Shown here: positions 1 through 56,012 of the stretch, one piece after another
Numbering within the stretch: the first letter of the stretch is position 1
How the letters are laid out: the number at the start of each line of letters is the position of its first letter
Assembly: GCA_030448025.1 (NCBI GenBank)
Contig: JAUJNQ010000002.1
Location: 406,971 to 462,982 of the forward strand
DNA length: 56,012 nt
Origin: Acidimicrobiales bacterium
GTDB lineage: Bacteria; Actinomycetota; Acidimicrobiia; Acidimicrobiales; GCA-2861595
Reading direction: 5' to 3'
The notes under the pieces: generated by a model
Databases searched by the model: none
What the model was told of the DNA's origin: nothing
Seen by the model: only the letters and a program-made list of their open reading frames with translations
Position numbers and translations under genes: made by a program

Positions 1-1
1 C

Positions 2-895
2 GGCGGCGAGCCCCGGCCAAAGGTCACCGAAGGTGAGGTCCGAGGGGTCACCCAGCGCCCGGAGCTGCGCCGCCCGTCCTCCCGTGGCGGCGAGGGCGGC
101 GGTTAGCGCGCCCCGGCAGTCGGGATCGAGGGGCCCGGCGCCTCGCAGCGTCCCCGAAGCAAGGTCATCGAGAAGGTCCGGCCAGCGGTCGACGATGACC
201 TGGCGCAAGCGCAGCAGGGTGGACGGGTTCGCCGTGGCCATCGCCGTGAGGTTGCGCTCCGCGAGGGCGAGGGCGGCGATGGAGTAGTAGCGGGCGTCGT
301 AGTCGGCGATGGTGAGCGTGACGGGCGGGACGATGTAGCGGCGACGGATGATTCCCGGCATGCCTTCGAGGATCATCCCGCTGGCCGAGCCGAACGGCAT
401 GCCACTGGGACCATGACCCTCGACGGCCGGACCGCCGATGCCGAGGATCCGACCCGACAGGGACCCGGTGGCGGCGTGGACCATGGTGGCCAGGAGCCGT
501 TGAGCCTTCGCTTGGCGGTTCAGGCCGGTCGGGGTCACCGGGATGTTTTTCGGCTCGCCGGTGGTGCCGCTGGTGATGGCGTACATGATGGGCGCCTCGG
601 CCGTGAGGACCGCTTCGCCTGTGGTCTGCTGACGCTCGATGTGCGGGCGGAGCCCTTCGTAGTCGTTGACCGGTACTGCCTTGGCGAACTCGCCGTGACC
701 CCGGATCGAGCCGAAGCCTTGTGAGCGCCCGAACGTGGTGTCGGTGTTGCGGGCGAGAATCTCGGCCAGGACCTTTGCCTGCGTCCCGGCGGGGTTGGCG
801 GACTGCTCGGTCAGCTCACCCCATAGTGTCCGGCGTCGCCAGCGCATGCCCAGGTCCAGGGCCGCACCGCTGAAGGCGTCCATCAACTTGGTCAT
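2..895 (-). CDS. GH3 auxin-responsive-promoter family acyl-adenylate/amide ligase (runs off the window; 3' part missing)
   Basis: Manual translation from ATG at 895: ...NTDTTFGRSQGFGSI...VPVNDYEGLRPHIER...YAITSGTTGEPKNIPVT (GH3 P-loop-like TSGTT motif). ATG overlaps the upstream stop (ATGA). Not in the ORF track because it has no stop in the window. Confidence 0.85.
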   Translation of the reverse strand, partial: MTKLMDAFSGAALDLGMRWRRRTLWGELTEQSANPAGTQAKVLAEILARNTDTTFGRSQGFGSIRGHGEFAKAVPVNDYEGLRPHIERQQTTGEAVLTAEAPIMYAITSGTTGEPKNIPVTPTGLNRQAKAQRLLATMVHAATGSLSGRILGIGGPAVEGHGPSGMPFGSASGMILEGMPGIIRRRYIVPPVTLTIADYDARYYSIAALALAERNLTAMATANPSTLLRLRQVIVDRWPDLLDDLASGTLRGAGPLDPDCRGALTAALAATGGRAAQLRALGDPSDLTFGDLWPGLAA

Positions 896-2355
896 GACGA
901 CGCGACGGCCCGCCGGAAGGGGGCGGCGACCTGCCCGACGAAGGTCGTCGGATAAGACGGTTCGCCATTGCCGAGCTCGCCGACCTCGCGATCGGCGGGC
1001 AGGTACCGCGTGCCGAAAAGCGTGTCCCAGATGATGAGCTTGTTGCCGTAGTTGTGGTTGGCGTCGCGGAGGTCGGCCGCGTGGTGCCACCGGTGCAGTT
1101 CGGGCCCGGCGATCAGCTGGTTGAGCGGACCGAGCCGCACGTCGCAGTTGGAGTGCTGGAAGAAGCCGTTCACCGCATAGAAGACGTAGTAGCCGGCCAG
1201 GACCCGGGGGTCGACGCCGAGAATGACGAACGGGAGCGTTTCAACGAGGGACTGAAGTACCTCGTCCAGGGGGTGGAAGCGACCGACGTTGAGCCAGTAG
1301 AGCCGGTCGGGTGAGTGATGGATGGCGTGGAGCCCCCAGAGGGTCGGGCTGTTGTGCGTGGCCCGGTGCAGCCAGTAGCGGAAAAAGTCCGCCACGATGA
1401 GCATCAGCGCCACCTGCACGATGCCGGGAAGGCGGTGAGGCCACAGGTGGTCCACCTCCCAGACCGAATCGGCGAACGCACTGGCGCACAGCGCGAAGGC
1501 GATCCCTGCGAAAGCCGGGACGACCATCTGCACCACGGCCATGAAGGCCATGTCGGTCGTGACCGTGCCGCGGTCGGGTCCCCATGCCGCCCGGTACGGC
1601 CAACGCTGCTCCACAACCGTGATCAGGATCGCCGCAACAAGGATCGGACCGTAGGCGGCGACGGCGGTGGGGGTGCCGCTCCGGTCCAGCAGGTAGAAGG
1701 CGACACAGGCACCGATCGACACCAGGGGATAGAGGAGAACCCGCGGCGCTGCCGCCGGCATCGTCCAGCCGCCGGACTCGTGATGCATCCAGGTGAAGAG
1801 GAAGCTGGCAAGAACGAGGTGGAAGATCGTCGGGAGCCGAGCGTCGAGCCACCCCCCGTCGGTGGCGAAGGTGAGACCGGCGATCAACCGGAAGGCCATC
1901 ACCGCGAGGTAGATGACTGCGAGGGCAGAGACTGCCCGTCGCCATTCCTGCGGCAGGCGGCGCTGGCCTCGGCTGACGGCTCGGACCACCCGGAGCTGCC
2001 CAGCGACGATCACCAACTGCAACGCGACGAGGACCGCGTACGGGAGCGCGCCGCTCTGCCATTCCTCGAAGCCAGGCAGGACGTCGACGGGGTGGAAGTA
2101 CTGGATGAGCTGGACAACGACACGACCGACGAACAACACGGCCAGCAGCGCCAGGAGGCGGGCGTGGAACCGCGAACTGCCGGCACGCTCCGTCGGCTTT
2201 CTTTGTTCCGCTTTGGCGGTTGGGATCTTTCCCGACTCGGTCCCGGGTTCGTACGGTGATGCCACATCGGCACCATAAGCGTGGATCACGTCTGGGGGCA
2301 TCCGGGATTCCCCTCGTTGCCGGCTGGGGAACCCCCTATTGGATGGCGAGGACAT
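892..2355 (-). CDS. Sterol desaturase / fatty-acid hydroxylase family membrane protein with an extra N-terminal membrane domain
   Basis: His boxes HRATH, HAIHH, FQH and HRWHH, plus NYG...WD.LFGT; several TM segments. Start uncertain (ATG 2355; ORF track 2379). Confidence 0.85.
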   Translation of the reverse strand: MSSPSNRGFPSRQRGESRMPPDVIHAYGADVASPYEPGTESGKIPTAKAEQRKPTERAGSSRFHARLLALLAVLFVGRVVVQLIQYFHPVDVLPGFEEWQSGALPYAVLVALQLVIVAGQLRVVRAVSRGQRRLPQEWRRAVSALAVIYLAVMAFRLIAGLTFATDGGWLDARLPTIFHLVLASFLFTWMHHESGGWTMPAAAPRVLLYPLVSIGACVAFYLLDRSGTPTAVAAYGPILVAAILITVVEQRWPYRAAWGPDRGTVTTDMAFMAVVQMVVPAFAGIAFALCASAFADSVWEVDHLWPHRLPGIVQVALMLIVADFFRYWLHRATHNSPTLWGLHAIHHSPDRLYWLNVGRFHPLDEVLQSLVETLPFVILGVDPRVLAGYYVFYAVNGFFQHSNCDVRLGPLNQLIAGPELHRWHHAADLRDANHNYGNKLIIWDTLFGTRYLPADREVGELGNGEPSYPTTFVGQVAAPFRRAVASS

Positions 2356-2521
2356 GTGAAGTCGGCGGCGCCCTCCCACTTAGCGACTCCGTTGGGAACG
2401 CTCGGGAACGGCACGAGTGTGGCGCGAGGTATCGCGACCGCGAGGGCGCACCGAACCTTGCATCGCTCGTGGCATGGCCTGCCTTCGACCGCTGTTCGAC
2501 CGCGCGGGTTCCTATTTCTAC

Positions 2522-4044
2522 TTACGTGTCGTCGAGACCACCGCCGCCCCCGCCCTCGGCAGGTTCCGCAATCGGGGCGAGCGCTCTAAGCAGCGTCGCG
2601 TCGAGCGTCTTTGGCGACCAGCCGCCCGGGCGGGTGAGCGCGTCAGTGAGCACCTCGCGCAGCAGCTTCACGGCGACGTCGCAGTGTCGTATGTGCTGTC
2701 GCCGAGGGTCATTCGTCGCGAACGATCGCCGGGCGTGCCGTGGACGACTGCTGACCGGTGTGAGTACACCTTCCTTACCAACTCGTAGACCGTCTGTGCG
2801 TCAGCGGGATCGCTCGCGCGAGTTGCAAGAGCAGTTGCCGCCCGCAGCGCAAGGCGGTGCGAGAGTTCGTCGCGTCCCTCGCTGAGCAAGGCTTCCAGGC
2901 CGATACACGCGTCGATGGTTCGATCGTCGTCGGTTGCCCGCAGAGCCGCCAAAGACAGTCGCCGCGCCGCGAGCCGGACGTGTGCCGCGGCCGCACGCAA
3001 CGAGGACACGAGGGCCGGGACCAGTTGCAGGGCCTCGTTGGAGATCGGGTTTGGCGCTCGCAGCCAGCCGTAGTCGTCGAACGAGTCGGGGTAGCGGCGA
3101 AAGGTTGCCACCGTCGTCAACGGGGGGAGGTCGTAGTCCCACCGATCGGCCCAGCCGAGCGGACGACGGAGCACCTGCGCGTACCCGACGTCGATGTGGG
3201 TGGCGATGCGCAGCGCCTCGCATACGAGATCGGCGTCGTCCAGCGGAACCGGTTCGTTGTCTCGGCCAAACAGCCTCGGTCCCGGTCCTGGATTGGAGAG
3301 CTGGCGTCCGGACACGACCAGCGCGTGGGTCGCGGCACCAATCACGGTGTCGGGGACGCTCGTGATCGAGTAGTCGCCTGGGGCTCTCGCTGCCTGTGTT
3401 GCAGCGTCCATCGGTTCGATGCGGGTCGTGGCGTCGACGACCAAGACCTGACCGAGTTCGAAGGCGGTAAGCACGAGCGGGATGACGTACTCGACCGGGA
3501 GCGGATCGAGGAGCCACGCTCGCTCACGTTCCAGGTACAAGGGAAGTAGGGCGTCCTCGGTCGCCACCCCAGTTGCGCGAGCACGGTCGAGCAGGGATAG
3601 GGCGAGGTCTGCCACCTGGATTTCAAGCATCCGGTCCTCGATGTCAGCCCTGCCGGTCGCAGTGGCGATCGCCACCCGAGCGCGCAGGTCGTCGTGTGCG
3701 CGGACGTACAAGATGAGCGCGGCGAGTTCTGGAACATCGCTGTAGGCGATCGGCTTGAGCTGATCCCTCTTCGGTCCGAACAGCGCGGAAAAGTCGGTTG
3801 GCGCGTCGTCATGTGGGAACAGGCGAGAGCGGCTGAGGTTGGGCCAGCCGCGGTCGAATGCGGTGACGGACGGCAGCTCAATGCTTGGACGCCATCCACC
3901 ACGCTCGAGCTGTCGGTCGGCAGCGGCGCCGGCTGCCCACACGGCTGCTCGAGTTAGGTTCCAAAGCTCGGGCTCGATCGGCTGTACGCCAACGTTCGCG
4001 GGCGCGACGGGCGGCTGCGCGACATCGTCTATTCGAGAACCCAC
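2522..4044 (-). CDS. ApeA-like HEPN domain protein (putative RNase toxin/defence); 1-nt frameshift near 2681
   Basis: GLEALL..ELSHRLALRAA..VYSH-RSAVVH-G (HEPN RxxxxH). After ~2681 the helical C-terminus DVAVKLLREVLTDALTRPGGWSPKTLD continues in another frame to TAA at 2522-2524. GTG start at 4044 is a guess. Confidence 0.75.
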
Positions 4045-4476
4045 TAACCCATGATCTCCCCATCGGGCCTCGCCGCGCGCTGGACGGGATTGTCGGCTGC
4101 GCCGCCTGCCACAGATCGACGCTTCTCGTGCGGTTCTCAGCCATGGGCGGGGACACTGGGCACCGCCGGAGTACGGCACGGGTTGGGCGCGAGGTAACCG
4201 CGCCGTACATGGGCGCCTGGCCTCCCGCCCGAGGCAGCCTCCGGCCGGCGATCAGGGGCAGTTCCGACCCTCTTTGTAACCGCGCAGTAGTTGGCACATT
4301 CCCGCTCGACTACGCGCCGGCCGCGGCGGCACGTGGTGTCCGGTTACCGATGCTGCTCACTCCCACATACGCCGTGGTCAGACGCTGCTTTCGTCCAATC
4401 AGCGCTCACGCGGCGACGCACCCCGATCTGAACTTGGGGGATCGGGGCTACAACGCAGCCGCCGCACCAGGCGGCT

Positions 4477-5784
4477 CTAGGGCTCGCTGAACACCCGGAT
4501 GTCGCGCCACATGTTCTCGTGGCTCTGGTGCACCTCACGGACCCAGGCGGGCACGGCGCTCCAATCGACGGTCACCTCGCGCTCTCCCCATCCAACCCGC
4601 ACAATCCGGCGATCGCCAGCGAAATCGGCGACCAAGTCGCGGCGGACGAACAGCAGGTGTCCGCGCCACGGTTCCTCCGCGCGGAAGGTCGCCGACGCAC
4701 GGACCCCGTCGAAGCCGACAAGATCCAAGGTGCCGGGCAGCTGACGAAGCCCGAACCGGGCAGCGAACTCGAACGACGGCACGTCATAAGACCGCGTCAG
4801 CACCGTCGGTGAGCCGCCTTCACCGGTCGAGAGCTCTACGGCCACCTGCCCGAGCCCGATGCCTTCGTCGCGCCAGTCACGACGCAACGCAGGACGGGAG
4901 TAGGTGTCATCGTCACCGTCCTCGAAGCGCACCTCGAACCTGGGGCTCCACGGCACCTCCCCGGCGAACACACCACGGACTGTCGGGAGCTCAGGAAAAA
5001 AGTCGTTCCCGAGGTACTTGAGCCCGCCGATCATCTCGAGTGCGGGATCCACATCGGCAGGCTCCAAAAGGAGCGTGCGGAAGAACCCCCAGACGCGCCG
5101 CCCGTCACGCTTATGCTCCAAGAACCCCTCGACCAGCAGCCACCCGCCGGCGACGCCGTAGATCTCCTCAGGTGACCACAACTCCGCTGGCACGTGCACC
5201 GCACCGGTCCGGAGCCACACCTCGTCGGCCATCGATGCGGTAGGCGCCCACTCCGGGAGCGGGAGGGGAAGGACCGGGGGTTCATCGGGGAACGACGGGT
5301 CGATGTCGGGCGTCACGTTCCGCGCACCCCCGACCCGCTGGTCCCGAATCCGCCCGGCATCAGCGAGACGGCCGATCAGCTCGAAGTACGCGATCCAGCC
5401 GTACTTCGCCGCTCGGCCCTCCACGAATGCCAGCGCCTGCGCCACCGCCTCCACGTGGGCCCGGACCACCACCGAGGAGATCTGCGGGCTCCCGAAGGCC
5501 CACAGCAGCGACACCGACTTGGGGGCGGAGAAGGTGGCGTCGAAGGCCATGTCCCGCCGCCCCCGCTTGCCGGCCAGCAGGTCTGTCCCCACCTCGGGGT
5601 CATGGCCGTCGACCAGAGCCCGCAGGTCGTCGTGTCCCACAACTCCGGACAGGCCCAGCTCACCGGCCCATGTCCCGGCCCACACGCCTGGGGCCTCGCC
5701 GTGGCCCAGGTAGTACTCCTCCAGCCCCTCGGCTACGGCCGAGATGGTGTACTCGGCGTCGGTGAGGGCCGCCACCCTCAACAC
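4477..5784 (-). pseudogene. Chimeric ORF: MobF/TrwC relaxase N-terminus fused in frame to the C-terminal region of an unrelated large protein (Avs2/NACHT-like tail)
   Basis: EEYYLGHGEAPGVW..G..LGLSG..FDATFSAPKSVSLLWA..AH..AV = TrwC motifs I/II. The HUH motif and helicase are missing. At ~5410 the sequence switches to KYGWIAYFELIGRLAD..DIDPSF. Confidence 0.75.
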
Positions 5785-6488
5785 GGGTCGGCCCCTCCCC
5801 CGCCGCTGCCACCAAGGCCGGCCGCATCGGCCTCCCCGGAGGGGTGGCAACTGTCTGGAGTTCGAATCGGTGAGATTGCGTAGCGATGGTGGTGGTCGTC
5901 GTCGGGTTCGGTGTCGAGCTGGTCGAGTGGCGTTCTGTGCTGCGTTGAGGTCGGAGTTGGCGCTGTCGTTGATGACGTGGTGGTCGTGTCGTCTTCAGGC
6001 GCAGCGTCCTCACCGAGAAGGCTGAGTTGGGCGGCGCGTGAAACTGGGCTGTCGTCGGCGACCGGTGCCCGGCGCAAGCGCCGACGTCGTGCGCCGTCCC
6101 CAACCTCGGGACGCCCGGGCCTGTCCCCGTTCGAGGGACGCACGACTGTGCTAGTGGCGACAGGATCGGCGGCACCGAGCCGAGTCAGGCCGGAGATCGG
6201 TGTCACCACGTAGTGCGAGCCGTCGGCGGGCCGCTCGGTTGAACAGCGGAGGACGAAGCCGGCGGCGGCGAGCCTGACCAGGGCCCGGGCCACGGTGTCC
6301 TTGTCCAGGCCGAGCGCCGTTCCCAGCCGGCGCACGCTGGTGGTGGCGACCAGGCGGCCGTCTTCGCCTCGCTCGGCGCCGAGGGTCAGTTCCTCCAGCA
6401 CGGCCCAGGCCGTGGGGCCGAGCCCTGCCTTCGCGGCGCGCGCGGCGCCGGTGAGCACCACGGTCGGCTCTGGGCCGGGCTCGCTCAT
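5778..6488 (-). CDS. Winged-HTH protein of the element (replication/mobilisation accessory)
   Basis: GLGPTAWAVLEEL..TSVRRLGTALGLDKDTVARALVRLAAAGFV HTH; lies between xis and mobF, overlapping both. Confidence 0.65.
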   Translation of the reverse strand: MSEPGPEPTVVLTGAARAAKAGLGPTAWAVLEELTLGAERGEDGRLVATTSVRRLGTALGLDKDTVARALVRLAAAGFVLRCSTERPADGSHYVVTPISGLTRLGAADPVATSTVVRPSNGDRPGRPEVGDGARRRRLRRAPVADDSPVSRAAQLSLLGEDAAPEDDTTTTSSTTAPTPTSTQHRTPLDQLDTEPDDDHHHRYAISPIRTPDSCHPSGEADAAGLGGSGGGGADPC

Positions 6489-6775
6489 GGCCGGCGGCGC
6501 CGGCCCCCGTCCATGCCGCGCAACTGCGGTGCGGGTGCAGGGGGATCAGCAAGGAGGAACTGCTCGAGACGGACCCGGACCACTCGCAGGCAGCGGCCAA
6601 GGCGGACCACGGGGAGGCCCTCTCGCCCGCCGGTGGCCTCGAAGCGGGCGGCCAGCTCATAGGCCGTCCGGCGGCCAATGCGCAGCAGGGCCGCTGCCTC
6701 CTCGATGGTGAGCAGGTCGGCGACGTCGTTGGACAGGACGCTGGCTCGGCTGTGGGGCTCGGGGTGCTCCGCCAC
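6485..6775 (-). CDS. Excisionase-like HTH_17 DNA-binding protein
   Basis: LLTIEEAAALLRIGRRTAYELA..LPVVRLGRCLRV. Confidence 0.85.
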   Translation of the reverse strand: MAEHPEPHSRASVLSNDVADLLTIEEAAALLRIGRRTAYELAARFEATGGREGLPVVRLGRCLRVVRVRLEQFLLADPPAPAPQLRGMDGGRRRRP

Positions 6776-6840
6776 GGCCGGGGAAGTTACGCCCTTGTCA
6801 TTCCCTGGTCAACGGGTAGAATTACGGGGTCATGTACTCA

Positions 6841-6890
6841 TGGACACCAGGGGACACTAGGGGTTACCAGCGAGTACCAACGGACACTAG
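6841..6890 (+). repeat. Five phased, degenerate 10-bp direct repeats (consensus nGGACACyAG) in the xis/xre divergent promoter
   Basis: tggacaccag gggacactag gggttaccag cgagtaccaa cggacactag, immediately followed by the xre ATG at 6891. Confidence 0.7.
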
Positions 6891-7547
6891 ATGAACGAGA
6901 AAAAATCTTCGCCGAGGTCGCCTCGCAAGGCCCCAGAGGCTCGATATCGGGGCATGACGCCCAACCAGGTGGTGGCCTACAACCTCCTGCGGGCCCGCCA
7001 GCTCCGGGGCTTGACCCAGGACCAGGCCGCCGCCGCCCTCGAGCCCTACCTCGGACTGCGCTGGTCCAAGGCCAGCTTCTCCCAGGCTGAGCGATCCGTG
7101 GGGGGGAAGTTCGTGCGCCAGTTCGACGCCGACGAGGTGGTGGCCTTCGCCCGGGGCTTCGAGCTGCCCGTCACCTGGTTCTTCATGCCGCCTCCTGCGT
7201 GGAAGGACGGCGCCCCGGTCAAGCTCAGCACCCCCGACGCCCGGCGATTCGGCACCGAGCTGGCCCTGCTGGTCGACCTGGTCTTCGGGGACGACAGCCA
7301 CCACTGTCAACTTCTCGAAGCACGGCTGGCCGAGTTCCTGGACTCGCTCGGCCCCGACCGCCTCACGCAGGCGCAGGAGCAAATAGCCGGCGCCGCCCTG
7401 CGAGCCGCTGGGATCGTGCGACACCGGCTCGGTGATGTCGAACAGTGGGAGGAGTCGCTACGGGCAGTAGCCGATCACCTTGGCGGGCTGCGGAGGCAGC
7501 TGGAGGGGTCTGTGGGTGAGGCGGCAGAGAAGGACGGAGAACGCTGA
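6891..7547 (+). CDS. XRE-family transcriptional regulator (element repressor)
   Basis: NLLRARQLRGLTQDQAAAALE..WSKASFSQAERS HTH; divergent from xis and upstream of int. Confidence 0.8.
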   Translation: MNEKKSSPRSPRKAPEARYRGMTPNQVVAYNLLRARQLRGLTQDQAAAALEPYLGLRWSKASFSQAERSVGGKFVRQFDADEVVAFARGFELPVTWFFMPPPAWKDGAPVKLSTPDARRFGTELALLVDLVFGDDSHHCQLLEARLAEFLDSLGPDRLTQAQEQIAGAALRAAGIVRHRLGDVEQWEESLRAVADHLGGLRRQLEGSVGEAAEKDGER

Positions 7548-7575
7548 TGACGGCGATCGCGGAGGGAGTTCAGTC

Positions 7576-8709
7576 ATGGCTGTGAAGAGACTGTCGAGCG
7601 GAAAATGGGAGGCGTCGTACCGCGACCCGGTGGGTCGTGAGCGGATCAAGACCTGTCGCACGCGCGCCGAGGCGGACCGATGGCTCGCCGGCGTGAAGAC
7701 GGACATGGGACGAGGCGACTACATCGACCCGCGCCTTGCTCGCTCACGGTTCGGGGAGTGGGCCGAGGAATGGCTGGCGACGACAACGCACCTGAAGGCG
7801 AAGACCCGAGTCGACTACGAAGGAATGCTCCGTTGTCATGTCCTCCCGGCGTTCCGCGATCGGCCCATCGCCACCATCCAGCAGGTGGACGTTCGCCATT
7901 TCATCGCTGTGATGGCGGAGTCCGGGGCAGCAGCGGGCACCATCCGATCGGCCCGCAAGGTGCTCCGCCTGGTGCTGGCCACGGCCCAGAGCGCTGGGGC
8001 CGTCAAGGCGAACCCTTGCGACGGCGTGAAGGTGGGCCAGTCTCCGAAGGACGAGATGATCTTCCTGACCGCCGAGCAGGTTGAGAGGCTGGCCACCAGC
8101 ATCCGGCCGCCTTATGACACGCTCGTCCGCTTCGCGGCCTACACCGGTCTCCGGGCTGGCGAGGTCGGCGCCCTGAGGGTCGGGCGCCTGGAATTGCTGC
8201 GGGGACGGGTGCAGGTGGCCGAGTCGGTGACCGAGGTGCAGGGTCGGGGGCTTGTGTTCGGACCGACGAAGACCTACGAGCGTCGGGCGGCTCCCCTACT
8301 GCCCTCGGTGCGAGACGAGCTCGGTGCCATCCTCGCCGGACGGCCAGCTGATCCTGCCGCGTTCGTGTTCACCGCTCCAGAAGGCGGGCCTCTGCGCCAC
8401 AAGAACTTCTACCGGCGCCTCTTCAAGCCGGCCGTGTTGGCCGCCGACCTGCCCCAGGGGACGCGTTTCCATGACCTACGCCACACTTGCGCAGCGCTGA
8501 TGATCGCCCTCGGCGCTCATCCCAAGGCCATCCAGGAACGCCTCGGGCACTCGTCGATCACGGTCACCCTCGACCGCTACGGTCATCTCTTCCCATCCCT
8601 TGACGAGGCCCTCACGGCCCGCCTGGACGAGATGCGCCAGGACGCTCTCGCCGCACTGGGCAATCGGCCGCCGGCCGGGTTGGCCGCGGTCCGTAAACTG
8701 GGGGACTGA
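7576..8709 (+). CDS. Tyrosine recombinase/integrase
   Basis: N-terminal arm-binding WEASYRDP; catalytic YTGLRAGE, K, HDLRH, LGHS..TLDRY. ATG 7576 with upstream GGAG RBS. Confidence 0.95.
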   Translation: MAVKRLSSGKWEASYRDPVGRERIKTCRTRAEADRWLAGVKTDMGRGDYIDPRLARSRFGEWAEEWLATTTHLKAKTRVDYEGMLRCHVLPAFRDRPIATIQQVDVRHFIAVMAESGAAAGTIRSARKVLRLVLATAQSAGAVKANPCDGVKVGQSPKDEMIFLTAEQVERLATSIRPPYDTLVRFAAYTGLRAGEVGALRVGRLELLRGRVQVAESVTEVQGRGLVFGPTKTYERRAAPLLPSVRDELGAILAGRPADPAAFVFTAPEGGPLRHKNFYRRLFKPAVLAADLPQGTRFHDLRHTCAALMIALGAHPKAIQERLGHSSITVTLDRYGHLFPSLDEALTARLDEMRQDALAALGNRPPAGLAAVRKLGD

Positions 8710-8710
8710 G

Positions 8711-8914
8711 ATGGCAATCCAACCCGCCAAGGACAATCCCGGGGACCGGAACCCCGACACTGAACCGGTTGAGCCAGGGGACCACGCTGCTGACCGGCTC
8801 ACAGTCGACGAGCTGCTGCGGCGTGCCCGGCCGCTCCCCCCGCATGAGGAGATGGTGATCGAGGGCATCACGGAGGAAGAAGGCGCCGCCTTCCTCGCTG
8901 CACTCGACGATTGA
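8711..8914 (+). CDS. Putative antitoxin (67 aa, acidic C-terminus)
   Basis: MAIQPAKD...IEGITEEEGAAFLAALDD; its stop overlaps the TTG start of the PIN gene. Confidence 0.65.
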   Translation: MAIQPAKDNPGDRNPDTEPVEPGDHAADRLTVDELLRRARPLPPHEEMVIEGITEEEGAAFLAALDD

Positions 8915-9342
8915 ACGCCCGGCGGAGGCGTGGCCCAATCGTCATCGACACCAACGTGTTCGGCGCCGACCTTGTGCCGGGCTCGCTGCTCACCGAACTC
9001 TACGAGCCGCTCATGGTGGGGAGGGCTGCGTTCATCTCCTTCCAGACCGTCGCGGAGCTTCGCTTCGGAGCGCTACGCCGTGAGTGGGGCGCGCCACGCC
9101 TCCTCCAGCTCCACATGAAGATCGCCCGGGCTCAGGTGGTCCACTCCAACGAGAAGCTCGTCGTCACCTACGCCGAGCTGCGAGCGGCTTGCGAACGTTC
9201 CGGCCACGCTCTTGGCCAGCGGGACCATGACGCCGACCGTTGGATCGCGGCCACGGCCATCCGCCTTGGCGTGCCGTTGCTGTCGCACGACGGAATCTTC
9301 CGGAACGCTCCCGGCCTCGTTCTCGAGAACGCTGACGAGTGA
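8911..9342 (+). CDS. vapC: PIN-domain (VapC-like) toxin
   Basis: IVIDTNV, AELRFG, DADRWIAATA, LLSHD acidic PIN tetrad. Confidence 0.9.
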   Translation: MNARRRRGPIVIDTNVFGADLVPGSLLTELYEPLMVGRAAFISFQTVAELRFGALRREWGAPRLLQLHMKIARAQVVHSNEKLVVTYAELRAACERSGHALGQRDHDADRWIAATAIRLGVPLLSHDGIFRNAPGLVLENADE

Positions 9343-9391
9343 CCAACAGTGGCATCCCGTGCCCTTCAGGACCGCCCCGTGTCGCCTGGTG

Positions 9392-9421
9392 TCGCGGAGT
9401 TTCGCGGAGTTTTCGCGGAGT
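9392..9421 (+). repeat. Three tandem TCGCGGAGT repeats (probable integrase arm-type sites)
   Basis: Copies at 9392, 9402 and 9413, about 75 bp from the tRNA-Ala 3' end. Confidence 0.65.
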
Positions 9422-9493
9422 AGGCGCCGACCCACTCCGTTATCCACAGCTCGCCAGGGCCTGAAAAGCGCCTCTGACCTGCGCTGTTACCAG

Positions 9494-9567
9494 TGGAGAC
9501 GATGGGACTCGAACCCACGACCCCCTGCTTGCAAAGCAGGTGCTCTAGCCAGCTGAGCTACGCCCCC
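9494..9567 (-). tRNA. tRNA-Ala(TGC), CCA not encoded
   Basis: GGGGGCGTAGCTCAGCTGGCTAGAGCACCTGCTTTGCAAGCAGGGGGTCGTGGGTTCGAGTCCCATCGTCTCCA; G3:U70 Ala identity pair. Confidence 0.97.
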
Positions 9568-9749
9568 GGGGCATGCTGAAAAGGTGGCAGAAAACCCACC
9601 GGACCGATTCAGCGGCCTTGTCCAGCCGATTCTACCGGGCCGATCCGTGAGCCAACCGCTGGCCGGGGCCCGCGCCGGGTGACCAGCACCCCTGCCACTG
9701 CTAGGACGAGCGCGCCAAGTGGCCCTTGGGTCGTTTGGAGCGGACGGAC

Positions 9750-10125
9750 CTATGCGGCGCGCTCGCCCGGCGGGGCGAGCGACTGGCGGTGGCGGTGAAG
9801 CACCAGGGAGTTGACCATCATGGCGAAGCCGAGGAGGTCGCCCAGCTGGCGCTTGGCACCAGCCCGAGTGAGCGCGACCGAGCCAATCGAGTCATCGAGC
9901 GCCCTACTTGTCGCCTCGGCATCGGCTCGTTGGGGGTAGAGGCGCTTGTATCGGCATCGCTCGGGGGGAAGCGCCGCAGGTGCTCATTCCGGTTGAAGCG
10001 CGTCCGGCGGTCCTCGTCTGTCTGATCGAAGCGCACGCGCAGCTCGCCGCCACCAAGCTCATCCGGCACCAGGTACTCCCCATAGATCCGCCAGGTGCCA
10101 TCGGCATTGCGACACCTTCGCACCC
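9750..10125 (-). pseudogene. Degenerate C-terminal fragment of a DDE-type transposase-like gene
   Basis: Joining about 3 frameshifts gives ..NRNEHLRRFPPSDA-YKRLYPQRADAE..ALDDS-WLGRAHS-AGAKRQLGDLLGFAMMVNSL..* (Y-x-x-R-x-x-x-E motif). Confidence 0.5.
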
Positions 10126-10534
10126 TGCGCTTGTCGAGCTGGATTCAAGTTCGAGGAAGATCCAGATAAAGTCGAGCAAGCCCATCTTCGCAGTAGGCGG
10201 CGACTACAACAGCATGGTCTCCGGATTGATGCGATCCGGCCGGGTAATCAGCGATGACGGCGCGAGCGTGATTCCTAATGACGGGGCGAGCTTCAGGCGG
10301 TAGCGCTCTTGGCAGTGGAGGCAACCCCTCCACGCCCCAGCGCCAGCCGCAGGCGGCCGCTACCCTCTCACTGGCCAGAGAACCAAGGATGACGGCGCCC
10401 CTTCCTTGATGAGGTCGCCGACACCGGACGACCATCAGGCCATGCCGAGCGGCTTGGTGGGTCGCTCAGTTCCTCGACGGAGCCGTGGACGAGGTCGCTC
10501 TGGCCCACTGAGCAACCGGGTTACACGTCTGCCA

Positions 10535-12421
10535 TCAGTTGCCGGCCACCACCTCGAGCGAAGGGGCGTCTGCCTGGTCCGAGCTCCCCGTCGCCGGCAA
10601 CAGCACCTCGACTTCCTCGCCCAAAGCACTGATGTCGAATGCCGAAGCGGCTTCGGTCTCCGGCGCGTCGCCCGCAGCCGGACGGAGGAGCCAGAGCAGG
10701 ACATCGGGTTCATCCGGGTCGGGCGTTCGAGACTCCACCCGACGAGGACCGAGGGAACCCTGGACGCTGACCTCATCCTTGGTGATGATGAGCTGAACCC
10801 TCTGAGTGGCCTGGTTCGAGACATCGACGGGAAACGTCTCCAGGCGCTCGCCGCGGCCCACTCCGAGCACCAACTGCTCCTCTCCGGGTGGGACGCGGAG
10901 CTGCACCTCGGCGGTCACAGTGGCGCCCCGGCGTCGTACCAACTGGTGGAGGTCACCGGGGGCGCCCTCGGTGAGCAGGTACGGCTTTCGTGAAGGGAAC
11001 AGGTCGAGGGCACGGAGATTGGCCCGATCGCCTCGATCGAGAGCCCACACCACTTTCTGATCGAACGACGGATTTCTCAGCTTGGTGAACGGTGTCATCA
11101 ACTGCGGTCCGTACCGCGGGAGGAAAACGATGGCACCGTCGAGCGGTCTCTCCTCGACGGGCGAGTGCAGTGCTCGCAAGCCTGTTGTCCGCTCTCGTTG
11201 ATCGCCAAGGGCCCCGGCGATCACCAACCCGCTGACGGCGGACATGCCGAGCAGGCCGAACCAGGCCAATCGGTGGTCAAGGTGCCAGAGACGGGAGAAG
11301 CCACCGGCTCCCAGGATGGCCAGCGGCACGAGAACCGGCAAGTAATAGAAGGGCCCGATTCGCCACGGGCCTTCGAGGCGGGTGAGCAGGTAGCTCCCCC
11401 AGAAGAGCAGGTAGCCGATCGGGATGGTGAGGGCGACCAGACCCATCCATCCTTCCAAGCCGGTCTTTCTGTGCCGGAGCGCAACCACGCTGAGGCCGAT
11501 CAGGACCAGGCCCCCGAAGCACCAGAAGCTGAGCAGCATCGAGTGGGTGAGGAGGCCATGCCACGCCTGGCCCGCGCCGAACTCCAGCTCGGGGTCCCAG
11601 GGAAAGACCCGCTTGGCGCCGAAGCCCAGTGTGTCGCTCTTGTCCAGGAGGTTGAACGGTGAGCGAAGGGGGCTCCCCGTGGCTGCTTTGAAGAAGGCCA
11701 GCATGGCCACCATAGGGGGGACTGTGCCCATGGCGAACGCGGCGACGTCCGGGATCAGGGTCCGCCAAGAGTGACGCCGGGAGATGACGAACAAGAACCC
11801 GAAGGGCAGGGCAAAGAGGACTGCGTCGAAGGGCCGGGCAAAGAAGGCCAAGCCAATCAAGCCGCCGCTGGCGACCAGCAACCATCTCGAGCTCTGTCGC
11901 ACTCCGCGCAGGAAGGACACGGCGAAACCTTCCAGGAGCAGGACGTTCGGTAGGTAGGAGAGGAAGGTGACCGACTGCATGAGGAAGAACGGTGAGAGAA
12001 CGACGAACAGGGATGCCAGAACAGAAGGCCAGCGACGGCCGAGCACCTCTCGGGCCAGCAGGTAGGTCAGGACCACCACACCGGCCGCCACCAATGCCTG
12101 GGCGGCGTGGTGGCTACCGGTGAGCAGGCGACCTACGGCTATCACCGCTGGCCATACAGGTGAGTACTTGGGCACGTAGTGATCGCCGGAGGTGATGCTC
12201 AGCCACGGGACGAATGCGTCGGCCTCAGCGGGCGGCGCCGGAGGGAAGAGGCGACCCTCTGTCAGGCTGTCGGCCTGGAGCAGGTACACGGTCTCGTCCT
12301 GGTTCACGCTGAGGTAAGGGAACAACGTCACCGATGCGAGAACGGCCCAGCCCGCGGCGAGGACAGCGAGGACGGCGACGACCACGTGCGGCCGATCTTG
12401 GACTGCTCTCAGGTCTGGCAC
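10535..12421 (-). CDS. GT-C fold membrane glycosyltransferase (ArnT/PMT-like)
   Basis: NQDETVY first-loop acidic motif, PKYSPVWP, FARPFDA, about 11 TM segments and an extracytoplasmic C-terminal domain. Confidence 0.75.
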   Translation of the reverse strand: MPDLRAVQDRPHVVVAVLAVLAAGWAVLASVTLFPYLSVNQDETVYLLQADSLTEGRLFPPAPPAEADAFVPWLSITSGDHYVPKYSPVWPAVIAVGRLLTGSHHAAQALVAAGVVVLTYLLAREVLGRRWPSVLASLFVVLSPFFLMQSVTFLSYLPNVLLLEGFAVSFLRGVRQSSRWLLVASGGLIGLAFFARPFDAVLFALPFGFLFVISRRHSWRTLIPDVAAFAMGTVPPMVAMLAFFKAATGSPLRSPFNLLDKSDTLGFGAKRVFPWDPELEFGAGQAWHGLLTHSMLLSFWCFGGLVLIGLSVVALRHRKTGLEGWMGLVALTIPIGYLLFWGSYLLTRLEGPWRIGPFYYLPVLVPLAILGAGGFSRLWHLDHRLAWFGLLGMSAVSGLVIAGALGDQRERTTGLRALHSPVEERPLDGAIVFLPRYGPQLMTPFTKLRNPSFDQKVVWALDRGDRANLRALDLFPSRKPYLLTEGAPGDLHQLVRRRGATVTAEVQLRVPPGEEQLVLGVGRGERLETFPVDVSNQATQRVQLIITKDEVSVQGSLGPRRVESRTPDPDEPDVLLWLLRPAAGDAPETEAASAFDISALGEEVEVLLPATGSSDQADAPSLEVVAGN

Positions 12422-12622
12422 CGCTCATCTATCCCCGGCCGCAGCCATCGTGAATCCGAATAGCCAAGGACAAGAAAACCGCGGAAATCTCCGGCCAAGG
12501 CGTATCGCTACCGCCCAGCTCGACGATTACTCAGAAGAAGATCGTGCATGGACGGCGGGTACCGGCAACCGCACCTGTCCCAAGGGCCCGACGAGACACA
12601 CGCCACCACGGAGGTCACCGAG

Positions 12623-13204
12623 ATGGAAGAGCAGGGAACGTCCAGGTTGAAGGCGATCGTCGGAGGGCTGCTGGCCACAGGGGTGGTCTTGACAGCCACC
12701 GTCGCCCTCGCTGCCCGGGGCCCCAGCGGCGGTGACTACGGAGTTGGTGGTTATGGAGGCGACGGTGGCTACGGCAAAAAGAACGGCCATCGCCTGCATT
12801 GCCCTTCCTACAACGGCATGTATCACTCCAACGGACGGGCGACGTGCCACGTGGCGCCGCGTCGAGCGGGAGTGGGAACCGGTGAGGGCGTTACTCCTCC
12901 TGGTGAAGGCGGCGCTGAGCAGGGGGGATCGGCGGAGGCCAGCTCCGCGCCACCACCGCGAGTCAACGCCAATCGCTCACCAAGCAACGGCCAGGCTGTC
13001 CATGCCGGCCAGGCGGGCCGTTCAGCCCAGACTGTTCGGAGTGGGCAGACTGGGCAGAGTGGTCCTGCGGGCGCCGCGGCCCAGCCGGCCAGGCCCAACG
13101 GGCCCGCGCATGACGGTGACGTCGACGATGTCAAAGACGAGCCCAAGAAGTCACGCAGCGACAGGGCCGGCGACCGCCAGCAGGGGGGGCGGGGCCGCAA
13201 CTAG
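12623..13204 (+). CDS. Hypothetical secreted Gly/Pro/Gln-rich protein
   Basis: GGAGGT RBS; signal peptide ending ..TATVALA-A; GGDYG/GGYG repeats; one Cys pair; low-complexity tail. Confidence 0.55.
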   Translation: MEEQGTSRLKAIVGGLLATGVVLTATVALAARGPSGGDYGVGGYGGDGGYGKKNGHRLHCPSYNGMYHSNGRATCHVAPRRAGVGTGEGVTPPGEGGAEQGGSAEASSAPPPRVNANRSPSNGQAVHAGQAGRSAQTVRSGQTGQSGPAGAAAQPARPNGPAHDGDVDDVKDEPKKSRSDRAGDRQQGGRGRN

Positions 13205-13530
13205 CTAGCTAGTAACGACCACTGCGGTCGGGGTCCACTGCGTCGGAGGTAGCTTCCTTCGTCCAGCTCATCGAGGACGAGGGCCGCGATGTGCTCTGGT
13301 TCATGGAACCCCTTGCCGGCCTCCGCCCTATCGCTGGACCGGACGAAGGAATCGCAGACGAAGCGTAACTCTTGGGGGCTCGTCGGCGATTGCTCCGATG
13401 AGATGCCAGACGGGGGCTTCATGGGCCCAGGTGATCAGCGGGAGTCTTCCGTCGCGCCGCCTCACAAGAGCCGGAGCGAAAGTTCCAGGTATGGGTCCGG
13501 ACGTCCGATACGAAGATCGATGGAGATCGC

Positions 13531-14082
13531 TTGACGGGCCATGAGGCCTTCGATGACGTCCTGAGCGCCGCTCAGGCCAACGCCGGGTGGGCATTCCAGC
13601 GGCTGTTCGATGAGCTGGCTCGGCCGCTTGTCGGCTATCTGCGGGCGCAGGGAGGGCGCGAGCCTGACGACCTGGCCAACGAGGTGTTTCTCGGAGTGTT
13701 CTCCGGCATCGCCAACTTCCAAGGCAGCAAGGAGCAGTTCCGCTCCTGGGTCTTCACCCTCGCCCATCGTCGTCTCATCGATGAGCGTCGCAGGTTGGGA
13801 CGGCGCCCGGCGCTGGTCGACAGCGAGCCCGACGCCAATGTCAGCGGCGGGGACGCGGAGCACGACGCTCTGTGCTCGGCCGGCAACGAGCGAGTTCGAG
13901 AACTGCTTGCCCGCCTGGCACCCGACCAGCGCGACGTCCTGCTCCTCAGGGTCGTGGCCGACCTCACCGTGGAGCGGACAGCCCAGACCCTGGGTAAGAC
14001 GCCCGGAGCGGTCAAGGCTCTCCAGCGACGGGGACTGACAGCGCTTCGCAAGGAAATCACGCCAGAGGGCGTACCCCTTTGA
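13531..14082 (+). CDS. ECF RNA polymerase sigma-70 factor
   Basis: DDLANEVF..FRSWVFTLAHRRLIDERRR (region 2); LAPDQRDVLLLR..TAQTLGKTPGAVKALQRRG (region 4). Confidence 0.92.
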   Translation: MTGHEAFDDVLSAAQANAGWAFQRLFDELARPLVGYLRAQGGREPDDLANEVFLGVFSGIANFQGSKEQFRSWVFTLAHRRLIDERRRLGRRPALVDSEPDANVSGGDAEHDALCSAGNERVRELLARLAPDQRDVLLLRVVADLTVERTAQTLGKTPGAVKALQRRGLTALRKEITPEGVPL

Positions 14083-14897
14083 GCGTCCTCGGCGATGACC
14101 ATGACGAGATGCGAACGCAGCCCCTCCTCGACGATCACACAATCGAGTCGATCCTCGCCGGCCGTAGGTTTCCGGACCGACCCGAGGTCGACGAGCTGGC
14201 CAGCTTCGTCTCCGAGGTGCGCAGTGTCGCCGACGGGCCAGCTCCCAAACTGGGCGCAGATCTGACGACCATCCTGACGGGCGGCTTACCCAGGGGGAAA
14301 GTCGACCTGCCGGCGGCCGGGCTGGCGAAGAGGAGAAGGTCGAAGATCGAGGCCATCTCTGCCAGTGCCCTGGGCAAGGCGGCCGCAGTGCTGGCCGGCC
14401 TGGGCCTCGCCACCACGGGCGCGGCTGCGGCCGACGTGCTTCCCGAGGTCGCCCAGGACCGCGTGGCCGTCGTCGTCGAGGCAGTGAGCCCCTTCGACCT
14501 TCGCCACAGCGCTGACAAGGGCCAAGACGGCAAGCACCGCAAGGGTGGCGGCGCCGGCGCCGACATCAAGCCGGAGGTCCCCTTCGACCATGCCGACCCC
14601 AACGCCAAGGACAACCTCGGCGCCGATGTCTCCGATCGACCCCAGAGCACGGATGCCAAGGACAGGGACTTCGAACGGAGCCTGAGGGAGACAGCGCCCG
14701 GTCAGGCTCCGGCCACCAGGCCAACGGCGAGCAACCCCGGCACTGAGCGCAGGCAGAGCGCTCCCGGCCAGGCCCCCGCCGGCAGCCCGACGGCAGATAG
14801 CAGGTCCGGGACTCCGCACCGGCAGAGCGCTCCGGGCCAGCCCCCTGCCAGCGCGCCGGCGCCAGATGGCAGGCCCGGGGCGGCTCACCGTCGCTAA
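14079..14897 (+). CDS. Putative membrane anti-sigma factor with C-terminal QSAPGQ repeats
   Basis: Overlaps the sigma stop; single TM (AAAVLAGLGLATTGAAAA); three (T/S)APGQ(A/P)PA repeats. Confidence 0.6.
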   Translation: MSVLGDDHDEMRTQPLLDDHTIESILAGRRFPDRPEVDELASFVSEVRSVADGPAPKLGADLTTILTGGLPRGKVDLPAAGLAKRRRSKIEAISASALGKAAAVLAGLGLATTGAAAADVLPEVAQDRVAVVVEAVSPFDLRHSADKGQDGKHRKGGGAGADIKPEVPFDHADPNAKDNLGADVSDRPQSTDAKDRDFERSLRETAPGQAPATRPTASNPGTERRQSAPGQAPAGSPTADSRSGTPHRQSAPGQPPASAPAPDGRPGAAHRR

Positions 14898-15007
14898 TCG
14901 CCGGCCGTAGCACTCTACCGGAGGCCACAGAGCCGGCGCCTGCCCGAGTCAGCAACCACCGATCGGATGCCCCTGGCGGCCTGAGGCCGTGGCTGCGATG
15001 AACGGGC

Positions 15008-15481
15008 CTACGGGGTGTCCTGGGACTTCCCCCGCATGCCTGCCACCGCCGAGCTCACCGCGTCGGTGTCGAGGATGTCCTCCATGACGCCGATCTGTGC
15101 CTCCCAGACGTCGTCCGGGATCGCCGTCTTGACCTCGTCCTCCAGGACGTGGAACACATCGAGGCCCAACTGGACCCCGGCCAGTGCACCTGCGTACGCC
15201 GGGTCTCCGAGAACCACCGTCTCTGCGGTGATCTCGGCGGCCTCGGCGTCCGGAGCACCGATGAGGACGATCAGGTCGTCCTTACCGTGCTGCTCCGAGA
15301 GCCGGAGTATCGACTCCTGGCTCTGCAGGTCCATGGCTCCTGCAGCCGTTCAGACGAAGCACTCGGTGGCGGAGAACACCACCTTGGCTCCGGCTGCTTC
15401 GGCACAGGCGCTGATCGCCGGCCCCGACACACCATCGCGCTCGCCGAGCGCGATGACCAACTTGTTCTCGAGCGTTTCCAT
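15008..15481 (-). CDS. grdA: Glycine/sarcosine/betaine reductase selenoprotein A (157 aa; Sec44, UGA at 15350-15352)
   Basis: METLENKLVIALGERDGVSGPAI..FSATECFV-U-TAAGAMDL..AETVVLGDPAYAGALAGVQLGLDVFHV; canonical CxxU motif, frame continues through the UGA. Confidence 0.95.
15319..15347 (-). promoter_or_regulatory. Candidate bacterial SECIS of grdA
   Basis: mRNA 3' of UGA: GG-CUGCAGG-AGCCAUGGA-CCUGCAG-AGCC, perfect 7-bp stem. Confidence 0.6.
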
Positions 15482-15484
15482 CGA

Positions 15485-15823
15485 CTAGCTCACCTCCTCG
15501 AGGTTCTCGTCCAACCATTCCTCCAACGCCGCCGCGGACAGGCTCGGGCCCGCCAACCGGCTCACCTCTTCGCCGTCGCGGAAGAGCAGGAACGCCGGCA
15601 ACCCCATGACCTTTAGCTCCATGCAGAGCCGCCGCGCCTTGGGCGCCTCCAGGGTCACCACCTTCACGTCCTGCTTCTCCTCGGCGATGCGCTCCACGTC
15701 GGGCATGAGGGCCAGGCAAGTGGTGCAGTCCGGCCCCCACATGTCGACCAATGTGGTGCCCTCGGACACCAGCTCCCTGAAGTTGTCCTTGGTTACCTCT
15801 GGCAACGTCCCTGGCAAAGTCAT
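15485..15823 (-). CDS. Thioredoxin of the glycine-reductase type (CTTC)
   Basis: VDMWGPDCTTC..RRLCMELKVMGLPAFLLFRDGEEV; lies between grdC and grdA. Confidence 0.9.
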   Translation of the reverse strand: MTLPGTLPEVTKDNFRELVSEGTTLVDMWGPDCTTCLALMPDVERIAEEKQDVKVVTLEAPKARRLCMELKVMGLPAFLLFRDGEEVSRLAGPSLSAAALEEWLDENLEEVS

Positions 15824-17253
15824 GCTCCTTCCGGGTTCTTCTCCAACAACACGCTCATGCCGTCCGACATCTGCGACATGCGCCCGAGGAAGAGGCTCCC
15901 CTTGGCGATCATCATCACCCGCTCGGCCTCGCCGCCCCGAAGGCGATCGAGGGCGTGGGGAAGATAACAGAGGGCCGACGCCAGGTGCCCCTGGGTGGGA
16001 GCGAAGCCGGGCATGCCCCGGGTGGCGGCGAAGTCGCTCAGCTCCTCCTTGGTGATGGCGCCGCTCCTGGCGGCCAGCGCGGCGATGGTGCGGTAGTTGC
16101 GCTCGGGCACGTTGCCCGATCCCTGAGGCTCGGTGATCTCGGGGTCGTGCAGCTCGGTTGCGTAGTCGTCCACCTCGGTCATGGGGATGCCCGCCCGCTG
16201 CAGCGGCTCCACCGCCAGCGCCTCCATGATCTGGGGGCTGGAGCCGCCGGCCGACACCCGGTGGCGGCCCACCACGTCGAGGCGGATGCGGGGCGAGGCG
16301 CCGTCGTCGGCCTCGATCAGCGCCGCCGACCCGCCCAGGACGTCCTCGAGCACCGGCATCTCGTGGCGCAGGTGACCCTGGAACTTCATGCCCAGCTTGG
16401 CGAGTGAGCCGCCCGCCACCACGGCCACCCGCTGGAACGTCCCCGAGGCCACCAGGGCGGCGCCCACCACCAACGCCGGGATGGGGGCGGCGCAGAAGTT
16501 CTTCACGTCCATGCCCGAAGCCTCGCTGAGCCCGGCCACCTCGGCCACCGCCTTGGCCATGTTGCCCCCGCCCCGCTGGTAGCGGTCGCCCACCGCCTCC
16601 TCGCCGCAGCCGATCACGTAGTCGATCGAGGCGGGGTCCACGTCGAGGTTGACGAGGAGGTGCAGGAGAGACAGGGTGGCGGTGGCCTTGGTGGCCAGGT
16701 TGTCCAGGAGCACGTACGCCGACAAGGCCTCGTCGGCTTCGTCTCCCCGTCGCATGGCCGCACCCAGGCGGTGGGCGCCGAGGTGCAAACCCAGCGCGCC
16801 GGGCTCAGCGGACACCTTCTCCACGTCGCCAACGGCTCGCTCGATGCGGTCCAGGTCGAGGTGCTTGGCCAGAGGGTGTCCGGCCAGGGCGGCGGCGGCC
16901 TGCTCGGCCACGTCCTCGGCGAGGACCAACAAGTCGAAGTGGTCCACCGCCGCCAGCAGGCCCAGGAGCTCGTCCTCGGGCATCAGCTCGCCGGACGGGG
17001 CGAAGCGCGACGCCTCGGGGTCGGTGGTCGCGAACCAGGGCCGCTCGGGCATGGCGCGTGGATGGATGGCGCCGATGTAGGCCTGGTGGGGCGGGTAGGC
17101 GACGGCCTGGTCGAAGGTGCGCAGCGACCCCAGGAACGACGACTCCACTTCGCCGTCCCTCGGCAGCTCCCGCCGGGGCTTCGAGCCGTGACGGGCCAGG
17201 CCGGGGGCGTGGGCGAGGACCTGGGCGGCCCCACTTATGACCGGGTTGCTCAT
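15820..17253 (-). CDS. grdC: Glycine/sarcosine/betaine reductase component C, GrdC (FabH/thiolase-like) subunit
   Basis: IDYVIGCGEEAVGDRYQRGGGNMAKAVAE, KNFCAAP, GGSLAKLGM, GFAPTQGH, KGSLFLGRM. Confidence 0.92.
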   Translation of the reverse strand: MSNPVISGAAQVLAHAPGLARHGSKPRRELPRDGEVESSFLGSLRTFDQAVAYPPHQAYIGAIHPRAMPERPWFATTDPEASRFAPSGELMPEDELLGLLAAVDHFDLLVLAEDVAEQAAAALAGHPLAKHLDLDRIERAVGDVEKVSAEPGALGLHLGAHRLGAAMRRGDEADEALSAYVLLDNLATKATATLSLLHLLVNLDVDPASIDYVIGCGEEAVGDRYQRGGGNMAKAVAEVAGLSEASGMDVKNFCAAPIPALVVGAALVASGTFQRVAVVAGGSLAKLGMKFQGHLRHEMPVLEDVLGGSAALIEADDGASPRIRLDVVGRHRVSAGGSSPQIMEALAVEPLQRAGIPMTEVDDYATELHDPEITEPQGSGNVPERNYRTIAALAARSGAITKEELSDFAATRGMPGFAPTQGHLASALCYLPHALDRLRGGEAERVMMIAKGSLFLGRMSQMSDGMSVLLEKNPEGA

Positions 17254-17254
17254 G

Positions 17255-18601
17255 TCATGCTCCGTCCGTGTTGTCGCTCGTGTCGCTGTGTTCGCCCTGG
17301 TTGCTCTGGTGGCTGCCGTCGAACACCGTGGGCTCGTCCACGGCCGTGGACAGCGCCACCAAAGCAGTCTCCACCAGCGTGCGCCGCCACGCCCGTTCCT
17401 GCTCGGTCCCGAGCGACGGGTCGCCCGTGGGGAAGGGGATCCCCCGGGTGGGCACGATGCGGGGTGCGCCGACCCTGGTGGCTATGGACACCAGGTTGCA
17501 CAGCAACGCCGTGGGGATCCCTCCCCTCTCCAGCTCCTTGGCAAGCGTTGACCCGCAACGCGTTCCGGTCCCTCACGTGGCAGTCAGGATGGCCGCCCGG
17601 ACCCCGGACTTGCGCAGGTCGGCCACCCATTCGGTGCCGAAGCGCTTGGCGTTGCCCACCGAGGTGCCGTTGCCCGCCGTCACCAGGTACTCGTGATGGA
17701 GCCGGCCGATGGCGCCCTCGCTCTCGAGCTGGCGTGCCACGTCGAGGGGCAGGATCCGCTGCGGGTCCTCGTTGGCCGCCACGGTGGAGAAGCCGCCGTG
17801 CACGGAGATGAACTCACCGGCGGGGAGCGAGTCCCTCCCCTCGATCGAGTAGTGGGCCCAACGAGTGGCTCGGGCCGACTCCAGCTTGTCGGGGTTGTCG
17901 GCCGGCACCACCGCTCCCTCGCTCACAAGGGCGACGGTGACCTCGGAGAGGTCCTCCACCGGAGGCGCGGGCGTCACCTTGTCGAAGTCGGGCAGCGGGA
18001 CCTCGGTGGCTTCCTTGTCGCCGCCCAACCGAGCCAACACCAGGGCCACGGCCCGACGGGCGGCATTCTGGTCCGCGACCCGGTTGCGACGGGGGGGCTT
18101 GCCCAGCCGACCCTCGGCCTCGGTGAGATCCTCACCGGCCGACAACTTCTTGACCGCGGCGGCCAGGGTCTCGAGCGAGGGGCCCATCTCTCTGGCCGCC
18201 TCCCCACTGCGCACCACCGGAGCGCCCGCGGCCTCGGCCAGGCCGGGGTTGTCCTGATGCATGGCGGCGACGACCGCCAGCCCCGCCTGGGTGGCGGCGG
18301 CGGCCAGGCGGCCGCAGGCCAGGCCGTAGCGGCCGCTCGAGAAGGCGGGCCCGATCACCACCACGTCGGGCTTGGCCTCCTTCACCAGGGCAAGGATCTC
18401 CCTCGCCGCCTCGGGTTCGCCGGCGGCGTAGTCGTCGCCGCACGAGACGGTGGCCACCACCTCGAAGTCGTCCCCGAGCAGCGCCTGGAGCTTCCGGCCG
18501 GGGCCCACCGCGCCATCGGTGCGGGCAGGCGGCGTGGACGCTGCGTCCTCGCCTCCGACCCCGGTGAAGAACTGGTTCAGGTAGTGGACGACTCGGGTCA
18601 T
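17255..18601 (-). CDS. grdB: Reductase selenoprotein B (GrdB/GrdF/GrdH family; 448 aa; Sec343, UGA at 17573-17575)
   Basis: MTRVVHYLNQFFTGVGGED..GPAFSSGRYG..SVHGGF..AAILTAT-U-GTGTRCGSTLAKELERGGIP..GAPRIVP..PTGDP; ORF-track pieces 17573-18979 and 17255-17506 are in the same frame. Confidence 0.93.
17540..17566 (-). promoter_or_regulatory. Candidate bacterial SECIS of grdB
   Basis: UGA + 11 nt, then GCGUUG-CGGGU-CAACGC (6-bp stem, G-rich loop), extendable by GGAA/UU-CC pairing. Confidence 0.7.
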
Positions 18602-19901
18602 GACGGCACCGTCTCCTTGCAGGTCAGGCAACCCCAACCGAGGGGACTCAGGGCACCGTAGAAAGCGGCGGTGGGCAGCTCCATCGGGTCCGTGGCGGGT
18701 TGGTCGACCAGCACCACCCGGTCGCCGCCGAGGGCGCGCTCGGTCTGGGCCAGCTTCACCTTCTCGTCGTAGTTGCCGGTGCTCACCATGGCGGTGGCCC
18801 GATTGGGAGGCACCACGATGGAAGGGGCGGTGCCGTCCGGGCCGGCCATCTCGGCGAACAGCCCCACGGCGGCGATGCCCAGCTCCTCGAGGCGGTCCAT
18901 CTTGAGGGCGACGTCGGCGTCGGCGTTCCCCCCGCCCTCCTTGGTGACCAGCGCGGCGTCGAAGCCGGCGTCGGCACACAGCCGAGCGGCGTGGGCCGAC
19001 ACCAGCTCTTTGCCGACCTGGTCGACGGGTTCGGGAGAGATGACCACCCCGGCGAAGTCGAGGTCGGTCCCGTGGCGATCGAGGAGGGCGGCCACCACCG
19101 GGTGGTTCTGGTAGAGGTACGTGGGGTTCTTGAGCGACGGATGGCCGAACTGGCCGCTCACCACCGCGCCGTCGTCCAGCTCGCCCGGACCGAGCAGCGT
19201 GGGCAGGGCCGCGGTGAAGCTTCGCCCGTAGACGAAGGTCTCCTTGAACGTCCCCTGCGTCTGCAGGTTGGTGATGGCGCCCACTCGGGGGAGACCGTCC
19301 TTTCCCCGCCCACCCGCTCGCAGCGGCGGGAGCGTTTCCTCGTGATCGGGCGGGGCGTCCAGGGCGGCGTCGGCGAGGTGGGCGGCCAGGGCCAGCATGC
19401 CCTGGCGCAGGCCGGCGCTCACCGCTCCCCAGTCGGCGCCCTCCGGCGGGTCGAACTCCACCACCAGGTTGTGGGTGTTGGCGAGGGGGCTGAGCTCGGC
19501 CATCGGCGCCGTCATGTCGACCACGGCCTCCTGGGCCCGTGGCAGGAAGCCGGCGGCCACCACGGCCGCACCCCGGAGCACGTGGGTCTGGCCTCTACCC
19601 TGCGGGCGGGCCGGGCCGAGCAGGCCGGGGAAGATGCCGGCGCCGCCCCGGCCCTTGGTGCGGGGCTCCACGGCGTCGAGGACCTTGACGATGCGGACCG
19701 ACTCCCCGGGCGAGGCCCACGTAGGCGCACCTCGCCCAGAGCCCCTTCACTGAAGTGCGCTCTGGCCTCGTCGGCGGAGACGGTGAGAGTTCCCGACGCG
19801 TAGCTGGTGCGCTCCCCGAGGGCGACGGAGGCAACCTCATGAACGAGCCGGCACAGGCCCCCGGTGGCGTTGCCGTCCTGCGCTGTCCGGGTCTGGGCCA
19901 T
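18598..19901 (-). CDS. Reductase component B non-seleno subunit (GrdE/GrdG/GrdI family, ~434 aa); 1-nt frameshift near 19722
   Basis: VHEVASVALGERTSYASGTLTV.. then -TWASPGESVRIVKVLDAVEPRTK..LQTQG..DGAVVSG..KNPTYLYQNHP..EGGGNADAD..STGN; TAGCGT -10-like box 7 nt before ATG 19901 (leaderless). Confidence 0.85.
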
Positions 19902-19977
19902 CATCCGGACGCTACCGCCCAGACCGGCCGGGACGGAACCCGGCTTGCAGCGAGGGGCCCTTGGGTAGGTGGTGTGG

Positions 19978-20166
19978 ATGGAGAACGACCCACCTCTGCC
20001 CCCCGACGACGGCCTCCTCGAACAGCTCCGTGACATGCCGGTCGGGGTCAACGACCCCAACATCATCGGCGACGCAGGCCCTACCGACGTCCCGCCCGGC
20101 ACCGACCCGCCGACTGCATCACGGGAGCCGGGTGGAGAGGTGGTCGAGGAGGAGCCGCTCGGCTGA
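19978..20166 (+). CDS. Small acidic Pro-rich hypothetical protein
   Basis: 62-aa ORF with high-GC3 codon usage, divergent from the grd operon. Confidence 0.5.
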   Translation: MENDPPLPPDDGLLEQLRDMPVGVNDPNIIGDAGPTDVPPGTDPPTASREPGGEVVEEEPLG

Positions 20167-20369
20167 TCCCTATCGGGGGATGCGCAGGGCCCGACCGGCA
20201 CAAGGGGCGCGTCCAGTGGCCCTAACCGAACATTTCTCGAACAGCGAGGTGCAGAAGTTGATCGCCCGACTTGCCGGCCTTCTCATGTCCGAGTGACCCT
20301 CGGCTACGCCTAGCCAATCAAGCCAGACCATCCACCCACCGGACTGACGAGGTGGGGCAGAATTTGTCG

Positions 20370-20528
20370 ATGGACCTGCTGAGACTCGGGAGGCAGCTCC
20401 TCGACGAAGCCAAGTCGGACGAGGTGGGTCCCTTTGAGGGAGCGATCGTTGCCCGGGATGGTGGCAGCGAGGAGTCCTACCCCGTTACATTCACGTTCCG
20501 GCGAGAACCCGACAAACTGGCCGACTAA
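20370..20528 (+). CDS. Small hypothetical protein (52 aa)
   Basis: MDLLRLGRQLLDEAKSDEVGPFEG..; CAGAAT -10-like box just upstream. Confidence 0.35.
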   Translation: MDLLRLGRQLLDEAKSDEVGPFEGAIVARDGGSEESYPVTFTFRREPDKLAD

Positions 20529-20707
20529 GGCGCTAAGAATCGGCGGCGCTTCCGCTCAATTCCCTTCCTATGACCCCAGTCGGGATCACGGGACCCGTGC
20601 GACTAGCCGGGGGCTGGGTTCGTTTAGCGTGTGAACCTCGCACGCCATCACTCCGATGTCCGTTTCGAGCCAGAGGACCAGGCCGGAACTAGATGTGGCG
20701 TGGCTAG

Positions 20708-21550
20708 CTACACCGGGTCCGTCGATGACACGCCGTTGTCTGCCACATGCTGGGTCCACTTCGTCCCACTCCAGTAGCGAGACTGGTGGCGGCCACTCGG
20801 ATCAGGATGCCAACCCGCTGGCGTGGAGGACCGTGCTGGTGCCGGTGACGGCGCGGGCTGCGCTGCAGCCGGGACAGCGACCTGGGGACCTAGTTGACGG
20901 GGCCGCTGGGCCCGGTGCTCAGTGATCAGCTGCTTCAACTGCGGGATGACCTCGCCCGCATCCCCGTCAGCCCAGGCCAGCCCGACGGCCAGGCGCAGGC
21001 GAAAAGCTTCGGCGGTTTGCCAGTCGTACAGCACGCCGGAGACCTTCTGTCGGTTGGAGACCTGAATGGCCGTCATCGGCAAAGCCTCGTCGTGCTGGAA
21101 GCCAAGCAACTTTGAGAACTGCCATTCCCGAGACTGCTTCATGCCTTGGAAGACCACCCGCCGGTTGGTGATGGTCGCTGTGCCGTTGTCAATGGGCGTC
21201 GGGACTTCGGCCCCCTGCTGGTAGGTCCCCCGGGACGCACCGACCCGGTAGCTCACCCCCTTGGCGATGCGAAAGGAAACACCTTGGCTGCGGCCCACCC
21301 ATTGGCCGGGCAGGCGGCGCGGCTCAACCAAGGCCACGCCACGGATCGCCACGAAGGCCTGCTCACCCTTCTTTAGCTGCAGGGGAATCTCGGACTGGTC
21401 GCTAATGCCGCCGGCTTGGGCAAGGTCAAGAGCTTGAGCGAGCTGCTGGTCTCGCTCCTGCCACGCTGCGAGCGCAGCTGCTTGGGCCTGCCGTTCCTTG
21501 GCAGCCTGGCGCTCGGCACCCGCCTGGCGCATGTTGTCCAGCAGACCCAC
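20708..21550 (-). CDS. DUF2510-containing protein with a central PH-like domain
   Basis: C-terminal PAGWHPDPSGRHQSRYWSGTKWT (DUF2510); GVSFRIAKGVSYRVG..GTATITNRRVVFQG. Confidence 0.75.
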   Translation of the reverse strand: MGLLDNMRQAGAERQAAKERQAQAAALAAWQERDQQLAQALDLAQAGGISDQSEIPLQLKKGEQAFVAIRGVALVEPRRLPGQWVGRSQGVSFRIAKGVSYRVGASRGTYQQGAEVPTPIDNGTATITNRRVVFQGMKQSREWQFSKLLGFQHDEALPMTAIQVSNRQKVSGVLYDWQTAEAFRLRLAVGLAWADGDAGEVIPQLKQLITEHRAQRPRQLGPQVAVPAAAQPAPSPAPARSSTPAGWHPDPSGRHQSRYWSGTKWTQHVADNGVSSTDPV

Positions 21551-21677
21551 TCTGCTGCTCCGTTCACAGCCGGCGCTCTCGTGTCCACAATCCTATAGGG
21601 ACGAGTTCCGCGGTCCCTGGCGACATAACATCGCCGTGGGCGCTGTCGAAGGCCAACTGGGGCGACGGGAGACCAGA

Positions 21678-22013
21678 TTGCGAAAGCTAGGATTGGTACT
21701 GCTGCCGGTTGTTCTGGCCATCGGGGCGTGTTCGGATAGCGAAGACACCACGGACGAGACGACGACAACCACCGTCGTAACCACGACCACCACAACCATA
21801 CCCACCACGACCACGGCGGTGCCCATACCGACCACAGCCGCTCCAGGCAGCAGCGGTCGGACGCCGACTACGGCAGCCACTCCACGATCAGGCGGCGTTT
21901 CCTACTCCAACTGCAGTGAGGCCCGGGCGGCTGGGGCCACTCCCATCAACCGGGGAGAGCCGGGCTACAGCTCGTCCCTTGATCGTGACAATGATGGAGT
22001 GGCCTGCGAGTGA
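21678..22013 (+). CDS. Lipoprotein with Thr-rich linker and Excalibur Ca-binding domain
   Basis: Lipobox IGA-C; YSNCSEARAAGATPINRGEPGYSSSLDRDNDGVACE. Confidence 0.88.
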   Translation: MRKLGLVLLPVVLAIGACSDSEDTTDETTTTTVVTTTTTTIPTTTTAVPIPTTAAPGSSGRTPTTAATPRSGGVSYSNCSEARAAGATPINRGEPGYSSSLDRDNDGVACE

Positions 22014-22204
22014 CCACGGCTAGGTCGTCCAAGTCCGCTGGCCAGGTGTACGAGTTCGTAAAGCAGCAGCTGAACAAACCGATTGACGATTCAATTTGGC
22101 GCTCGCCAAGGTCGCCGGGACGGTTGACGGGCTCGATGATGATCTGGTCAGGACCTTCGGAGGGAGACGGGTTCAGACGTGTGAGGTTGTTGGCTGAGAT
22201 CGAG

Positions 22205-22693
22205 TCAGCGCCCCGGCCCGTCCTCAGGACCGGAAGACCAAGGAATTCCGAGAGCCCTCGTGACTGTCCGGGCGGTCTGGACCCAGCTCTCGTTAGTCGC
22301 ATGGCCCTGTTCGAGGCCATTTATCAGAGCGGCAAGGCCACGCTCTCGGAGAGCAGAGTTTGAAGACTCTGGAAGTGCCCCAGGTGAGGATGGCGCCTCC
22401 GACGGTGGGTCTGGCGTTCTGCTAAGTGACACCACATTGGTTGGTCCGAGTTCAATAGGGGACCGGACGAGCCGAAGGAGCTGAGAAACGTCAAGACCCA
22501 ACAGGTCGGCCAGCGGCTTCCGGAAGCGCTCCTGGAGACTCGACTGTCCTCGTTCCCACCGCCCCACCGTCGCCGGTGTCGCCCCGACGGCCGAACCCAC
22601 GTCCTTCCGGCTCAGCCCGAGGTCTTCACGGGCGCGGCGCAAACCCGCACCTCCCGGTTGTTCTCTTGTTCGATCCGCCGCTGTTTCAGCCAA
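22205..22693 (-). CDS. XRE-family HTH regulator
   Basis: LRRAREDLGLSRKDVGSAVGATPATVGRWERG. Confidence 0.8.
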   Translation of the reverse strand: MAETAADRTREQPGGAGLRRAREDLGLSRKDVGSAVGATPATVGRWERGQSSLQERFRKPLADLLGLDVSQLLRLVRSPIELGPTNVVSLSRTPDPPSEAPSSPGALPESSNSALRERGLAALINGLEQGHATNESWVQTARTVTRALGIPWSSGPEDGPGR

Positions 22694-22962
22694 CGCTGTG
22701 CCCCAAATCGTGCTCTAAGCAGAGTACGACCGGCCTGTGACTGGTGCAAGGGGTCGGATCTCATCGCAGTTGTGGCCGATCTAGTGCCCAAACTAGTACG
22801 AAACGCATCGCCAGGGCTAGACATGGAACGTGGAATAACCTAGAATCACAGTACTGTGATTCGAACGTTGTGCCAAACGACCGCGAAACGTACACAAATC
22901 GACTTGCTCAGGCATTGCCCTCTATGCGACGATGACTCCCCCATCGGTGGAGGCAGCCTCCT

Positions 22963-23256
22963 ATGAGGATGGAGGAGCCAGCCGAGGAGGAACGGTCGTA
23001 CCAGGTCCCTGCTTGGCAACCAGGGAAACCGGACGAGGAGCAGGACATGGGAGACGGACAGCACGTGGCGCTGAATGGGGCTGGTGGGTCGGGCGAAGCC
23101 CCCGAGCCCACGATTGACCCACTCGGACCAAAGGGCAGCCATCCCGAGGTAGAAGCCTGGTTGGACGAACGCGAGCGCAGCGAGAAGCGACGCCGGCGGG
23201 AAGCCCGACTCGCGAACTACTTTGCCAGAGGTCGAGGTCGCTTGCTCCGGCGCTGA
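22963..23256 (+). CDS. Small hypothetical protein, acidic N-terminus and Arg-rich C-terminus
   Basis: 97-aa ORF with GGAGG upstream, ending 18 nt before the peptidase gene. Confidence 0.5.
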   Translation: MRMEEPAEEERSYQVPAWQPGKPDEEQDMGDGQHVALNGAGGSGEAPEPTIDPLGPKGSHPEVEAWLDERERSEKRRRREARLANYFARGRGRLLRR

Positions 23257-23274
23257 GTCCATATCCTGCGCTAC

Positions 23275-25080
23275 ATGGCTAAACCTGGGGATGACCTTTC
23301 ATCCCGTTCGTCAAATGGTCGGCAACTCCTCTTCTACGGCCCAGAGGACATCTCGACTTGGGAAGCCGGTCTCGCTGACTGCCTCGATCTTTCTGACGCA
23401 TCCGCTTGGTCCGATCTACAGGCTCGATATGAGACTGGGCGGAGCGAAAGAACGCACAACCTCTTACCGTGGCGCCGCTGTCTGCACGTGGCCCGAGCCA
23501 GTGGTGCGAAGTCAGCTGTAATAGAGCGCCGCTACATCTGTTATGACTACCAAAGCGAGTTTAGCGCTTTCTACGCCCACGTTCTGGCTGGCCTCCCTAC
23601 CACAAGTCACCGCATACACTTCTTCTCTTCACATGTAACCAAAGCCGATTATCGTGAGCTTAAGGGGGACCAGAAGGCCGGATATCTAGGCTATATAGTA
23701 TGCCGGCCCCGTGACCTTGAAATAGTAGGAAGGACCGTACTTAAACCGCCTCCTGGCTACCCAGTGCTAACAGCCGTGGAGGATACGCCAACCTTCTTTG
23801 GACAGGAACTGAAAGTTAACGGTGTCCCGTTCATGCAGCAGGACGAAAGACTGGGCGTTTGCGCCAACGTTGTCGCTTGGATGGTTCACTACACAGCCTA
23901 CCGGAAATCCCAAGTTAGCCGTCGCTTTGTTGCTGAGTTTCAGCGGCGAGCTCTCGACTTCTCGCCCAAGGCTGCAGTCGGCCTTGACCCTTTTGAGCTT
24001 CTTGGTCTCCTTGATGGAGTCGGATTTCGTACGGAGCTATTCCCACGTGACGCGAAGGATGACATACCGGAGACTCGTTATCCATGGGATCCAGAGCCTA
24101 CAGCGGGAAGTCTCTCGCTTAGTCCCATTTACCGGGAGAATCCCCCACCGCTGCTCGCTGGTCGAGACGGACTAATGAACGACTCGGAGCTCTTGGCACT
24201 CAAGCGTCGCTTGGTGGACGAGTGCTGTCGGAACCTGAACTCAGGTATCCCACTAATCGCTGACTCATTTGAGCATACGTTCGTCGTCTGCGGGTACCGT
24301 CTGACCGAAGGTGAGTCTGTGGCCAACTTCGTGGTGCAAGACGACCAAGTCGGGCCGTACATCAACGTCCCAGATTGTCTATTTGATCGTTATGACCTTC
24401 GGGAAGCTCAGGCGCTCAGCGTCACCGACCGAGCAGCCAGCCTTGCGGAGGTAAGCACGCACCTGTTTGCAGGAACGTCTCCTGACCCGTCGGAGGAGGG
24501 TCATTCTGAATGGTCTGACTGGATGGAGCTGCTTGTTCCCCTGCCCAGTCGGGTTTTTCTCAGGCTGCACGCAGCCGAGGCCGCCGCCCTGCGGTTGCTG
24601 ACCCTCAACTTTGCCGAAGCGGACAAGGGCGAAGCTGCGGGTCAGCCACAATTCCCCGAACTAGTTGCCCTCCTTAAGGCCCGGGCTAAGAATATGCTCC
24701 GCTTCCGAACGTACTTGGTCTCCGCCAATGAGTTCAAGGGTCGTGTTGTCGAGCGTGGAGCATGCCCGTCGCTAGTCACAGCGTATCGCTCGTTACGGCT
24801 TTCAGAGTGGGTTGCAGTGGTGGAGTTCGTTGATATTGAGGGCCCACTGTCAGCGCACCAGTGCTTAGGCGAGGCTGTGTTTGACGCCACGTCAAATCCA
24901 AAGAACCCCTGGGTACACGCCCTACGGCTCGGTACCTCAGTATCCATCGTGTATAGCAATGGAATCCACAAGACTATTGGAACAACCACTTCTTCGCTCC
25001 ACCCAGCTGCCCGGCCTTACCAGTCCTTGGACGGCCGGCTACTGATAGAGAAGAGCGACAGCGATGCCAATGCAGATTAA
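23275..25080 (+). CDS. Uncharacterised 601-aa protein with a papain/C39-like cysteine peptidase domain
   Basis: PFMQQDERLGV-C196-ANVVAWM, E-H334-TFVVCGY, VVQ-D356-DQVGPY; Q-C-H-D order of papain-fold enzymes. Confidence 0.7.
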   Translation: MAKPGDDLSSRSSNGRQLLFYGPEDISTWEAGLADCLDLSDASAWSDLQARYETGRSERTHNLLPWRRCLHVARASGAKSAVIERRYICYDYQSEFSAFYAHVLAGLPTTSHRIHFFSSHVTKADYRELKGDQKAGYLGYIVCRPRDLEIVGRTVLKPPPGYPVLTAVEDTPTFFGQELKVNGVPFMQQDERLGVCANVVAWMVHYTAYRKSQVSRRFVAEFQRRALDFSPKAAVGLDPFELLGLLDGVGFRTELFPRDAKDDIPETRYPWDPEPTAGSLSLSPIYRENPPPLLAGRDGLMNDSELLALKRRLVDECCRNLNSGIPLIADSFEHTFVVCGYRLTEGESVANFVVQDDQVGPYINVPDCLFDRYDLREAQALSVTDRAASLAEVSTHLFAGTSPDPSEEGHSEWSDWMELLVPLPSRVFLRLHAAEAAALRLLTLNFAEADKGEAAGQPQFPELVALLKARAKNMLRFRTYLVSANEFKGRVVERGACPSLVTAYRSLRLSEWVAVVEFVDIEGPLSAHQCLGEAVFDATSNPKNPWVHALRLGTSVSIVYSNGIHKTIGTTTSSLHPAARPYQSLDGRLLIEKSDSDANAD

Positions 25081-25533
25081 CGCAGCCATCTGTACGATTT
25101 GACTGGCATACAAGAGCCCAGCGATGAAGTCGTTGATCTTTGTCAAGGAACGTAGTTCGCCCAAGCTCGTGGTTGCTATTTGCCGTTCAGAATAGCTCGC
25201 CGGCTTTACGAATTCATCCTTCTGTAGGTAGTGCTCCAGTGCTTCTGGATCGGAAACTTCTTGTCGTCGAGGGTTCAGAGCCACTAATCCAAGGATGACA
25301 GCGGCGGCAAATCCGATGAGCCCTGCATACATGTACCATCGGCTGCCGCCAGCTAGCACAGCCTTGTTCCTCGTATAGGCATAGGTGAGGGCGGCGAACA
25401 ATGCTGCAGTTGCGGCGCCAGAACCGGATATGACGATGGCGGCCCTATTCTCAAGGCGCTGACGCCGTTGTTCTTCCCTGTCTATCTGTTGTTGAACGTA
25501 CTTCGTCACAACCTCCCCGGAACTACTGCTCAT
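25039..25533 (-). CDS. 3-TM membrane protein resembling Pycsar-type (DUF5706-like) TM effectors
   Basis: Coiled N-terminus..LENRAA-TM1-TM2-LNPR..-TM3; overlaps the peptidase 3' end convergently by 42 nt. Confidence 0.6.
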   Translation of the reverse strand: MSSSSGEVVTKYVQQQIDREEQRRQRLENRAAIVISGSGAATAALFAALTYAYTRNKAVLAGGSRWYMYAGLIGFAAAVILGLVALNPRRQEVSDPEALEHYLQKDEFVKPASYSERQIATTSLGELRSLTKINDFIAGLLYASQIVQMAALICIGIAVALLYQ

Positions 25534-25705
25534 CAGCAGCTCCCTTCCGCCGGCCCAAGAGACGGGGCCGTCGCAGCCTCCGCTTCCTAGGGATGGGAGG
25601 ACCTTCTTCATAGGTCTCCTGTGAGGGCTGGCTTGCCGGACTGCCGGATTCGGCAGGTGACTTTGGTGGGGACTTGGTTTGGTCGGACTTGTCCTCACTG
25701 TGCAT
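25523..25705 (-). CDS. Small hypothetical peptide (60 aa), Ser/Pro/acidic then Arg-rich
   Basis: GAGG RBS 6 nt before ATG; MHSEDKSDQTKSPPKSP..PRKRRLRRPRLLGRRKG..; overlaps the start of the TM gene. Confidence 0.5.
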   Translation of the reverse strand: MHSEDKSDQTKSPPKSPAESGSPASQPSQETYEEGPPIPRKRRLRRPRLLGRRKGAADEQ

Positions 25706-25836
25706 TGTTCGCCTCATTGCGGTGGTGCAGTTGTTGTTCCATGCTGGGCCACTCTGCAGTCGCCGAGCACTGTCCACAATGTCCCAGGTGACTGCTGCCG
25801 CCCCAACCAGACTCAGTACTGCGGCGGCGCCATCAA

Positions 25837-26703
25837 TCAAGAGCCACCGGGAAAGTCCTTCACCCAAGGCGGGGGCTCAGTTGGCGGCCATGGGTCCAGG
25901 CCCCGATAATGCCGTCTCGTGGGATACCGAGTACCACCGACCGTCCGTTGCTGCGCAAGTCGCCAGTGATCGGTTTGATCGGCAATTCGCTCGATCGGTC
26001 GAGCAGTGACGACAGCAAAGAGGCCGTCGATCACACCGTCTTCGAAGCCGTCTTCCACTCCCATGGAGAAGAAGAGCGCTCCATGCGGGTTCGGCGGTTC
26101 CGGCCGTTCAACTGCATCAGCCCACTCGTGGAGCGGATGGCCATCTGCCCAGTTGAAGACAGCGGAGGCACCGGGTGGAAGGGCGTAAGCCTGCGTGCCT
26201 TCGCCCCCCACCTCCTGGGGGATGACCACTGGTTCTTCTACCGACGCCGAAAAGGGCCCAGCCTCGTCTACGAAGCGGGTATGGCTCTTCAATCGAACTA
26301 CAGCCGTCGTACGACCCTCGTTTCGAATCAGTCCCCAAATCTTGAACCAGAGCAACTTGTTCTGGTCCCGAGGGAAGGCGAAGACTGAGGTGTGGTCGGG
26401 AAGCTGCGAGCCATGAATATTGATGGCATCCAGCAGCAGTGGCTCCCCTCCACCTGGGACACGCTCACGGCTCATGTGGAGTAGGGGCGGCCACTCCGCT
26501 ATAGGCGGCAACGCCACAACGATCGGCGCCCGATCATCAATGCGAGCCTTTGCGGCTTGCTCGCTCGCCCTGCGGGCAGCCTCGGCGGACGCCAAGGCGG
26601 CGGCGCTGGAACGTGTGGAGATGCGGATTTGCCAAAAGGCCGCAAAGGCCAGGACCCCGGTTACAACGGTTCCTGCCCACTCGCTCACACCACTTGAGTC
26701 CAT
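25837..26703 (-). CDS. Hypothetical protein with N-terminal TM helix
   Basis: 288-aa ORF; WAGTVVTGVLAFAAFWQI TM followed by a beta-rich domain (IRNEGRTTA). Confidence 0.65.
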   Translation of the reverse strand: MDSSGVSEWAGTVVTGVLAFAAFWQIRISTRSSAAALASAEAARRASEQAAKARIDDRAPIVVALPPIAEWPPLLHMSRERVPGGGEPLLLDAINIHGSQLPDHTSVFAFPRDQNKLLWFKIWGLIRNEGRTTAVVRLKSHTRFVDEAGPFSASVEEPVVIPQEVGGEGTQAYALPPGASAVFNWADGHPLHEWADAVERPEPPNPHGALFFSMGVEDGFEDGVIDGLFAVVTARPIERIADQTDHWRLAQQRTVGGTRYPTRRHYRGLDPWPPTEPPPWVKDFPGGS

Positions 26704-26828
26704 GATCTCCAGGCGTTGCCAGATCGCAAGGTTTCCCCGCTTACGGGCCTGTAATTACAGTCGGGTAAGCCAGGGAAGTCAACCGGACCTGTTCGAGGTC
26801 GGATGACGAGGCCTGCTCCGTCAGTGGT

Positions 26829-27077
26829 TCATCCTCCGACTGCCCTCTCGAACCGCCGCACCAGCTCCCCGAGGCTGACGCCGAGCACCCCGGCGACGGC
26901 TCTCAGCTCGATGAGGTCAAGCCGGCGCTGACCGGCCTCGTACTTGCTGACGAAGGATTGGTGGCGGTTCAGCCGCTCCGCCAGTTCTACCTGACGCAAG
27001 CCGGCTTCCTCCCGCAGCTGGCGTAGGAGCCCGACCAGGATGCGCTGCTCCTCGCTGTAGATGCTCTTGCTGGCCAC
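26829..27077 (-). CDS. XRE/HTH_3 regulator (controller-protein-like)
   Basis: SIYSEEQRILVGLLRQLREEAGLRQVELAERLNRHQSFVSKYEAGQRRLDLIEL. Confidence 0.9.
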   Translation of the reverse strand: MASKSIYSEEQRILVGLLRQLREEAGLRQVELAERLNRHQSFVSKYEAGQRRLDLIELRAVAGVLGVSLGELVRRFERAVGG

Positions 27078-27112
27078 CGAGAGCCGGTGGACATCCCCTC
27101 ACTGGATATGTT

Positions 27113-27904
27113 TTGACCAGGTCCAGGCCGTCAATGCCAGTCACCGTTGTTCCCAGGGAGAAGCAGCGGAAGCATCACCACTACCTCAAGAGCACCGTCT
27201 TCTGTGGCGGCTGTGGGGAGCGGATGTGTTTGACCAACGCCAAGGGCACGTACCTCTACTTCTTCTGCATCGGTCATCACCAGCGCCGATCCGCCTGCCG
27301 ACAGCGCTACGTGCTGGCCGAGAAGGTGAGTGCGATGGTGGAGGACTACTACCAGCAAGTGCAGGTTGATCCGAAGGACATCGACCGCATACGGAAGGTA
27401 CTGCACGAGGAGTTGGCCGGTCGGCGGCACCAGAATGCCGAGGAGGTGACCAGGCAGCGCCGGCGCCTCAACCGCTTGTCCAAAGAACGCCAGAAGCTGC
27501 TGCAGGCTCACTACTCCGATGCCATTCCCCTGGAGATCTCCTGAAGTCCGAGCAGAAACGGTTGTCACGGGAAGTGGCCGAGGCAGAGCGATTGATTACG
27601 GCCAGTGAGCGGCGGGTGGATGAAGTGGAGACCACGATCAACCTGGCCTTGGACCTCGTGGCTGACTGCTTCGAGATGTACCGTCGGGCACCCGAGGCAG
27701 TACGCCGCCTGCTCAACCAGTTCTTCTTCGAGCGGGTGCTGGTGGATGCCCAGGACGTACGAAAGGGCTACCTCCGGCAAGCGGTGCAGACCCTCTACGG
27801 GTACATCCGAGAGACGCTCGACGTGGTGATGGAGGGCTACCAGAGGCAAGCACCAGCGCCCAGCCTCTGTTTCCCGAGCAGTTCGAAAGAGACCACTTTG
27901 GTGG
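27113..27904 (+). pseudogene. Truncated, frameshifted large serine recombinase (Zn-ribbon and coiled coil only)
   Basis: HHYLKSTVFCGGCG..YLYFFC..C; KLLQAHYSDAIPL-[fs ~27535]-LLKSEQKRL; VRRLLNQFFFERV; no catalytic N-terminal domain; reads into the tRNA 3' end. Confidence 0.85.
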
Positions 27905-27975
27905 GGCTAGCTGGAATCGAACCAGCGACCTCAGCATTATCAGTGCTGCGCTCTAACCGGCTGAGCTATAGCCCC
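27899..27975 (-). tRNA. tRNA-Ile(GAT) with encoded CCA
   Basis: GGGGCTATAGCTCAGCCGGTTAGAGCGCAGCACTGATAATGCTGAGGTCGCTGGTTCGATTCCAGCTAGCCCCACCA. Confidence 0.97.
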
Positions 27976-28006
27976 CGAGCCGGGTGGGGAACGTTACACG
28001 ACCCCC

Positions 28007-28387
28007 CTAAACCACCGTCCGCCGAGGGGCTTGCTCCTTCTCGATGACGGTGACCTCCACGCCGCCCATCAAGTCGGACGTGAGGTTGTAGACCACGGCC
28101 ATGATCACGTTGATCCCGGTTGCGAGCAGCACCAGCACCAGTCCGCCCACGAGGGCTGTGAGGAGGATGACGCCGCCCCTGATCTGGAAGTACTCCAGGA
28201 AGAACAGGTCGGTGACGAAGCGCTCGAGGTTGTCGATCAGCCCTGTGATCGACGCCGCCAACCACAGCAGCGCGCCAGCGACCAGCCAGACCACCAACAT
28301 GCACAGGTAGAAGACGAGCGAGAAGCGAAGGACGGTCCACGGATTGACCCTGCGGACGACCCGACGCACCCGTTGTCCGTCCGCCAC
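28007..28387 (-). CDS. DUF3566 membrane protein
   Basis: RVRRVVRRVNPWTVLRFSL..YNLTSDLMGGVEVT; usual gyrA/tRNA-Ile neighbour in Actinobacteria. Confidence 0.88.
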   Translation of the reverse strand: MADGQRVRRVVRRVNPWTVLRFSLVFYLCMLVVWLVAGALLWLAASITGLIDNLERFVTDLFFLEYFQIRGGVILLTALVGGLVLVLLATGINVIMAVVYNLTSDLMGGVEVTVIEKEQAPRRTVV

Positions 28388-28391
28388 CCGC

Positions 28392-29075
28392 TCACGGTAG
28401 CCGCCGGGTGCAGAGCTCGAAGTGGACCGGATCGGTGCGGGGATAGGGCTGGCACAACCCAACTCGGGGCGCCACCGACAGCAATCGGGGCACGAACGAC
28501 GGGGGGACGTCCACGGCCAGACCGAGCTCGTGGCGGGAGGTGCCCGGTACCGCTACCGGGTACGGGTTGGTGGCACGGTTGGCGTACAGGGCAGCCTGCT
28601 GCGCGCGCGAACGGAAGCCCGACGTCACCGGCACCGGCGTCCCCAGGTCGGCTCGAGCCCGATCCAGTGCGGCCCGCATTGCCGGCGCCAACCCGTGCCC
28701 GGACGTGGCCGGCCCGAGCACGCCGCTGCCCGGCATGCTTGCGAGCCCTGCCACTCCTGCCGCCCTCCGTGCTCTGGCCGTGGCACTGGCCCCGCCCAGC
28801 TCGACCCTGACCCGGACGTCGGTCCCGAGCTCCTCGTAGGAGAGGAGGCGGGCACCGTTCCAGACCGCGGCCGACGCCGCTGCCTCCTTGGTGTCAGCCG
28901 CTCCTGCCAGCGCGGCGGCATCGGCAGCCGTGACCGCCTGGGCCCGGGCCATCGCGGCCCCACCTATTCGACCGAGGGCGAGGCACCCCATGCCCATCAC
29001 CACGATCATCAGCGTCACGAGGGGCAGGATCTGCCCGCCCTCGCCCCTCGCGGGCCTCCAGGACCACAAGCACAC
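28392..29075 (-). CDS. Tad minor-pilin-like N-terminus fused to an M15 (D-Ala-D-Ala carboxypeptidase-type) Zn peptidase
   Basis: GEGGQILPLV..AVTAADAAALAGA (Tad/TadG-like); TSGFRSRAQQ..PGTSRHELGLAVD..DPVHFE (M15 H/D/H). Confidence 0.78.
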   Translation of the reverse strand: MCLWSWRPARGEGGQILPLVTLMIVVMGMGCLALGRIGGAAMARAQAVTAADAAALAGAADTKEAAASAAVWNGARLLSYEELGTDVRVRVELGGASATARARRAAGVAGLASMPGSGVLGPATSGHGLAPAMRAALDRARADLGTPVPVTSGFRSRAQQAALYANRATNPYPVAVPGTSRHELGLAVDVPPSFVPRLLSVAPRVGLCQPYPRTDPVHFELCTRRLP

Positions 29076-29140
29076 GACGCCCCTCCTCCACCGGTAAGAC
29101 GTAGGGGGAAGTGGTCGGGGTGCTGTCCGAGGGCGGTCGC

Positions 29141-31612
29141 TTAGGTCAAGGCCTCGGCTGGGTCGGCGTCGTCCACGGCCAGGATGGGCGCTACCGACGT
29201 GACCGTCTCCGACGGCGCCAGGTTCATCACCCGCACGCCGGTGGCGTCGCGACCTTGGGACGCCACCTCGCGAACGGCCAACCGGATGGTGACACCGCTG
29301 GACGAGATCAGGACGACCTCGTCGTCGAGGCCCACCATGAAAGCCGCTACCACGCCGCCTCGACGGGCCGTGATCTTGATGCCCTTCACCCCCATGGTCC
29401 CCCGCCCCTTGCGGGGGAAGCGATCGAGCTGGGTTCGCTTGCCGTAGCCGGCGTCGGTGACCAGGAGGATGGCGACGTCGTCGCGGGCCACGTCGCACGA
29501 CACCACCTCGTCGCCAGGGCGGAGGCGCATGCCGATCACGCCTTGGGCCGCCCGGCCGGTGGGGCGCACCTCGTCCTCGCCGAACCGGATGGTGAGCCCG
29601 TGGGCGGAGACCATGAAGATGTCTTCGCCGCCGCCCATCTGGATCACACGTACCAGCTCGTCACCCTCCTTGAGGTTGATGGCGATGAACCCGTCCCGGC
29701 GCGACTTGTCGTACTCGGAGAACGTGGTCTTCTTGACCTGGCCGAACTTGGTGGCGAAGAACAGGTAGCGGTCCTCGCCGAAGTCGCGCGTCTCGATGAG
29801 GGCCTGGATGCGCTCGCCGGCGGCCAGGGGCAACAGGTTGGCGATGTGGGTGCCCCGTGCCGTGCGCTCCTTCATGGGCACCTCGTGGGCCTTCAGGCGG
29901 TACACCTTGCCCATGTTGGAGAAGAACAACAGATAGGCGTGGGCCGTGGCATGGACCACGGTGGTGACCAGGTCCTCCTCCTTGAGCCTGGCCCCTCGCA
30001 CGCCCCGGCCTCCCCGGTTCTGGGTGCGGAAGGTGCCGGCCGCCACCGTCTTCACATAGCCCGCCTTGGTCATGGTGACCACCAGAGGCTCGTCGTCGAT
30101 GAGATCCTCCACGCCGATCTCGCCCGGGTCATAGGTGATCTCGGCCCGGCGAGGCTGGGCGAAGCGCTCTCGTACCTCGCCCAGCTCGGTCTTGATGACG
30201 CCACGCAGCTTGGCGGGGTCGGAGAGGATGGCCTCCAGCTCAGCGATGGTCTGGCGCAGTTTGGCCAGCTCCTCGTCCAGCTCAGCACGGCCCAGGCGGG
30301 TGAGGCGCCCCAGAGTCATGTCGAGGATGTGGTTGGCCTGGACCTCGGTGAACTCGAAGGGCGCCACCATGAGCCCGACCCGGGCGGCCGGCCGGTCGGC
30401 CGAACCCCGGATGAGCTCGATGATGAGGTCGATCATGTCCAGGGCCTTGAGCAGGCCCACCACTATGTGGGCCCTGTCCTTGGCCTTGCGCAGCCGCGAC
30501 TCGCTGCGGCGGGTGACCACCTCGACCTGGTGGTCGACGTAGGCCGAGAGGGCCTGGGCCAGGTTGAGGGTGCGGGGCACACCATCGACCAGGGCCACCA
30601 GGTTGACGCCGAAGCTGCCCTGCAACGGCGTGTGCTTGTAGAGGTTGTTGAGCACCACGCTGGCGTTGGCGTCACGCTTGGGCCTGATGACCAGGCGGGT
30701 CTTGCCCTTGGCCGAGTCGTCGTTGACGTCGGCGATGCCCTCGAGCTCGCGCGTCTTGACCAGGTCGTCGATCTTGGTGGCGATGGCGCCCACCGACGTC
30801 TGGTAGGGGATCTCGGTGACCACGATGACGGTGCCCTTCTTGGTCTCGTCGATCTCGGCCCGAGCCCGCATGCGCACCGAGCCGCGGCCGCTGCGATACG
30901 CCTCCTGGATGCCGCTGCGTCCGAGGATGAGGCCGCCGGTGGGGAAGTCGGGGCCCTTGACGAAGGCCATCAGCTCGTCGGGCGTGGCGTCGGGGTTGTC
31001 GATCAGGTGCACCGTGGCGTCGATGATCTCGCCCAGGTTGTGGGGCGGGACGTTGGTGGCCATTCCAACGGCGATGCCCTGGCTGCCGTTGACGAGGAGA
31101 TTGGGGAATCGGGCCGGCAGCACCACCGGTTCGGTGAACTCACCGGAGTAGTTGTCGGCGAAGTCGACCGTGTCCTCGTCGATGCCGGCCAGCATCTGGA
31201 GGGCAAGCAGGTTGAGCCGGCACTCGGTGTAGCGCATGGCCGCGGGCGGGTCGTCGGGCGAGCCGAAGTTTCCGTGGCCGTCGACGAGTGGGTGGCGGAG
31301 GCTGAAGCTTTGAGCCATGCGCGCCAGCGCGTCGTAGACGGCCTCCGGGCTGTGTGGGTGGTACTTGCCGGTGACGTCGCCCACCACTCGAGCGCACTTC
31401 ATGTTGGGCCGGTCGGGGCGCAGGCCCAGGTCGTGCATGGCGTAGAGGATGCGGCGGTGCACCGGCTTCAGCCCGTCCCGGGCGTCGGGAAGGGCGCGGG
31501 ACACGATGACCGACATGGCGTAGTCCAGAAAGGAGCGCTCCATCTCCTCCTGGATCTCGATCAGCTCGATGGACCCGTAGCCGGCGCCTCCGGTGGTCGC
31601 TGCGTCGCTCAT
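29141..31612 (-). CDS. gyrA: DNA gyrase subunit A
   Basis: [23 protein letters not shown] catalytic Tyr, GyrA-box QNRGGRG, C-terminal pinwheel repeats. Confidence 0.98.
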
Positions 31613-31614
31613 CC

Positions 31615-33591
31615 CTAGATGTCGAGGAAGCGCACGTCTGCGGCGTTGGTGGTGATGAAGTGTTTGCGCAGTTCCACGTTCTCGCCCATCAGGATGGAGA
31701 ACACCTCGTCAGCGATGGTGGCCTGCTCTCCGGAGACCTGGAGGAGGGTGCGCTTGGTGCGGTCCATGGTGGTCTCGCCCAGCTCGTCGAAGTCCATCTC
31801 GCCCAGGCCCTTGAAGCGGGTGAAGTCCGCCTTGTGGTTGGGGTGCTCGGCCACGAAGCGGGACTTGGCTGCGTCGTCCTTGATGTACTCGCGCTCCTTG
31901 CCCACGAGGGTGGAGTACAGCGGGGGCTGGCACACGAACACGTGGCCCTGCTCCACCAGATCGGTCATCTGCCGGTAGAAGAAGGTCAGCAGCAGGGTGC
32001 GGATGTGGCTCCCGTCCACGTCGGCGTCGGTGAGCAGGCACACCTTGTGGTAGCGGATCTTGGAGACGTCGAACTCCTCGCCCACGCCCGCCCCGATGGC
32101 GGCGATGAGGGCCTGGACCTCGGCGTTCTTCAGCATCCGGTCGATGCGGGCGCGCTCGACGTTCAAGATCTTGCCCCGGATGGGCAGGATGGCCTGGAAG
32201 GCGGGATCGCGGGCCTGGACCGCGGAGCCTCCGGCGGAGTCGCCCTCCACGATGAACAGCTCCGCCTCCCGGGCATTGCGGGTCTGGCAGTCCCGCAGCT
32301 TTCCGGGCATGCCTGCGCCCTCGAGGGCGGACTTGCGCCGGATGAGATCTCTGGCCTGGCGGGCCGCGCTTCGCGCCCGCGACGCCTGTAGAGCCTTTTG
32401 CACCACCTGGCGAGCCTCGCTCGGGTGCTCTTCGAGCCACGTCGCGAGCTTGTCGTTGGTGGCCCGCTCCACCAGCGACCGGGTGGACACGTTGCCCAGC
32501 TTGGCCTTGGTCTGGCCCTCGAACTGCGGGTCGCGCAAGCGGACGGTGATGATGGCGGTGAGGCCCTCGCGGATGTCCTCGCCCGAGAGGTTGTCGTCCT
32601 TCTCCTTGAGCAGGCCCTTGGCCCGGGCGTAGCGGTTGACCACGTTGGTGAGGGCCTTCTTGAAGCCCTCCTCGTGCATGCCTCCCTCGGCGGTGGCGAT
32701 GCCGTTGGCGAAGCTGTGGAGGCCCTCGTTGAAGCCGGTGTTCCACTGGAGGGCAACCTCGACCTCCTGGTCGTCCTCCGACTGCTCGAAGGCGGCCACC
32801 TTCTTGAACAGCGCCTCCTTGGAGGCGTTCAGGTGCCTGACGAAGTCAACGATGCCGCCGTTGTAGCGGTAGGCCACCTCCTGCTCGTGGCCGGGCCGCT
32901 CGTCGCTGAAGCGGATCTCGAGGCCCTTGTTCAGGAACGCCATCATCTGGAGGCGCTCGAGCACCGTCTGGGCCCGGAACTCCACGTCGTCGAAGACGGT
33001 GGCGTCGGGCCAAAAGGTGATGGTGGTGCCGGTGCGGCTGCGGGGAGCCTTGCCCACCACCTCCACCTTCCCCTGCGGCTTGCCCCCCTTGGCGAACTCC
33101 ATGCGGTAGCGGTTGGCGTCCCGGTCGACCTCGACCACCAGGCGGCTGGAAAGGGCGTTGACCACGGAGACCCCCACGCCGTGCAGGCCACCGGAAACCT
33201 TGTAGCCACTTCCGCCGAACTTGCCTCCGGCATGCAGCACCGTGAGGACGACCTCGATGGTGGACTTGTTGCGGTGCTGGCGGTGCGGGTGGTTCTCGGG
33301 CGGGATGCCCCGGCCGTTGTCGCTCACTCGGCAACCGCCGGCGGCCAGGAGGTCGACGTCGATCCGGGTGCAGTACCCGGCCATGGCCTCGTCGACCGAG
33401 TTGTCCACTACCTCCCAGATCAGGTGGTGCAGCCCTGCTGCACCGGTGGAGCCCACGTACATGCCGGGACGCTTGCGGACGGCCTCGAGGCCTTCGAGGA
33501 TCGTGATGTCACTGGCGCCGTAGGACCCTTCGCCGGATTGGGATCTTGGGCCGGGTTGGGATCTTGGATCAGACATGGTTCCCTGCGCCAC
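31615..33591 (-). CDS. gyrB: DNA gyrase subunit B
   Basis: [50 protein letters not shown]. Confidence 0.98.
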
Positions 33592-33664
33592 GGGCGCGAC
33601 CTCTCAGCACTGACGAGCTCTCAGCACTGGCGAATCGAGGGCATCTGCAGCGCCGCCGGGACGG

Positions 33665-34039
33665 TCAAGGCGCCGAGTTGCGATGGGCGAAGTTTACCAC
33701 CGAGGAGCCCCTTCCCCGGGTACTTCGCGATCGGACACGCACCTCCATCCGGGTCGGCGAGCCGCGCCCCACACTGCCCGCGATGCTGGCCAAGATGTCC
33801 TGCGCCCGGTAGCGGAGCTCGCTGCCCCACGCCGGATCGTCCACGGTCACCACCAGCACGCCGCCGCGCAGCGAAGAGGGGCGCGCGTTGGCGGCGGCGG
33901 TGGGGCCGACCAGGTCGGGCCACTGTGAGAACACCGCCTCCAGCACGGCCGCCGAGGGCATGCCCAGCGCTCGGGTGACGTGGTCCAGGGATGCCGCCAC
34001 CGGTCGAGGGCCGGCGTCGGGGAGCTCGGGATCGGTCAC
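33665..34039 (-). CDS. dciA: DUF721/DciA helicase-loader family protein
   Basis: W..LVG..AA.ARP..L.GGVLVV.V.DPAW..EL; located between recF and gyrB. Confidence 0.85.
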   Translation of the reverse strand: MTDPELPDAGPRPVAASLDHVTRALGMPSAAVLEAVFSQWPDLVGPTAAANARPSSLRGGVLVVTVDDPAWGSELRYRAQDILASIAGSVGRGSPTRMEVRVRSRSTRGRGSSVVNFAHRNSAP

Positions 34040-35178
34040 GACGCCCTCCCCGCTTCGACGCGCCCCGCTCGAACGGACACCGTGCGGGCGGGTGAAAAGC
34101 CGGCCGGTGCGGAGCCAGCCGTGGTGAGCAGGGCTTGCCCGAGGGGCAGGGAGGCCAGGAGCGCCGAGCTCCGTGCTGCGTCGAGCTCGGAGAACACGTC
34201 GTCGAGGAGCAGGACCGGCGATGAGCCGGTGCTCTCCGTGATCAGGACGTGGGCCCCGAGGCGAAGGGCGAGGGCCAACGAACGCTGCTCGCCTTGGGAG
34301 GCGTGGGTGCGGGCCGGCAAAGGCACAGGCACCTCCCGGCCCCCGCCGGTGATGGCCAGCGACAGCTCGTCGCGGTGCGGTCCGGCGGTAGTGACCGCCC
34401 GTCGAAGATCCTCGTCACGAGCCGTGGCCAGAGCGTCCGACAGCGGCCCCCGCCACGAGCGTTGGTAGGCCAGGGTGACGTCGCCCTTACCCGTCGCCAG
34501 CTGCCCATAGGCTTTGGTGACCTGTGGTTCCAGGGCCATCACCAGATCTTCTCGGGCGTCGGCCAACATCTCCCCCGCGTCGCTGAGCTTGGCGTCCCAG
34601 ACATCGAGGGTGGAGGCGACGTCGGGGCTCAGTTGGTCGCTGCCTCTCTTGCGCTCTGCCAGTCTTGCTTGGGCCTGCTTCAACAGGGCGTTGCGCTGCC
34701 GGAGTATGCGCTCCACGTCCGCTCGCAGCGCCTCGTTGGCCGGACGCAGAGCCACGAGCACCTCGTCCAGGTACTGACGCCGCTCGCCGGGCCCGCCCTT
34801 CACCATGGAGAGGTCGTCGGGGCTGAAGACGCTGACCCGTAACGCTCCCAGCAGATCTCGGGCCCGGCGGACTGGTTGGCGGTTCACCATCATGCGATGG
34901 CGGCCCCCGGCGTGGATCTCCACCTCCAGCAGCACGCTACGACCCTCTCGCTCGACCTCGGCCCGGACCACAGCTCGCTCGACGCCGTGACGGACCAAGG
35001 CATCGACGGGGGCGCCCCGGAACGAGGACAGGGTGGCGAGGTAGGCGACGGCCTCGAGGAGGTTGGTCTTGCCGTCACCGTTGGCGCCCTCGATGACGGT
35101 CAGCCCTTCAGGGGCTGGCTCCAACTCCGCAGACTCGTAGTTCCGATAGTTCCCGACCCAGAGCCTGATCAGCCTCAC
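34036..35178 (-). CDS. recF: DNA replication/repair protein RecF
   Basis: GANGDGKTNLLEA, GPHRDEL, SQGEQR, LLLDDVFSELD. Confidence 0.97.
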   Translation of the reverse strand: MRLIRLWVGNYRNYESAELEPAPEGLTVIEGANGDGKTNLLEAVAYLATLSSFRGAPVDALVRHGVERAVVRAEVEREGRSVLLEVEIHAGGRHRMMVNRQPVRRARDLLGALRVSVFSPDDLSMVKGGPGERRQYLDEVLVALRPANEALRADVERILRQRNALLKQAQARLAERKRGSDQLSPDVASTLDVWDAKLSDAGEMLADAREDLVMALEPQVTKAYGQLATGKGDVTLAYQRSWRGPLSDALATARDEDLRRAVTTAGPHRDELSLAITGGGREVPVPLPARTHASQGEQRSLALALRLGAHVLITESTGSSPVLLLDDVFSELDAARSSALLASLPLGQALLTTAGSAPAGFSPARTVSVRAGRVEAGRAS

Positions 35179-36293
35179 GAGACCCGCACGGGCATCAGGA
35201 GGTACAAGAACTCCTCCGAGCCGGTGCCGCGGATGATGGCCGGGCGCAGGGCGTCGATCGTCTCCAAGGAAACTTCGTCCCCGTCGGTGGCCTCGATCCC
35301 GTCCACCAGGTACCCGGGATTGAAGGCCACCGTCATCTCGGTGCCCTCGTATTTGGAATCCACTTCCTCGGACGCCTGGCCCAGGTCACTGGTGACCACC
35401 GACAGCTCGATGGTGTCCGGTCGCAGAGCGAGGCGAACCGGCGTAGTGGCGTCGCGGGCCAGTAGTCGCACCCGGCGCAGCGCTCCTTGGATCTCCTCCT
35501 TGTCCACGACCAGGCGGTTCGGATACGAGGAAGGGATCAATTGTCGGTAGTTCGGGAAATCACCCTCGATCAGGCGGGTCGTGAGCCGGACCCCGGCCAG
35601 GTCGAAGGTTGCGTCGTGGTCACCGAATGCCAGCTCGACCTCTGAAACTGACGGCAGCAACCGCTGCAGCTCGGCCAGGGCCTTGGAGGGAACGAGAACT
35701 TGTTGCCCTTCGCCCAGCACGTTGCGCCCCGGCAGATCACGGATGGCGAGGCGGTACGAGTCCGTGGCCACCAGGCGCAGACCCCCTTCCTCGGCGGTCA
35801 TCAAAACGCCGGTGAGGATGGGTCGAGCATCGTCGGAGGAAGCGGCCCGCACCACCTGGCGAAGAGCTTGCCCGACGTCTCCCACGTCCAGGTTCACCAC
35901 ACCCTCGGTGACTCCCCCGTCCCCCCTGGTGAGAGCTGGGACTCGAGGAAAATCGTCGGCGGGTAGGGCCCGCAACGAGGAACGGTACCTGCCCGAGGAC
36001 AGGTGGGCCTCGTCCTCGTCGCTCTCGATGCTCACGGCCCCGGCTTCAAGGGCTCGAGTGATCTCGGTCACCGTGCGCGCCGGCAGGACACAAACGCCGT
36101 CCTGGCTTCCCTTGACTTGAGTCTCGACCCGGATGGTGAGGTCGAGGTCCGAGCCCGCCACGTACAACCGGTCGCCTCCCACCTCGAGCCGCACGCCGGA
36201 CAGCACAGGCAAGCTGCCGCCCCTCCCGGTGGCGGCCCGACTGGCTACGGCAAGAGCTTCGAGCAGGACATCTCGTTCACAACTGAACTTCAT
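35175..36293 (-). CDS. dnaN: DNA polymerase III beta clamp
   Basis: RPILTGV, VATDSYRLA, RLIEGDFPNYRQLIP, AFNPGYL, LLMPVR. Confidence 0.98.
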   Translation of the reverse strand: MKFSCERDVLLEALAVASRAATGRGGSLPVLSGVRLEVGGDRLYVAGSDLDLTIRVETQVKGSQDGVCVLPARTVTEITRALEAGAVSIESDEDEAHLSSGRYRSSLRALPADDFPRVPALTRGDGGVTEGVVNLDVGDVGQALRQVVRAASSDDARPILTGVLMTAEEGGLRLVATDSYRLAIRDLPGRNVLGEGQQVLVPSKALAELQRLLPSVSEVELAFGDHDATFDLAGVRLTTRLIEGDFPNYRQLIPSSYPNRLVVDKEEIQGALRRVRLLARDATTPVRLALRPDTIELSVVTSDLGQASEEVDSKYEGTEMTVAFNPGYLVDGIEATDGDEVSLETIDALRPAIIRGTGSEEFLYLLMPVRVS

Positions 36294-36490
36294 GGTTTGT
36301 TTTCTTCTTTTTCAAGAGAGGGTTTGTAAAAGGGGTAGTAAGGGCTGTGGATTGTGCACAACCTGCCATGTGTCCAGGTCAGAGCGGACATTCGTTTCCA
36401 ACCGGCCATCCCCAGAATCCCACAGGGGTGTGACGGTTCGAGGGATCTCCCCAACCGTCATCCCCAGAACCCACAGGGTGATCCACAGGA
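36294..36490. other. oriC: Chromosomal origin oriC (dnaA-dnaN intergenic region)
   Basis: T-rich DUE-like stretch 36296-36330; degenerate DnaA boxes TGTGGATTG 36346, TTGTGCACA 36352, CCATCCCCA 36406, TCATCCCCA 36458, TGATCCACA 36479. Confidence 0.85.
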
Positions 36491-37942
36491 TCACCCTGTT
36501 GTGCGAACTCTATGGATCAACTCGGTGACCTGATCGTAAACGGGACGTTGCTGCTTCATGAGGTTGGCGATCTTCTCCACGGCATGGATCACCGTGGTGT
36601 GGTCCCGCCCTCCGAACTCCTTGGCTATGGCCGGGTAGCTGAAGTCGGTGACCTCTCGGAACACGTACATGCTGACCTGTCGGGCGATCACCAACGGCCG
36701 GCGGCGGCTGTGGCCGCACAGGTCTTCGACGCTGAACCCGAAGAGCTCCGAAGTGGCGTCGAGGATGGCGCCCGGGGTGATTTGTCGAGGCTGGCCGGCG
36801 GCGAGGATGTCGGAGAGCACCCGTTCAGCCGACTGTGGTGTAAGCACCTCGCCGCTCACGCTGGCATAGGCCGAGACCCGGATTAGTGCTCCCTCGAGCT
36901 CGCGGATGTTGTCGGTGACGTTGGTGGCGATGAGAGCCAGGACGTCGTCGGGGACGTCGACCCGTTGGGCACCGGCCTTCTGGCGCAGGATGGCCAGGCG
37001 GGTCTCGAGGTCCGGCGGTTGGATGTCCGTGGTCAGCCCCGACAGGAAGCGGCTGCAAAGACGGCCTTGGAGGGTGGCGATGGCTTTGGGTGGGCGGTCG
37101 GAAGTGATGACGATCTGGTGGGACGCCTCGTAGACGGTGCAGAAGGTGTGGAAGAACTCCTCTTGAAGTCCCTCCTTCCCTTCCATGAACTGGATGTCGT
37201 CCACCAGCAGCACGTCACACTGGCGGTAGTGGCGCTTGAACGCGGTGCCGGTGTTGGTGCGGATGGCTTCCACGAAGTCATTGAGGAAGGTCTCCGTCTG
37301 CACGTAGCGAACTCGCTGGCCCCGGAAGTTCTGAAGGACGTAGTTCCCAATGGCGTGCAACAGGTGAGTCTTTCCCAGCCCGCTGTCCCCGTGGATGAAC
37401 AATGGGTTGTAGGAGCGCGCCGGCGTTTCGGCCACCGAGCGGACGGCGGCATGAGCGAAACGGTTGGAGGCACCGATGACGAAGGCCTCGAACGTGTAGC
37501 GAGGGTTGAGGGCCACCTCTTGGTTGACCCCTGTGGGGTAGGTCCTGGGCCTGGCCACCTGAGCAGGGGGCCCGGCGACGTCAGCGCTTCCTGCGGGCGT
37601 TGGCAAACTCCCGTCGTAGGAGTCGGACCAGCTCGTCTGGGCAACGGCGGATGTGCCGTTGGATGCCGCCGGAGCATCAGCTGGGGGGGCCGAACCGATG
37701 GAAACGTCGAGGACCACGGGGACGGGTAGATCCACGGTGGCGGCCACCACCTCCCGGACCCGGGAGAGGTAGCGCTCCTCGATCCGCCTGCGGGCCAGAG
37801 CGCTCGGCACGGAGAGGCGAAGGCACCCATCCTCGCCCACGGCCGCCGTAACCCCCTCGAAACAGGTCCGCCACGCGGCATCGGGGATCTGGGAGCGCAA
37901 GAGCTCCGCCGCGTCTGTCCAAAGTTGCTCAGCGTCCCGCAT
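36491..37942 (-). CDS. dnaA: Chromosomal replication initiator DnaA
   Basis: LNPRYTFEAFVIGASN, GDSGLGKTHL, LLVDDIQF, NIRELEGAL, GGRDHTTVIHA. Confidence 0.98.
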   Translation of the reverse strand: MRDAEQLWTDAAELLRSQIPDAAWRTCFEGVTAAVGEDGCLRLSVPSALARRRIEERYLSRVREVVAATVDLPVPVVLDVSIGSAPPADAPAASNGTSAVAQTSWSDSYDGSLPTPAGSADVAGPPAQVARPRTYPTGVNQEVALNPRYTFEAFVIGASNRFAHAAVRSVAETPARSYNPLFIHGDSGLGKTHLLHAIGNYVLQNFRGQRVRYVQTETFLNDFVEAIRTNTGTAFKRHYRQCDVLLVDDIQFMEGKEGLQEEFFHTFCTVYEASHQIVITSDRPPKAIATLQGRLCSRFLSGLTTDIQPPDLETRLAILRQKAGAQRVDVPDDVLALIATNVTDNIRELEGALIRVSAYASVSGEVLTPQSAERVLSDILAAGQPRQITPGAILDATSELFGFSVEDLCGHSRRRPLVIARQVSMYVFREVTDFSYPAIAKEFGGRDHTTVIHAVEKIANLMKQQRPVYDQVTELIHRVRTTG

Positions 37943-38237
37943 GACGCCCTCTCCCCTTCATCGATCCTGCACTTCGCTCTCCCACAAGGGCTGTGGACAG
38001 GCCGAGACGGGCTTTGGGGAAGGGAAGCCACGAAGACGGCGCCGCTGTCCCGTAGGGGCGGCGAAGCTACCACCCGGCCTGGCTGCTGGCGAGGGAGCGA
38101 CGGGAAAGCTGGTTGACCAGCGGAGATGAGCGGGGTTGTCTGCAGCGCCGTGCGCCCCCTCAGTACAGCCAGACGGGCTGTCAAACCGGCTGTACTACCC
38201 TCGGTGGCGCCCAGCCGACGCGAGCAGGAGTGATCAG

Positions 38238-38372
38238 GTGAAGCGAACCTTCCAGCCAAAGAACCGCCGGCGGGCGAGGAAGCACGGGTTCCGCCATCGG
38301 ATGTCGACTCGAGCGGGACGGGCGATCCTGCGGTCGCGACGCCAAAAGGGCCGCCACAAGCTCTCGGCCTGA
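38238..38372 (+). CDS. rpmH: 50S ribosomal protein L34
   Basis: (GTG)[43 protein letters not shown]. Confidence 0.97.
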
Positions 38373-38410
38373 CCGGGCTCTTGCCTGATCGGGACGGCTG
38401 ATCGAATCCC

Positions 38411-38770
38411 CTGATCCACTCCATTGGCGACCGGGCCACCTTCACCGCCCTCCGTCGGTCGGCCCGGCGGGTGCGAAGGGGACCGATCACGGTAACCTAC
38501 GCCGCTGGACCCGTCACGGATCACGTCCGAGTGGCTTATGCCGTCGGTCGCCGAGTGGGTGGTGCCGTCAGGCGCAATCGCCTGCGGCGACGGTTGCGGG
38601 CAGTGATGTCGGAGCAAGTCGGCAACCTCCGCTCGGGGGCCTACCTCGTGGGCGCTGGACCGGGAGCGACATCGCTGTCCTTCGAAGAACTGAGAGAGTG
38701 CGTGGCCCAAGCGTTGGACGACCAGAGACTGCTGACGAGCATCCCGGAAGAAGACCGTCCTTGCCATTGA
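38411..38770 (+). CDS. rnpA: RNase P protein component (probable non-canonical CTG start)
   Basis: RATFTALRR..VAYAVGRRVGGAVRRNRLRRRLR (RNR motif); in-frame TGA at 38399 bounds the start. Confidence 0.88.
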   Translation: MIHSIGDRATFTALRRSARRVRRGPITVTYAAGPVTDHVRVAYAVGRRVGGAVRRNRLRRRLRAVMSEQVGNLRSGAYLVGAGPGATSLSFEELRECVAQALDDQRLLTSIPEEDRPCH

Positions 38771-38979
38771 CTGCACGACCGCTGTACGTGTTGATTCGCC
38801 TGTACCAGCTGGCCCGGGCCGGGCGCCCCTCCGCCTGCCGCCACTGGCCGACGTGCTCGGCGTACGCCCTGGAGGCCCTCGAGCGCCATGGGGCGTGGCG
38901 GGGAACTCGGCTCATCGCTCGCCGACTGGGGCGGTGCCATCCCTGGGGCAGCTGGGGCCCGGACCCGGTGCCGGAGTGA
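38767..38979 (+). CDS. yidD: Membrane protein insertion efficiency factor YidD
   Basis: IRLYQ..CRHWPTCSAYALEALERHG..RCHPW..DPVP. Confidence 0.93.
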   Translation: MTARPLYVLIRLYQLARAGRPSACRHWPTCSAYALEALERHGAWRGTRLIARRLGRCHPWGSWGPDPVPE

Positions 38980-38994
38980 GGTAGCGGCCGACTC

Positions 38995-40110
38995 ATGTTC
39001 CAGTTTCTGTCAGGACTCCTGGCCTTCTTCTACGGGATAATCCCCAACTACGCCATCTCCATAGCTCTGCTCACGCTCAGCGTGATGTTGGTGCTGTCAC
39101 CCCTCACCCTCAAGAGCACGCGCTCGATGCTGGCCATGCAGCGGCTGCAGCCCGAGATCAAGCGGATCCAGCAGAAGTACAAGGGCGGGGATCGCCAGCA
39201 GATGCAACAGGAGATGATGGCCCTCTACAAGGAGCATCAGGTGAACCCCATGTCGGGATGCCTCCCCATGGTGGTGCAGCTGCCAGTGCTCTTCGTGATG
39301 TACCACGTCATCCGGGGGCTCACCCAGGTTCGCTCGGCGGGGCCCTGCCCCGGCTTCGACGCGAAGTACCTCGACAAGGGCACGCAGCTCTTCCAAGACC
39401 TTTGCTCGTCCGGCCGGGAGATGAACGCCTTCGGCATCGACTTGGCCAAGTCCGCCAGCGAGGCGCTGAGGATATCGGTGCTGGGAGGGATCCCGTTCCT
39501 CCTGCTCACCGGTTTGGTGGCGTTCGTGCAGTACTACCAGAGCCGCCAGATGACCAGACGCAACCCCCAAGGCTCCCAGAGCCCTCAGATCCAGATGATG
39601 ACTCGGGTCATGCCGGTGATGTTCGGCGTGTTCTCCTTCGCCTTCCCGGCTGCGCTCAACGTGTACTGGTTCGTCTCTGGGTTGTTCCGGGTGGCCCAAC
39701 AAGGAGCCATGTATCGCTGGGACCCCAGCCTGGCGGCTCACGCCCGGGAACGGGCCAAAGAAGCCCACGCCACGGCGAAAGACGCGCCCACAAAGCGCCC
39801 CAGCCTGCGGGAGCTCGCGTCCAAAGCCTTGGAGCCGAAGGGTGACGCCAAACCCAAGGCCAGATCAGGCGACGCCAAACCCAAGGGATCGAAGGGTGAC
39901 GCCAAAGCGAAGGGCAAGGCGGGGGGGCCCAACGGGCAAGGGCGGGTGAATGGGCAGAAGCCTCCGGGCAAGGGCAAGGGGAACGGCACGGGTTCGCCCG
40001 CCAAGGCTCAAGTGGCCAAGAGCCAGCGAAACGGCGGGGCGCGACCGCGATCCGGACCCAAGAACGCCAAGAAGCCCACGCGAAAGCGGCGAGGCAAGGG
40101 GGGCCGGTAG
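38995..40110 (+). CDS. yidC: Membrane protein insertase YidC with long Lys-rich tail
   Basis: MQRLQPEIKRIQQKYK..LYKEHQVNPMSGCLP..VYWFVS. Confidence 0.95.
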   Translation: MFQFLSGLLAFFYGIIPNYAISIALLTLSVMLVLSPLTLKSTRSMLAMQRLQPEIKRIQQKYKGGDRQQMQQEMMALYKEHQVNPMSGCLPMVVQLPVLFVMYHVIRGLTQVRSAGPCPGFDAKYLDKGTQLFQDLCSSGREMNAFGIDLAKSASEALRISVLGGIPFLLLTGLVAFVQYYQSRQMTRRNPQGSQSPQIQMMTRVMPVMFGVFSFAFPAALNVYWFVSGLFRVAQQGAMYRWDPSLAAHARERAKEAHATAKDAPTKRPSLRELASKALEPKGDAKPKARSGDAKPKGSKGDAKAKGKAGGPNGQGRVNGQKPPGKGKGNGTGSPAKAQVAKSQRNGGARPRSGPKNAKKPTRKRRGKGGR

Positions 40111-40115
40111 CGGAC

Positions 40116-40937
40116 ATGGAGTGGGTAGAGACGACCGGGCGGAGCGTCGAGGAGGCACTTGAGTCCGCCCTCGATCAACTGGGTATCGACGAGCGGGAGG
40201 CCGAGGTAGAAGTCCTCGAAGAACCAAAAACGGGGCTGTTCGGCAGGCTTCGGTCTGAGGCCAGGATCCGGGCCAGGGTCCGGCCCACCCGACCTCGGCC
40301 CAAGGTTGAACGTCAGGACCGAGGTCGGAAGCGGCCGGCCAAGGGTCCGAAGGAACCGAGGGAATCAGCCGAACCCCCAGCCAAGCACCAAGGAGAACCC
40401 GTTCGTGCGGCGCAAAAGCGGGCACCCGAGAAACGACGACGACAAGGTGATGAAACGGTGATGGACGATCGAGAGGTACCGTTGAACGAGCAGGCCGATA
40501 CCGGCCGAGCGTTCCTGGAAGGTCTCGTGGCTCAGCTCTCGTTGTCGGCTTCGGTCGCCACCGTGGAGCTGGACGAGGACACCGTGGAGTTGAGGGTGGA
40601 TGGGAGCGATCTGGGGTTCCTGATCGGACCCAAGGGGGCAACGCTGGGCGCGCTGCAGGACGTGACGCGTACGGTGGTCAATCGCAAGACCGGGGGACGC
40701 AACGGTCGGCTCATGGTGGACGTGGCCGGCTACCGGCAGAAGCGGAAGGTGGCGCTGGAGCGCTTTACACGTGAAGTCGTCGTGCAGGTCCAGCAAACCG
40801 GGACACCTCGGGTGCTGGAGCCGATGGCTCCCCCTGACCGCAAGATCGTTCATGACACGGTCAACGACCTAGAAGGGGTGTCGACGGTATCAGAGGGCGA
40901 GGAGCCGGCGCGTAGGGTCATCATCACCCCGGACTGA
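40116..40937 (+). CDS. jag: Jag/EloR/KhpB RNA-binding protein (Jag_N-KH-R3H)
   Basis: TGRSVEEALESAL, LIGPKGATLGALQ, DRKIVH, SEGEEPARRV. Confidence 0.95.
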   Translation: MEWVETTGRSVEEALESALDQLGIDEREAEVEVLEEPKTGLFGRLRSEARIRARVRPTRPRPKVERQDRGRKRPAKGPKEPRESAEPPAKHQGEPVRAAQKRAPEKRRRQGDETVMDDREVPLNEQADTGRAFLEGLVAQLSLSASVATVELDEDTVELRVDGSDLGFLIGPKGATLGALQDVTRTVVNRKTGGRNGRLMVDVAGYRQKRKVALERFTREVVVQVQQTGTPRVLEPMAPPDRKIVHDTVNDLEGVSTVSEGEEPARRVIITPD

Positions 40938-40953
40938 AGGGGTCGGGCGGGTA

Positions 40954-41589
40954 ATGCAGCCTGCGTGGCTCGGCTCTGCCGTGCTGATCGAGGTGCTGCT
41001 GGAGGCCCGACGGCGTGGCTTTCTCGGGCCCGGCCCGGTCGAAGACCATCTGCGGCACTCGCTTGGGTTTGTTCGTGCCGGAACGCAGGGCGGGCACAGC
41101 ATGGTTGTAGACCTTGGTAGTGGCGGCGGAATACCCGGGCTGATCCTGGCGCTGGCATGGCCTGAGTCGAGGGTGATGTTGCTCGATGCCAGTGAACGCC
41201 GGACCAGCTTCCTCTCGGATGCGCTTGACCAACTCGGCTTGGCGGGGCCGCGAGTCAAGGTCGTCCGAGAACGAGCGGAGTCCGCCGGCCGGCAGGCTCG
41301 GTGGCGTTCGACGGCGGACCTGGTGGTGGCCCGGGCATTCGGGCCACCGGCGGCGGTCGCCGAGTGCGCGGCCCCGTTGCTCATGACCGGGGGGAGGCTG
41401 ATCGTCTCCGAGCCGCCTGAGGGAGGTCACGCACGTTGGCCGCAGGCAGGAATGGAGGCGCTGGGGCTGGCGGGGAGCTCGCCCGAACTTCATGAAGGGC
41501 GCTGGTATCGGGTGCTGGAACAGAAACAGCTTTGCCCCGACCGGTTCCCCCGGCGCTCCGGTGTTCCAATGAAGCGCCTACTGTTCTGA
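40954..41589 (+). CDS. rsmG: 16S rRNA m7G527 methyltransferase
   Basis: HLRHSL, VDLGSGGGIPG, ERAE, VVARA, FPRRSG. Confidence 0.92.
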   Translation: MQPAWLGSAVLIEVLLEARRRGFLGPGPVEDHLRHSLGFVRAGTQGGHSMVVDLGSGGGIPGLILALAWPESRVMLLDASERRTSFLSDALDQLGLAGPRVKVVRERAESAGRQARWRSTADLVVARAFGPPAAVAECAAPLLMTGGRLIVSEPPEGGHARWPQAGMEALGLAGSSPELHEGRWYRVLEQKQLCPDRFPRRSGVPMKRLLF

Positions 41590-41640
41590 AAGAGCTGGGC
41601 CAGCCGGTCGTGACGTACCTACAGCCAAGGGGAGGCGTCA

Positions 41641-41656
41641 TGTTCCACGTGGAACG
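41641..41656. promoter_or_regulatory. parS: parS centromere-like site
   Basis: TGTTCCACGTGGAACG; 14-bp perfect palindrome GTTCCACGTGGAAC matching the parS consensus type. Confidence 0.85.
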
Positions 41657-42982
41657 ATGCTTGACGGCGGTGACCAAGGCCGCCAGAGTGGGCTCGTGAA
41701 GGACCCGGCTGACGACCCGCGCCAACGCGGGTGGGCCATCTTACAGCGGCTACGATCGCTCGAAGGCCCTACATTTCCCGCCTCTCAGGCCGCGTCCGAG
41801 CCCAGCGAGGCGGAGCCCCTTGATGTCGAGATGCTGGGGGACGAGGCCACCGAGTTGGGTCTGGCTCAAACCGTGGCTGAGACAGGCGCGGGCGAGGTCA
41901 GGGCCATCGCCCGTGGGCCGAGCACGGACGAACCCGCCGTAGAGCATCCGGGAGTCGGGGTCATCCAGGAAACCGTTGCCCCCGAAACCACCAACGGCAG
42001 CGATTCCCCCGTAGACGACCGGCTGGGACAACCGAAGGCAGAGGTTCTCTCTCCCTCAGCGCCGGGCACCGCGGTCGCCGAGGCCGCAGGAGCCGCCCCG
42101 GACCGTTTTGACGGCAGCTCAATCGGAGAGCGCAGGCCGGCTCCGGGGGACGAGGAACGCCCGGTCGTTTCGGAGGAGAAACCCGCAAGCCCGTTCTTCC
42201 GGCCGCTTCCGAGGGTCATCGCCGTTGCCAACCAGAAGGGCGGTGTGGGCAAGACGACCACAGCAGTCAATGTGGGGGCGGCGCTGGCCCAGCTCGGCTA
42301 TCGCGTCCTGGTGGTGGACCTCGACCCCCAAGGGAACGCCACCACGGGCCTCGGAGTCAACCCCCGCAACCTCGACTCCTCGATCTACGACGTCATAATG
42401 CGCGAGACGCCCCTCGAGGACTGCATTGAGCCAACCAGCCTTCGGAACTTGTTCGTGGCCCCTGCCACCATAAACCTGGCTGGGGCCGAGATCGAGCTCG
42501 TGCCCGCGTTCAGTCGGGAGCTGAAGCTCCGACGGGCCCTCGAGCAGGTGATGGACGACTTCGACTTCATGCTTATCGACTGTCCGCCCTCGCTCGGCCT
42601 CCTCACGGTGAACGGCCTGGGTGCCGCCTCCGAGGTGCTGGTCCCCATCCAGTGCGAGTACTACGCCCTCGAGGGGTTGGGCCAGCTCTTGCGGAACGTG
42701 GGACTGGTTCAGGGCCACATCAACCCTCGACTGGAGGTCAACGCAATCGTCCTCACCATGTACGACGCCCGGACCAAGCTGGCAGAACAGGTGGCCCGCG
42801 AGGTGCGTGAGCATTTCGGGGCCAAGGTGTGCCGGAACATCGTCCCCCGTACGGTCCGGTTGTCCGAGGCCCCGTCGTTTGGGCAGCCCATCGTGGTGTT
42901 CGATCCGACCTCCCGGGGCGCCATCGCCTACCGGGAGGTTGCCAAGGAGGTGAGTGGTGGCGCGCCGCAGCGGGTTGGGTAA
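41657..42982 (+). CDS. parA: Chromosome partitioning ATPase ParA/Soj (long acidic N-terminal extension; start uncertain)
   Basis: NQKGGVGKTTT, DLDPQGNA, IDCPPSLG, QCEYYALEG, RLSEAPSFG. Confidence 0.95.
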   Translation: MLDGGDQGRQSGLVKDPADDPRQRGWAILQRLRSLEGPTFPASQAASEPSEAEPLDVEMLGDEATELGLAQTVAETGAGEVRAIARGPSTDEPAVEHPGVGVIQETVAPETTNGSDSPVDDRLGQPKAEVLSPSAPGTAVAEAAGAAPDRFDGSSIGERRPAPGDEERPVVSEEKPASPFFRPLPRVIAVANQKGGVGKTTTAVNVGAALAQLGYRVLVVDLDPQGNATTGLGVNPRNLDSSIYDVIMRETPLEDCIEPTSLRNLFVAPATINLAGAEIELVPAFSRELKLRRALEQVMDDFDFMLIDCPPSLGLLTVNGLGAASEVLVPIQCEYYALEGLGQLLRNVGLVQGHINPRLEVNAIVLTMYDARTKLAEQVAREVREHFGAKVCRNIVPRTVRLSEAPSFGQPIVVFDPTSRGAIAYREVAKEVSGGAPQRVG

Positions 42983-43874
42983 GGGACTCGGGGCCCTCAT
43001 TCCCAGCGAGGTGATGACCGAGCGAGAATCGGCGCTGTTGGAGGTTCCCATTACCAGCATCCGCGCCAGTTCCTTCCAGCCCCGCAAGCACTTCGACGAG
43101 GAGAGCCTGGTGGCGCTCACTTCGTCCATACGAGAGCTCGGCGTTCTCCAGCCCGTTCTGGTGAGGCCGGGCGAGCAGGACACCTATGAGCTAATCGCTG
43201 GCGAGCGCCGATGGCGAGCGGCCAAGCGGGCCGGCCTGCAGACCATCCCCGCCCTCGTCCGCAAGGTACGTGACGACACCAGCCTCGAACAGGCCCTGGT
43301 CGAGAACGTGCAGCGCGAGGACCTGAACCCCCTAGAGGAGGCAGCGGCGTACCAGCAGCTGATCGAGGACTTCGGCCTCACGCACGAGGAGCTCGCCACC
43401 CGTGTGGGCAAGAGCCGAGCGGCCATCACCAACACTCTCCGACTCTTTCAGCTCACCCCCGCCATCCAGCGTCTGGTCGCCGAGGCAGAGCTCGCCGAAG
43501 GCCACGCGCGCGCTCTGTTGGGCACACCGGACCGGGCCTTCCAAGAAGCGCTCGCCCGGCGCGTGGTGAGCGAGGGACTCTCGGTGCGCGCCGTGGAGGA
43601 GGCGGTTCGAGCCCGCTCGCAGCTGGCAACGCTTGGGCCAGGTGCTGACGCGCCCGCCGGTCAGCCCGGCCGGCGGCTGCGCCCCCCCGGCCTGTTGGAG
43701 CTGGAGGAGCTGTTGTCACAGCACCTGGACACCACGGTAAAGGTGGACATGGGCGCCAAGAAGGGTCGGGTGATCATCGACTTTGCCAGCCTCGAAGATC
43801 TCGAGCGGCTCTACCGCGCCATGACCGACGCCCGCGTGGACCCGGACACCGACTCCACCCCCAGGCCTGGTTAG
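42954..43874 (+). CDS. parB: Chromosome partitioning protein ParB/Spo0J
   Basis: GLGKGLGAL, QPRKHF, LIAGERRWRA, ENVQREDLNPLEEA, GHARAL. Confidence 0.97.
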   Translation: MVARRSGLGKGLGALIPSEVMTERESALLEVPITSIRASSFQPRKHFDEESLVALTSSIRELGVLQPVLVRPGEQDTYELIAGERRWRAAKRAGLQTIPALVRKVRDDTSLEQALVENVQREDLNPLEEAAAYQQLIEDFGLTHEELATRVGKSRAAITNTLRLFQLTPAIQRLVAEAELAEGHARALLGTPDRAFQEALARRVVSEGLSVRAVEEAVRARSQLATLGPGADAPAGQPGRRLRPPGLLELEELLSQHLDTTVKVDMGAKKGRVIIDFASLEDLERLYRAMTDARVDPDTDSTPRPG

Positions 43875-43956
43875 GGAGCGCCGCAGCTTTCCTCGAAATC
43901 CGGCCCCCACGTAGTTCGACTCCGTGAGGCAGTCCGATCGGCGCAACAGGTCGTCG

Positions 43957-44913
43957 TCAGTCCTCGTCGGCCTGGTCACAGGGGTGGGCGGCCCAGTCGG
44001 AGAGAACCTTGGTCACGACGGTGGCGAGCAAGGCCGAGCGGGTCACCACCCGCTCAGGGGGCCCGACCTCGCACAAGACGGCGGGCATCCGAGTCTCTTT
44101 TAGAACAGGCAGGGCCATGCCTCGAACGCCGGCGTCGTGAACGCCCAGCGCGGCCGGCACCGCGGCCTGGACCAGCTCGGCCAGTCGTCGCCCGCCGGCC
44201 GACTCGTAGCGGTGCCCGGCGTAGTGGGCGGACGAGCACTCCTCCCGGTCGGCGACGAGGAAGAGGCCCAGGTAGACGTCGGCCTCGGAGGCGTTGGCCT
44301 CGGTGGCCTGCTCGGACTGGTCAGGGTGCTGCACCAGAGTGACCTTGGCCCCCGCCTCTACCAGGGTTCTGGCCGCGGCCGAGAGCACGGCGTGCAACCC
44401 GTTCCCGCCGAGCGCCACGTGCCTGGAATGGAGGGTCCGCGGGGCTCGACGGAGGGTCTCGGTCTCTCGGACGACGGTTACCGGCTCCCGCTCGTCCTGA
44501 CGCTTGCCCAGACGCTCGAGCCCGTGGATCGTTGCTGGCCCGCAGACTCCGTCCACGACCAGGCCCGTGTTGCGCTGGAACTCGGTGAGGGCCGACTGGG
44601 TGTCCGGGCCGAAGATGCCGTCCACGCGGCCGGCGTCGAACCCGAGGGCGCCGAGGCGGCGCTGCAGCGTCGCCACGTCGTCGCCGCGCAGCATGGGTTG
44701 GCGGAGATAGATCAGCCGGTCCCCGAGTCGGTAGCCGGCCTCGACCACCGCGGCCCAGGTCTGGAGGCCGCAGACTCCGTCGACCCGCAGTCCCCGTCTC
44801 TCTTGGAAGGCGCAGACGGCGGTGGCGGTGTGACGCCCGAAGTGCCCTGCCAAGTCGCCGGACGCGTCGAACGACAACCCGGCCAACCGCTGCTGCAGGT
44901 CGCCAACCTCCAC
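43957..44913 (-). CDS. CwlM-like protein: two PG-binding domains plus degenerate Amidase_3
   Basis: FQ..RGL.VDG..G..TW and LRGDDVATLQRRL..GF..G.VDGIFG; amidase region has no DPGH or SxH Zn ligands; frame may extend to CTG at 44940. Confidence 0.85.
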   Translation of the reverse strand: MEVGDLQQRLAGLSFDASGDLAGHFGRHTATAVCAFQERRGLRVDGVCGLQTWAAVVEAGYRLGDRLIYLRQPMLRGDDVATLQRRLGALGFDAGRVDGIFGPDTQSALTEFQRNTGLVVDGVCGPATIHGLERLGKRQDEREPVTVVRETETLRRAPRTLHSRHVALGGNGLHAVLSAAARTLVEAGAKVTLVQHPDQSEQATEANASEADVYLGLFLVADREECSSAHYAGHRYESAGGRRLAELVQAAVPAALGVHDAGVRGMALPVLKETRMPAVLCEVGPPERVVTRSALLATVVTKVLSDWAAHPCDQADED

Positions 44914-44945
44914 ACCCCGGTCGCCGCTGCGCAGCGGCAGGCCGT

Positions 44946-45272
44946 CTACAGGAATGCCTGCAACTCCTCGAGCAGCTTGCCCTTGGGCTTGGCCCCGACC
45001 AGGCGGACCCGGGGCTCGCCGTCCGAGAAGAGGATCATGGTGGGGATGCTCAGGACCTCGAACCGCCGGGCCAGGCCCACGCTGTCGTCCACGTTGACCT
45101 TGGCGACCCGCAAGCGGTCACCCTGCTCATTGGCAATCTCTTCCAGTACAGGTGCCACAGCCCGGCACGGACCGCACCACTCGGCCCAGAAGTCCACGAG
45201 GACGGGCGACGAGGCGGCGGCGATCTCCTCGTCGAAGGTGCTGTCGGTCAGCGTGGTGATGGTTGTAGCCAC
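44946..45272 (-). CDS. trxA: Thioredoxin
   Basis: VDFWAEWCGPC; AGGAGG RBS before GTG 45272. Confidence 0.97.
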   Translation of the reverse strand: MATTITTLTDSTFDEEIAAASSPVLVDFWAEWCGPCRAVAPVLEEIANEQGDRLRVAKVNVDDSVGLARRFEVLSIPTMILFSDGEPRVRLVGAKPKGKLLEELQAFL

Positions 45273-45339
45273 AGTGGTGCGACCTCCTGGTTGCGAAGTG
45301 GGTTGGGTGAGAGAAAGTCGGCATGGTCGGTGCCCGCCC

Positions 45340-46323
45340 TCACCAGTTGCGGGGGGTTTCGAGCAGGTGATCCGGCCCGTCCTCATGGGACTCCAGCCAG
45401 CGCTCGGCGTCGATGGCGGCCATGCATCCCGAGCCGGCTGCGGTGACCGCCTGGCGGTAGACGTGGTCTTGTACGTCGCCACATGCGAACACACCGTCCA
45501 CGTTGGTCCGAGTGGTACCCGGCTTGGTGACGAGGTACCCGGAGTCCTCCATGTCGAGCGTGCCCTTGAAGACGTCGGTATTGGGAACGTGGCCGATGGC
45601 CACGAACAGCCCGGCGACCGCAAGCTCCGACTCCTCGCCGGTGACGGTGTTCAGCACCTTCACCCCGGACACGGCTCCGTCACCCAGGACCTCGGTGACC
45701 TTGGAGTCCCAGACGAACTCGATCTTGTCGTTCTTGTATGCCCGGTCCTGCATGATCTTCGACGCCCGCAGCTCCTTGCGGCGGTGAACCACGCTCACCT
45801 TTTCGGCGAACTTGGTGAGGAAGATCGCCTCTTCCAGGGCTGAGTCACCGCCACCGACCACGGCGATCTCCTCGCCACGGAAGAAGAAGCCGTCGCAGGT
45901 GGCACAGGTGGACACCCCGTGACCCATCAAGCGCTGTTCGCTGGGCAGGCCGAGGGTGAGGGCCCGGGCTCCGGTGGCGACGATGACGGTGCGGGCCTGG
46001 TACTCGTGGTCGCCGACCCACATGCGGAAGGGGCGGTCCGAGAAGTCGACCCGGCTCACCTTGGCCGTCAGGTACTCGGCACCGAAGCGGGCCGCCTGAG
46101 CACGGAAGGAGGCCATGAGCTCCGGACCCATGATGCCATCGACGAAGCCGGGGTAGTTCTCGACCTCGGTGGTGAGCATGAGCTGACCGCCGGGCTGGTC
46201 GCTGCTCGAAGAAGGTTCCCCCTCGATGACCAAGGGCTTCAGGTTGGCTCTGGCGGTGTACACCGCCGCCGTGAGCCCGGCTGGGCCCGAACCTATGATG
46301 ATGACGTCGCGGACGTCGGACAA
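45340..46323 (-). CDS. trxB: Thioredoxin-disulfide reductase
   Basis: [32 protein letters not shown]. Confidence 0.97.
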
Positions 46324-46328
46324 CGTGG

Positions 46329-46730
46329 CTACCTCGTGGTCGGAGTGGTGGTGGCCTTTCGAAGGAGGAACGCTCCCACGGCAGCGAAAAGTCCGCCGAC
46401 GGCCAGGTGGGCGATCCACACGTTTCCTTCCCCCGTGAACACGTCGATCACACGCACCAGCATCACCGCCACCAGGATGGCGACGACGATGCCCATGACG
46501 GCCGCAAGGAGGCCGAAGACCAGCGCCCGGGCGACCGTGACGAGCGGCACCGACGTCTTGTCGCGAACCTTGCCGACCAGGCGTTCGATGGTGTCTGCCG
46601 CTTGGACGGCCCAGTCGCCTTCGTCACCCGCTCCGGAGCCGGCTGCCGGAGCGCCGGCCACCGGTCCGCTCGTCACCGGAACACCGGTGGCGGGCCGGCG
46701 CGCCACAGGAGGTCGACCCGGCTGCACCAT
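46329..46730 (-). CDS. Hypothetical 2-TM membrane protein
   Basis: Two hydrophobic helices; abuts trxB. Confidence 0.65.
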
Positions 46731-46813
46731 GCCGCAACCCTAGTCACGGTGGCCAGCAGGAGCCTTCGCTAGAGCTGCGAAGCCGGGATCAAGGCCCGGG
46801 ACGGCTCTGGGGG

Positions 46814-47224
46814 TCAGAGGCTCTGGGCCACGAGGAGCTGGCATCCGGCCGTGGACACGACGAACACCCGGTGCTCGAGGCCGGTGCCCGGGGCACGGGC
46901 CACCCGGTAGGCGAGAGCCACGGCAGGCACCCCCTGCCACCGCAGCCTGGCGGCGTACACCAGGGGACCGAGGTCTTGGCCGTAGCTTTCCCGGGTCTGG
47001 ATCGCGCAGGTGGCGGACGACTCCGCTGCCGGGGCGCCGCGCCCTCGATCCTCTATGGCGGCGTCCACGGCGGTACCCAGCGAGCTCGGGTCCGACTGGG
47101 CGCCGAGGTCGGCCCAGTGCGCCGCGTCGCCGCTTCGGACCACGACGAGGGCGACGATCGCCATGAGGACGCAGACGGCCAGCCCGGCAAGAGCCGCCCG
47201 TCGCCGCCGAACGGGCACGAACAT
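46814..47224 (-). CDS. Hypothetical membrane-anchored protein resembling an anti-sigma (RsmA-like) extracytoplasmic domain
   Basis: TM, then C..GPLVYAARLRWQGVPAV..RVFVVS..C; Cys pair. Confidence 0.5.
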   Translation of the reverse strand: MFVPVRRRRAALAGLAVCVLMAIVALVVVRSGDAAHWADLGAQSDPSSLGTAVDAAIEDRGRGAPAAESSATCAIQTRESYGQDLGPLVYAARLRWQGVPAVALAYRVARAPGTGLEHRVFVVSTAGCQLLVAQSL

Positions 47225-47249
47225 GCCGGCGGGGCGCAGGGGTGGCTCC

Positions 47250-48116
47250 CTAGCGGACGAAGAAGATCACGCCCATGACGCGGGGGCCGGTGTGGGTCCC
47301 GATGACCGCCCCCACGTCGCCAACCACGATCTCCTCCCGCCGATGGGTGGGGGAAAGCAGGTCGAGCATCTCGTCGAGGTCCGGGGCGTCACCGTGCATG
47401 ACGGCCAACGAGTCCACGGGCTCGTGTTGGCGCACCTTCTCGGCCAGGTACCGAAGGGCCTTGGCCCGGGTTCGCTGGCGCGACTCGGGCTCCACCTTGC
47501 CTTCGCTCACCTGGATGACGGGCTTGATGGACAGCATCGAACCGAGGAAGGCCTGGGCCCCTCCGATGCGGCCCCCTTTCTTCAGGTTCTCGAGGGTGTC
47601 GAGGGCGGCGAACGTGCGGCTCCGGCCGACCAGGTCGTCGAGCTCCCGGACCACGTCGTCGAGCCCGCCTCCCGCCTCGGCCAACTCGGCGGCGCGGACG
47701 GCCATCAGACCCTCGGCCAGGGCCACCGCTCGGGAGTCCACCACCCGAACCGGTATGGAGCCGGTCACTGCCTGGGCTGCGAGGTTGGCGGCCTCGTAGG
47801 TGGCGGACAGGCCGGCGGAGATGGTGACGCAGACCACGCCGTCGCAGCCGTCGTCGGCCGCCCTTCGGTAGGCGGCCTCGAAGGCCCCGGGAGACGGGGC
47901 CGCAGTCTCGGGCAACACCTCGGAGCGGGCCAGCCGGTCCCAGAACTGCCCGGGTGTCAGGTCCCGGCGGTCCACCAGCTCTTCGTCACCGAACCGCACG
48001 GTCAGGGGGACGATCTCGATGCCGTGCCGCTCGGCCGTCTCGGGTGGCAGGTCACAGGCGCTGTCGGTGACGATGCGGACCGGGGCTGGGCGGATCGGTG
48101 CTGTGCTGTCGGGCAC
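47250..48116 (-). CDS. DegV family fatty-acid-binding protein
   Basis: IVTDSACDL, ISAGLSATY, VVDSR, LKKGGRIG, IGTHTGP. Confidence 0.95.
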   Translation of the reverse strand: MPDSTAPIRPAPVRIVTDSACDLPPETAERHGIEIVPLTVRFGDEELVDRRDLTPGQFWDRLARSEVLPETAAPSPGAFEAAYRRAADDGCDGVVCVTISAGLSATYEAANLAAQAVTGSIPVRVVDSRAVALAEGLMAVRAAELAEAGGGLDDVVRELDDLVGRSRTFAALDTLENLKKGGRIGGAQAFLGSMLSIKPVIQVSEGKVEPESRQRTRAKALRYLAEKVRQHEPVDSLAVMHGDAPDLDEMLDLLSPTHRREEIVVGDVGAVIGTHTGPRVMGVIFFVR

Positions 48117-48476
48117 TCAGACTCCTCTCTTCGGGGCTGCGGCTGTGACCGAGACGTCGTACCAGCTCCTCACCTTGTCCACCTTCTTGAGGACGAGGGA
48201 AGGTGCCTCACGGGCCACGGTGACGTTCACGGTCCGGGCGCCGTCGATCGCAAAGGAACGCAGCGACGCGTCGCGGTCCAAGACGATCTGTTCGGCTGTT
48301 GCCCGGGCCTGACTGGCGTCGCCCGACCGCGAGAGGGTTAGGGCGGACTCGTCGGCGACGTCATGGGCCACGCCGTCCAGCTGCACGCGGACGATGAGCG
48401 GCGAACCCAGCTCCACGGCGGCGAACCCCAGCACGGCGATGCTGATCACGACCTTGGCCAGGAAGCGGCTGATCAT
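48117..48476 (-). CDS. Hypothetical protein, Tad minor-pilin-like
   Basis: N-terminal TM, helix, then beta strands (TVNVTV..DVSVTA). Confidence 0.5.
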   Translation of the reverse strand: MISRFLAKVVISIAVLGFAAVELGSPLIVRVQLDGVAHDVADESALTLSRSGDASQARATAEQIVLDRDASLRSFAIDGARTVNVTVAREAPSLVLKKVDKVRSWYDVSVTAAAPKRGV

Positions 48477-48568
48477 GGCTGTTGAGCGGCTGTCAGGAAA
48501 CTACCTGTTCACGAAGAGACGACGCTCGTCCACGCCGTACTCGGCTCGGTCATCGCGTGCGAATGGGG

Positions 48569-50212
48569 TCATTCGGGTTCCCGTCGAGGTGGACGGGCGT
48601 CGTCTCTTTGCTCACGTAGTTTCCTGACAGCCGCTTGCGGACGCCTCCGAACGGGAAGGAGCGTGTCCAGCTCCGTGACGCCGAGAGCCTTGGCCCCGGC
48701 GACGTAAACGGTAACACCGGCGGTCACGCCCACCACGGCTTTGGCCAGCGGCGCGTCCAGGAGCGGGGTCAGGCCGGAGACGACGGCGCCCATCACCGCG
48801 CTGGCGCCGGCCACGCTCAACCACGACCGGATCAGGGGCCTCCCTCCGATCCCCTGGGTGCGGCGGCGAAGGTGTGCCAGTGCCACTGCGGTGCCCACCG
48901 TGTAGGCCAGGGCGTAGGCAAGGGCCAGGCCCCGCACGCCGAGCGAAGGGTAGAGCGCCAGGGCCAGCACGATGTTGACACCGTTCTCGACGGCGTAGAG
49001 GAAGAAGACGGTCCTGGTGTCCTGCATGGCCTGGTAGGCGCGCATCAACAGGATGTAGATCGAGAAGCCGGGAAGCCCCAAGGCCAAGAGGGCGAGGACC
49101 TCCGCCGTGACCCTCGCCGAGCCGGCCGCCAGGGCGCCGTGGTCGAGCACGAGGGTGACGATGGGCCGGGCCAGGCACACGTAGCCCACGGCGGCGGGGA
49201 CGACGATCACGGCGATCGTGCGAAGGCCCACGCTCAGCCGGCGGCGGTAACCGTCGACGTCGCCGGCATCCCAACGCTCGGACAGTTCGGGGAGCAAGGC
49301 GCTCACCACCGAGACGGCGAAGATGCCATGGGGCAGCAGGAAGAAGACCTGCCCGGCCTGGTAGGCGGCAACGTCGCCCTCCTGACCTCGGTTGGCGAGG
49401 CTCAGCACGACCCACAGGGCCACCTGGTTGGCGACGGTGAAGCCGAAGGTCCAGCCCGACAGGCGCACCACGGTGCTCACCGCCGGGTGGCGTGGCTCCC
49501 AGCGGAGGCGGAGCGGGACCTTGGCCCGGCGCAGGGCAACGAGGAGGGTTGCGGTCATGGCGGCCACGCCCGCGGTGGTGCCGAGGCCGAGCAGGATCAG
49601 GGCGCTCGGATGGCCACGGATCGCCCCGAGCGACAGGTCCTCGGTGACCTTGGGCAAAGCCAGCAGCACCCCGATCACCACGAGGTTGTTGAGGACGGGG
49701 GCGAACATGGGGGTGGCGAAGCGGCGGCGGGCCTGGAGCAGGGCGGTGGCGATGGTGATCACCCCGTACAGGGCCACCTGGGGGGCGAACATGCGCAGCA
49801 AGGTGGTGGCCACCGCCCGCTGCTGGTCGGGCACCGGTCCCTCCTGGCCCAACGTGTACAAATGGATGAGCAGCGGCGCCCCTGCGACGAACAATGCGGT
49901 CACCGCCAGCAGCACGACGCCGGACACGGTTGCGACCGCCGAGATGGCCCGCCAGTTGTCCTCGCTCTCCTTGTCGACCAGCTCGCGCACGAAGACTGGT
50001 ACGAGCGTGGCCGACAACATGCCTCCGAGGACCAGCTCGTAGACGATCAACGGAGTGTTGTTGGCCAGGTTGTAGGTGTCGGTGAGGTCGGTGAAGCCGA
50101 GGGCGTAGGCCAGGGCCAAGAGGCGCCCGAACCCGGTCAGGCGGGACAGGGCCGTGCCCGCAGCCATCACGCCGGTGCTGCGGGACAGGCTCGGCCGCTC
50201 TTCCTCCTCCAA
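48569..50212 (-). CDS. murJ: Lipid II flippase MurJ (MviN)
   Basis: GTALSRLTGFGR, YNLANNTP, LVPVFV, APVLNN; about 14 TM segments. Confidence 0.95.
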   Translation of the reverse strand: MEEEERPSLSRSTGVMAAGTALSRLTGFGRLLALAYALGFTDLTDTYNLANNTPLIVYELVLGGMLSATLVPVFVRELVDKESEDNWRAISAVATVSGVVLLAVTALFVAGAPLLIHLYTLGQEGPVPDQQRAVATTLLRMFAPQVALYGVITIATALLQARRRFATPMFAPVLNNLVVIGVLLALPKVTEDLSLGAIRGHPSALILLGLGTTAGVAAMTATLLVALRRAKVPLRLRWEPRHPAVSTVVRLSGWTFGFTVANQVALWVVLSLANRGQEGDVAAYQAGQVFFLLPHGIFAVSVVSALLPELSERWDAGDVDGYRRRLSVGLRTIAVIVVPAAVGYVCLARPIVTLVLDHGALAAGSARVTAEVLALLALGLPGFSIYILLMRAYQAMQDTRTVFFLYAVENGVNIVLALALYPSLGVRGLALAYALAYTVGTAVALAHLRRRTQGIGGRPLIRSWLSVAGASAVMGAVVSGLTPLLDAPLAKAVVGVTAGVTVYVAGAKALGVTELDTLLPVRRRPQAAVRKLREQRDDARPPRREPE

Positions 50213-50227
50213 GACGACCCGTGCCCG

Positions 50228-52315
50228 TCAGGCGGGAACGAGTCGCCGGTTGCGCCGGCTGCGCCGGCCCCGCCTGTGGTGGCTGGCCCACCACAGCAGC
50301 AGGAAGCCTCCGGCACCGGCGGAGAGGATGACGCCGACGCCCGAGGCGGCGGTGGACCGTACGGTGAGGCGGCTGCGGCCGAGCACGAGGGCGCCGTCGG
50401 GAGAGACCAGGTTGACCCGGAGGGAGAACGCTCCCGAGGCGCGGGCCTCGACGAGGAACCGCTCGGTCGTGTTACGACGGGCCAGATCGATGTGTCGCAC
50501 GGCGCCGCCCGGGAATTCGAGCTTGTCGCTCACGATCTGCACTTGGAGCCGGACGGGATAATCAGTCTTGTTGAGGATGGTGACGGGGATCTCGCCGTTG
50601 CGAGCCGTCAGGGTGATGGACCTGCTGCGGGGCACGTCGATCTGGTCCAGCTCGCGCGCGATCTGGGTCTCGAAGCCCTCGAGGTACCTCGAGCGCTGGC
50701 GGGCTCCCAGATCGGCGCTCTGGGACACGAGCAGGAACTCCTCGAGCTGTTCGTCGAGTGGGTTGTCGGCGGCGAGCATGCTGGAGAAGGACACGAGGCG
50801 CCGGCGGGCGTCTCTGGTCGGCGCTGCCGGCGCCGTGGCCGCGCCGGGCTTGGATGCGGCCAGACGGCGCACCAGCGGGGCCCCGGAGGCCGTGGTGGCG
50901 GGAGGGGTGGCGAAGGCTGTATCGAGGGTGGAGCCGGCGAGGATGGGGCTCGTGGCCAGGCCGCCGAGTAGGGCGTCGAGGAAGGCGGTGGTGGGTCGCC
51001 ACGTCCGGGGGGCGGCAGCCACCACCGAACGGGAGCGGCCCGGGCGGTCGAAGTAGACGATGGCCAGGTCGGCCAGCATCCGATGGGCGGCCAGGACCGG
51101 ATCGTCACTGCCCTCGAAACCGGCGGACAGGCCCGCGTCCGCGGCCATCACCTGGGGTCGACGCACCGCCCGGGCGTCGAGCTCGAAGGGCTGGGCGAGG
51201 GTGATCGGGAGGTCGGCGGGCTCGAAGGCGGACTCGGGGACGACCAGACGGTCGGACCGCTGCTGGCGGAGCCGCTGGACGGCAGCCGCGTCGAGTGGCC
51301 CGTCGGTGACCCAGGTACCCGGGTCGGGGCGGGCCCCGAGGGTGCGGTTGATCACCTCGCTGCCCCGGTCGAGCTGGGAGACCGCCTCGGTGTCGAGGCC
51401 GGCGGCCATCAGGCTCGGTAGATCGACGGGCACGTAGGTTCCAGCTCCCACCTGACGGCCGGTCAGCCCCTGGGCCAGCTGCTTGACCGTCTGGCCATCA
51501 TCCGGACGGGGGCTGCGGGACAGTGCCTGGAGCGTCTCGGGCGTTGGCGCCAGCGTCAGCGGTACGGCCGGGTTGGCGATGAGGGACCGGGCCAGGGCGC
51601 CCAAGGGCTCGGCGGCGTCGGGCGCCAACTCCTGGCGTCCGTCGGGTTGCACGGCCGGGGGCGCGTGGGCGGGAAGCACCAGGGCCACTCCCAGAGGGCG
51701 CCCTCCCTGGCTGGGCGGGGCCACGTACACGAGGTGGGTGACGAGGTCGGCGAGCGAAGCTCCGCCCCCGACCTCCCGCAACTCCACGCGCACGGGGTAG
51801 ACCCCCTCCTCCGACAGCCGGAGCCGGGGCCATTCCGGTGTCCTGCCCGGATCCTGGACAGGGAGGCGAATCAGGACGGCCCCACCCGCGTCGGTGGTGA
51901 GATCGGACAAGGTGGTGGAGGTCACGCTCAGCGGTGCGGTGCGGGGCCGGCTCCCGAGGGTCCGGTTGAACTCGCTGCGACTGGTGGTCCGGCGGTAGAC
52001 GGCCACCGCTACCTCGACCTGGTCGGGCGGGCGGTTGGTCCGGGCCATCACCCGGAGCACCATCTCCTGGCCCGGGCCCACCCAGGGTGTCTGGGACGCC
52101 AGGCGGACCCTGTTGTCGGGGTTGATTGTGCCGGACGTGTTGTCGCCGGGGTCGTCACCGCCGCCGCCTGCTCGGCCGGTGGCCGGTGGCCGCTTCGCCT
52201 CCTCGGGAGCGGCCAGGGCATGGCCTCCCACGGCCGGAACGGCGAGCGCCATCACGATCGCGAGCACCGCGAGGAGGCGTCTCAGCGGTCGGAGCCCTCT
52301 CGCCGCTCGGCCCAT
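50228..52315 (-). CDS. DUF6049 family secreted/membrane-anchored protein
   Basis: Signal peptide, GVYPVRVEL, ITLTARNGEIPVTI, C-terminal TM; usual murJ neighbour. Confidence 0.8.
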   Translation of the reverse strand: MGRAARGLRPLRRLLAVLAIVMALAVPAVGGHALAAPEEAKRPPATGRAGGGGDDPGDNTSGTINPDNRVRLASQTPWVGPGQEMVLRVMARTNRPPDQVEVAVAVYRRTTSRSEFNRTLGSRPRTAPLSVTSTTLSDLTTDAGGAVLIRLPVQDPGRTPEWPRLRLSEEGVYPVRVELREVGGGASLADLVTHLVYVAPPSQGGRPLGVALVLPAHAPPAVQPDGRQELAPDAAEPLGALARSLIANPAVPLTLAPTPETLQALSRSPRPDDGQTVKQLAQGLTGRQVGAGTYVPVDLPSLMAAGLDTEAVSQLDRGSEVINRTLGARPDPGTWVTDGPLDAAAVQRLRQQRSDRLVVPESAFEPADLPITLAQPFELDARAVRRPQVMAADAGLSAGFEGSDDPVLAAHRMLADLAIVYFDRPGRSRSVVAAAPRTWRPTTAFLDALLGGLATSPILAGSTLDTAFATPPATTASGAPLVRRLAASKPGAATAPAAPTRDARRRLVSFSSMLAADNPLDEQLEEFLLVSQSADLGARQRSRYLEGFETQIARELDQIDVPRSRSITLTARNGEIPVTILNKTDYPVRLQVQIVSDKLEFPGGAVRHIDLARRNTTERFLVEARASGAFSLRVNLVSPDGALVLGRSRLTVRSTAASGVGVILSAGAGGFLLLWWASHHRRGRRSRRNRRLVPA

Positions 52316-53109
52316 GGGCGGGCCCGCAGGCCGCTTTGCAGGCCGGCGGTCAGGACGGACAACCCACGCGGCTCGCGACGAAAGCCCAGGCCCTCGTACA
52401 GAGCCAAGGCGGCCCGGTTGCCGGTGGGCGTATTGACGACCGCCCGTTCCGTTCCCCATCGCCGCAGCCACCGCAGGGCGTCGAGGACCAGGACCCGGCC
52501 CAGGCCCCGGCGGCGGTGCGCAGGGTCGACGGCCAACCTCTGCAGGAAGCCCCGCCACCGGGCGCGGCCCGTGAGGGCGTAGGCGATGACCACGTCCCCG
52601 CTGGTGATGACACGAAAGCGGGTATGCGACGTGGCCCGGATTGCGTCGTCGAGGCCCCGCTGGTCCAGATGCCAGAACGTGGGGAACGCCCGCCCGTCGA
52701 GCTCGAGCACCGCCCGGTGGTCGCCGGAGCGGGCCCGTCGATGACTGGCGGGCACCGTGTGGACACCTGCCCGAGACGCGGTTCCCTGGCCCATGGATCG
52801 CCGAGCCCCAGGGAGAGCTCCAGGGAGGTGGCGCAGGTCGTGGCCCAAGAGGTGGAGACGCTCCTGGACCTCGAATCCGGCCCCGAGGAACGCCATCTGC
52901 TCCATGGGCGAAAGGGCATTGGTGACCACTCGGGAGAAGCCTCGGGCGCTCAGCTCGGCCATGGCCCAGCGCACGAAACCGACCGAAGGCGTCGGCCCAT
53001 CGGGCAATGGCACCAGGTAGGCGACGCGAAGGTCCCCTTGCCATGGTCCGGCCCGGGCCTGCTCCCGCCCCCAGCGGATGACGTCACTGTCCTCAGCGCG
53101 AGAGATCAT
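52282..53109 (-). CDS. GNAT family N-acetyltransferase
   Basis: LQRLAVDPAHRRRGLGR..NRAALALYEGLGF. Confidence 0.9.
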   Translation of the reverse strand: MISRAEDSDVIRWGREQARAGPWQGDLRVAYLVPLPDGPTPSVGFVRWAMAELSARGFSRVVTNALSPMEQMAFLGAGFEVQERLHLLGHDLRHLPGALPGARRSMGQGTASRAGVHTVPASHRRARSGDHRAVLELDGRAFPTFWHLDQRGLDDAIRATSHTRFRVITSGDVVIAYALTGRARWRGFLQRLAVDPAHRRRGLGRVLVLDALRWLRRWGTERAVVNTPTGNRAALALYEGLGFRREPRGLSVLTAGLQSGLRARPWAERREGSDR

Positions 53110-53176
53110 TTCGACGGTCCGAGGTTACCGGTGTGGCATCGGGAGCCCCTACCGCGGGGCAACCTAGTCTTCGGGA

Positions 53177-54568
53177 GTGTCGTCGGAGGAGCGAAACGCC
53201 GAGCGTCTGGCGCCCCTGGTCCGGGAGACGGCGTGGCTGGTGGAGCGGTTCCAGTCGGCCGGCCGCAGCCTGTACCTGGTTGGTGGCGTGGTGCGCGACG
53301 CGGCCCTTGGCCGCATCGATCCGGCAGGGGATCTCGACCTCACCACCGACGCCCGCCCCGAGGAGATCAAGCGGCTGGTGAGACCGGGGGCCGACGCCGT
53401 CTGGGACCAGGGGGCGCGCTTCGGCACCATCGGCGTCAAGAGGGACGGCCGATCCTTCGAGATCACCACCCACCGGGCCGAGGCCTACCATCCCGACTCC
53501 CGCAAGCCCGACGTCGCCTTCGCCGACGCCGTGGAGGCCGACCTCTCCCGCCGGGACTTCACCGTCAACGCCATGGCCCTTCGTCTGCCCGACCTCCACC
53601 TCGTCGATCCCTTCGGGGGGGCGCCCGACCTGGTCGCATCCCGGCTGCGAACACCCATGGCCCCCGAGGAGTCCTTCGCCGACGACCCCCTGCGCATGCT
53701 CCGGGCGGCCCGCTTCATTGCCGGTCTCGGCCTGCGTCCCGACCCGGCCCTGACCGAGGCCGTGGAAGTGATGCACGACCGCCTGGCCATCGTGTCCGCC
53801 GAGCGTTTGCGAGCCGAGCTGGACAAGCTGCTCGTCGTCGAACGCCCTGGAGAGGGCCTCTGGTTCCTGGTCCGCACCGGCCTCGCCGGCGAGTTCCTGC
53901 CCGAGCTCCCGGCGCTGGCGCTGGAGCAGGACCCGATCCATCGCCACAAGGACGTGCTGGCCCACACCATCGCCGTGGTCGAGCAGGTGCCGGCGGAGCG
54001 CATCGTGCGCCTGGCGGCGCTGTTCCACGACGTCGGCAAGCCCCGTACGAGGTCGTTCGGGCCGGGTGGCGTGTCCTTCCACCATCACGAGGTGGTAGGT
54101 GCCCGGATGACCCGAGAGCGCATGCGGGCGCTGCGCTACCCCAACGAGGACGTTGATTCGGTGTCCCGGTTGGTGGAGCTCCACCTGCGGTTCCACACCT
54201 ACCGCTTCGGGTGGAGCGACTCGGCCATCCGCCGTTACGTTCGCGACGCCGGGCCCCTGCTGGATCGCCTCAACCAGCTCACCCGCGGCGACTGCACCAC
54301 GCGCAACCGTCGCAAGGCGGCCGAGCTGGCCGAGCGCATGGACGGGCTGGAGGAGGACATCGCCAGGCTCCGGGAGAAGGAGGAGCTGGCGGCCATCCGG
54401 CCCGACCTCGATGGTCGCCAGGTGATGGAGCACCTCGGCGTGGGGCCGGGCAGGGAGGTGGGCGAGGCGTTGGCCCACCTCCTCGAGGTCCGCCTGGACG
54501 AGGGCCCCCTCGGTGAGGAAGAGGCCCGTCACCGGCTCGACCGATGGTGGAAGTCACGCCAGGGTTGA
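53177..54568 (+). CDS. cca: CCA tRNA nucleotidyltransferase / poly(A) polymerase family with HD domain
   Basis: LVGGVVRD..DLDLTT, DLSRRDFTVNAMA, DDPLRMLRAARF, HDVGKP. Confidence 0.92.
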   Translation: MSSEERNAERLAPLVRETAWLVERFQSAGRSLYLVGGVVRDAALGRIDPAGDLDLTTDARPEEIKRLVRPGADAVWDQGARFGTIGVKRDGRSFEITTHRAEAYHPDSRKPDVAFADAVEADLSRRDFTVNAMALRLPDLHLVDPFGGAPDLVASRLRTPMAPEESFADDPLRMLRAARFIAGLGLRPDPALTEAVEVMHDRLAIVSAERLRAELDKLLVVERPGEGLWFLVRTGLAGEFLPELPALALEQDPIHRHKDVLAHTIAVVEQVPAERIVRLAALFHDVGKPRTRSFGPGGVSFHHHEVVGARMTRERMRALRYPNEDVDSVSRLVELHLRFHTYRFGWSDSAIRRYVRDAGPLLDRLNQLTRGDCTTRNRRKAAELAERMDGLEEDIARLREKEELAAIRPDLDGRQVMEHLGVGPGREVGEALAHLLEVRLDEGPLGEEEARHRLDRWWKSRQG

Positions 54569-54621
54569 AGTCACTCCAGCAGGGTGCCGTCCACGTCCCA
54601 GGGATCAGCCGGTCCAGGCTC

Positions 54622-55341
54622 TTAGAAGCCGTCCTTGCGGGCCCGCACGATGAGAGCCCGGGGCACGTAGCGGGAGGCGGGGTGGTGAGCCACGTGCGCA
54701 GGTCCCCGTACCGGTTCCGGCTCGATCACCGTGTCGATCCGGTAGCCCGAGCGCACCAGCCCGACCAGGAGGTCGGCGAGGGTGTGATGGTGAAGCTCGA
54801 CGATCTCCCCGCTGCGGTGCTCGCTGGAGGCGGCCCGGTCGAAGTAGGAGCGGGCGACCACGGGCGGGCGCAGCACGTCGTTGTCGTCGAAGATGTCGTA
54901 CACCGGGTGGCGCAGGCTGAACACGAGGGACCCCCCGACCTTGAGGACCCGGTGCGCCTGGCGGAACACCCGCTCCACGTCCCCGCCGTAGGTGAGGGCG
55001 AAGGCGCTGAACACGAGGTCGACGGAATCGGCCCGAAGGAAGGCCAGGTCCGCCAGGTCGCTCTGGCGGAGCTCCACCCGCACCCTCTCGCGTTCGCAGA
55101 GCCGCTTGGCGGCGTCGATCATGTGGGGGGAGAAGTCCACGCCGATGGCGGTGGCACCTTGGCGGGCGAAGGCGATGGAGCGCTGCGCCGTGCCGCAGCC
55201 GAGCTCCAGCACCCGCTTGCCCTTCAGGTCCCCGAGGAGGCGGAAATCGTCCTCCGTACCCACGTCGGGGCCGTAGGTGACGATGTCGGTGGGAACGGCG
55301 GGTGTACCAGGGCCGAAGCTCACGGGGGAATCTTGGTACAT
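54622..55341 (-). CDS. Class I SAM-dependent methyltransferase
   Basis: RVLELGCGTA, GVDFS, RVLKVGG. Confidence 0.9.
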   Translation of the reverse strand: MYQDSPVSFGPGTPAVPTDIVTYGPDVGTEDDFRLLGDLKGKRVLELGCGTAQRSIAFARQGATAIGVDFSPHMIDAAKRLCERERVRVELRQSDLADLAFLRADSVDLVFSAFALTYGGDVERVFRQAHRVLKVGGSLVFSLRHPVYDIFDDNDVLRPPVVARSYFDRAASSEHRSGEIVELHHHTLADLLVGLVRSGYRIDTVIEPEPVRGPAHVAHHPASRYVPRALIVRARKDGF

Positions 55342-55350
55342 CGTGGGCGG

Positions 55351-56010
55351 CTACGGGCCGGAGGCGAAATCCTCCACCATGCTGCGGGCGTTCTCGTCTC
55401 GGTACTGCACGGGAGGCGACTTCATGAAGTAGGCGGACGGCCCGTCCAGCGGACCGCCGATGCCCCGGTCCAGAGCGACCTTGACGCAGCGCAGGGCGTC
55501 GATCACCACGCCCGCCGAGTTGGGTGAGTCCCAGACCTCGAGCTTGAGCTCGACGTTGAGCGCCACGTCACCGAAGCCGCGGCCTTCGAGGCGGATGTAG
55601 GCCCACTTGCGGTCGTCGAGCCAGCTCACGTGGTCGGACGGACCGATGTGGACGTCGTCGTCGGCGATGCCGTTGTCGAGCTGGGAGGTGACGGCCTGGG
55701 TCTTGGACACCTTCTTGGACTCGAGCCGGGTGCGCTCCAGCATGTTCTTGAAGTCCATGTTCCCGCCCACGTTCAGCTGGTACGTGCGGTCGAGCACCAT
55801 GCCGCGGTCCTCGAACAGCCGGGCCAGGACTCGATGCACGATGGTGGCCCCGACCTGGCTCTTGATGTCGTCGCCCACGATGGGCACGCCCGCAGCCTGG
55901 AAGCGCCGGGCCCAGCCCGGGTCGCTGGCGATGAAGACGGGGATGGCGTTGACGAAGCCCACCCCGGCCTCGATGCAGGCCTCGGCGTAGTGGCGCTGGG
56001 CCAGCTCCGA
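55351..56010 (-). CDS. ino1: myo-inositol-1-phosphate synthase (5' part outside the window)
   Basis: [47 protein letters not shown]. Confidence 0.97.
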
Positions 56011-56012
56011 GC

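What the first reader, a model, noticed from the sequence alone, without database searches (positions are those of the whole stretch)
15008..19901. Non-canonical two-selenoprotein glycine/betaine-reductase-like operon in an actinobacterium
Seen: five tightly coupled genes (ATGA overlaps or 1-3 nt gaps), grdE/I-grdB-grdC-trx-grdA. In-frame UGAs sit exactly at the family Sec positions (CFVU; TATU), each followed by a hairpin; ORF callers split both genes. Known: Grd systems are characterised in anaerobic Stickland-fermenting Firmicutes and a few other anaerobes, where they cleave the C-N bond to give acetyl-phosphate. Inference: a minimal variant in a lineage not known for it, with three coordinated deviations (listed separately) that point to a different substrate and product. 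Best candidate here for an undescribed metabolic system.
Basis: partly seen in the sequence, partly recalled or inferred. Interest (0 to 1): 0.88.

Follow-up and report, generated by a model that had tools for sequence, protein, structure and literature searches.

The report
Unusual selenoprotein reductase operon in actinobacterium
A soil actinobacterium carries a five-gene, two-selenoprotein enzyme system related to glycine reductase that lacks three of that enzyme's hallmark parts, so it probably acts on a different compound and releases a different product.

Summary
The operon is real. On the minus strand lie grdE-like, grdB-like (Sec), grdC, trx and grdA (Sec), joined by ATGA overlaps or gaps of 1-3 nt. 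The genome holds selA, selB, selD and tRNA-Sec. One thing this finding's text does not mention: grdE-like is frameshifted at 19722 in this assembly. Near-identical soil-metagenome contigs carry one extra base there that restores the frame, so it is an assembly error or a minority allele.

The B protein belongs to a monophyletic clade of 31 sequences (Acidimicrobiia, Thermoleophilia, Gemmatimonadales, Chloroflexota, Dormiibacterota). It scores far below the GrdB, GrdF and GrdH cut-offs. Three deviations are confirmed:
- The Sec motif is UxxGxxC, not UxxCxxC.
- The GrdE-like protein has no Asn-Cys self-cleavage site, so no pyruvoyl group is expected.
- grdD was found in none of the 6 clade genomes tested (own included), nor in 5 GrdD-less genomes outside the clade.

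The trx CxxC motif is not unusual. GrdD-less operons with a distinct GrdC subtype also occur in other phyla, some with canonical B proteins. The host has haem-copper oxidases and no ackA or pta.

Most likely this is a carbonyl-free, GrdD-independent reductase whose acetyl unit leaves GrdC as acetyl-CoA or acetate. Substrate and product are inferred, not shown. I class it as a new variant of a known kind.

The parts
19719..19901 (-). grdE-like, N-terminal 61 codons, in a different frame from the rest of the gene
   Evidence: Translation. Homologous to the N-termini of intact relatives (40-71% identity where a hit was found). No Pfam hit on its own.
19722..19722 (-). Frameshift site: one base missing compared with relatives
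   Evidence: DNA alignment A1 shows a one-column gap in the window only. Logan contigs of runs X1-X3 carry an inserted A or C behind 19722. X2 record 16 (238 nt) has 0 other differences apart from that one base.
18598..19728 (-). grdE-like, main part (protein B alpha/beta-type subunit) without the Asn-Cys self-cleavage site
   Evidence: Pfam PF09338 304.1 bits. NCBIfam GrdG 212.6 bits against a cut-off of 780, FarE 124 against 675. The site reads GQFGHPSLK where canonical proteins read GNCVSACDK.
17255..18601 (-). grdB-like selenoprotein B, 448 aa, Sec at residue 343 in TATUGTGTRCG
   Evidence: Translation. PF07355 386.9 bits. TIGR01918 436.8 bits; GrdB 393.1 against 602.2, GrdF 448.6 against 800, GrdH 390.6 against 775. 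Clade monophyly.
17573..17575 (-). Sec codon (TGA) of grdB-like
   Evidence: Conserved in 31 of 31 clade members.
17545..17561 (-). SECIS-type hairpin of grdB-like: 6-bp stem, 5-nt loop
   Evidence: Present in 22 of 22 aligned sequences with one compensatory pair. Third codon positions invariant in 31 of 31. The homologous site in L053 matches Rfam SECIS_4 at 40.8 bits. The window itself has no Rfam match at E up to 1.
15820..17253 (-). grdC (protein C beta subunit) of the GrdD-less subtype; thiolase fold; invariant Cys254
   Evidence: NF040746 561.1 bits against 450. Signature residues. AlphaFold model pLDDT 91.1; nearest PDB folds are OleA, FabH and thiolase.
15485..15823 (-). Grd-linked thioredoxin, WGPDCTTC
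   Evidence: PF00085 60.6 bits. NF047697 86.5 bits, below its cut-off of 140. All 44 trx genes found in the loci carry a WGPxCxxC-like redox motif with variable inner residues; two have Sec at the first position.
15008..15481 (-). grdA selenoprotein A, 157 aa, Sec at residue 44 in CFVU
   Evidence: NF040748 203.9 bits against 130.
15350..15352 (-). Sec codon (TGA) of grdA
   Evidence: Conserved in all 23 clade loci with grdA.
15295..15347 (-). Two predicted hairpins behind the grdA UGA (weak support)
   Evidence: Minimum free energy -26 kcal/mol, z -2.33. No covariation support.
45343..46419 (-). trxB (thioredoxin reductase), likely electron donor, 25 kb away
   Evidence: TIGR01292 410.4 bits against 343.45. 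The link to the operon is inferred.

Best explanation
This is a functional thioredoxin-dependent reductase with two selenoproteins. It belongs to the glycine/sarcosine/betaine reductase (Grd) family but to a separate, uncharacterised subfamily that moves as a self-contained four- or five-gene module.

Shown:
- The genes, both Sec codons and the complete Sec machinery.
- Clade monophyly and purifying selection.
- The UxxGxxC Sec motif.
- No Asn-Cys processing site in the E-like subunit.
- No GrdD, AckA or Pta in the genome.
- A GrdC subtype that goes with the absence of GrdD.

Inferred mechanism:
1. NADPH reduces TrxB, which reduces the operon's Trx, which reduces GrdA.
2. The unprocessed E-like/B-like pair has no pyruvoyl carbonyl. 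It therefore cannot bind a primary or secondary amine as a Schiff base.
3. It instead lets its selenolate attack a substrate X-CH2-COO- whose X leaves unaided. Betaine reductase does this with a quaternary amine, and fluoroacetate reductase does it with a halide.
4. The carboxymethyl group passes to the Sec of GrdA and then to Cys254 of the thiolase-fold GrdC as an acetyl thioester.
5. With no GrdD to make acetyl phosphate, the acetyl group leaves as acetyl-CoA (favoured) or as acetate.

The substrate is open. Glycine betaine is the best-named candidate, but the genome gives it no support. The frameshift in grdE-like is an assembly error or a minority allele.
For: Genes and families:
-.
- Sec machinery above curated cut-offs: selA 421.1 bits, selB 285.9, selD 327.2, tRNA-Sec 67.8.

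Distinct subfamily:
- 31 sequences form one clade at 100 SH-aLRT on a stem of 0.55-0.58.
- The B protein scores 393, 449 and 391 bits against cut-offs of 602, 800 and 775 for GrdB, GrdF and GrdH. Controls pass: L062 scores 740 as GrdB and L082 scores 804 as GrdF.
- Eight true GrdH sequences nest elsewhere in the tree.

Carbonyl-free B component:
- The E-like site has no Cys in the window or the 12 clade members aligned. Canonical proteins read GNCVSACDK and GrdI reads GSFMPCSSK.
- A passage of PMC10838667 states that GrdI and FarE lack the two processing cysteines and are not proproteins.
- The Ser of STUG is Ala in 30 of 31 clade members. The motif is UxxGxxC in 31 of 31.

No GrdD:
- Own genome.
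- 0 of 5 other clade genomes and 0 of 30 clade loci.
- The tblastn query was verified as GrdD at 588.6 bits against a cut-off of 350.

GrdC subtype:
- K25, R224, Y225, K251 and K290 occur in 40 of 40 GrdD-less GrdCs; H369 in 38 of 40 and S379 in 37 of 40. The 23 GrdD-linked GrdCs read T, M, N, R, N, Q and A at those places: M224 in 21 of 23, the other six in all 23.
- The 23 GrdD-linked GrdCs form one split at 100 SH-aLRT.
- The model has a thiolase, FabH or OleA fold, and Cys254 is invariant.

No route for acetyl phosphate:
- No ackA or pta in the own genome.
- ackA in 1 of 13 same-family relatives and 0 of 5 other clade genomes.

The module is retained and constrained:
- GrdC is found in 18 of 21 same-family genomes. 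Leaving out the eight genomes flagged as unpublished, it is 13 of 13.
- dN/dS against L021 is 0.18-0.24 for the main part of grdE-like, grdB and grdC.
- No other conserved neighbour.

Frame restored elsewhere:
-.
- Intact relatives at 86-91% identity are 427-437 aa long.
Against: - No biochemistry exists for any member. Substrate, product and even activity are inferred.
- The gene is broken in this assembly. In run X1 only 10.9 of 33.9 depth units show the restoring base, so the broken allele may be real in part of the population.
- Known glycine betaine uptake systems were not found in the own genome: BCCT in 0 of 22 genomes and no OpuAC.
- The GrdD-less GrdC subtype also accompanies canonical B proteins (Asn-Cys and UxxCxxC) in L057, L094 and L100. 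L061 and L097 are similar cases, but I did not read their E-site rows in the cut output, and L097 reads UxxDxxC. GrdD absence therefore does not itself imply a new substrate.
- 3 of 5 GrdD-less genomes outside the clade hold ackA.
- The signature residues separate groups that are also separate lineages, so they may be lineage markers.
- Two of 30 clade loci (L025, L037) show no grdA or trx within 3.7-4.3 kb downstream of grdC.
- The grdA SECIS lacks covariation support.
- The host carries three COX1 genes. Characterised Grd enzymes come from anaerobes and are oxygen-sensitive (a passage of PMC13688921).
Confidence: 0.6

Rival explanations
1. It is a glycine betaine reductase. The unprocessed E-like/B-like pair does the job of GrdI/GrdH, giving trimethylamine and a C2 unit.
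For: The processing site has an aromatic residue where the cleavage Cys would be, as in true GrdI: GQF or GQY in the clade against GSF in GrdI. No carbonyl source is present. Betaine is the one characterised Grd substrate that needs no Schiff base (a passage of PMC10838667).
Against: The GrdH model gives the lowest of the three equivalog scores, 390.6 bits against a cut-off of 775. True GrdH sequences keep UxxCxxC and sit in the Firmicute radiation, far from the clade. BCCT was found in 0 of 22 relatives including the own genome. OpuAC is absent from the own genome and present in only 3 of 13 same-family relatives, although the operon is in 18 of 21.
Confidence: 0.17
2. It is an ordinary glycine reductase that makes acetyl phosphate. 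GrdC alone, or the genome's PlsX-like protein, does the work of GrdD.
For: GrdA and GrdC pass their equivalog cut-offs. GrdD-less operons with canonical B proteins exist, so GrdC alone may be enough there. A weak GrdD-like match of 21.2 bits lies in a 400-aa frame on contig C9. That it is PlsX is my guess.
Against: There is no Asn-Cys site and no Ser in STUG, so neither proposed carbonyl source is present. GrdB scores 393 bits against 602. The own genome has no ackA or pta. The clade sits on long stems in both the B and C trees.
Confidence: 0.12
3. The operon is decaying in this organism: a pseudogene cluster left over from a horizontal transfer.
For: grdE-like is frameshifted in the assembly. 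In run X1 part of the depth lacks the restoring base. Only 1 of 4 other genomes of the same genus has GrdC. Integrase, relaxase and recombinase remnants and two tRNA genes lie nearby.
Against: Contigs identical over 238 nt carry the restoring base. In X2 and X3 all depth at that place has an inserted base. The other four genes are intact, with both Sec codons and the grdB hairpin kept. dN/dS is 0.18-0.24. GC3 is 0.88-0.93 in the operon's ORFs.
Confidence: 0.06
4. The TGAs are plain stops and the fragments are separate small genes.
For: Table 11 gives separate ORFs.
Against: Sec machinery is complete. Full-length family models match across both TGAs. The TGAs are conserved at the family's Sec positions in every clade grdB (31 of 31) and every clade grdA found. 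The hairpin is conserved at the RNA level.
Confidence: 0.01

Closest known systems
Glycine reductase GrdABCDE with Trx/TrxB of Stickland-fermenting Clostridia (characterised in Eubacterium acidaminophilum and Clostridium sticklandii; recalled, and in passages of PMC13188914 and PMC10838667)
   Same: Selenoprotein A with CxxU. Selenoprotein B with Sec in a (S/A)TUG context and the family's SECIS hairpin. An E-type partner subunit. GrdC. A Grd-type thioredoxin in the operon.
   Different: No GrdD. The E-like subunit has no Asn-Cys cleavage site. The motif is UxxGxxC, not UxxCxxC. Gene order is E-B-C-trx-A, not trx-E-A-B-C-D. The host respires oxygen and lacks ackA and pta. The B protein scores 393 bits against the equivalog cut-off of 602.
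Betaine reductase GrdH/GrdI
   Same: The partner subunit is not a proprotein, with an aromatic residue at the place of the cleavage Cys. It presumably has no carbonyl and so uses a substrate with its own leaving group.
   Different: GrdH keeps UxxCxxC and nests among Firmicute GrdB and GrdF. The window's B protein scores 390.6 bits against a cut-off of 775. No betaine transporter of the BCCT or OpuAC type was found in the genome.
Fluoroacetate reductase FarEB of Cloacibacillus porcorum MFA1 (PMC10838667, passages read)
   Same: A Grd B-type pair with an unprocessed E subunit and an altered Cys pattern next to Sec. It is proposed to work with GrdA.
   Different: The FarE model scores 124 bits against a cut-off of 675. 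FarB is said to lack both cysteines of CxxC, whereas this clade keeps the second. The far operon carries a transporter and an Fe-S oxidoreductase. This module carries GrdC, Trx and GrdA instead.
Uncharacterised GrdD-less E-B-C-trx-A operons of Desulfobaccales, Dehalococcoidia, Armatimonadota and candidate-phyla bacteria (loci L053, L056, L057, L060, L066, L086, L090, L094, L097, L100)
   Same: Same gene order. Same GrdC subtype (K25, RY224-225, K251, K290; H369 in most). No GrdD in 5 of 5 whole genomes tested. The Desulfobaccales group and L086 also have UxxG and no Asn-Cys.
   Different: Only 44-50% identity in the B protein. Several keep canonical Asn-Cys and UxxCxxC. 3 of 5 of these genomes have ackA. 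Cys429 of GrdC is confined to the window's clade.
D-proline reductase PrdAB
   Same: Distant homology of the Sec-bearing region and of the pyruvoyl-type partner.
   Different: PrdB scores 73.7 bits against 300 and PrdA 34.3 against 700. PrdAB has no GrdA or GrdC partners.

Membership tests
Grd complex (glycine/sarcosine/betaine reductase), family level | Selenoprotein A with a CxxU redox motif | tested here: met
   NF040748 203.9 bits against 130; CFVU with TGA at 15352..15350.
Grd complex, family level | Selenoprotein B subunit of the GrdB/F/H/PrdB superfamily with in-frame Sec | tested here: met
   TIGR01918 436.8 bits against 65.45; PF07355 386.9 bits; Sec at residue 343.
Grd complex, family level | Protein C beta subunit GrdC | tested here: met
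   NF040746 561.1 bits against 450.
Grd complex, family level | Protein C alpha subunit GrdD (forms acetyl phosphate) | tested here: not met
   Best hit 21.2 bits against 350 in a genome rated 98% complete. tblastn with a verified GrdD finds nothing better than E 0.014.
Grd complex, family level | Thioredoxin system as electron donor | tested here: met
   trx lies in the operon. trxB is at 45343-46419 with 410.4 bits against 343.45. The functional coupling was not tested.
Grd complex, family level | Sec decoding machinery in the genome | tested here: met
   selA, selB, selD and tRNA-Sec are all above their cut-offs.
Glycine reductase proper (GrdB/GrdE) | GrdB equivalog score | tested here: not met
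   TIGR01917 393.1 bits against 602.2. The control L062 scores 740.1.
Glycine reductase proper (GrdB/GrdE) | GrdE proprotein with an Asn-Cys self-cleavage site that gives a pyruvoyl group | tested here: not met
   The window reads GQFGHPSLK where canonical proteins read GNCVSACDK. No Cys in the window or the 12 clade members aligned. Actual processing is not testable here.
Glycine reductase proper (GrdB/GrdE) | UxxCxxC motif at the Sec | tested here: not met
   UxxGxxC in 31 of 31 clade members.
Sarcosine reductase (GrdF/GrdG) | Equivalog scores | tested here: not met
   GrdF 448.6 bits against 800 and GrdG 212.6 against 780. The control L082 scores 804.4.
Betaine reductase (GrdH/GrdI) | GrdH equivalog score and placement in the tree | tested here: not met
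   390.6 bits against 775. Eight true GrdH sequences form their own clade inside the Firmicute radiation.
Fluoroacetate reductase (FarEB) | FarE equivalog score | tested here: not met
   124 bits against 675.
D-proline reductase (PrdAB) | PrdB and PrdA equivalog scores | tested here: not met
   73.7 bits against 300 and 34.3 against 700.
Grd complex, any member | Reductive C-X cleavage activity and the identity of its product | not testable with these tools
   Needs reconstitution or labelling.

The most novel reading that the evidence does not exclude
Aerobic soil bacteria of at least four phyla share a mobile selenoenzyme module that reductively cleaves a so far unrecognised X-CH2-COO- compound without a pyruvoyl cofactor. 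X would be a quaternary ammonium or sulfonium group, a halide, or another group that leaves unaided. The thiolase-fold GrdC then hands the C2 unit straight to CoA. This would be a GrdD-free, acetyl-phosphate-free branch of Grd chemistry that feeds acetyl-CoA into aerobic metabolism. It would also help explain why these lineages keep selenocysteine.
Probability: 0.33. Interest if true: 0.85.

Novelty: new variant of a known kind. Interest (0 to 1): 0.72.

Why it matters
- Habitat and lifestyle. Grd enzymes are textbook energy-conserving selenoenzymes of strict anaerobes. Here a deep-branching relative is kept under purifying selection in 18 of 21 genomes of one Acidimicrobiales-type family and in Thermoleophilia, Gemmatimonadales, Chloroflexota and Dormiibacterota. 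The clade's records are metagenome-assembled genomes. In the window's own order every genome searched encodes haem-copper oxidases (22 of 22), and ackA was found in only 1 of the 18 other clade-related genomes tested and not in the window's own.
- Mechanism. The module lacks the cofactor-forming site and the subunit that define the known mechanism. It should therefore reveal how far selenoether chemistry can be re-used, and what GrdC can do alone.
- Annotation. Public pipelines label these genes generically as glycine or sarcosine reductase. Metabolic reconstructions of soil metagenome-assembled genomes, including calls of a reductive glycine pathway, are probably wrong for them.
- Broader lead. 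GrdC splits into a GrdD-linked and a GrdD-less type across phyla. This split is testable and was not mentioned in the papers I searched.

Tried and rejected
- Expression: the look-up of sequencing runs listed no RNA holder, so nothing can be said about expression.
- Regulation: no Rfam riboswitch or other cis-RNA lies upstream of the operon in the window or in 12 related loci. There are no sigma-70-like promoters, and the one terminator-like site is on the other strand and within chance expectation.
- Substrate clues from neighbours: clustering all ORFs of 31 loci found nothing conserved beyond the five genes. The next best cluster is shared by 4 loci. High-GC antisense shadow ORFs had to be ignored.
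- Paralogues: there is no second grdA, grdB, grdC or grdE in the genome. A second Grd-type trx stands alone on contig C2.
- Solved structures: none for the B or E proteins by sequence. The GrdC model gives only the general thiolase-superfamily fold (TM about 0.5), not residue-level contacts. The idea that the GrdD-less signature residues line a CoA or phosphate site therefore stays untested.
- I rejected the trx CTTC motif as a deviation.
- I considered programmed frameshifting at 19722 and rejected it. Relatives and metagenome contigs simply have one more base.
- Literature: nine searches found no paper on Grd genes in Acidimicrobiia, Thermoleophilia or Gemmatimonadota, or on GrdD-less systems. 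I read passages only, never whole papers, of PMC1794560, PMC13188914, PMC10838667, PMC13688921, PMC7547702, PMC12827605 and 10.64898/2026.09.02.748891. Supplements were not opened. The supplementary tables of PMC1794560 (species lists) and PMC7547702 (gene lists) could bear on the claim that this lineage is not known for Grd. D. desulfuricans G11 has both C subunits, according to a figure legend.
- Failed calls: script one search failed because MAFFT refuses the letter U, and I reran it with --anysymbol.

Full report
**1. What is in the window**

Read on the minus strand with TGA as Sec, the region holds five co-directional genes:

| Gene | Coordinates | Note |
|---|---|---|
| grdE-like | 19901..18598 | frameshifted at 19722 |
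| grdB-like | 18601..17255 | 448 aa, Sec343, TGA at 17575..17573 |
| grdC | 17253..15820 | 477 aa |
| trx | 15823..15485 | 112 aa |
| grdA | 15481..15008 | 157 aa, Sec44, TGA at 15352..15350 |

The junctions are an ATGA overlap, a 1-nt gap, an ATGA overlap and a 3-nt gap. Table 11 splits grdA and grdB at the TGAs.

Pfam and NCBIfam assign all five genes:
- GrdA: NF040748, 203.9 bits against a cut-off of 130.
- GrdC: NF040746, 561.1 bits against 450.
- B protein: family-level TIGR01918, 436.8 bits against 65.45.
- E-like protein: PF09338, 304.1 bits.
- trx: PF00085, 60.6 bits.

**2. A frameshift this finding's text does not mention**

The first 61 codons of grdE-like are in a different frame from the rest. 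Five relatives have one more base exactly there, in a Ser codon (alignment A1).

Assembled contigs of four soil-metagenome runs were laid on the operon. At 19722 they carry an inserted A or C.
- In X2 and X3 all the depth at that place has an inserted base: 78.9 + 27.1 of 106, and 11.8 + 8.54 of 20.4.
- In X1 only 10.9 of 33.9 has it.
- One 238-nt contig of X2 differs from the window by nothing else.
- X5 does not cover the place.

The nearest intact homologues (86-91% identity) are 427-437 aa long, which fits a repaired length of about 434 aa. I therefore read the frameshift as an assembly error or a minority allele, not as programmed frameshifting. Raw reads were not available.

**3. Are the UGAs read as Sec?**

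The genome is 2.70 Mb in 13 contigs and is rated 98% complete. It has:
- selA (421.1 bits) and selB (285.9 bits), side by side on the window's own contig.
- selD (327.2 bits).
- tRNA-Sec (67.8 bits against a gathering score of 47).

The grdB TGA is kept in 31 of 31 clade members. The grdA TGA is kept in the window and in all 23 clade loci where grdA was found.

Behind the grdB UGA, a 6-bp stem with a 5-nt CGGGK loop starts 14 nt downstream. It is present in 22 of 22 aligned sequences, with one compensatory G-C to U-A change in two relatives from outside the clade (L053 and the canonical L062). The synonymous third positions of codons +4 to +9 are invariant in 31 of 31 sequences, including CGT and TCA/GCA. 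Flanking codons use three or four different bases. The homologous site of L053 reaches Rfam SECIS_4. The window's own does not, even at E up to 1.

For grdA the window folds into two hairpins (z -2.33). Neither RNAalifold nor pair counting finds support in 22 sequences.

**4. Relatives**

A scan of one genome per species confirmed 544 relatives of the B protein and kept the best 80. Thirty form a sharp group at 57-87% identity. After that, identity drops to 50% or less.

By record title the thirty are:

| Taxon in record title | Loci |
|---|---|
| Acidimicrobiia or Acidimicrobiales | 12 |
| Actinomycetota | 4 |
| Actinomycetes | 2 |
| Solirubrobacterales or Thermoleophilaceae | 4 |
| Egibacteraceae | 1 |
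| Gemmatimonadales | 4 |
| Chloroflexota | 2 |
| Dormiibacterota | 1 |

All thirty are metagenome-assembled genomes.

The order E-B-C-(trx)-A holds wherever the contig allows.
- trx lies between grdC and grdA in 12 of the 23 loci that have grdA.
- L025 and L037 show no grdA or trx within 3.7-4.3 kb downstream of grdC.
- Nothing else is conserved next to the operon.

The 31 B proteins form one clade at 100 SH-aLRT on a stem of 0.55-0.58 substitutions per site. These are quick trees under LG+G4, and the tool warns about long branches.

In the window's own taxonomic family, GrdC is in 18 of 21 other genomes. It is in 0 of 19 genomes of other families of the order, and in 1 of 4 other genomes of the genus. 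Eight of these genomes are flagged as unpublished. Without them the family count is 13 of 13.

selA is wider spread, in 29 of 41 genomes. Sec use in this order therefore does not hang on this operon alone.

dN/dS against L021 is 0.18-0.24 for the main part of grdE-like, grdB and grdC, and 0.43 for the 60-codon N-terminal piece.

**5. The deviations**

(a) B protein. The window scores as follows, far below every equivalog cut-off:

| Model | Window (bits) | Cut-off (bits) |
|---|---|---|
| GrdB | 393.1 | 602.2 |
| GrdF | 448.6 | 800 |
| GrdH | 390.6 | 775 |

Controls behave as expected: L062 scores 740 as GrdB and L082 scores 804 as GrdF.

The Sec context is TATUGTGTRCG in the clade: UxxGxxC in 31 of 31, with Ala in place of the Ser of STUG in 30 of 31. 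Canonical GrdB and GrdF, and eight true GrdH sequences, read TSTUGTCTRCG (one GrdH has L for the R).

(b) E-like protein. Canonical GrdE and GrdG read GNCVSACDK at the self-cleavage site. The clade reads GQ(F/Y)GHPxLK with no Cys. True GrdI reads GSFMPCSSK. A passage of PMC10838667 says that FarE, like GrdI, lacks the two cysteines needed for processing and is not a proprotein. It also names the Ser of STUG as another possible carbonyl source. Both candidate sources are missing here.

(c) GrdD. I found none in the following:
- the own genome;
- any of 30 clade loci (the query was verified as GrdD);
- five other clade genomes.

(d) trx. All 44 trx genes found in the 80 loci carry a WGPxCxxC-like motif whose inner residues vary; two of them have Sec at the first position. 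The window's CTTC is therefore not a deviation.

**6. The wider picture of GrdD**

GrdD was found in 23 of 80 loci. All but L059 show the order (trx)-E-A-B-C-D as far as the contig reaches.

Operons ordered E-B-C-(trx)-A without GrdD also occur in Desulfobaccales, Dehalococcoidia, Armatimonadota and candidate-phyla bacteria. In 5 of 5 of their whole genomes no GrdD was found. L057, L094 and L100 keep canonical B components (Asn-Cys and UxxCxxC). L061 and L097 score above the GrdB cut-off, but I did not read their E-site rows in the cut output, and L097 reads UxxDxxC.

GrdC falls into two types. The table gives the commonest residue; the counts follow it.

| Position (window numbering) | 40 GrdD-less GrdCs | 23 GrdD-linked GrdCs |
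|---|---|---|
| 25 | K | T |
| 224-225 | R, Y | M, N |
| 251 | K | R |
| 290 | K | N |
| 369 | H | Q |
| 379 | S | A |
| 463 | S | F |

K25, R224, Y225, K251 and K290 hold in 40 of 40 GrdD-less GrdCs. H369 holds in 38, S379 in 37 and S463 in 36 of the 40. On the GrdD-linked side M224 holds in 21 of 23 and the other residues in all 23.

The 23 GrdD-linked GrdCs are one split at 100 SH-aLRT. Cys254 is invariant. Cys429 is confined to the window's clade.

These groups are also lineages, so the residues may be lineage markers rather than functional ones.

In the B tree the clade groups at 98 SH-aLRT with L086, L058 and the Desulfobaccales group plus L059. In every one of these that I aligned, the E partner lacks Asn-Cys.

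**7. The host**

- The genome has three COX1 genes, and COX1 is in 22 of 22 relatives.
- It has no ackA and no pta.
- ackA is in 1 of 13 same-family relatives and in 0 of 5 other clade genomes. It is in 3 of 5 GrdD-less genomes outside the clade.
- trxB lies 25 kb away in the window.
- No BCCT transporter was found (0 of 22). No OpuAC-type binding protein is in the own genome, and only 3 of 13 same-family relatives have one.
- The runs that hold the stretch are soil metagenomes of two studies.

**8. How it most likely works**

Shown: the parts list above. Everything below is inferred from the established Grd mechanism, recalled from Andreesen's reviews and seen in passages of PMC13188914.

1. 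NADPH, TrxB and Trx reduce GrdA.
2. The unprocessed E-like/B-like pair has no carbonyl. It probably uses a substrate whose leaving group departs unaided, as betaine reductase and fluoroacetate reductase do.
3. The carboxymethyl selenoether on GrdA is turned into an acetyl thioester on GrdC.
4. GrdC has a thiolase, FabH or OleA fold (model pLDDT 91.1; Foldseek E about 1e-10, TM about 0.5; phmmer match to a thiolase). It has an invariant Cys254.
5. With no GrdD, AckA or Pta, release as acetyl-CoA by thiolase-like transfer, or as acetate, is more plausible than release as acetyl phosphate.

The loop that carries the RY signature (residues 219-229) is the only low-confidence stretch of the model.

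Glycine betaine is the best-named candidate substrate, but the transporter searches and the tree speak against it. I put about 0.6 on this overall reading and about 0.9 on the narrower claim that this is a functional Grd-family selenoenzyme of a distinct subfamily.

**9. Novelty**

Public pipelines already call these genes glycine, sarcosine or betaine reductase component B, glycine reductase, or sarcosine reductase. The family membership is therefore not new.

What I did not find in nine full-text searches is any account of:
- this clade;
- Grd genes in these aerobic soil lineages;
- GrdD-less systems;
- the two GrdC types.

I read passages only and no supplements. I class the finding as a new variant of a known kind.

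Noticed in passing
window 29144-43871: The chromosomal replication-origin neighbourhood: gyrA, gyrB, recF, dnaN and dnaA on the minus strand, then yidC, parA and parB on the plus strand. All were verified with Pfam. The grd operon lies about 17 kb from dnaA.
   Followed up: partly
window 4480-9567 and 22000-28000: Remnants of mobile elements flank the operon's wider region: a TrwC relaxase fragment, a tyrosine integrase, a PIN toxin, tRNA-Ala (9493-9567), a recombinase zinc-ribbon ORF and tRNA-Ile (27899-27975). GC drops to 57-62% at 22-28 kb against 72% in the operon. Only 1 of 4 other genomes of the genus has GrdC, so the operon may sit in a variable island.
   Followed up: no
G000:C2:29562-29966: A second Grd-type thioredoxin (WGSDCRPC), 66% identical to the operon's trx, stands alone with no grd genes nearby.
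   Followed up: partly
loci L053, L056, L057, L060, L061, L066, L078, L080, L086, L090, L094, L097, L100: GrdC splits across phyla into a GrdD-linked type and a GrdD-less type with fixed residue differences. GrdA shows two matching differences: E14/D78 against D14/E78.
   Followed up: partly
L059 (Desulfosporosinus paludis chromosome), about 4831-11847: A cultured Firmicute carries a B protein with UxxGxxC and an E partner without Asn-Cys next to trx-grdA-grdC-grdD. It has a second grdB-like gene elsewhere. It may be the most tractable organism for studying a carbonyl-free relative of this clade.
   Followed up: no
L071 and L084, trx genes: Grd-linked thioredoxins with an in-frame TGA at the first position of the redox motif (UxxC), i.e. 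likely selenoprotein thioredoxins.
   Followed up: no
window 13534-14894: An ECF sigma factor and a downstream 271-aa protein with no Pfam hit (possibly an anti-sigma factor) lie just downstream of grdA on the opposite strand. This pair is not conserved next to the operon in relatives.
   Followed up: partly
window 15008-20100, runs X1-X3 and X5: Many single-base differences, and a second inserted base (C) at 19722, show that several closely related strains carrying the operon co-occur in the same soil samples.
   Followed up: no
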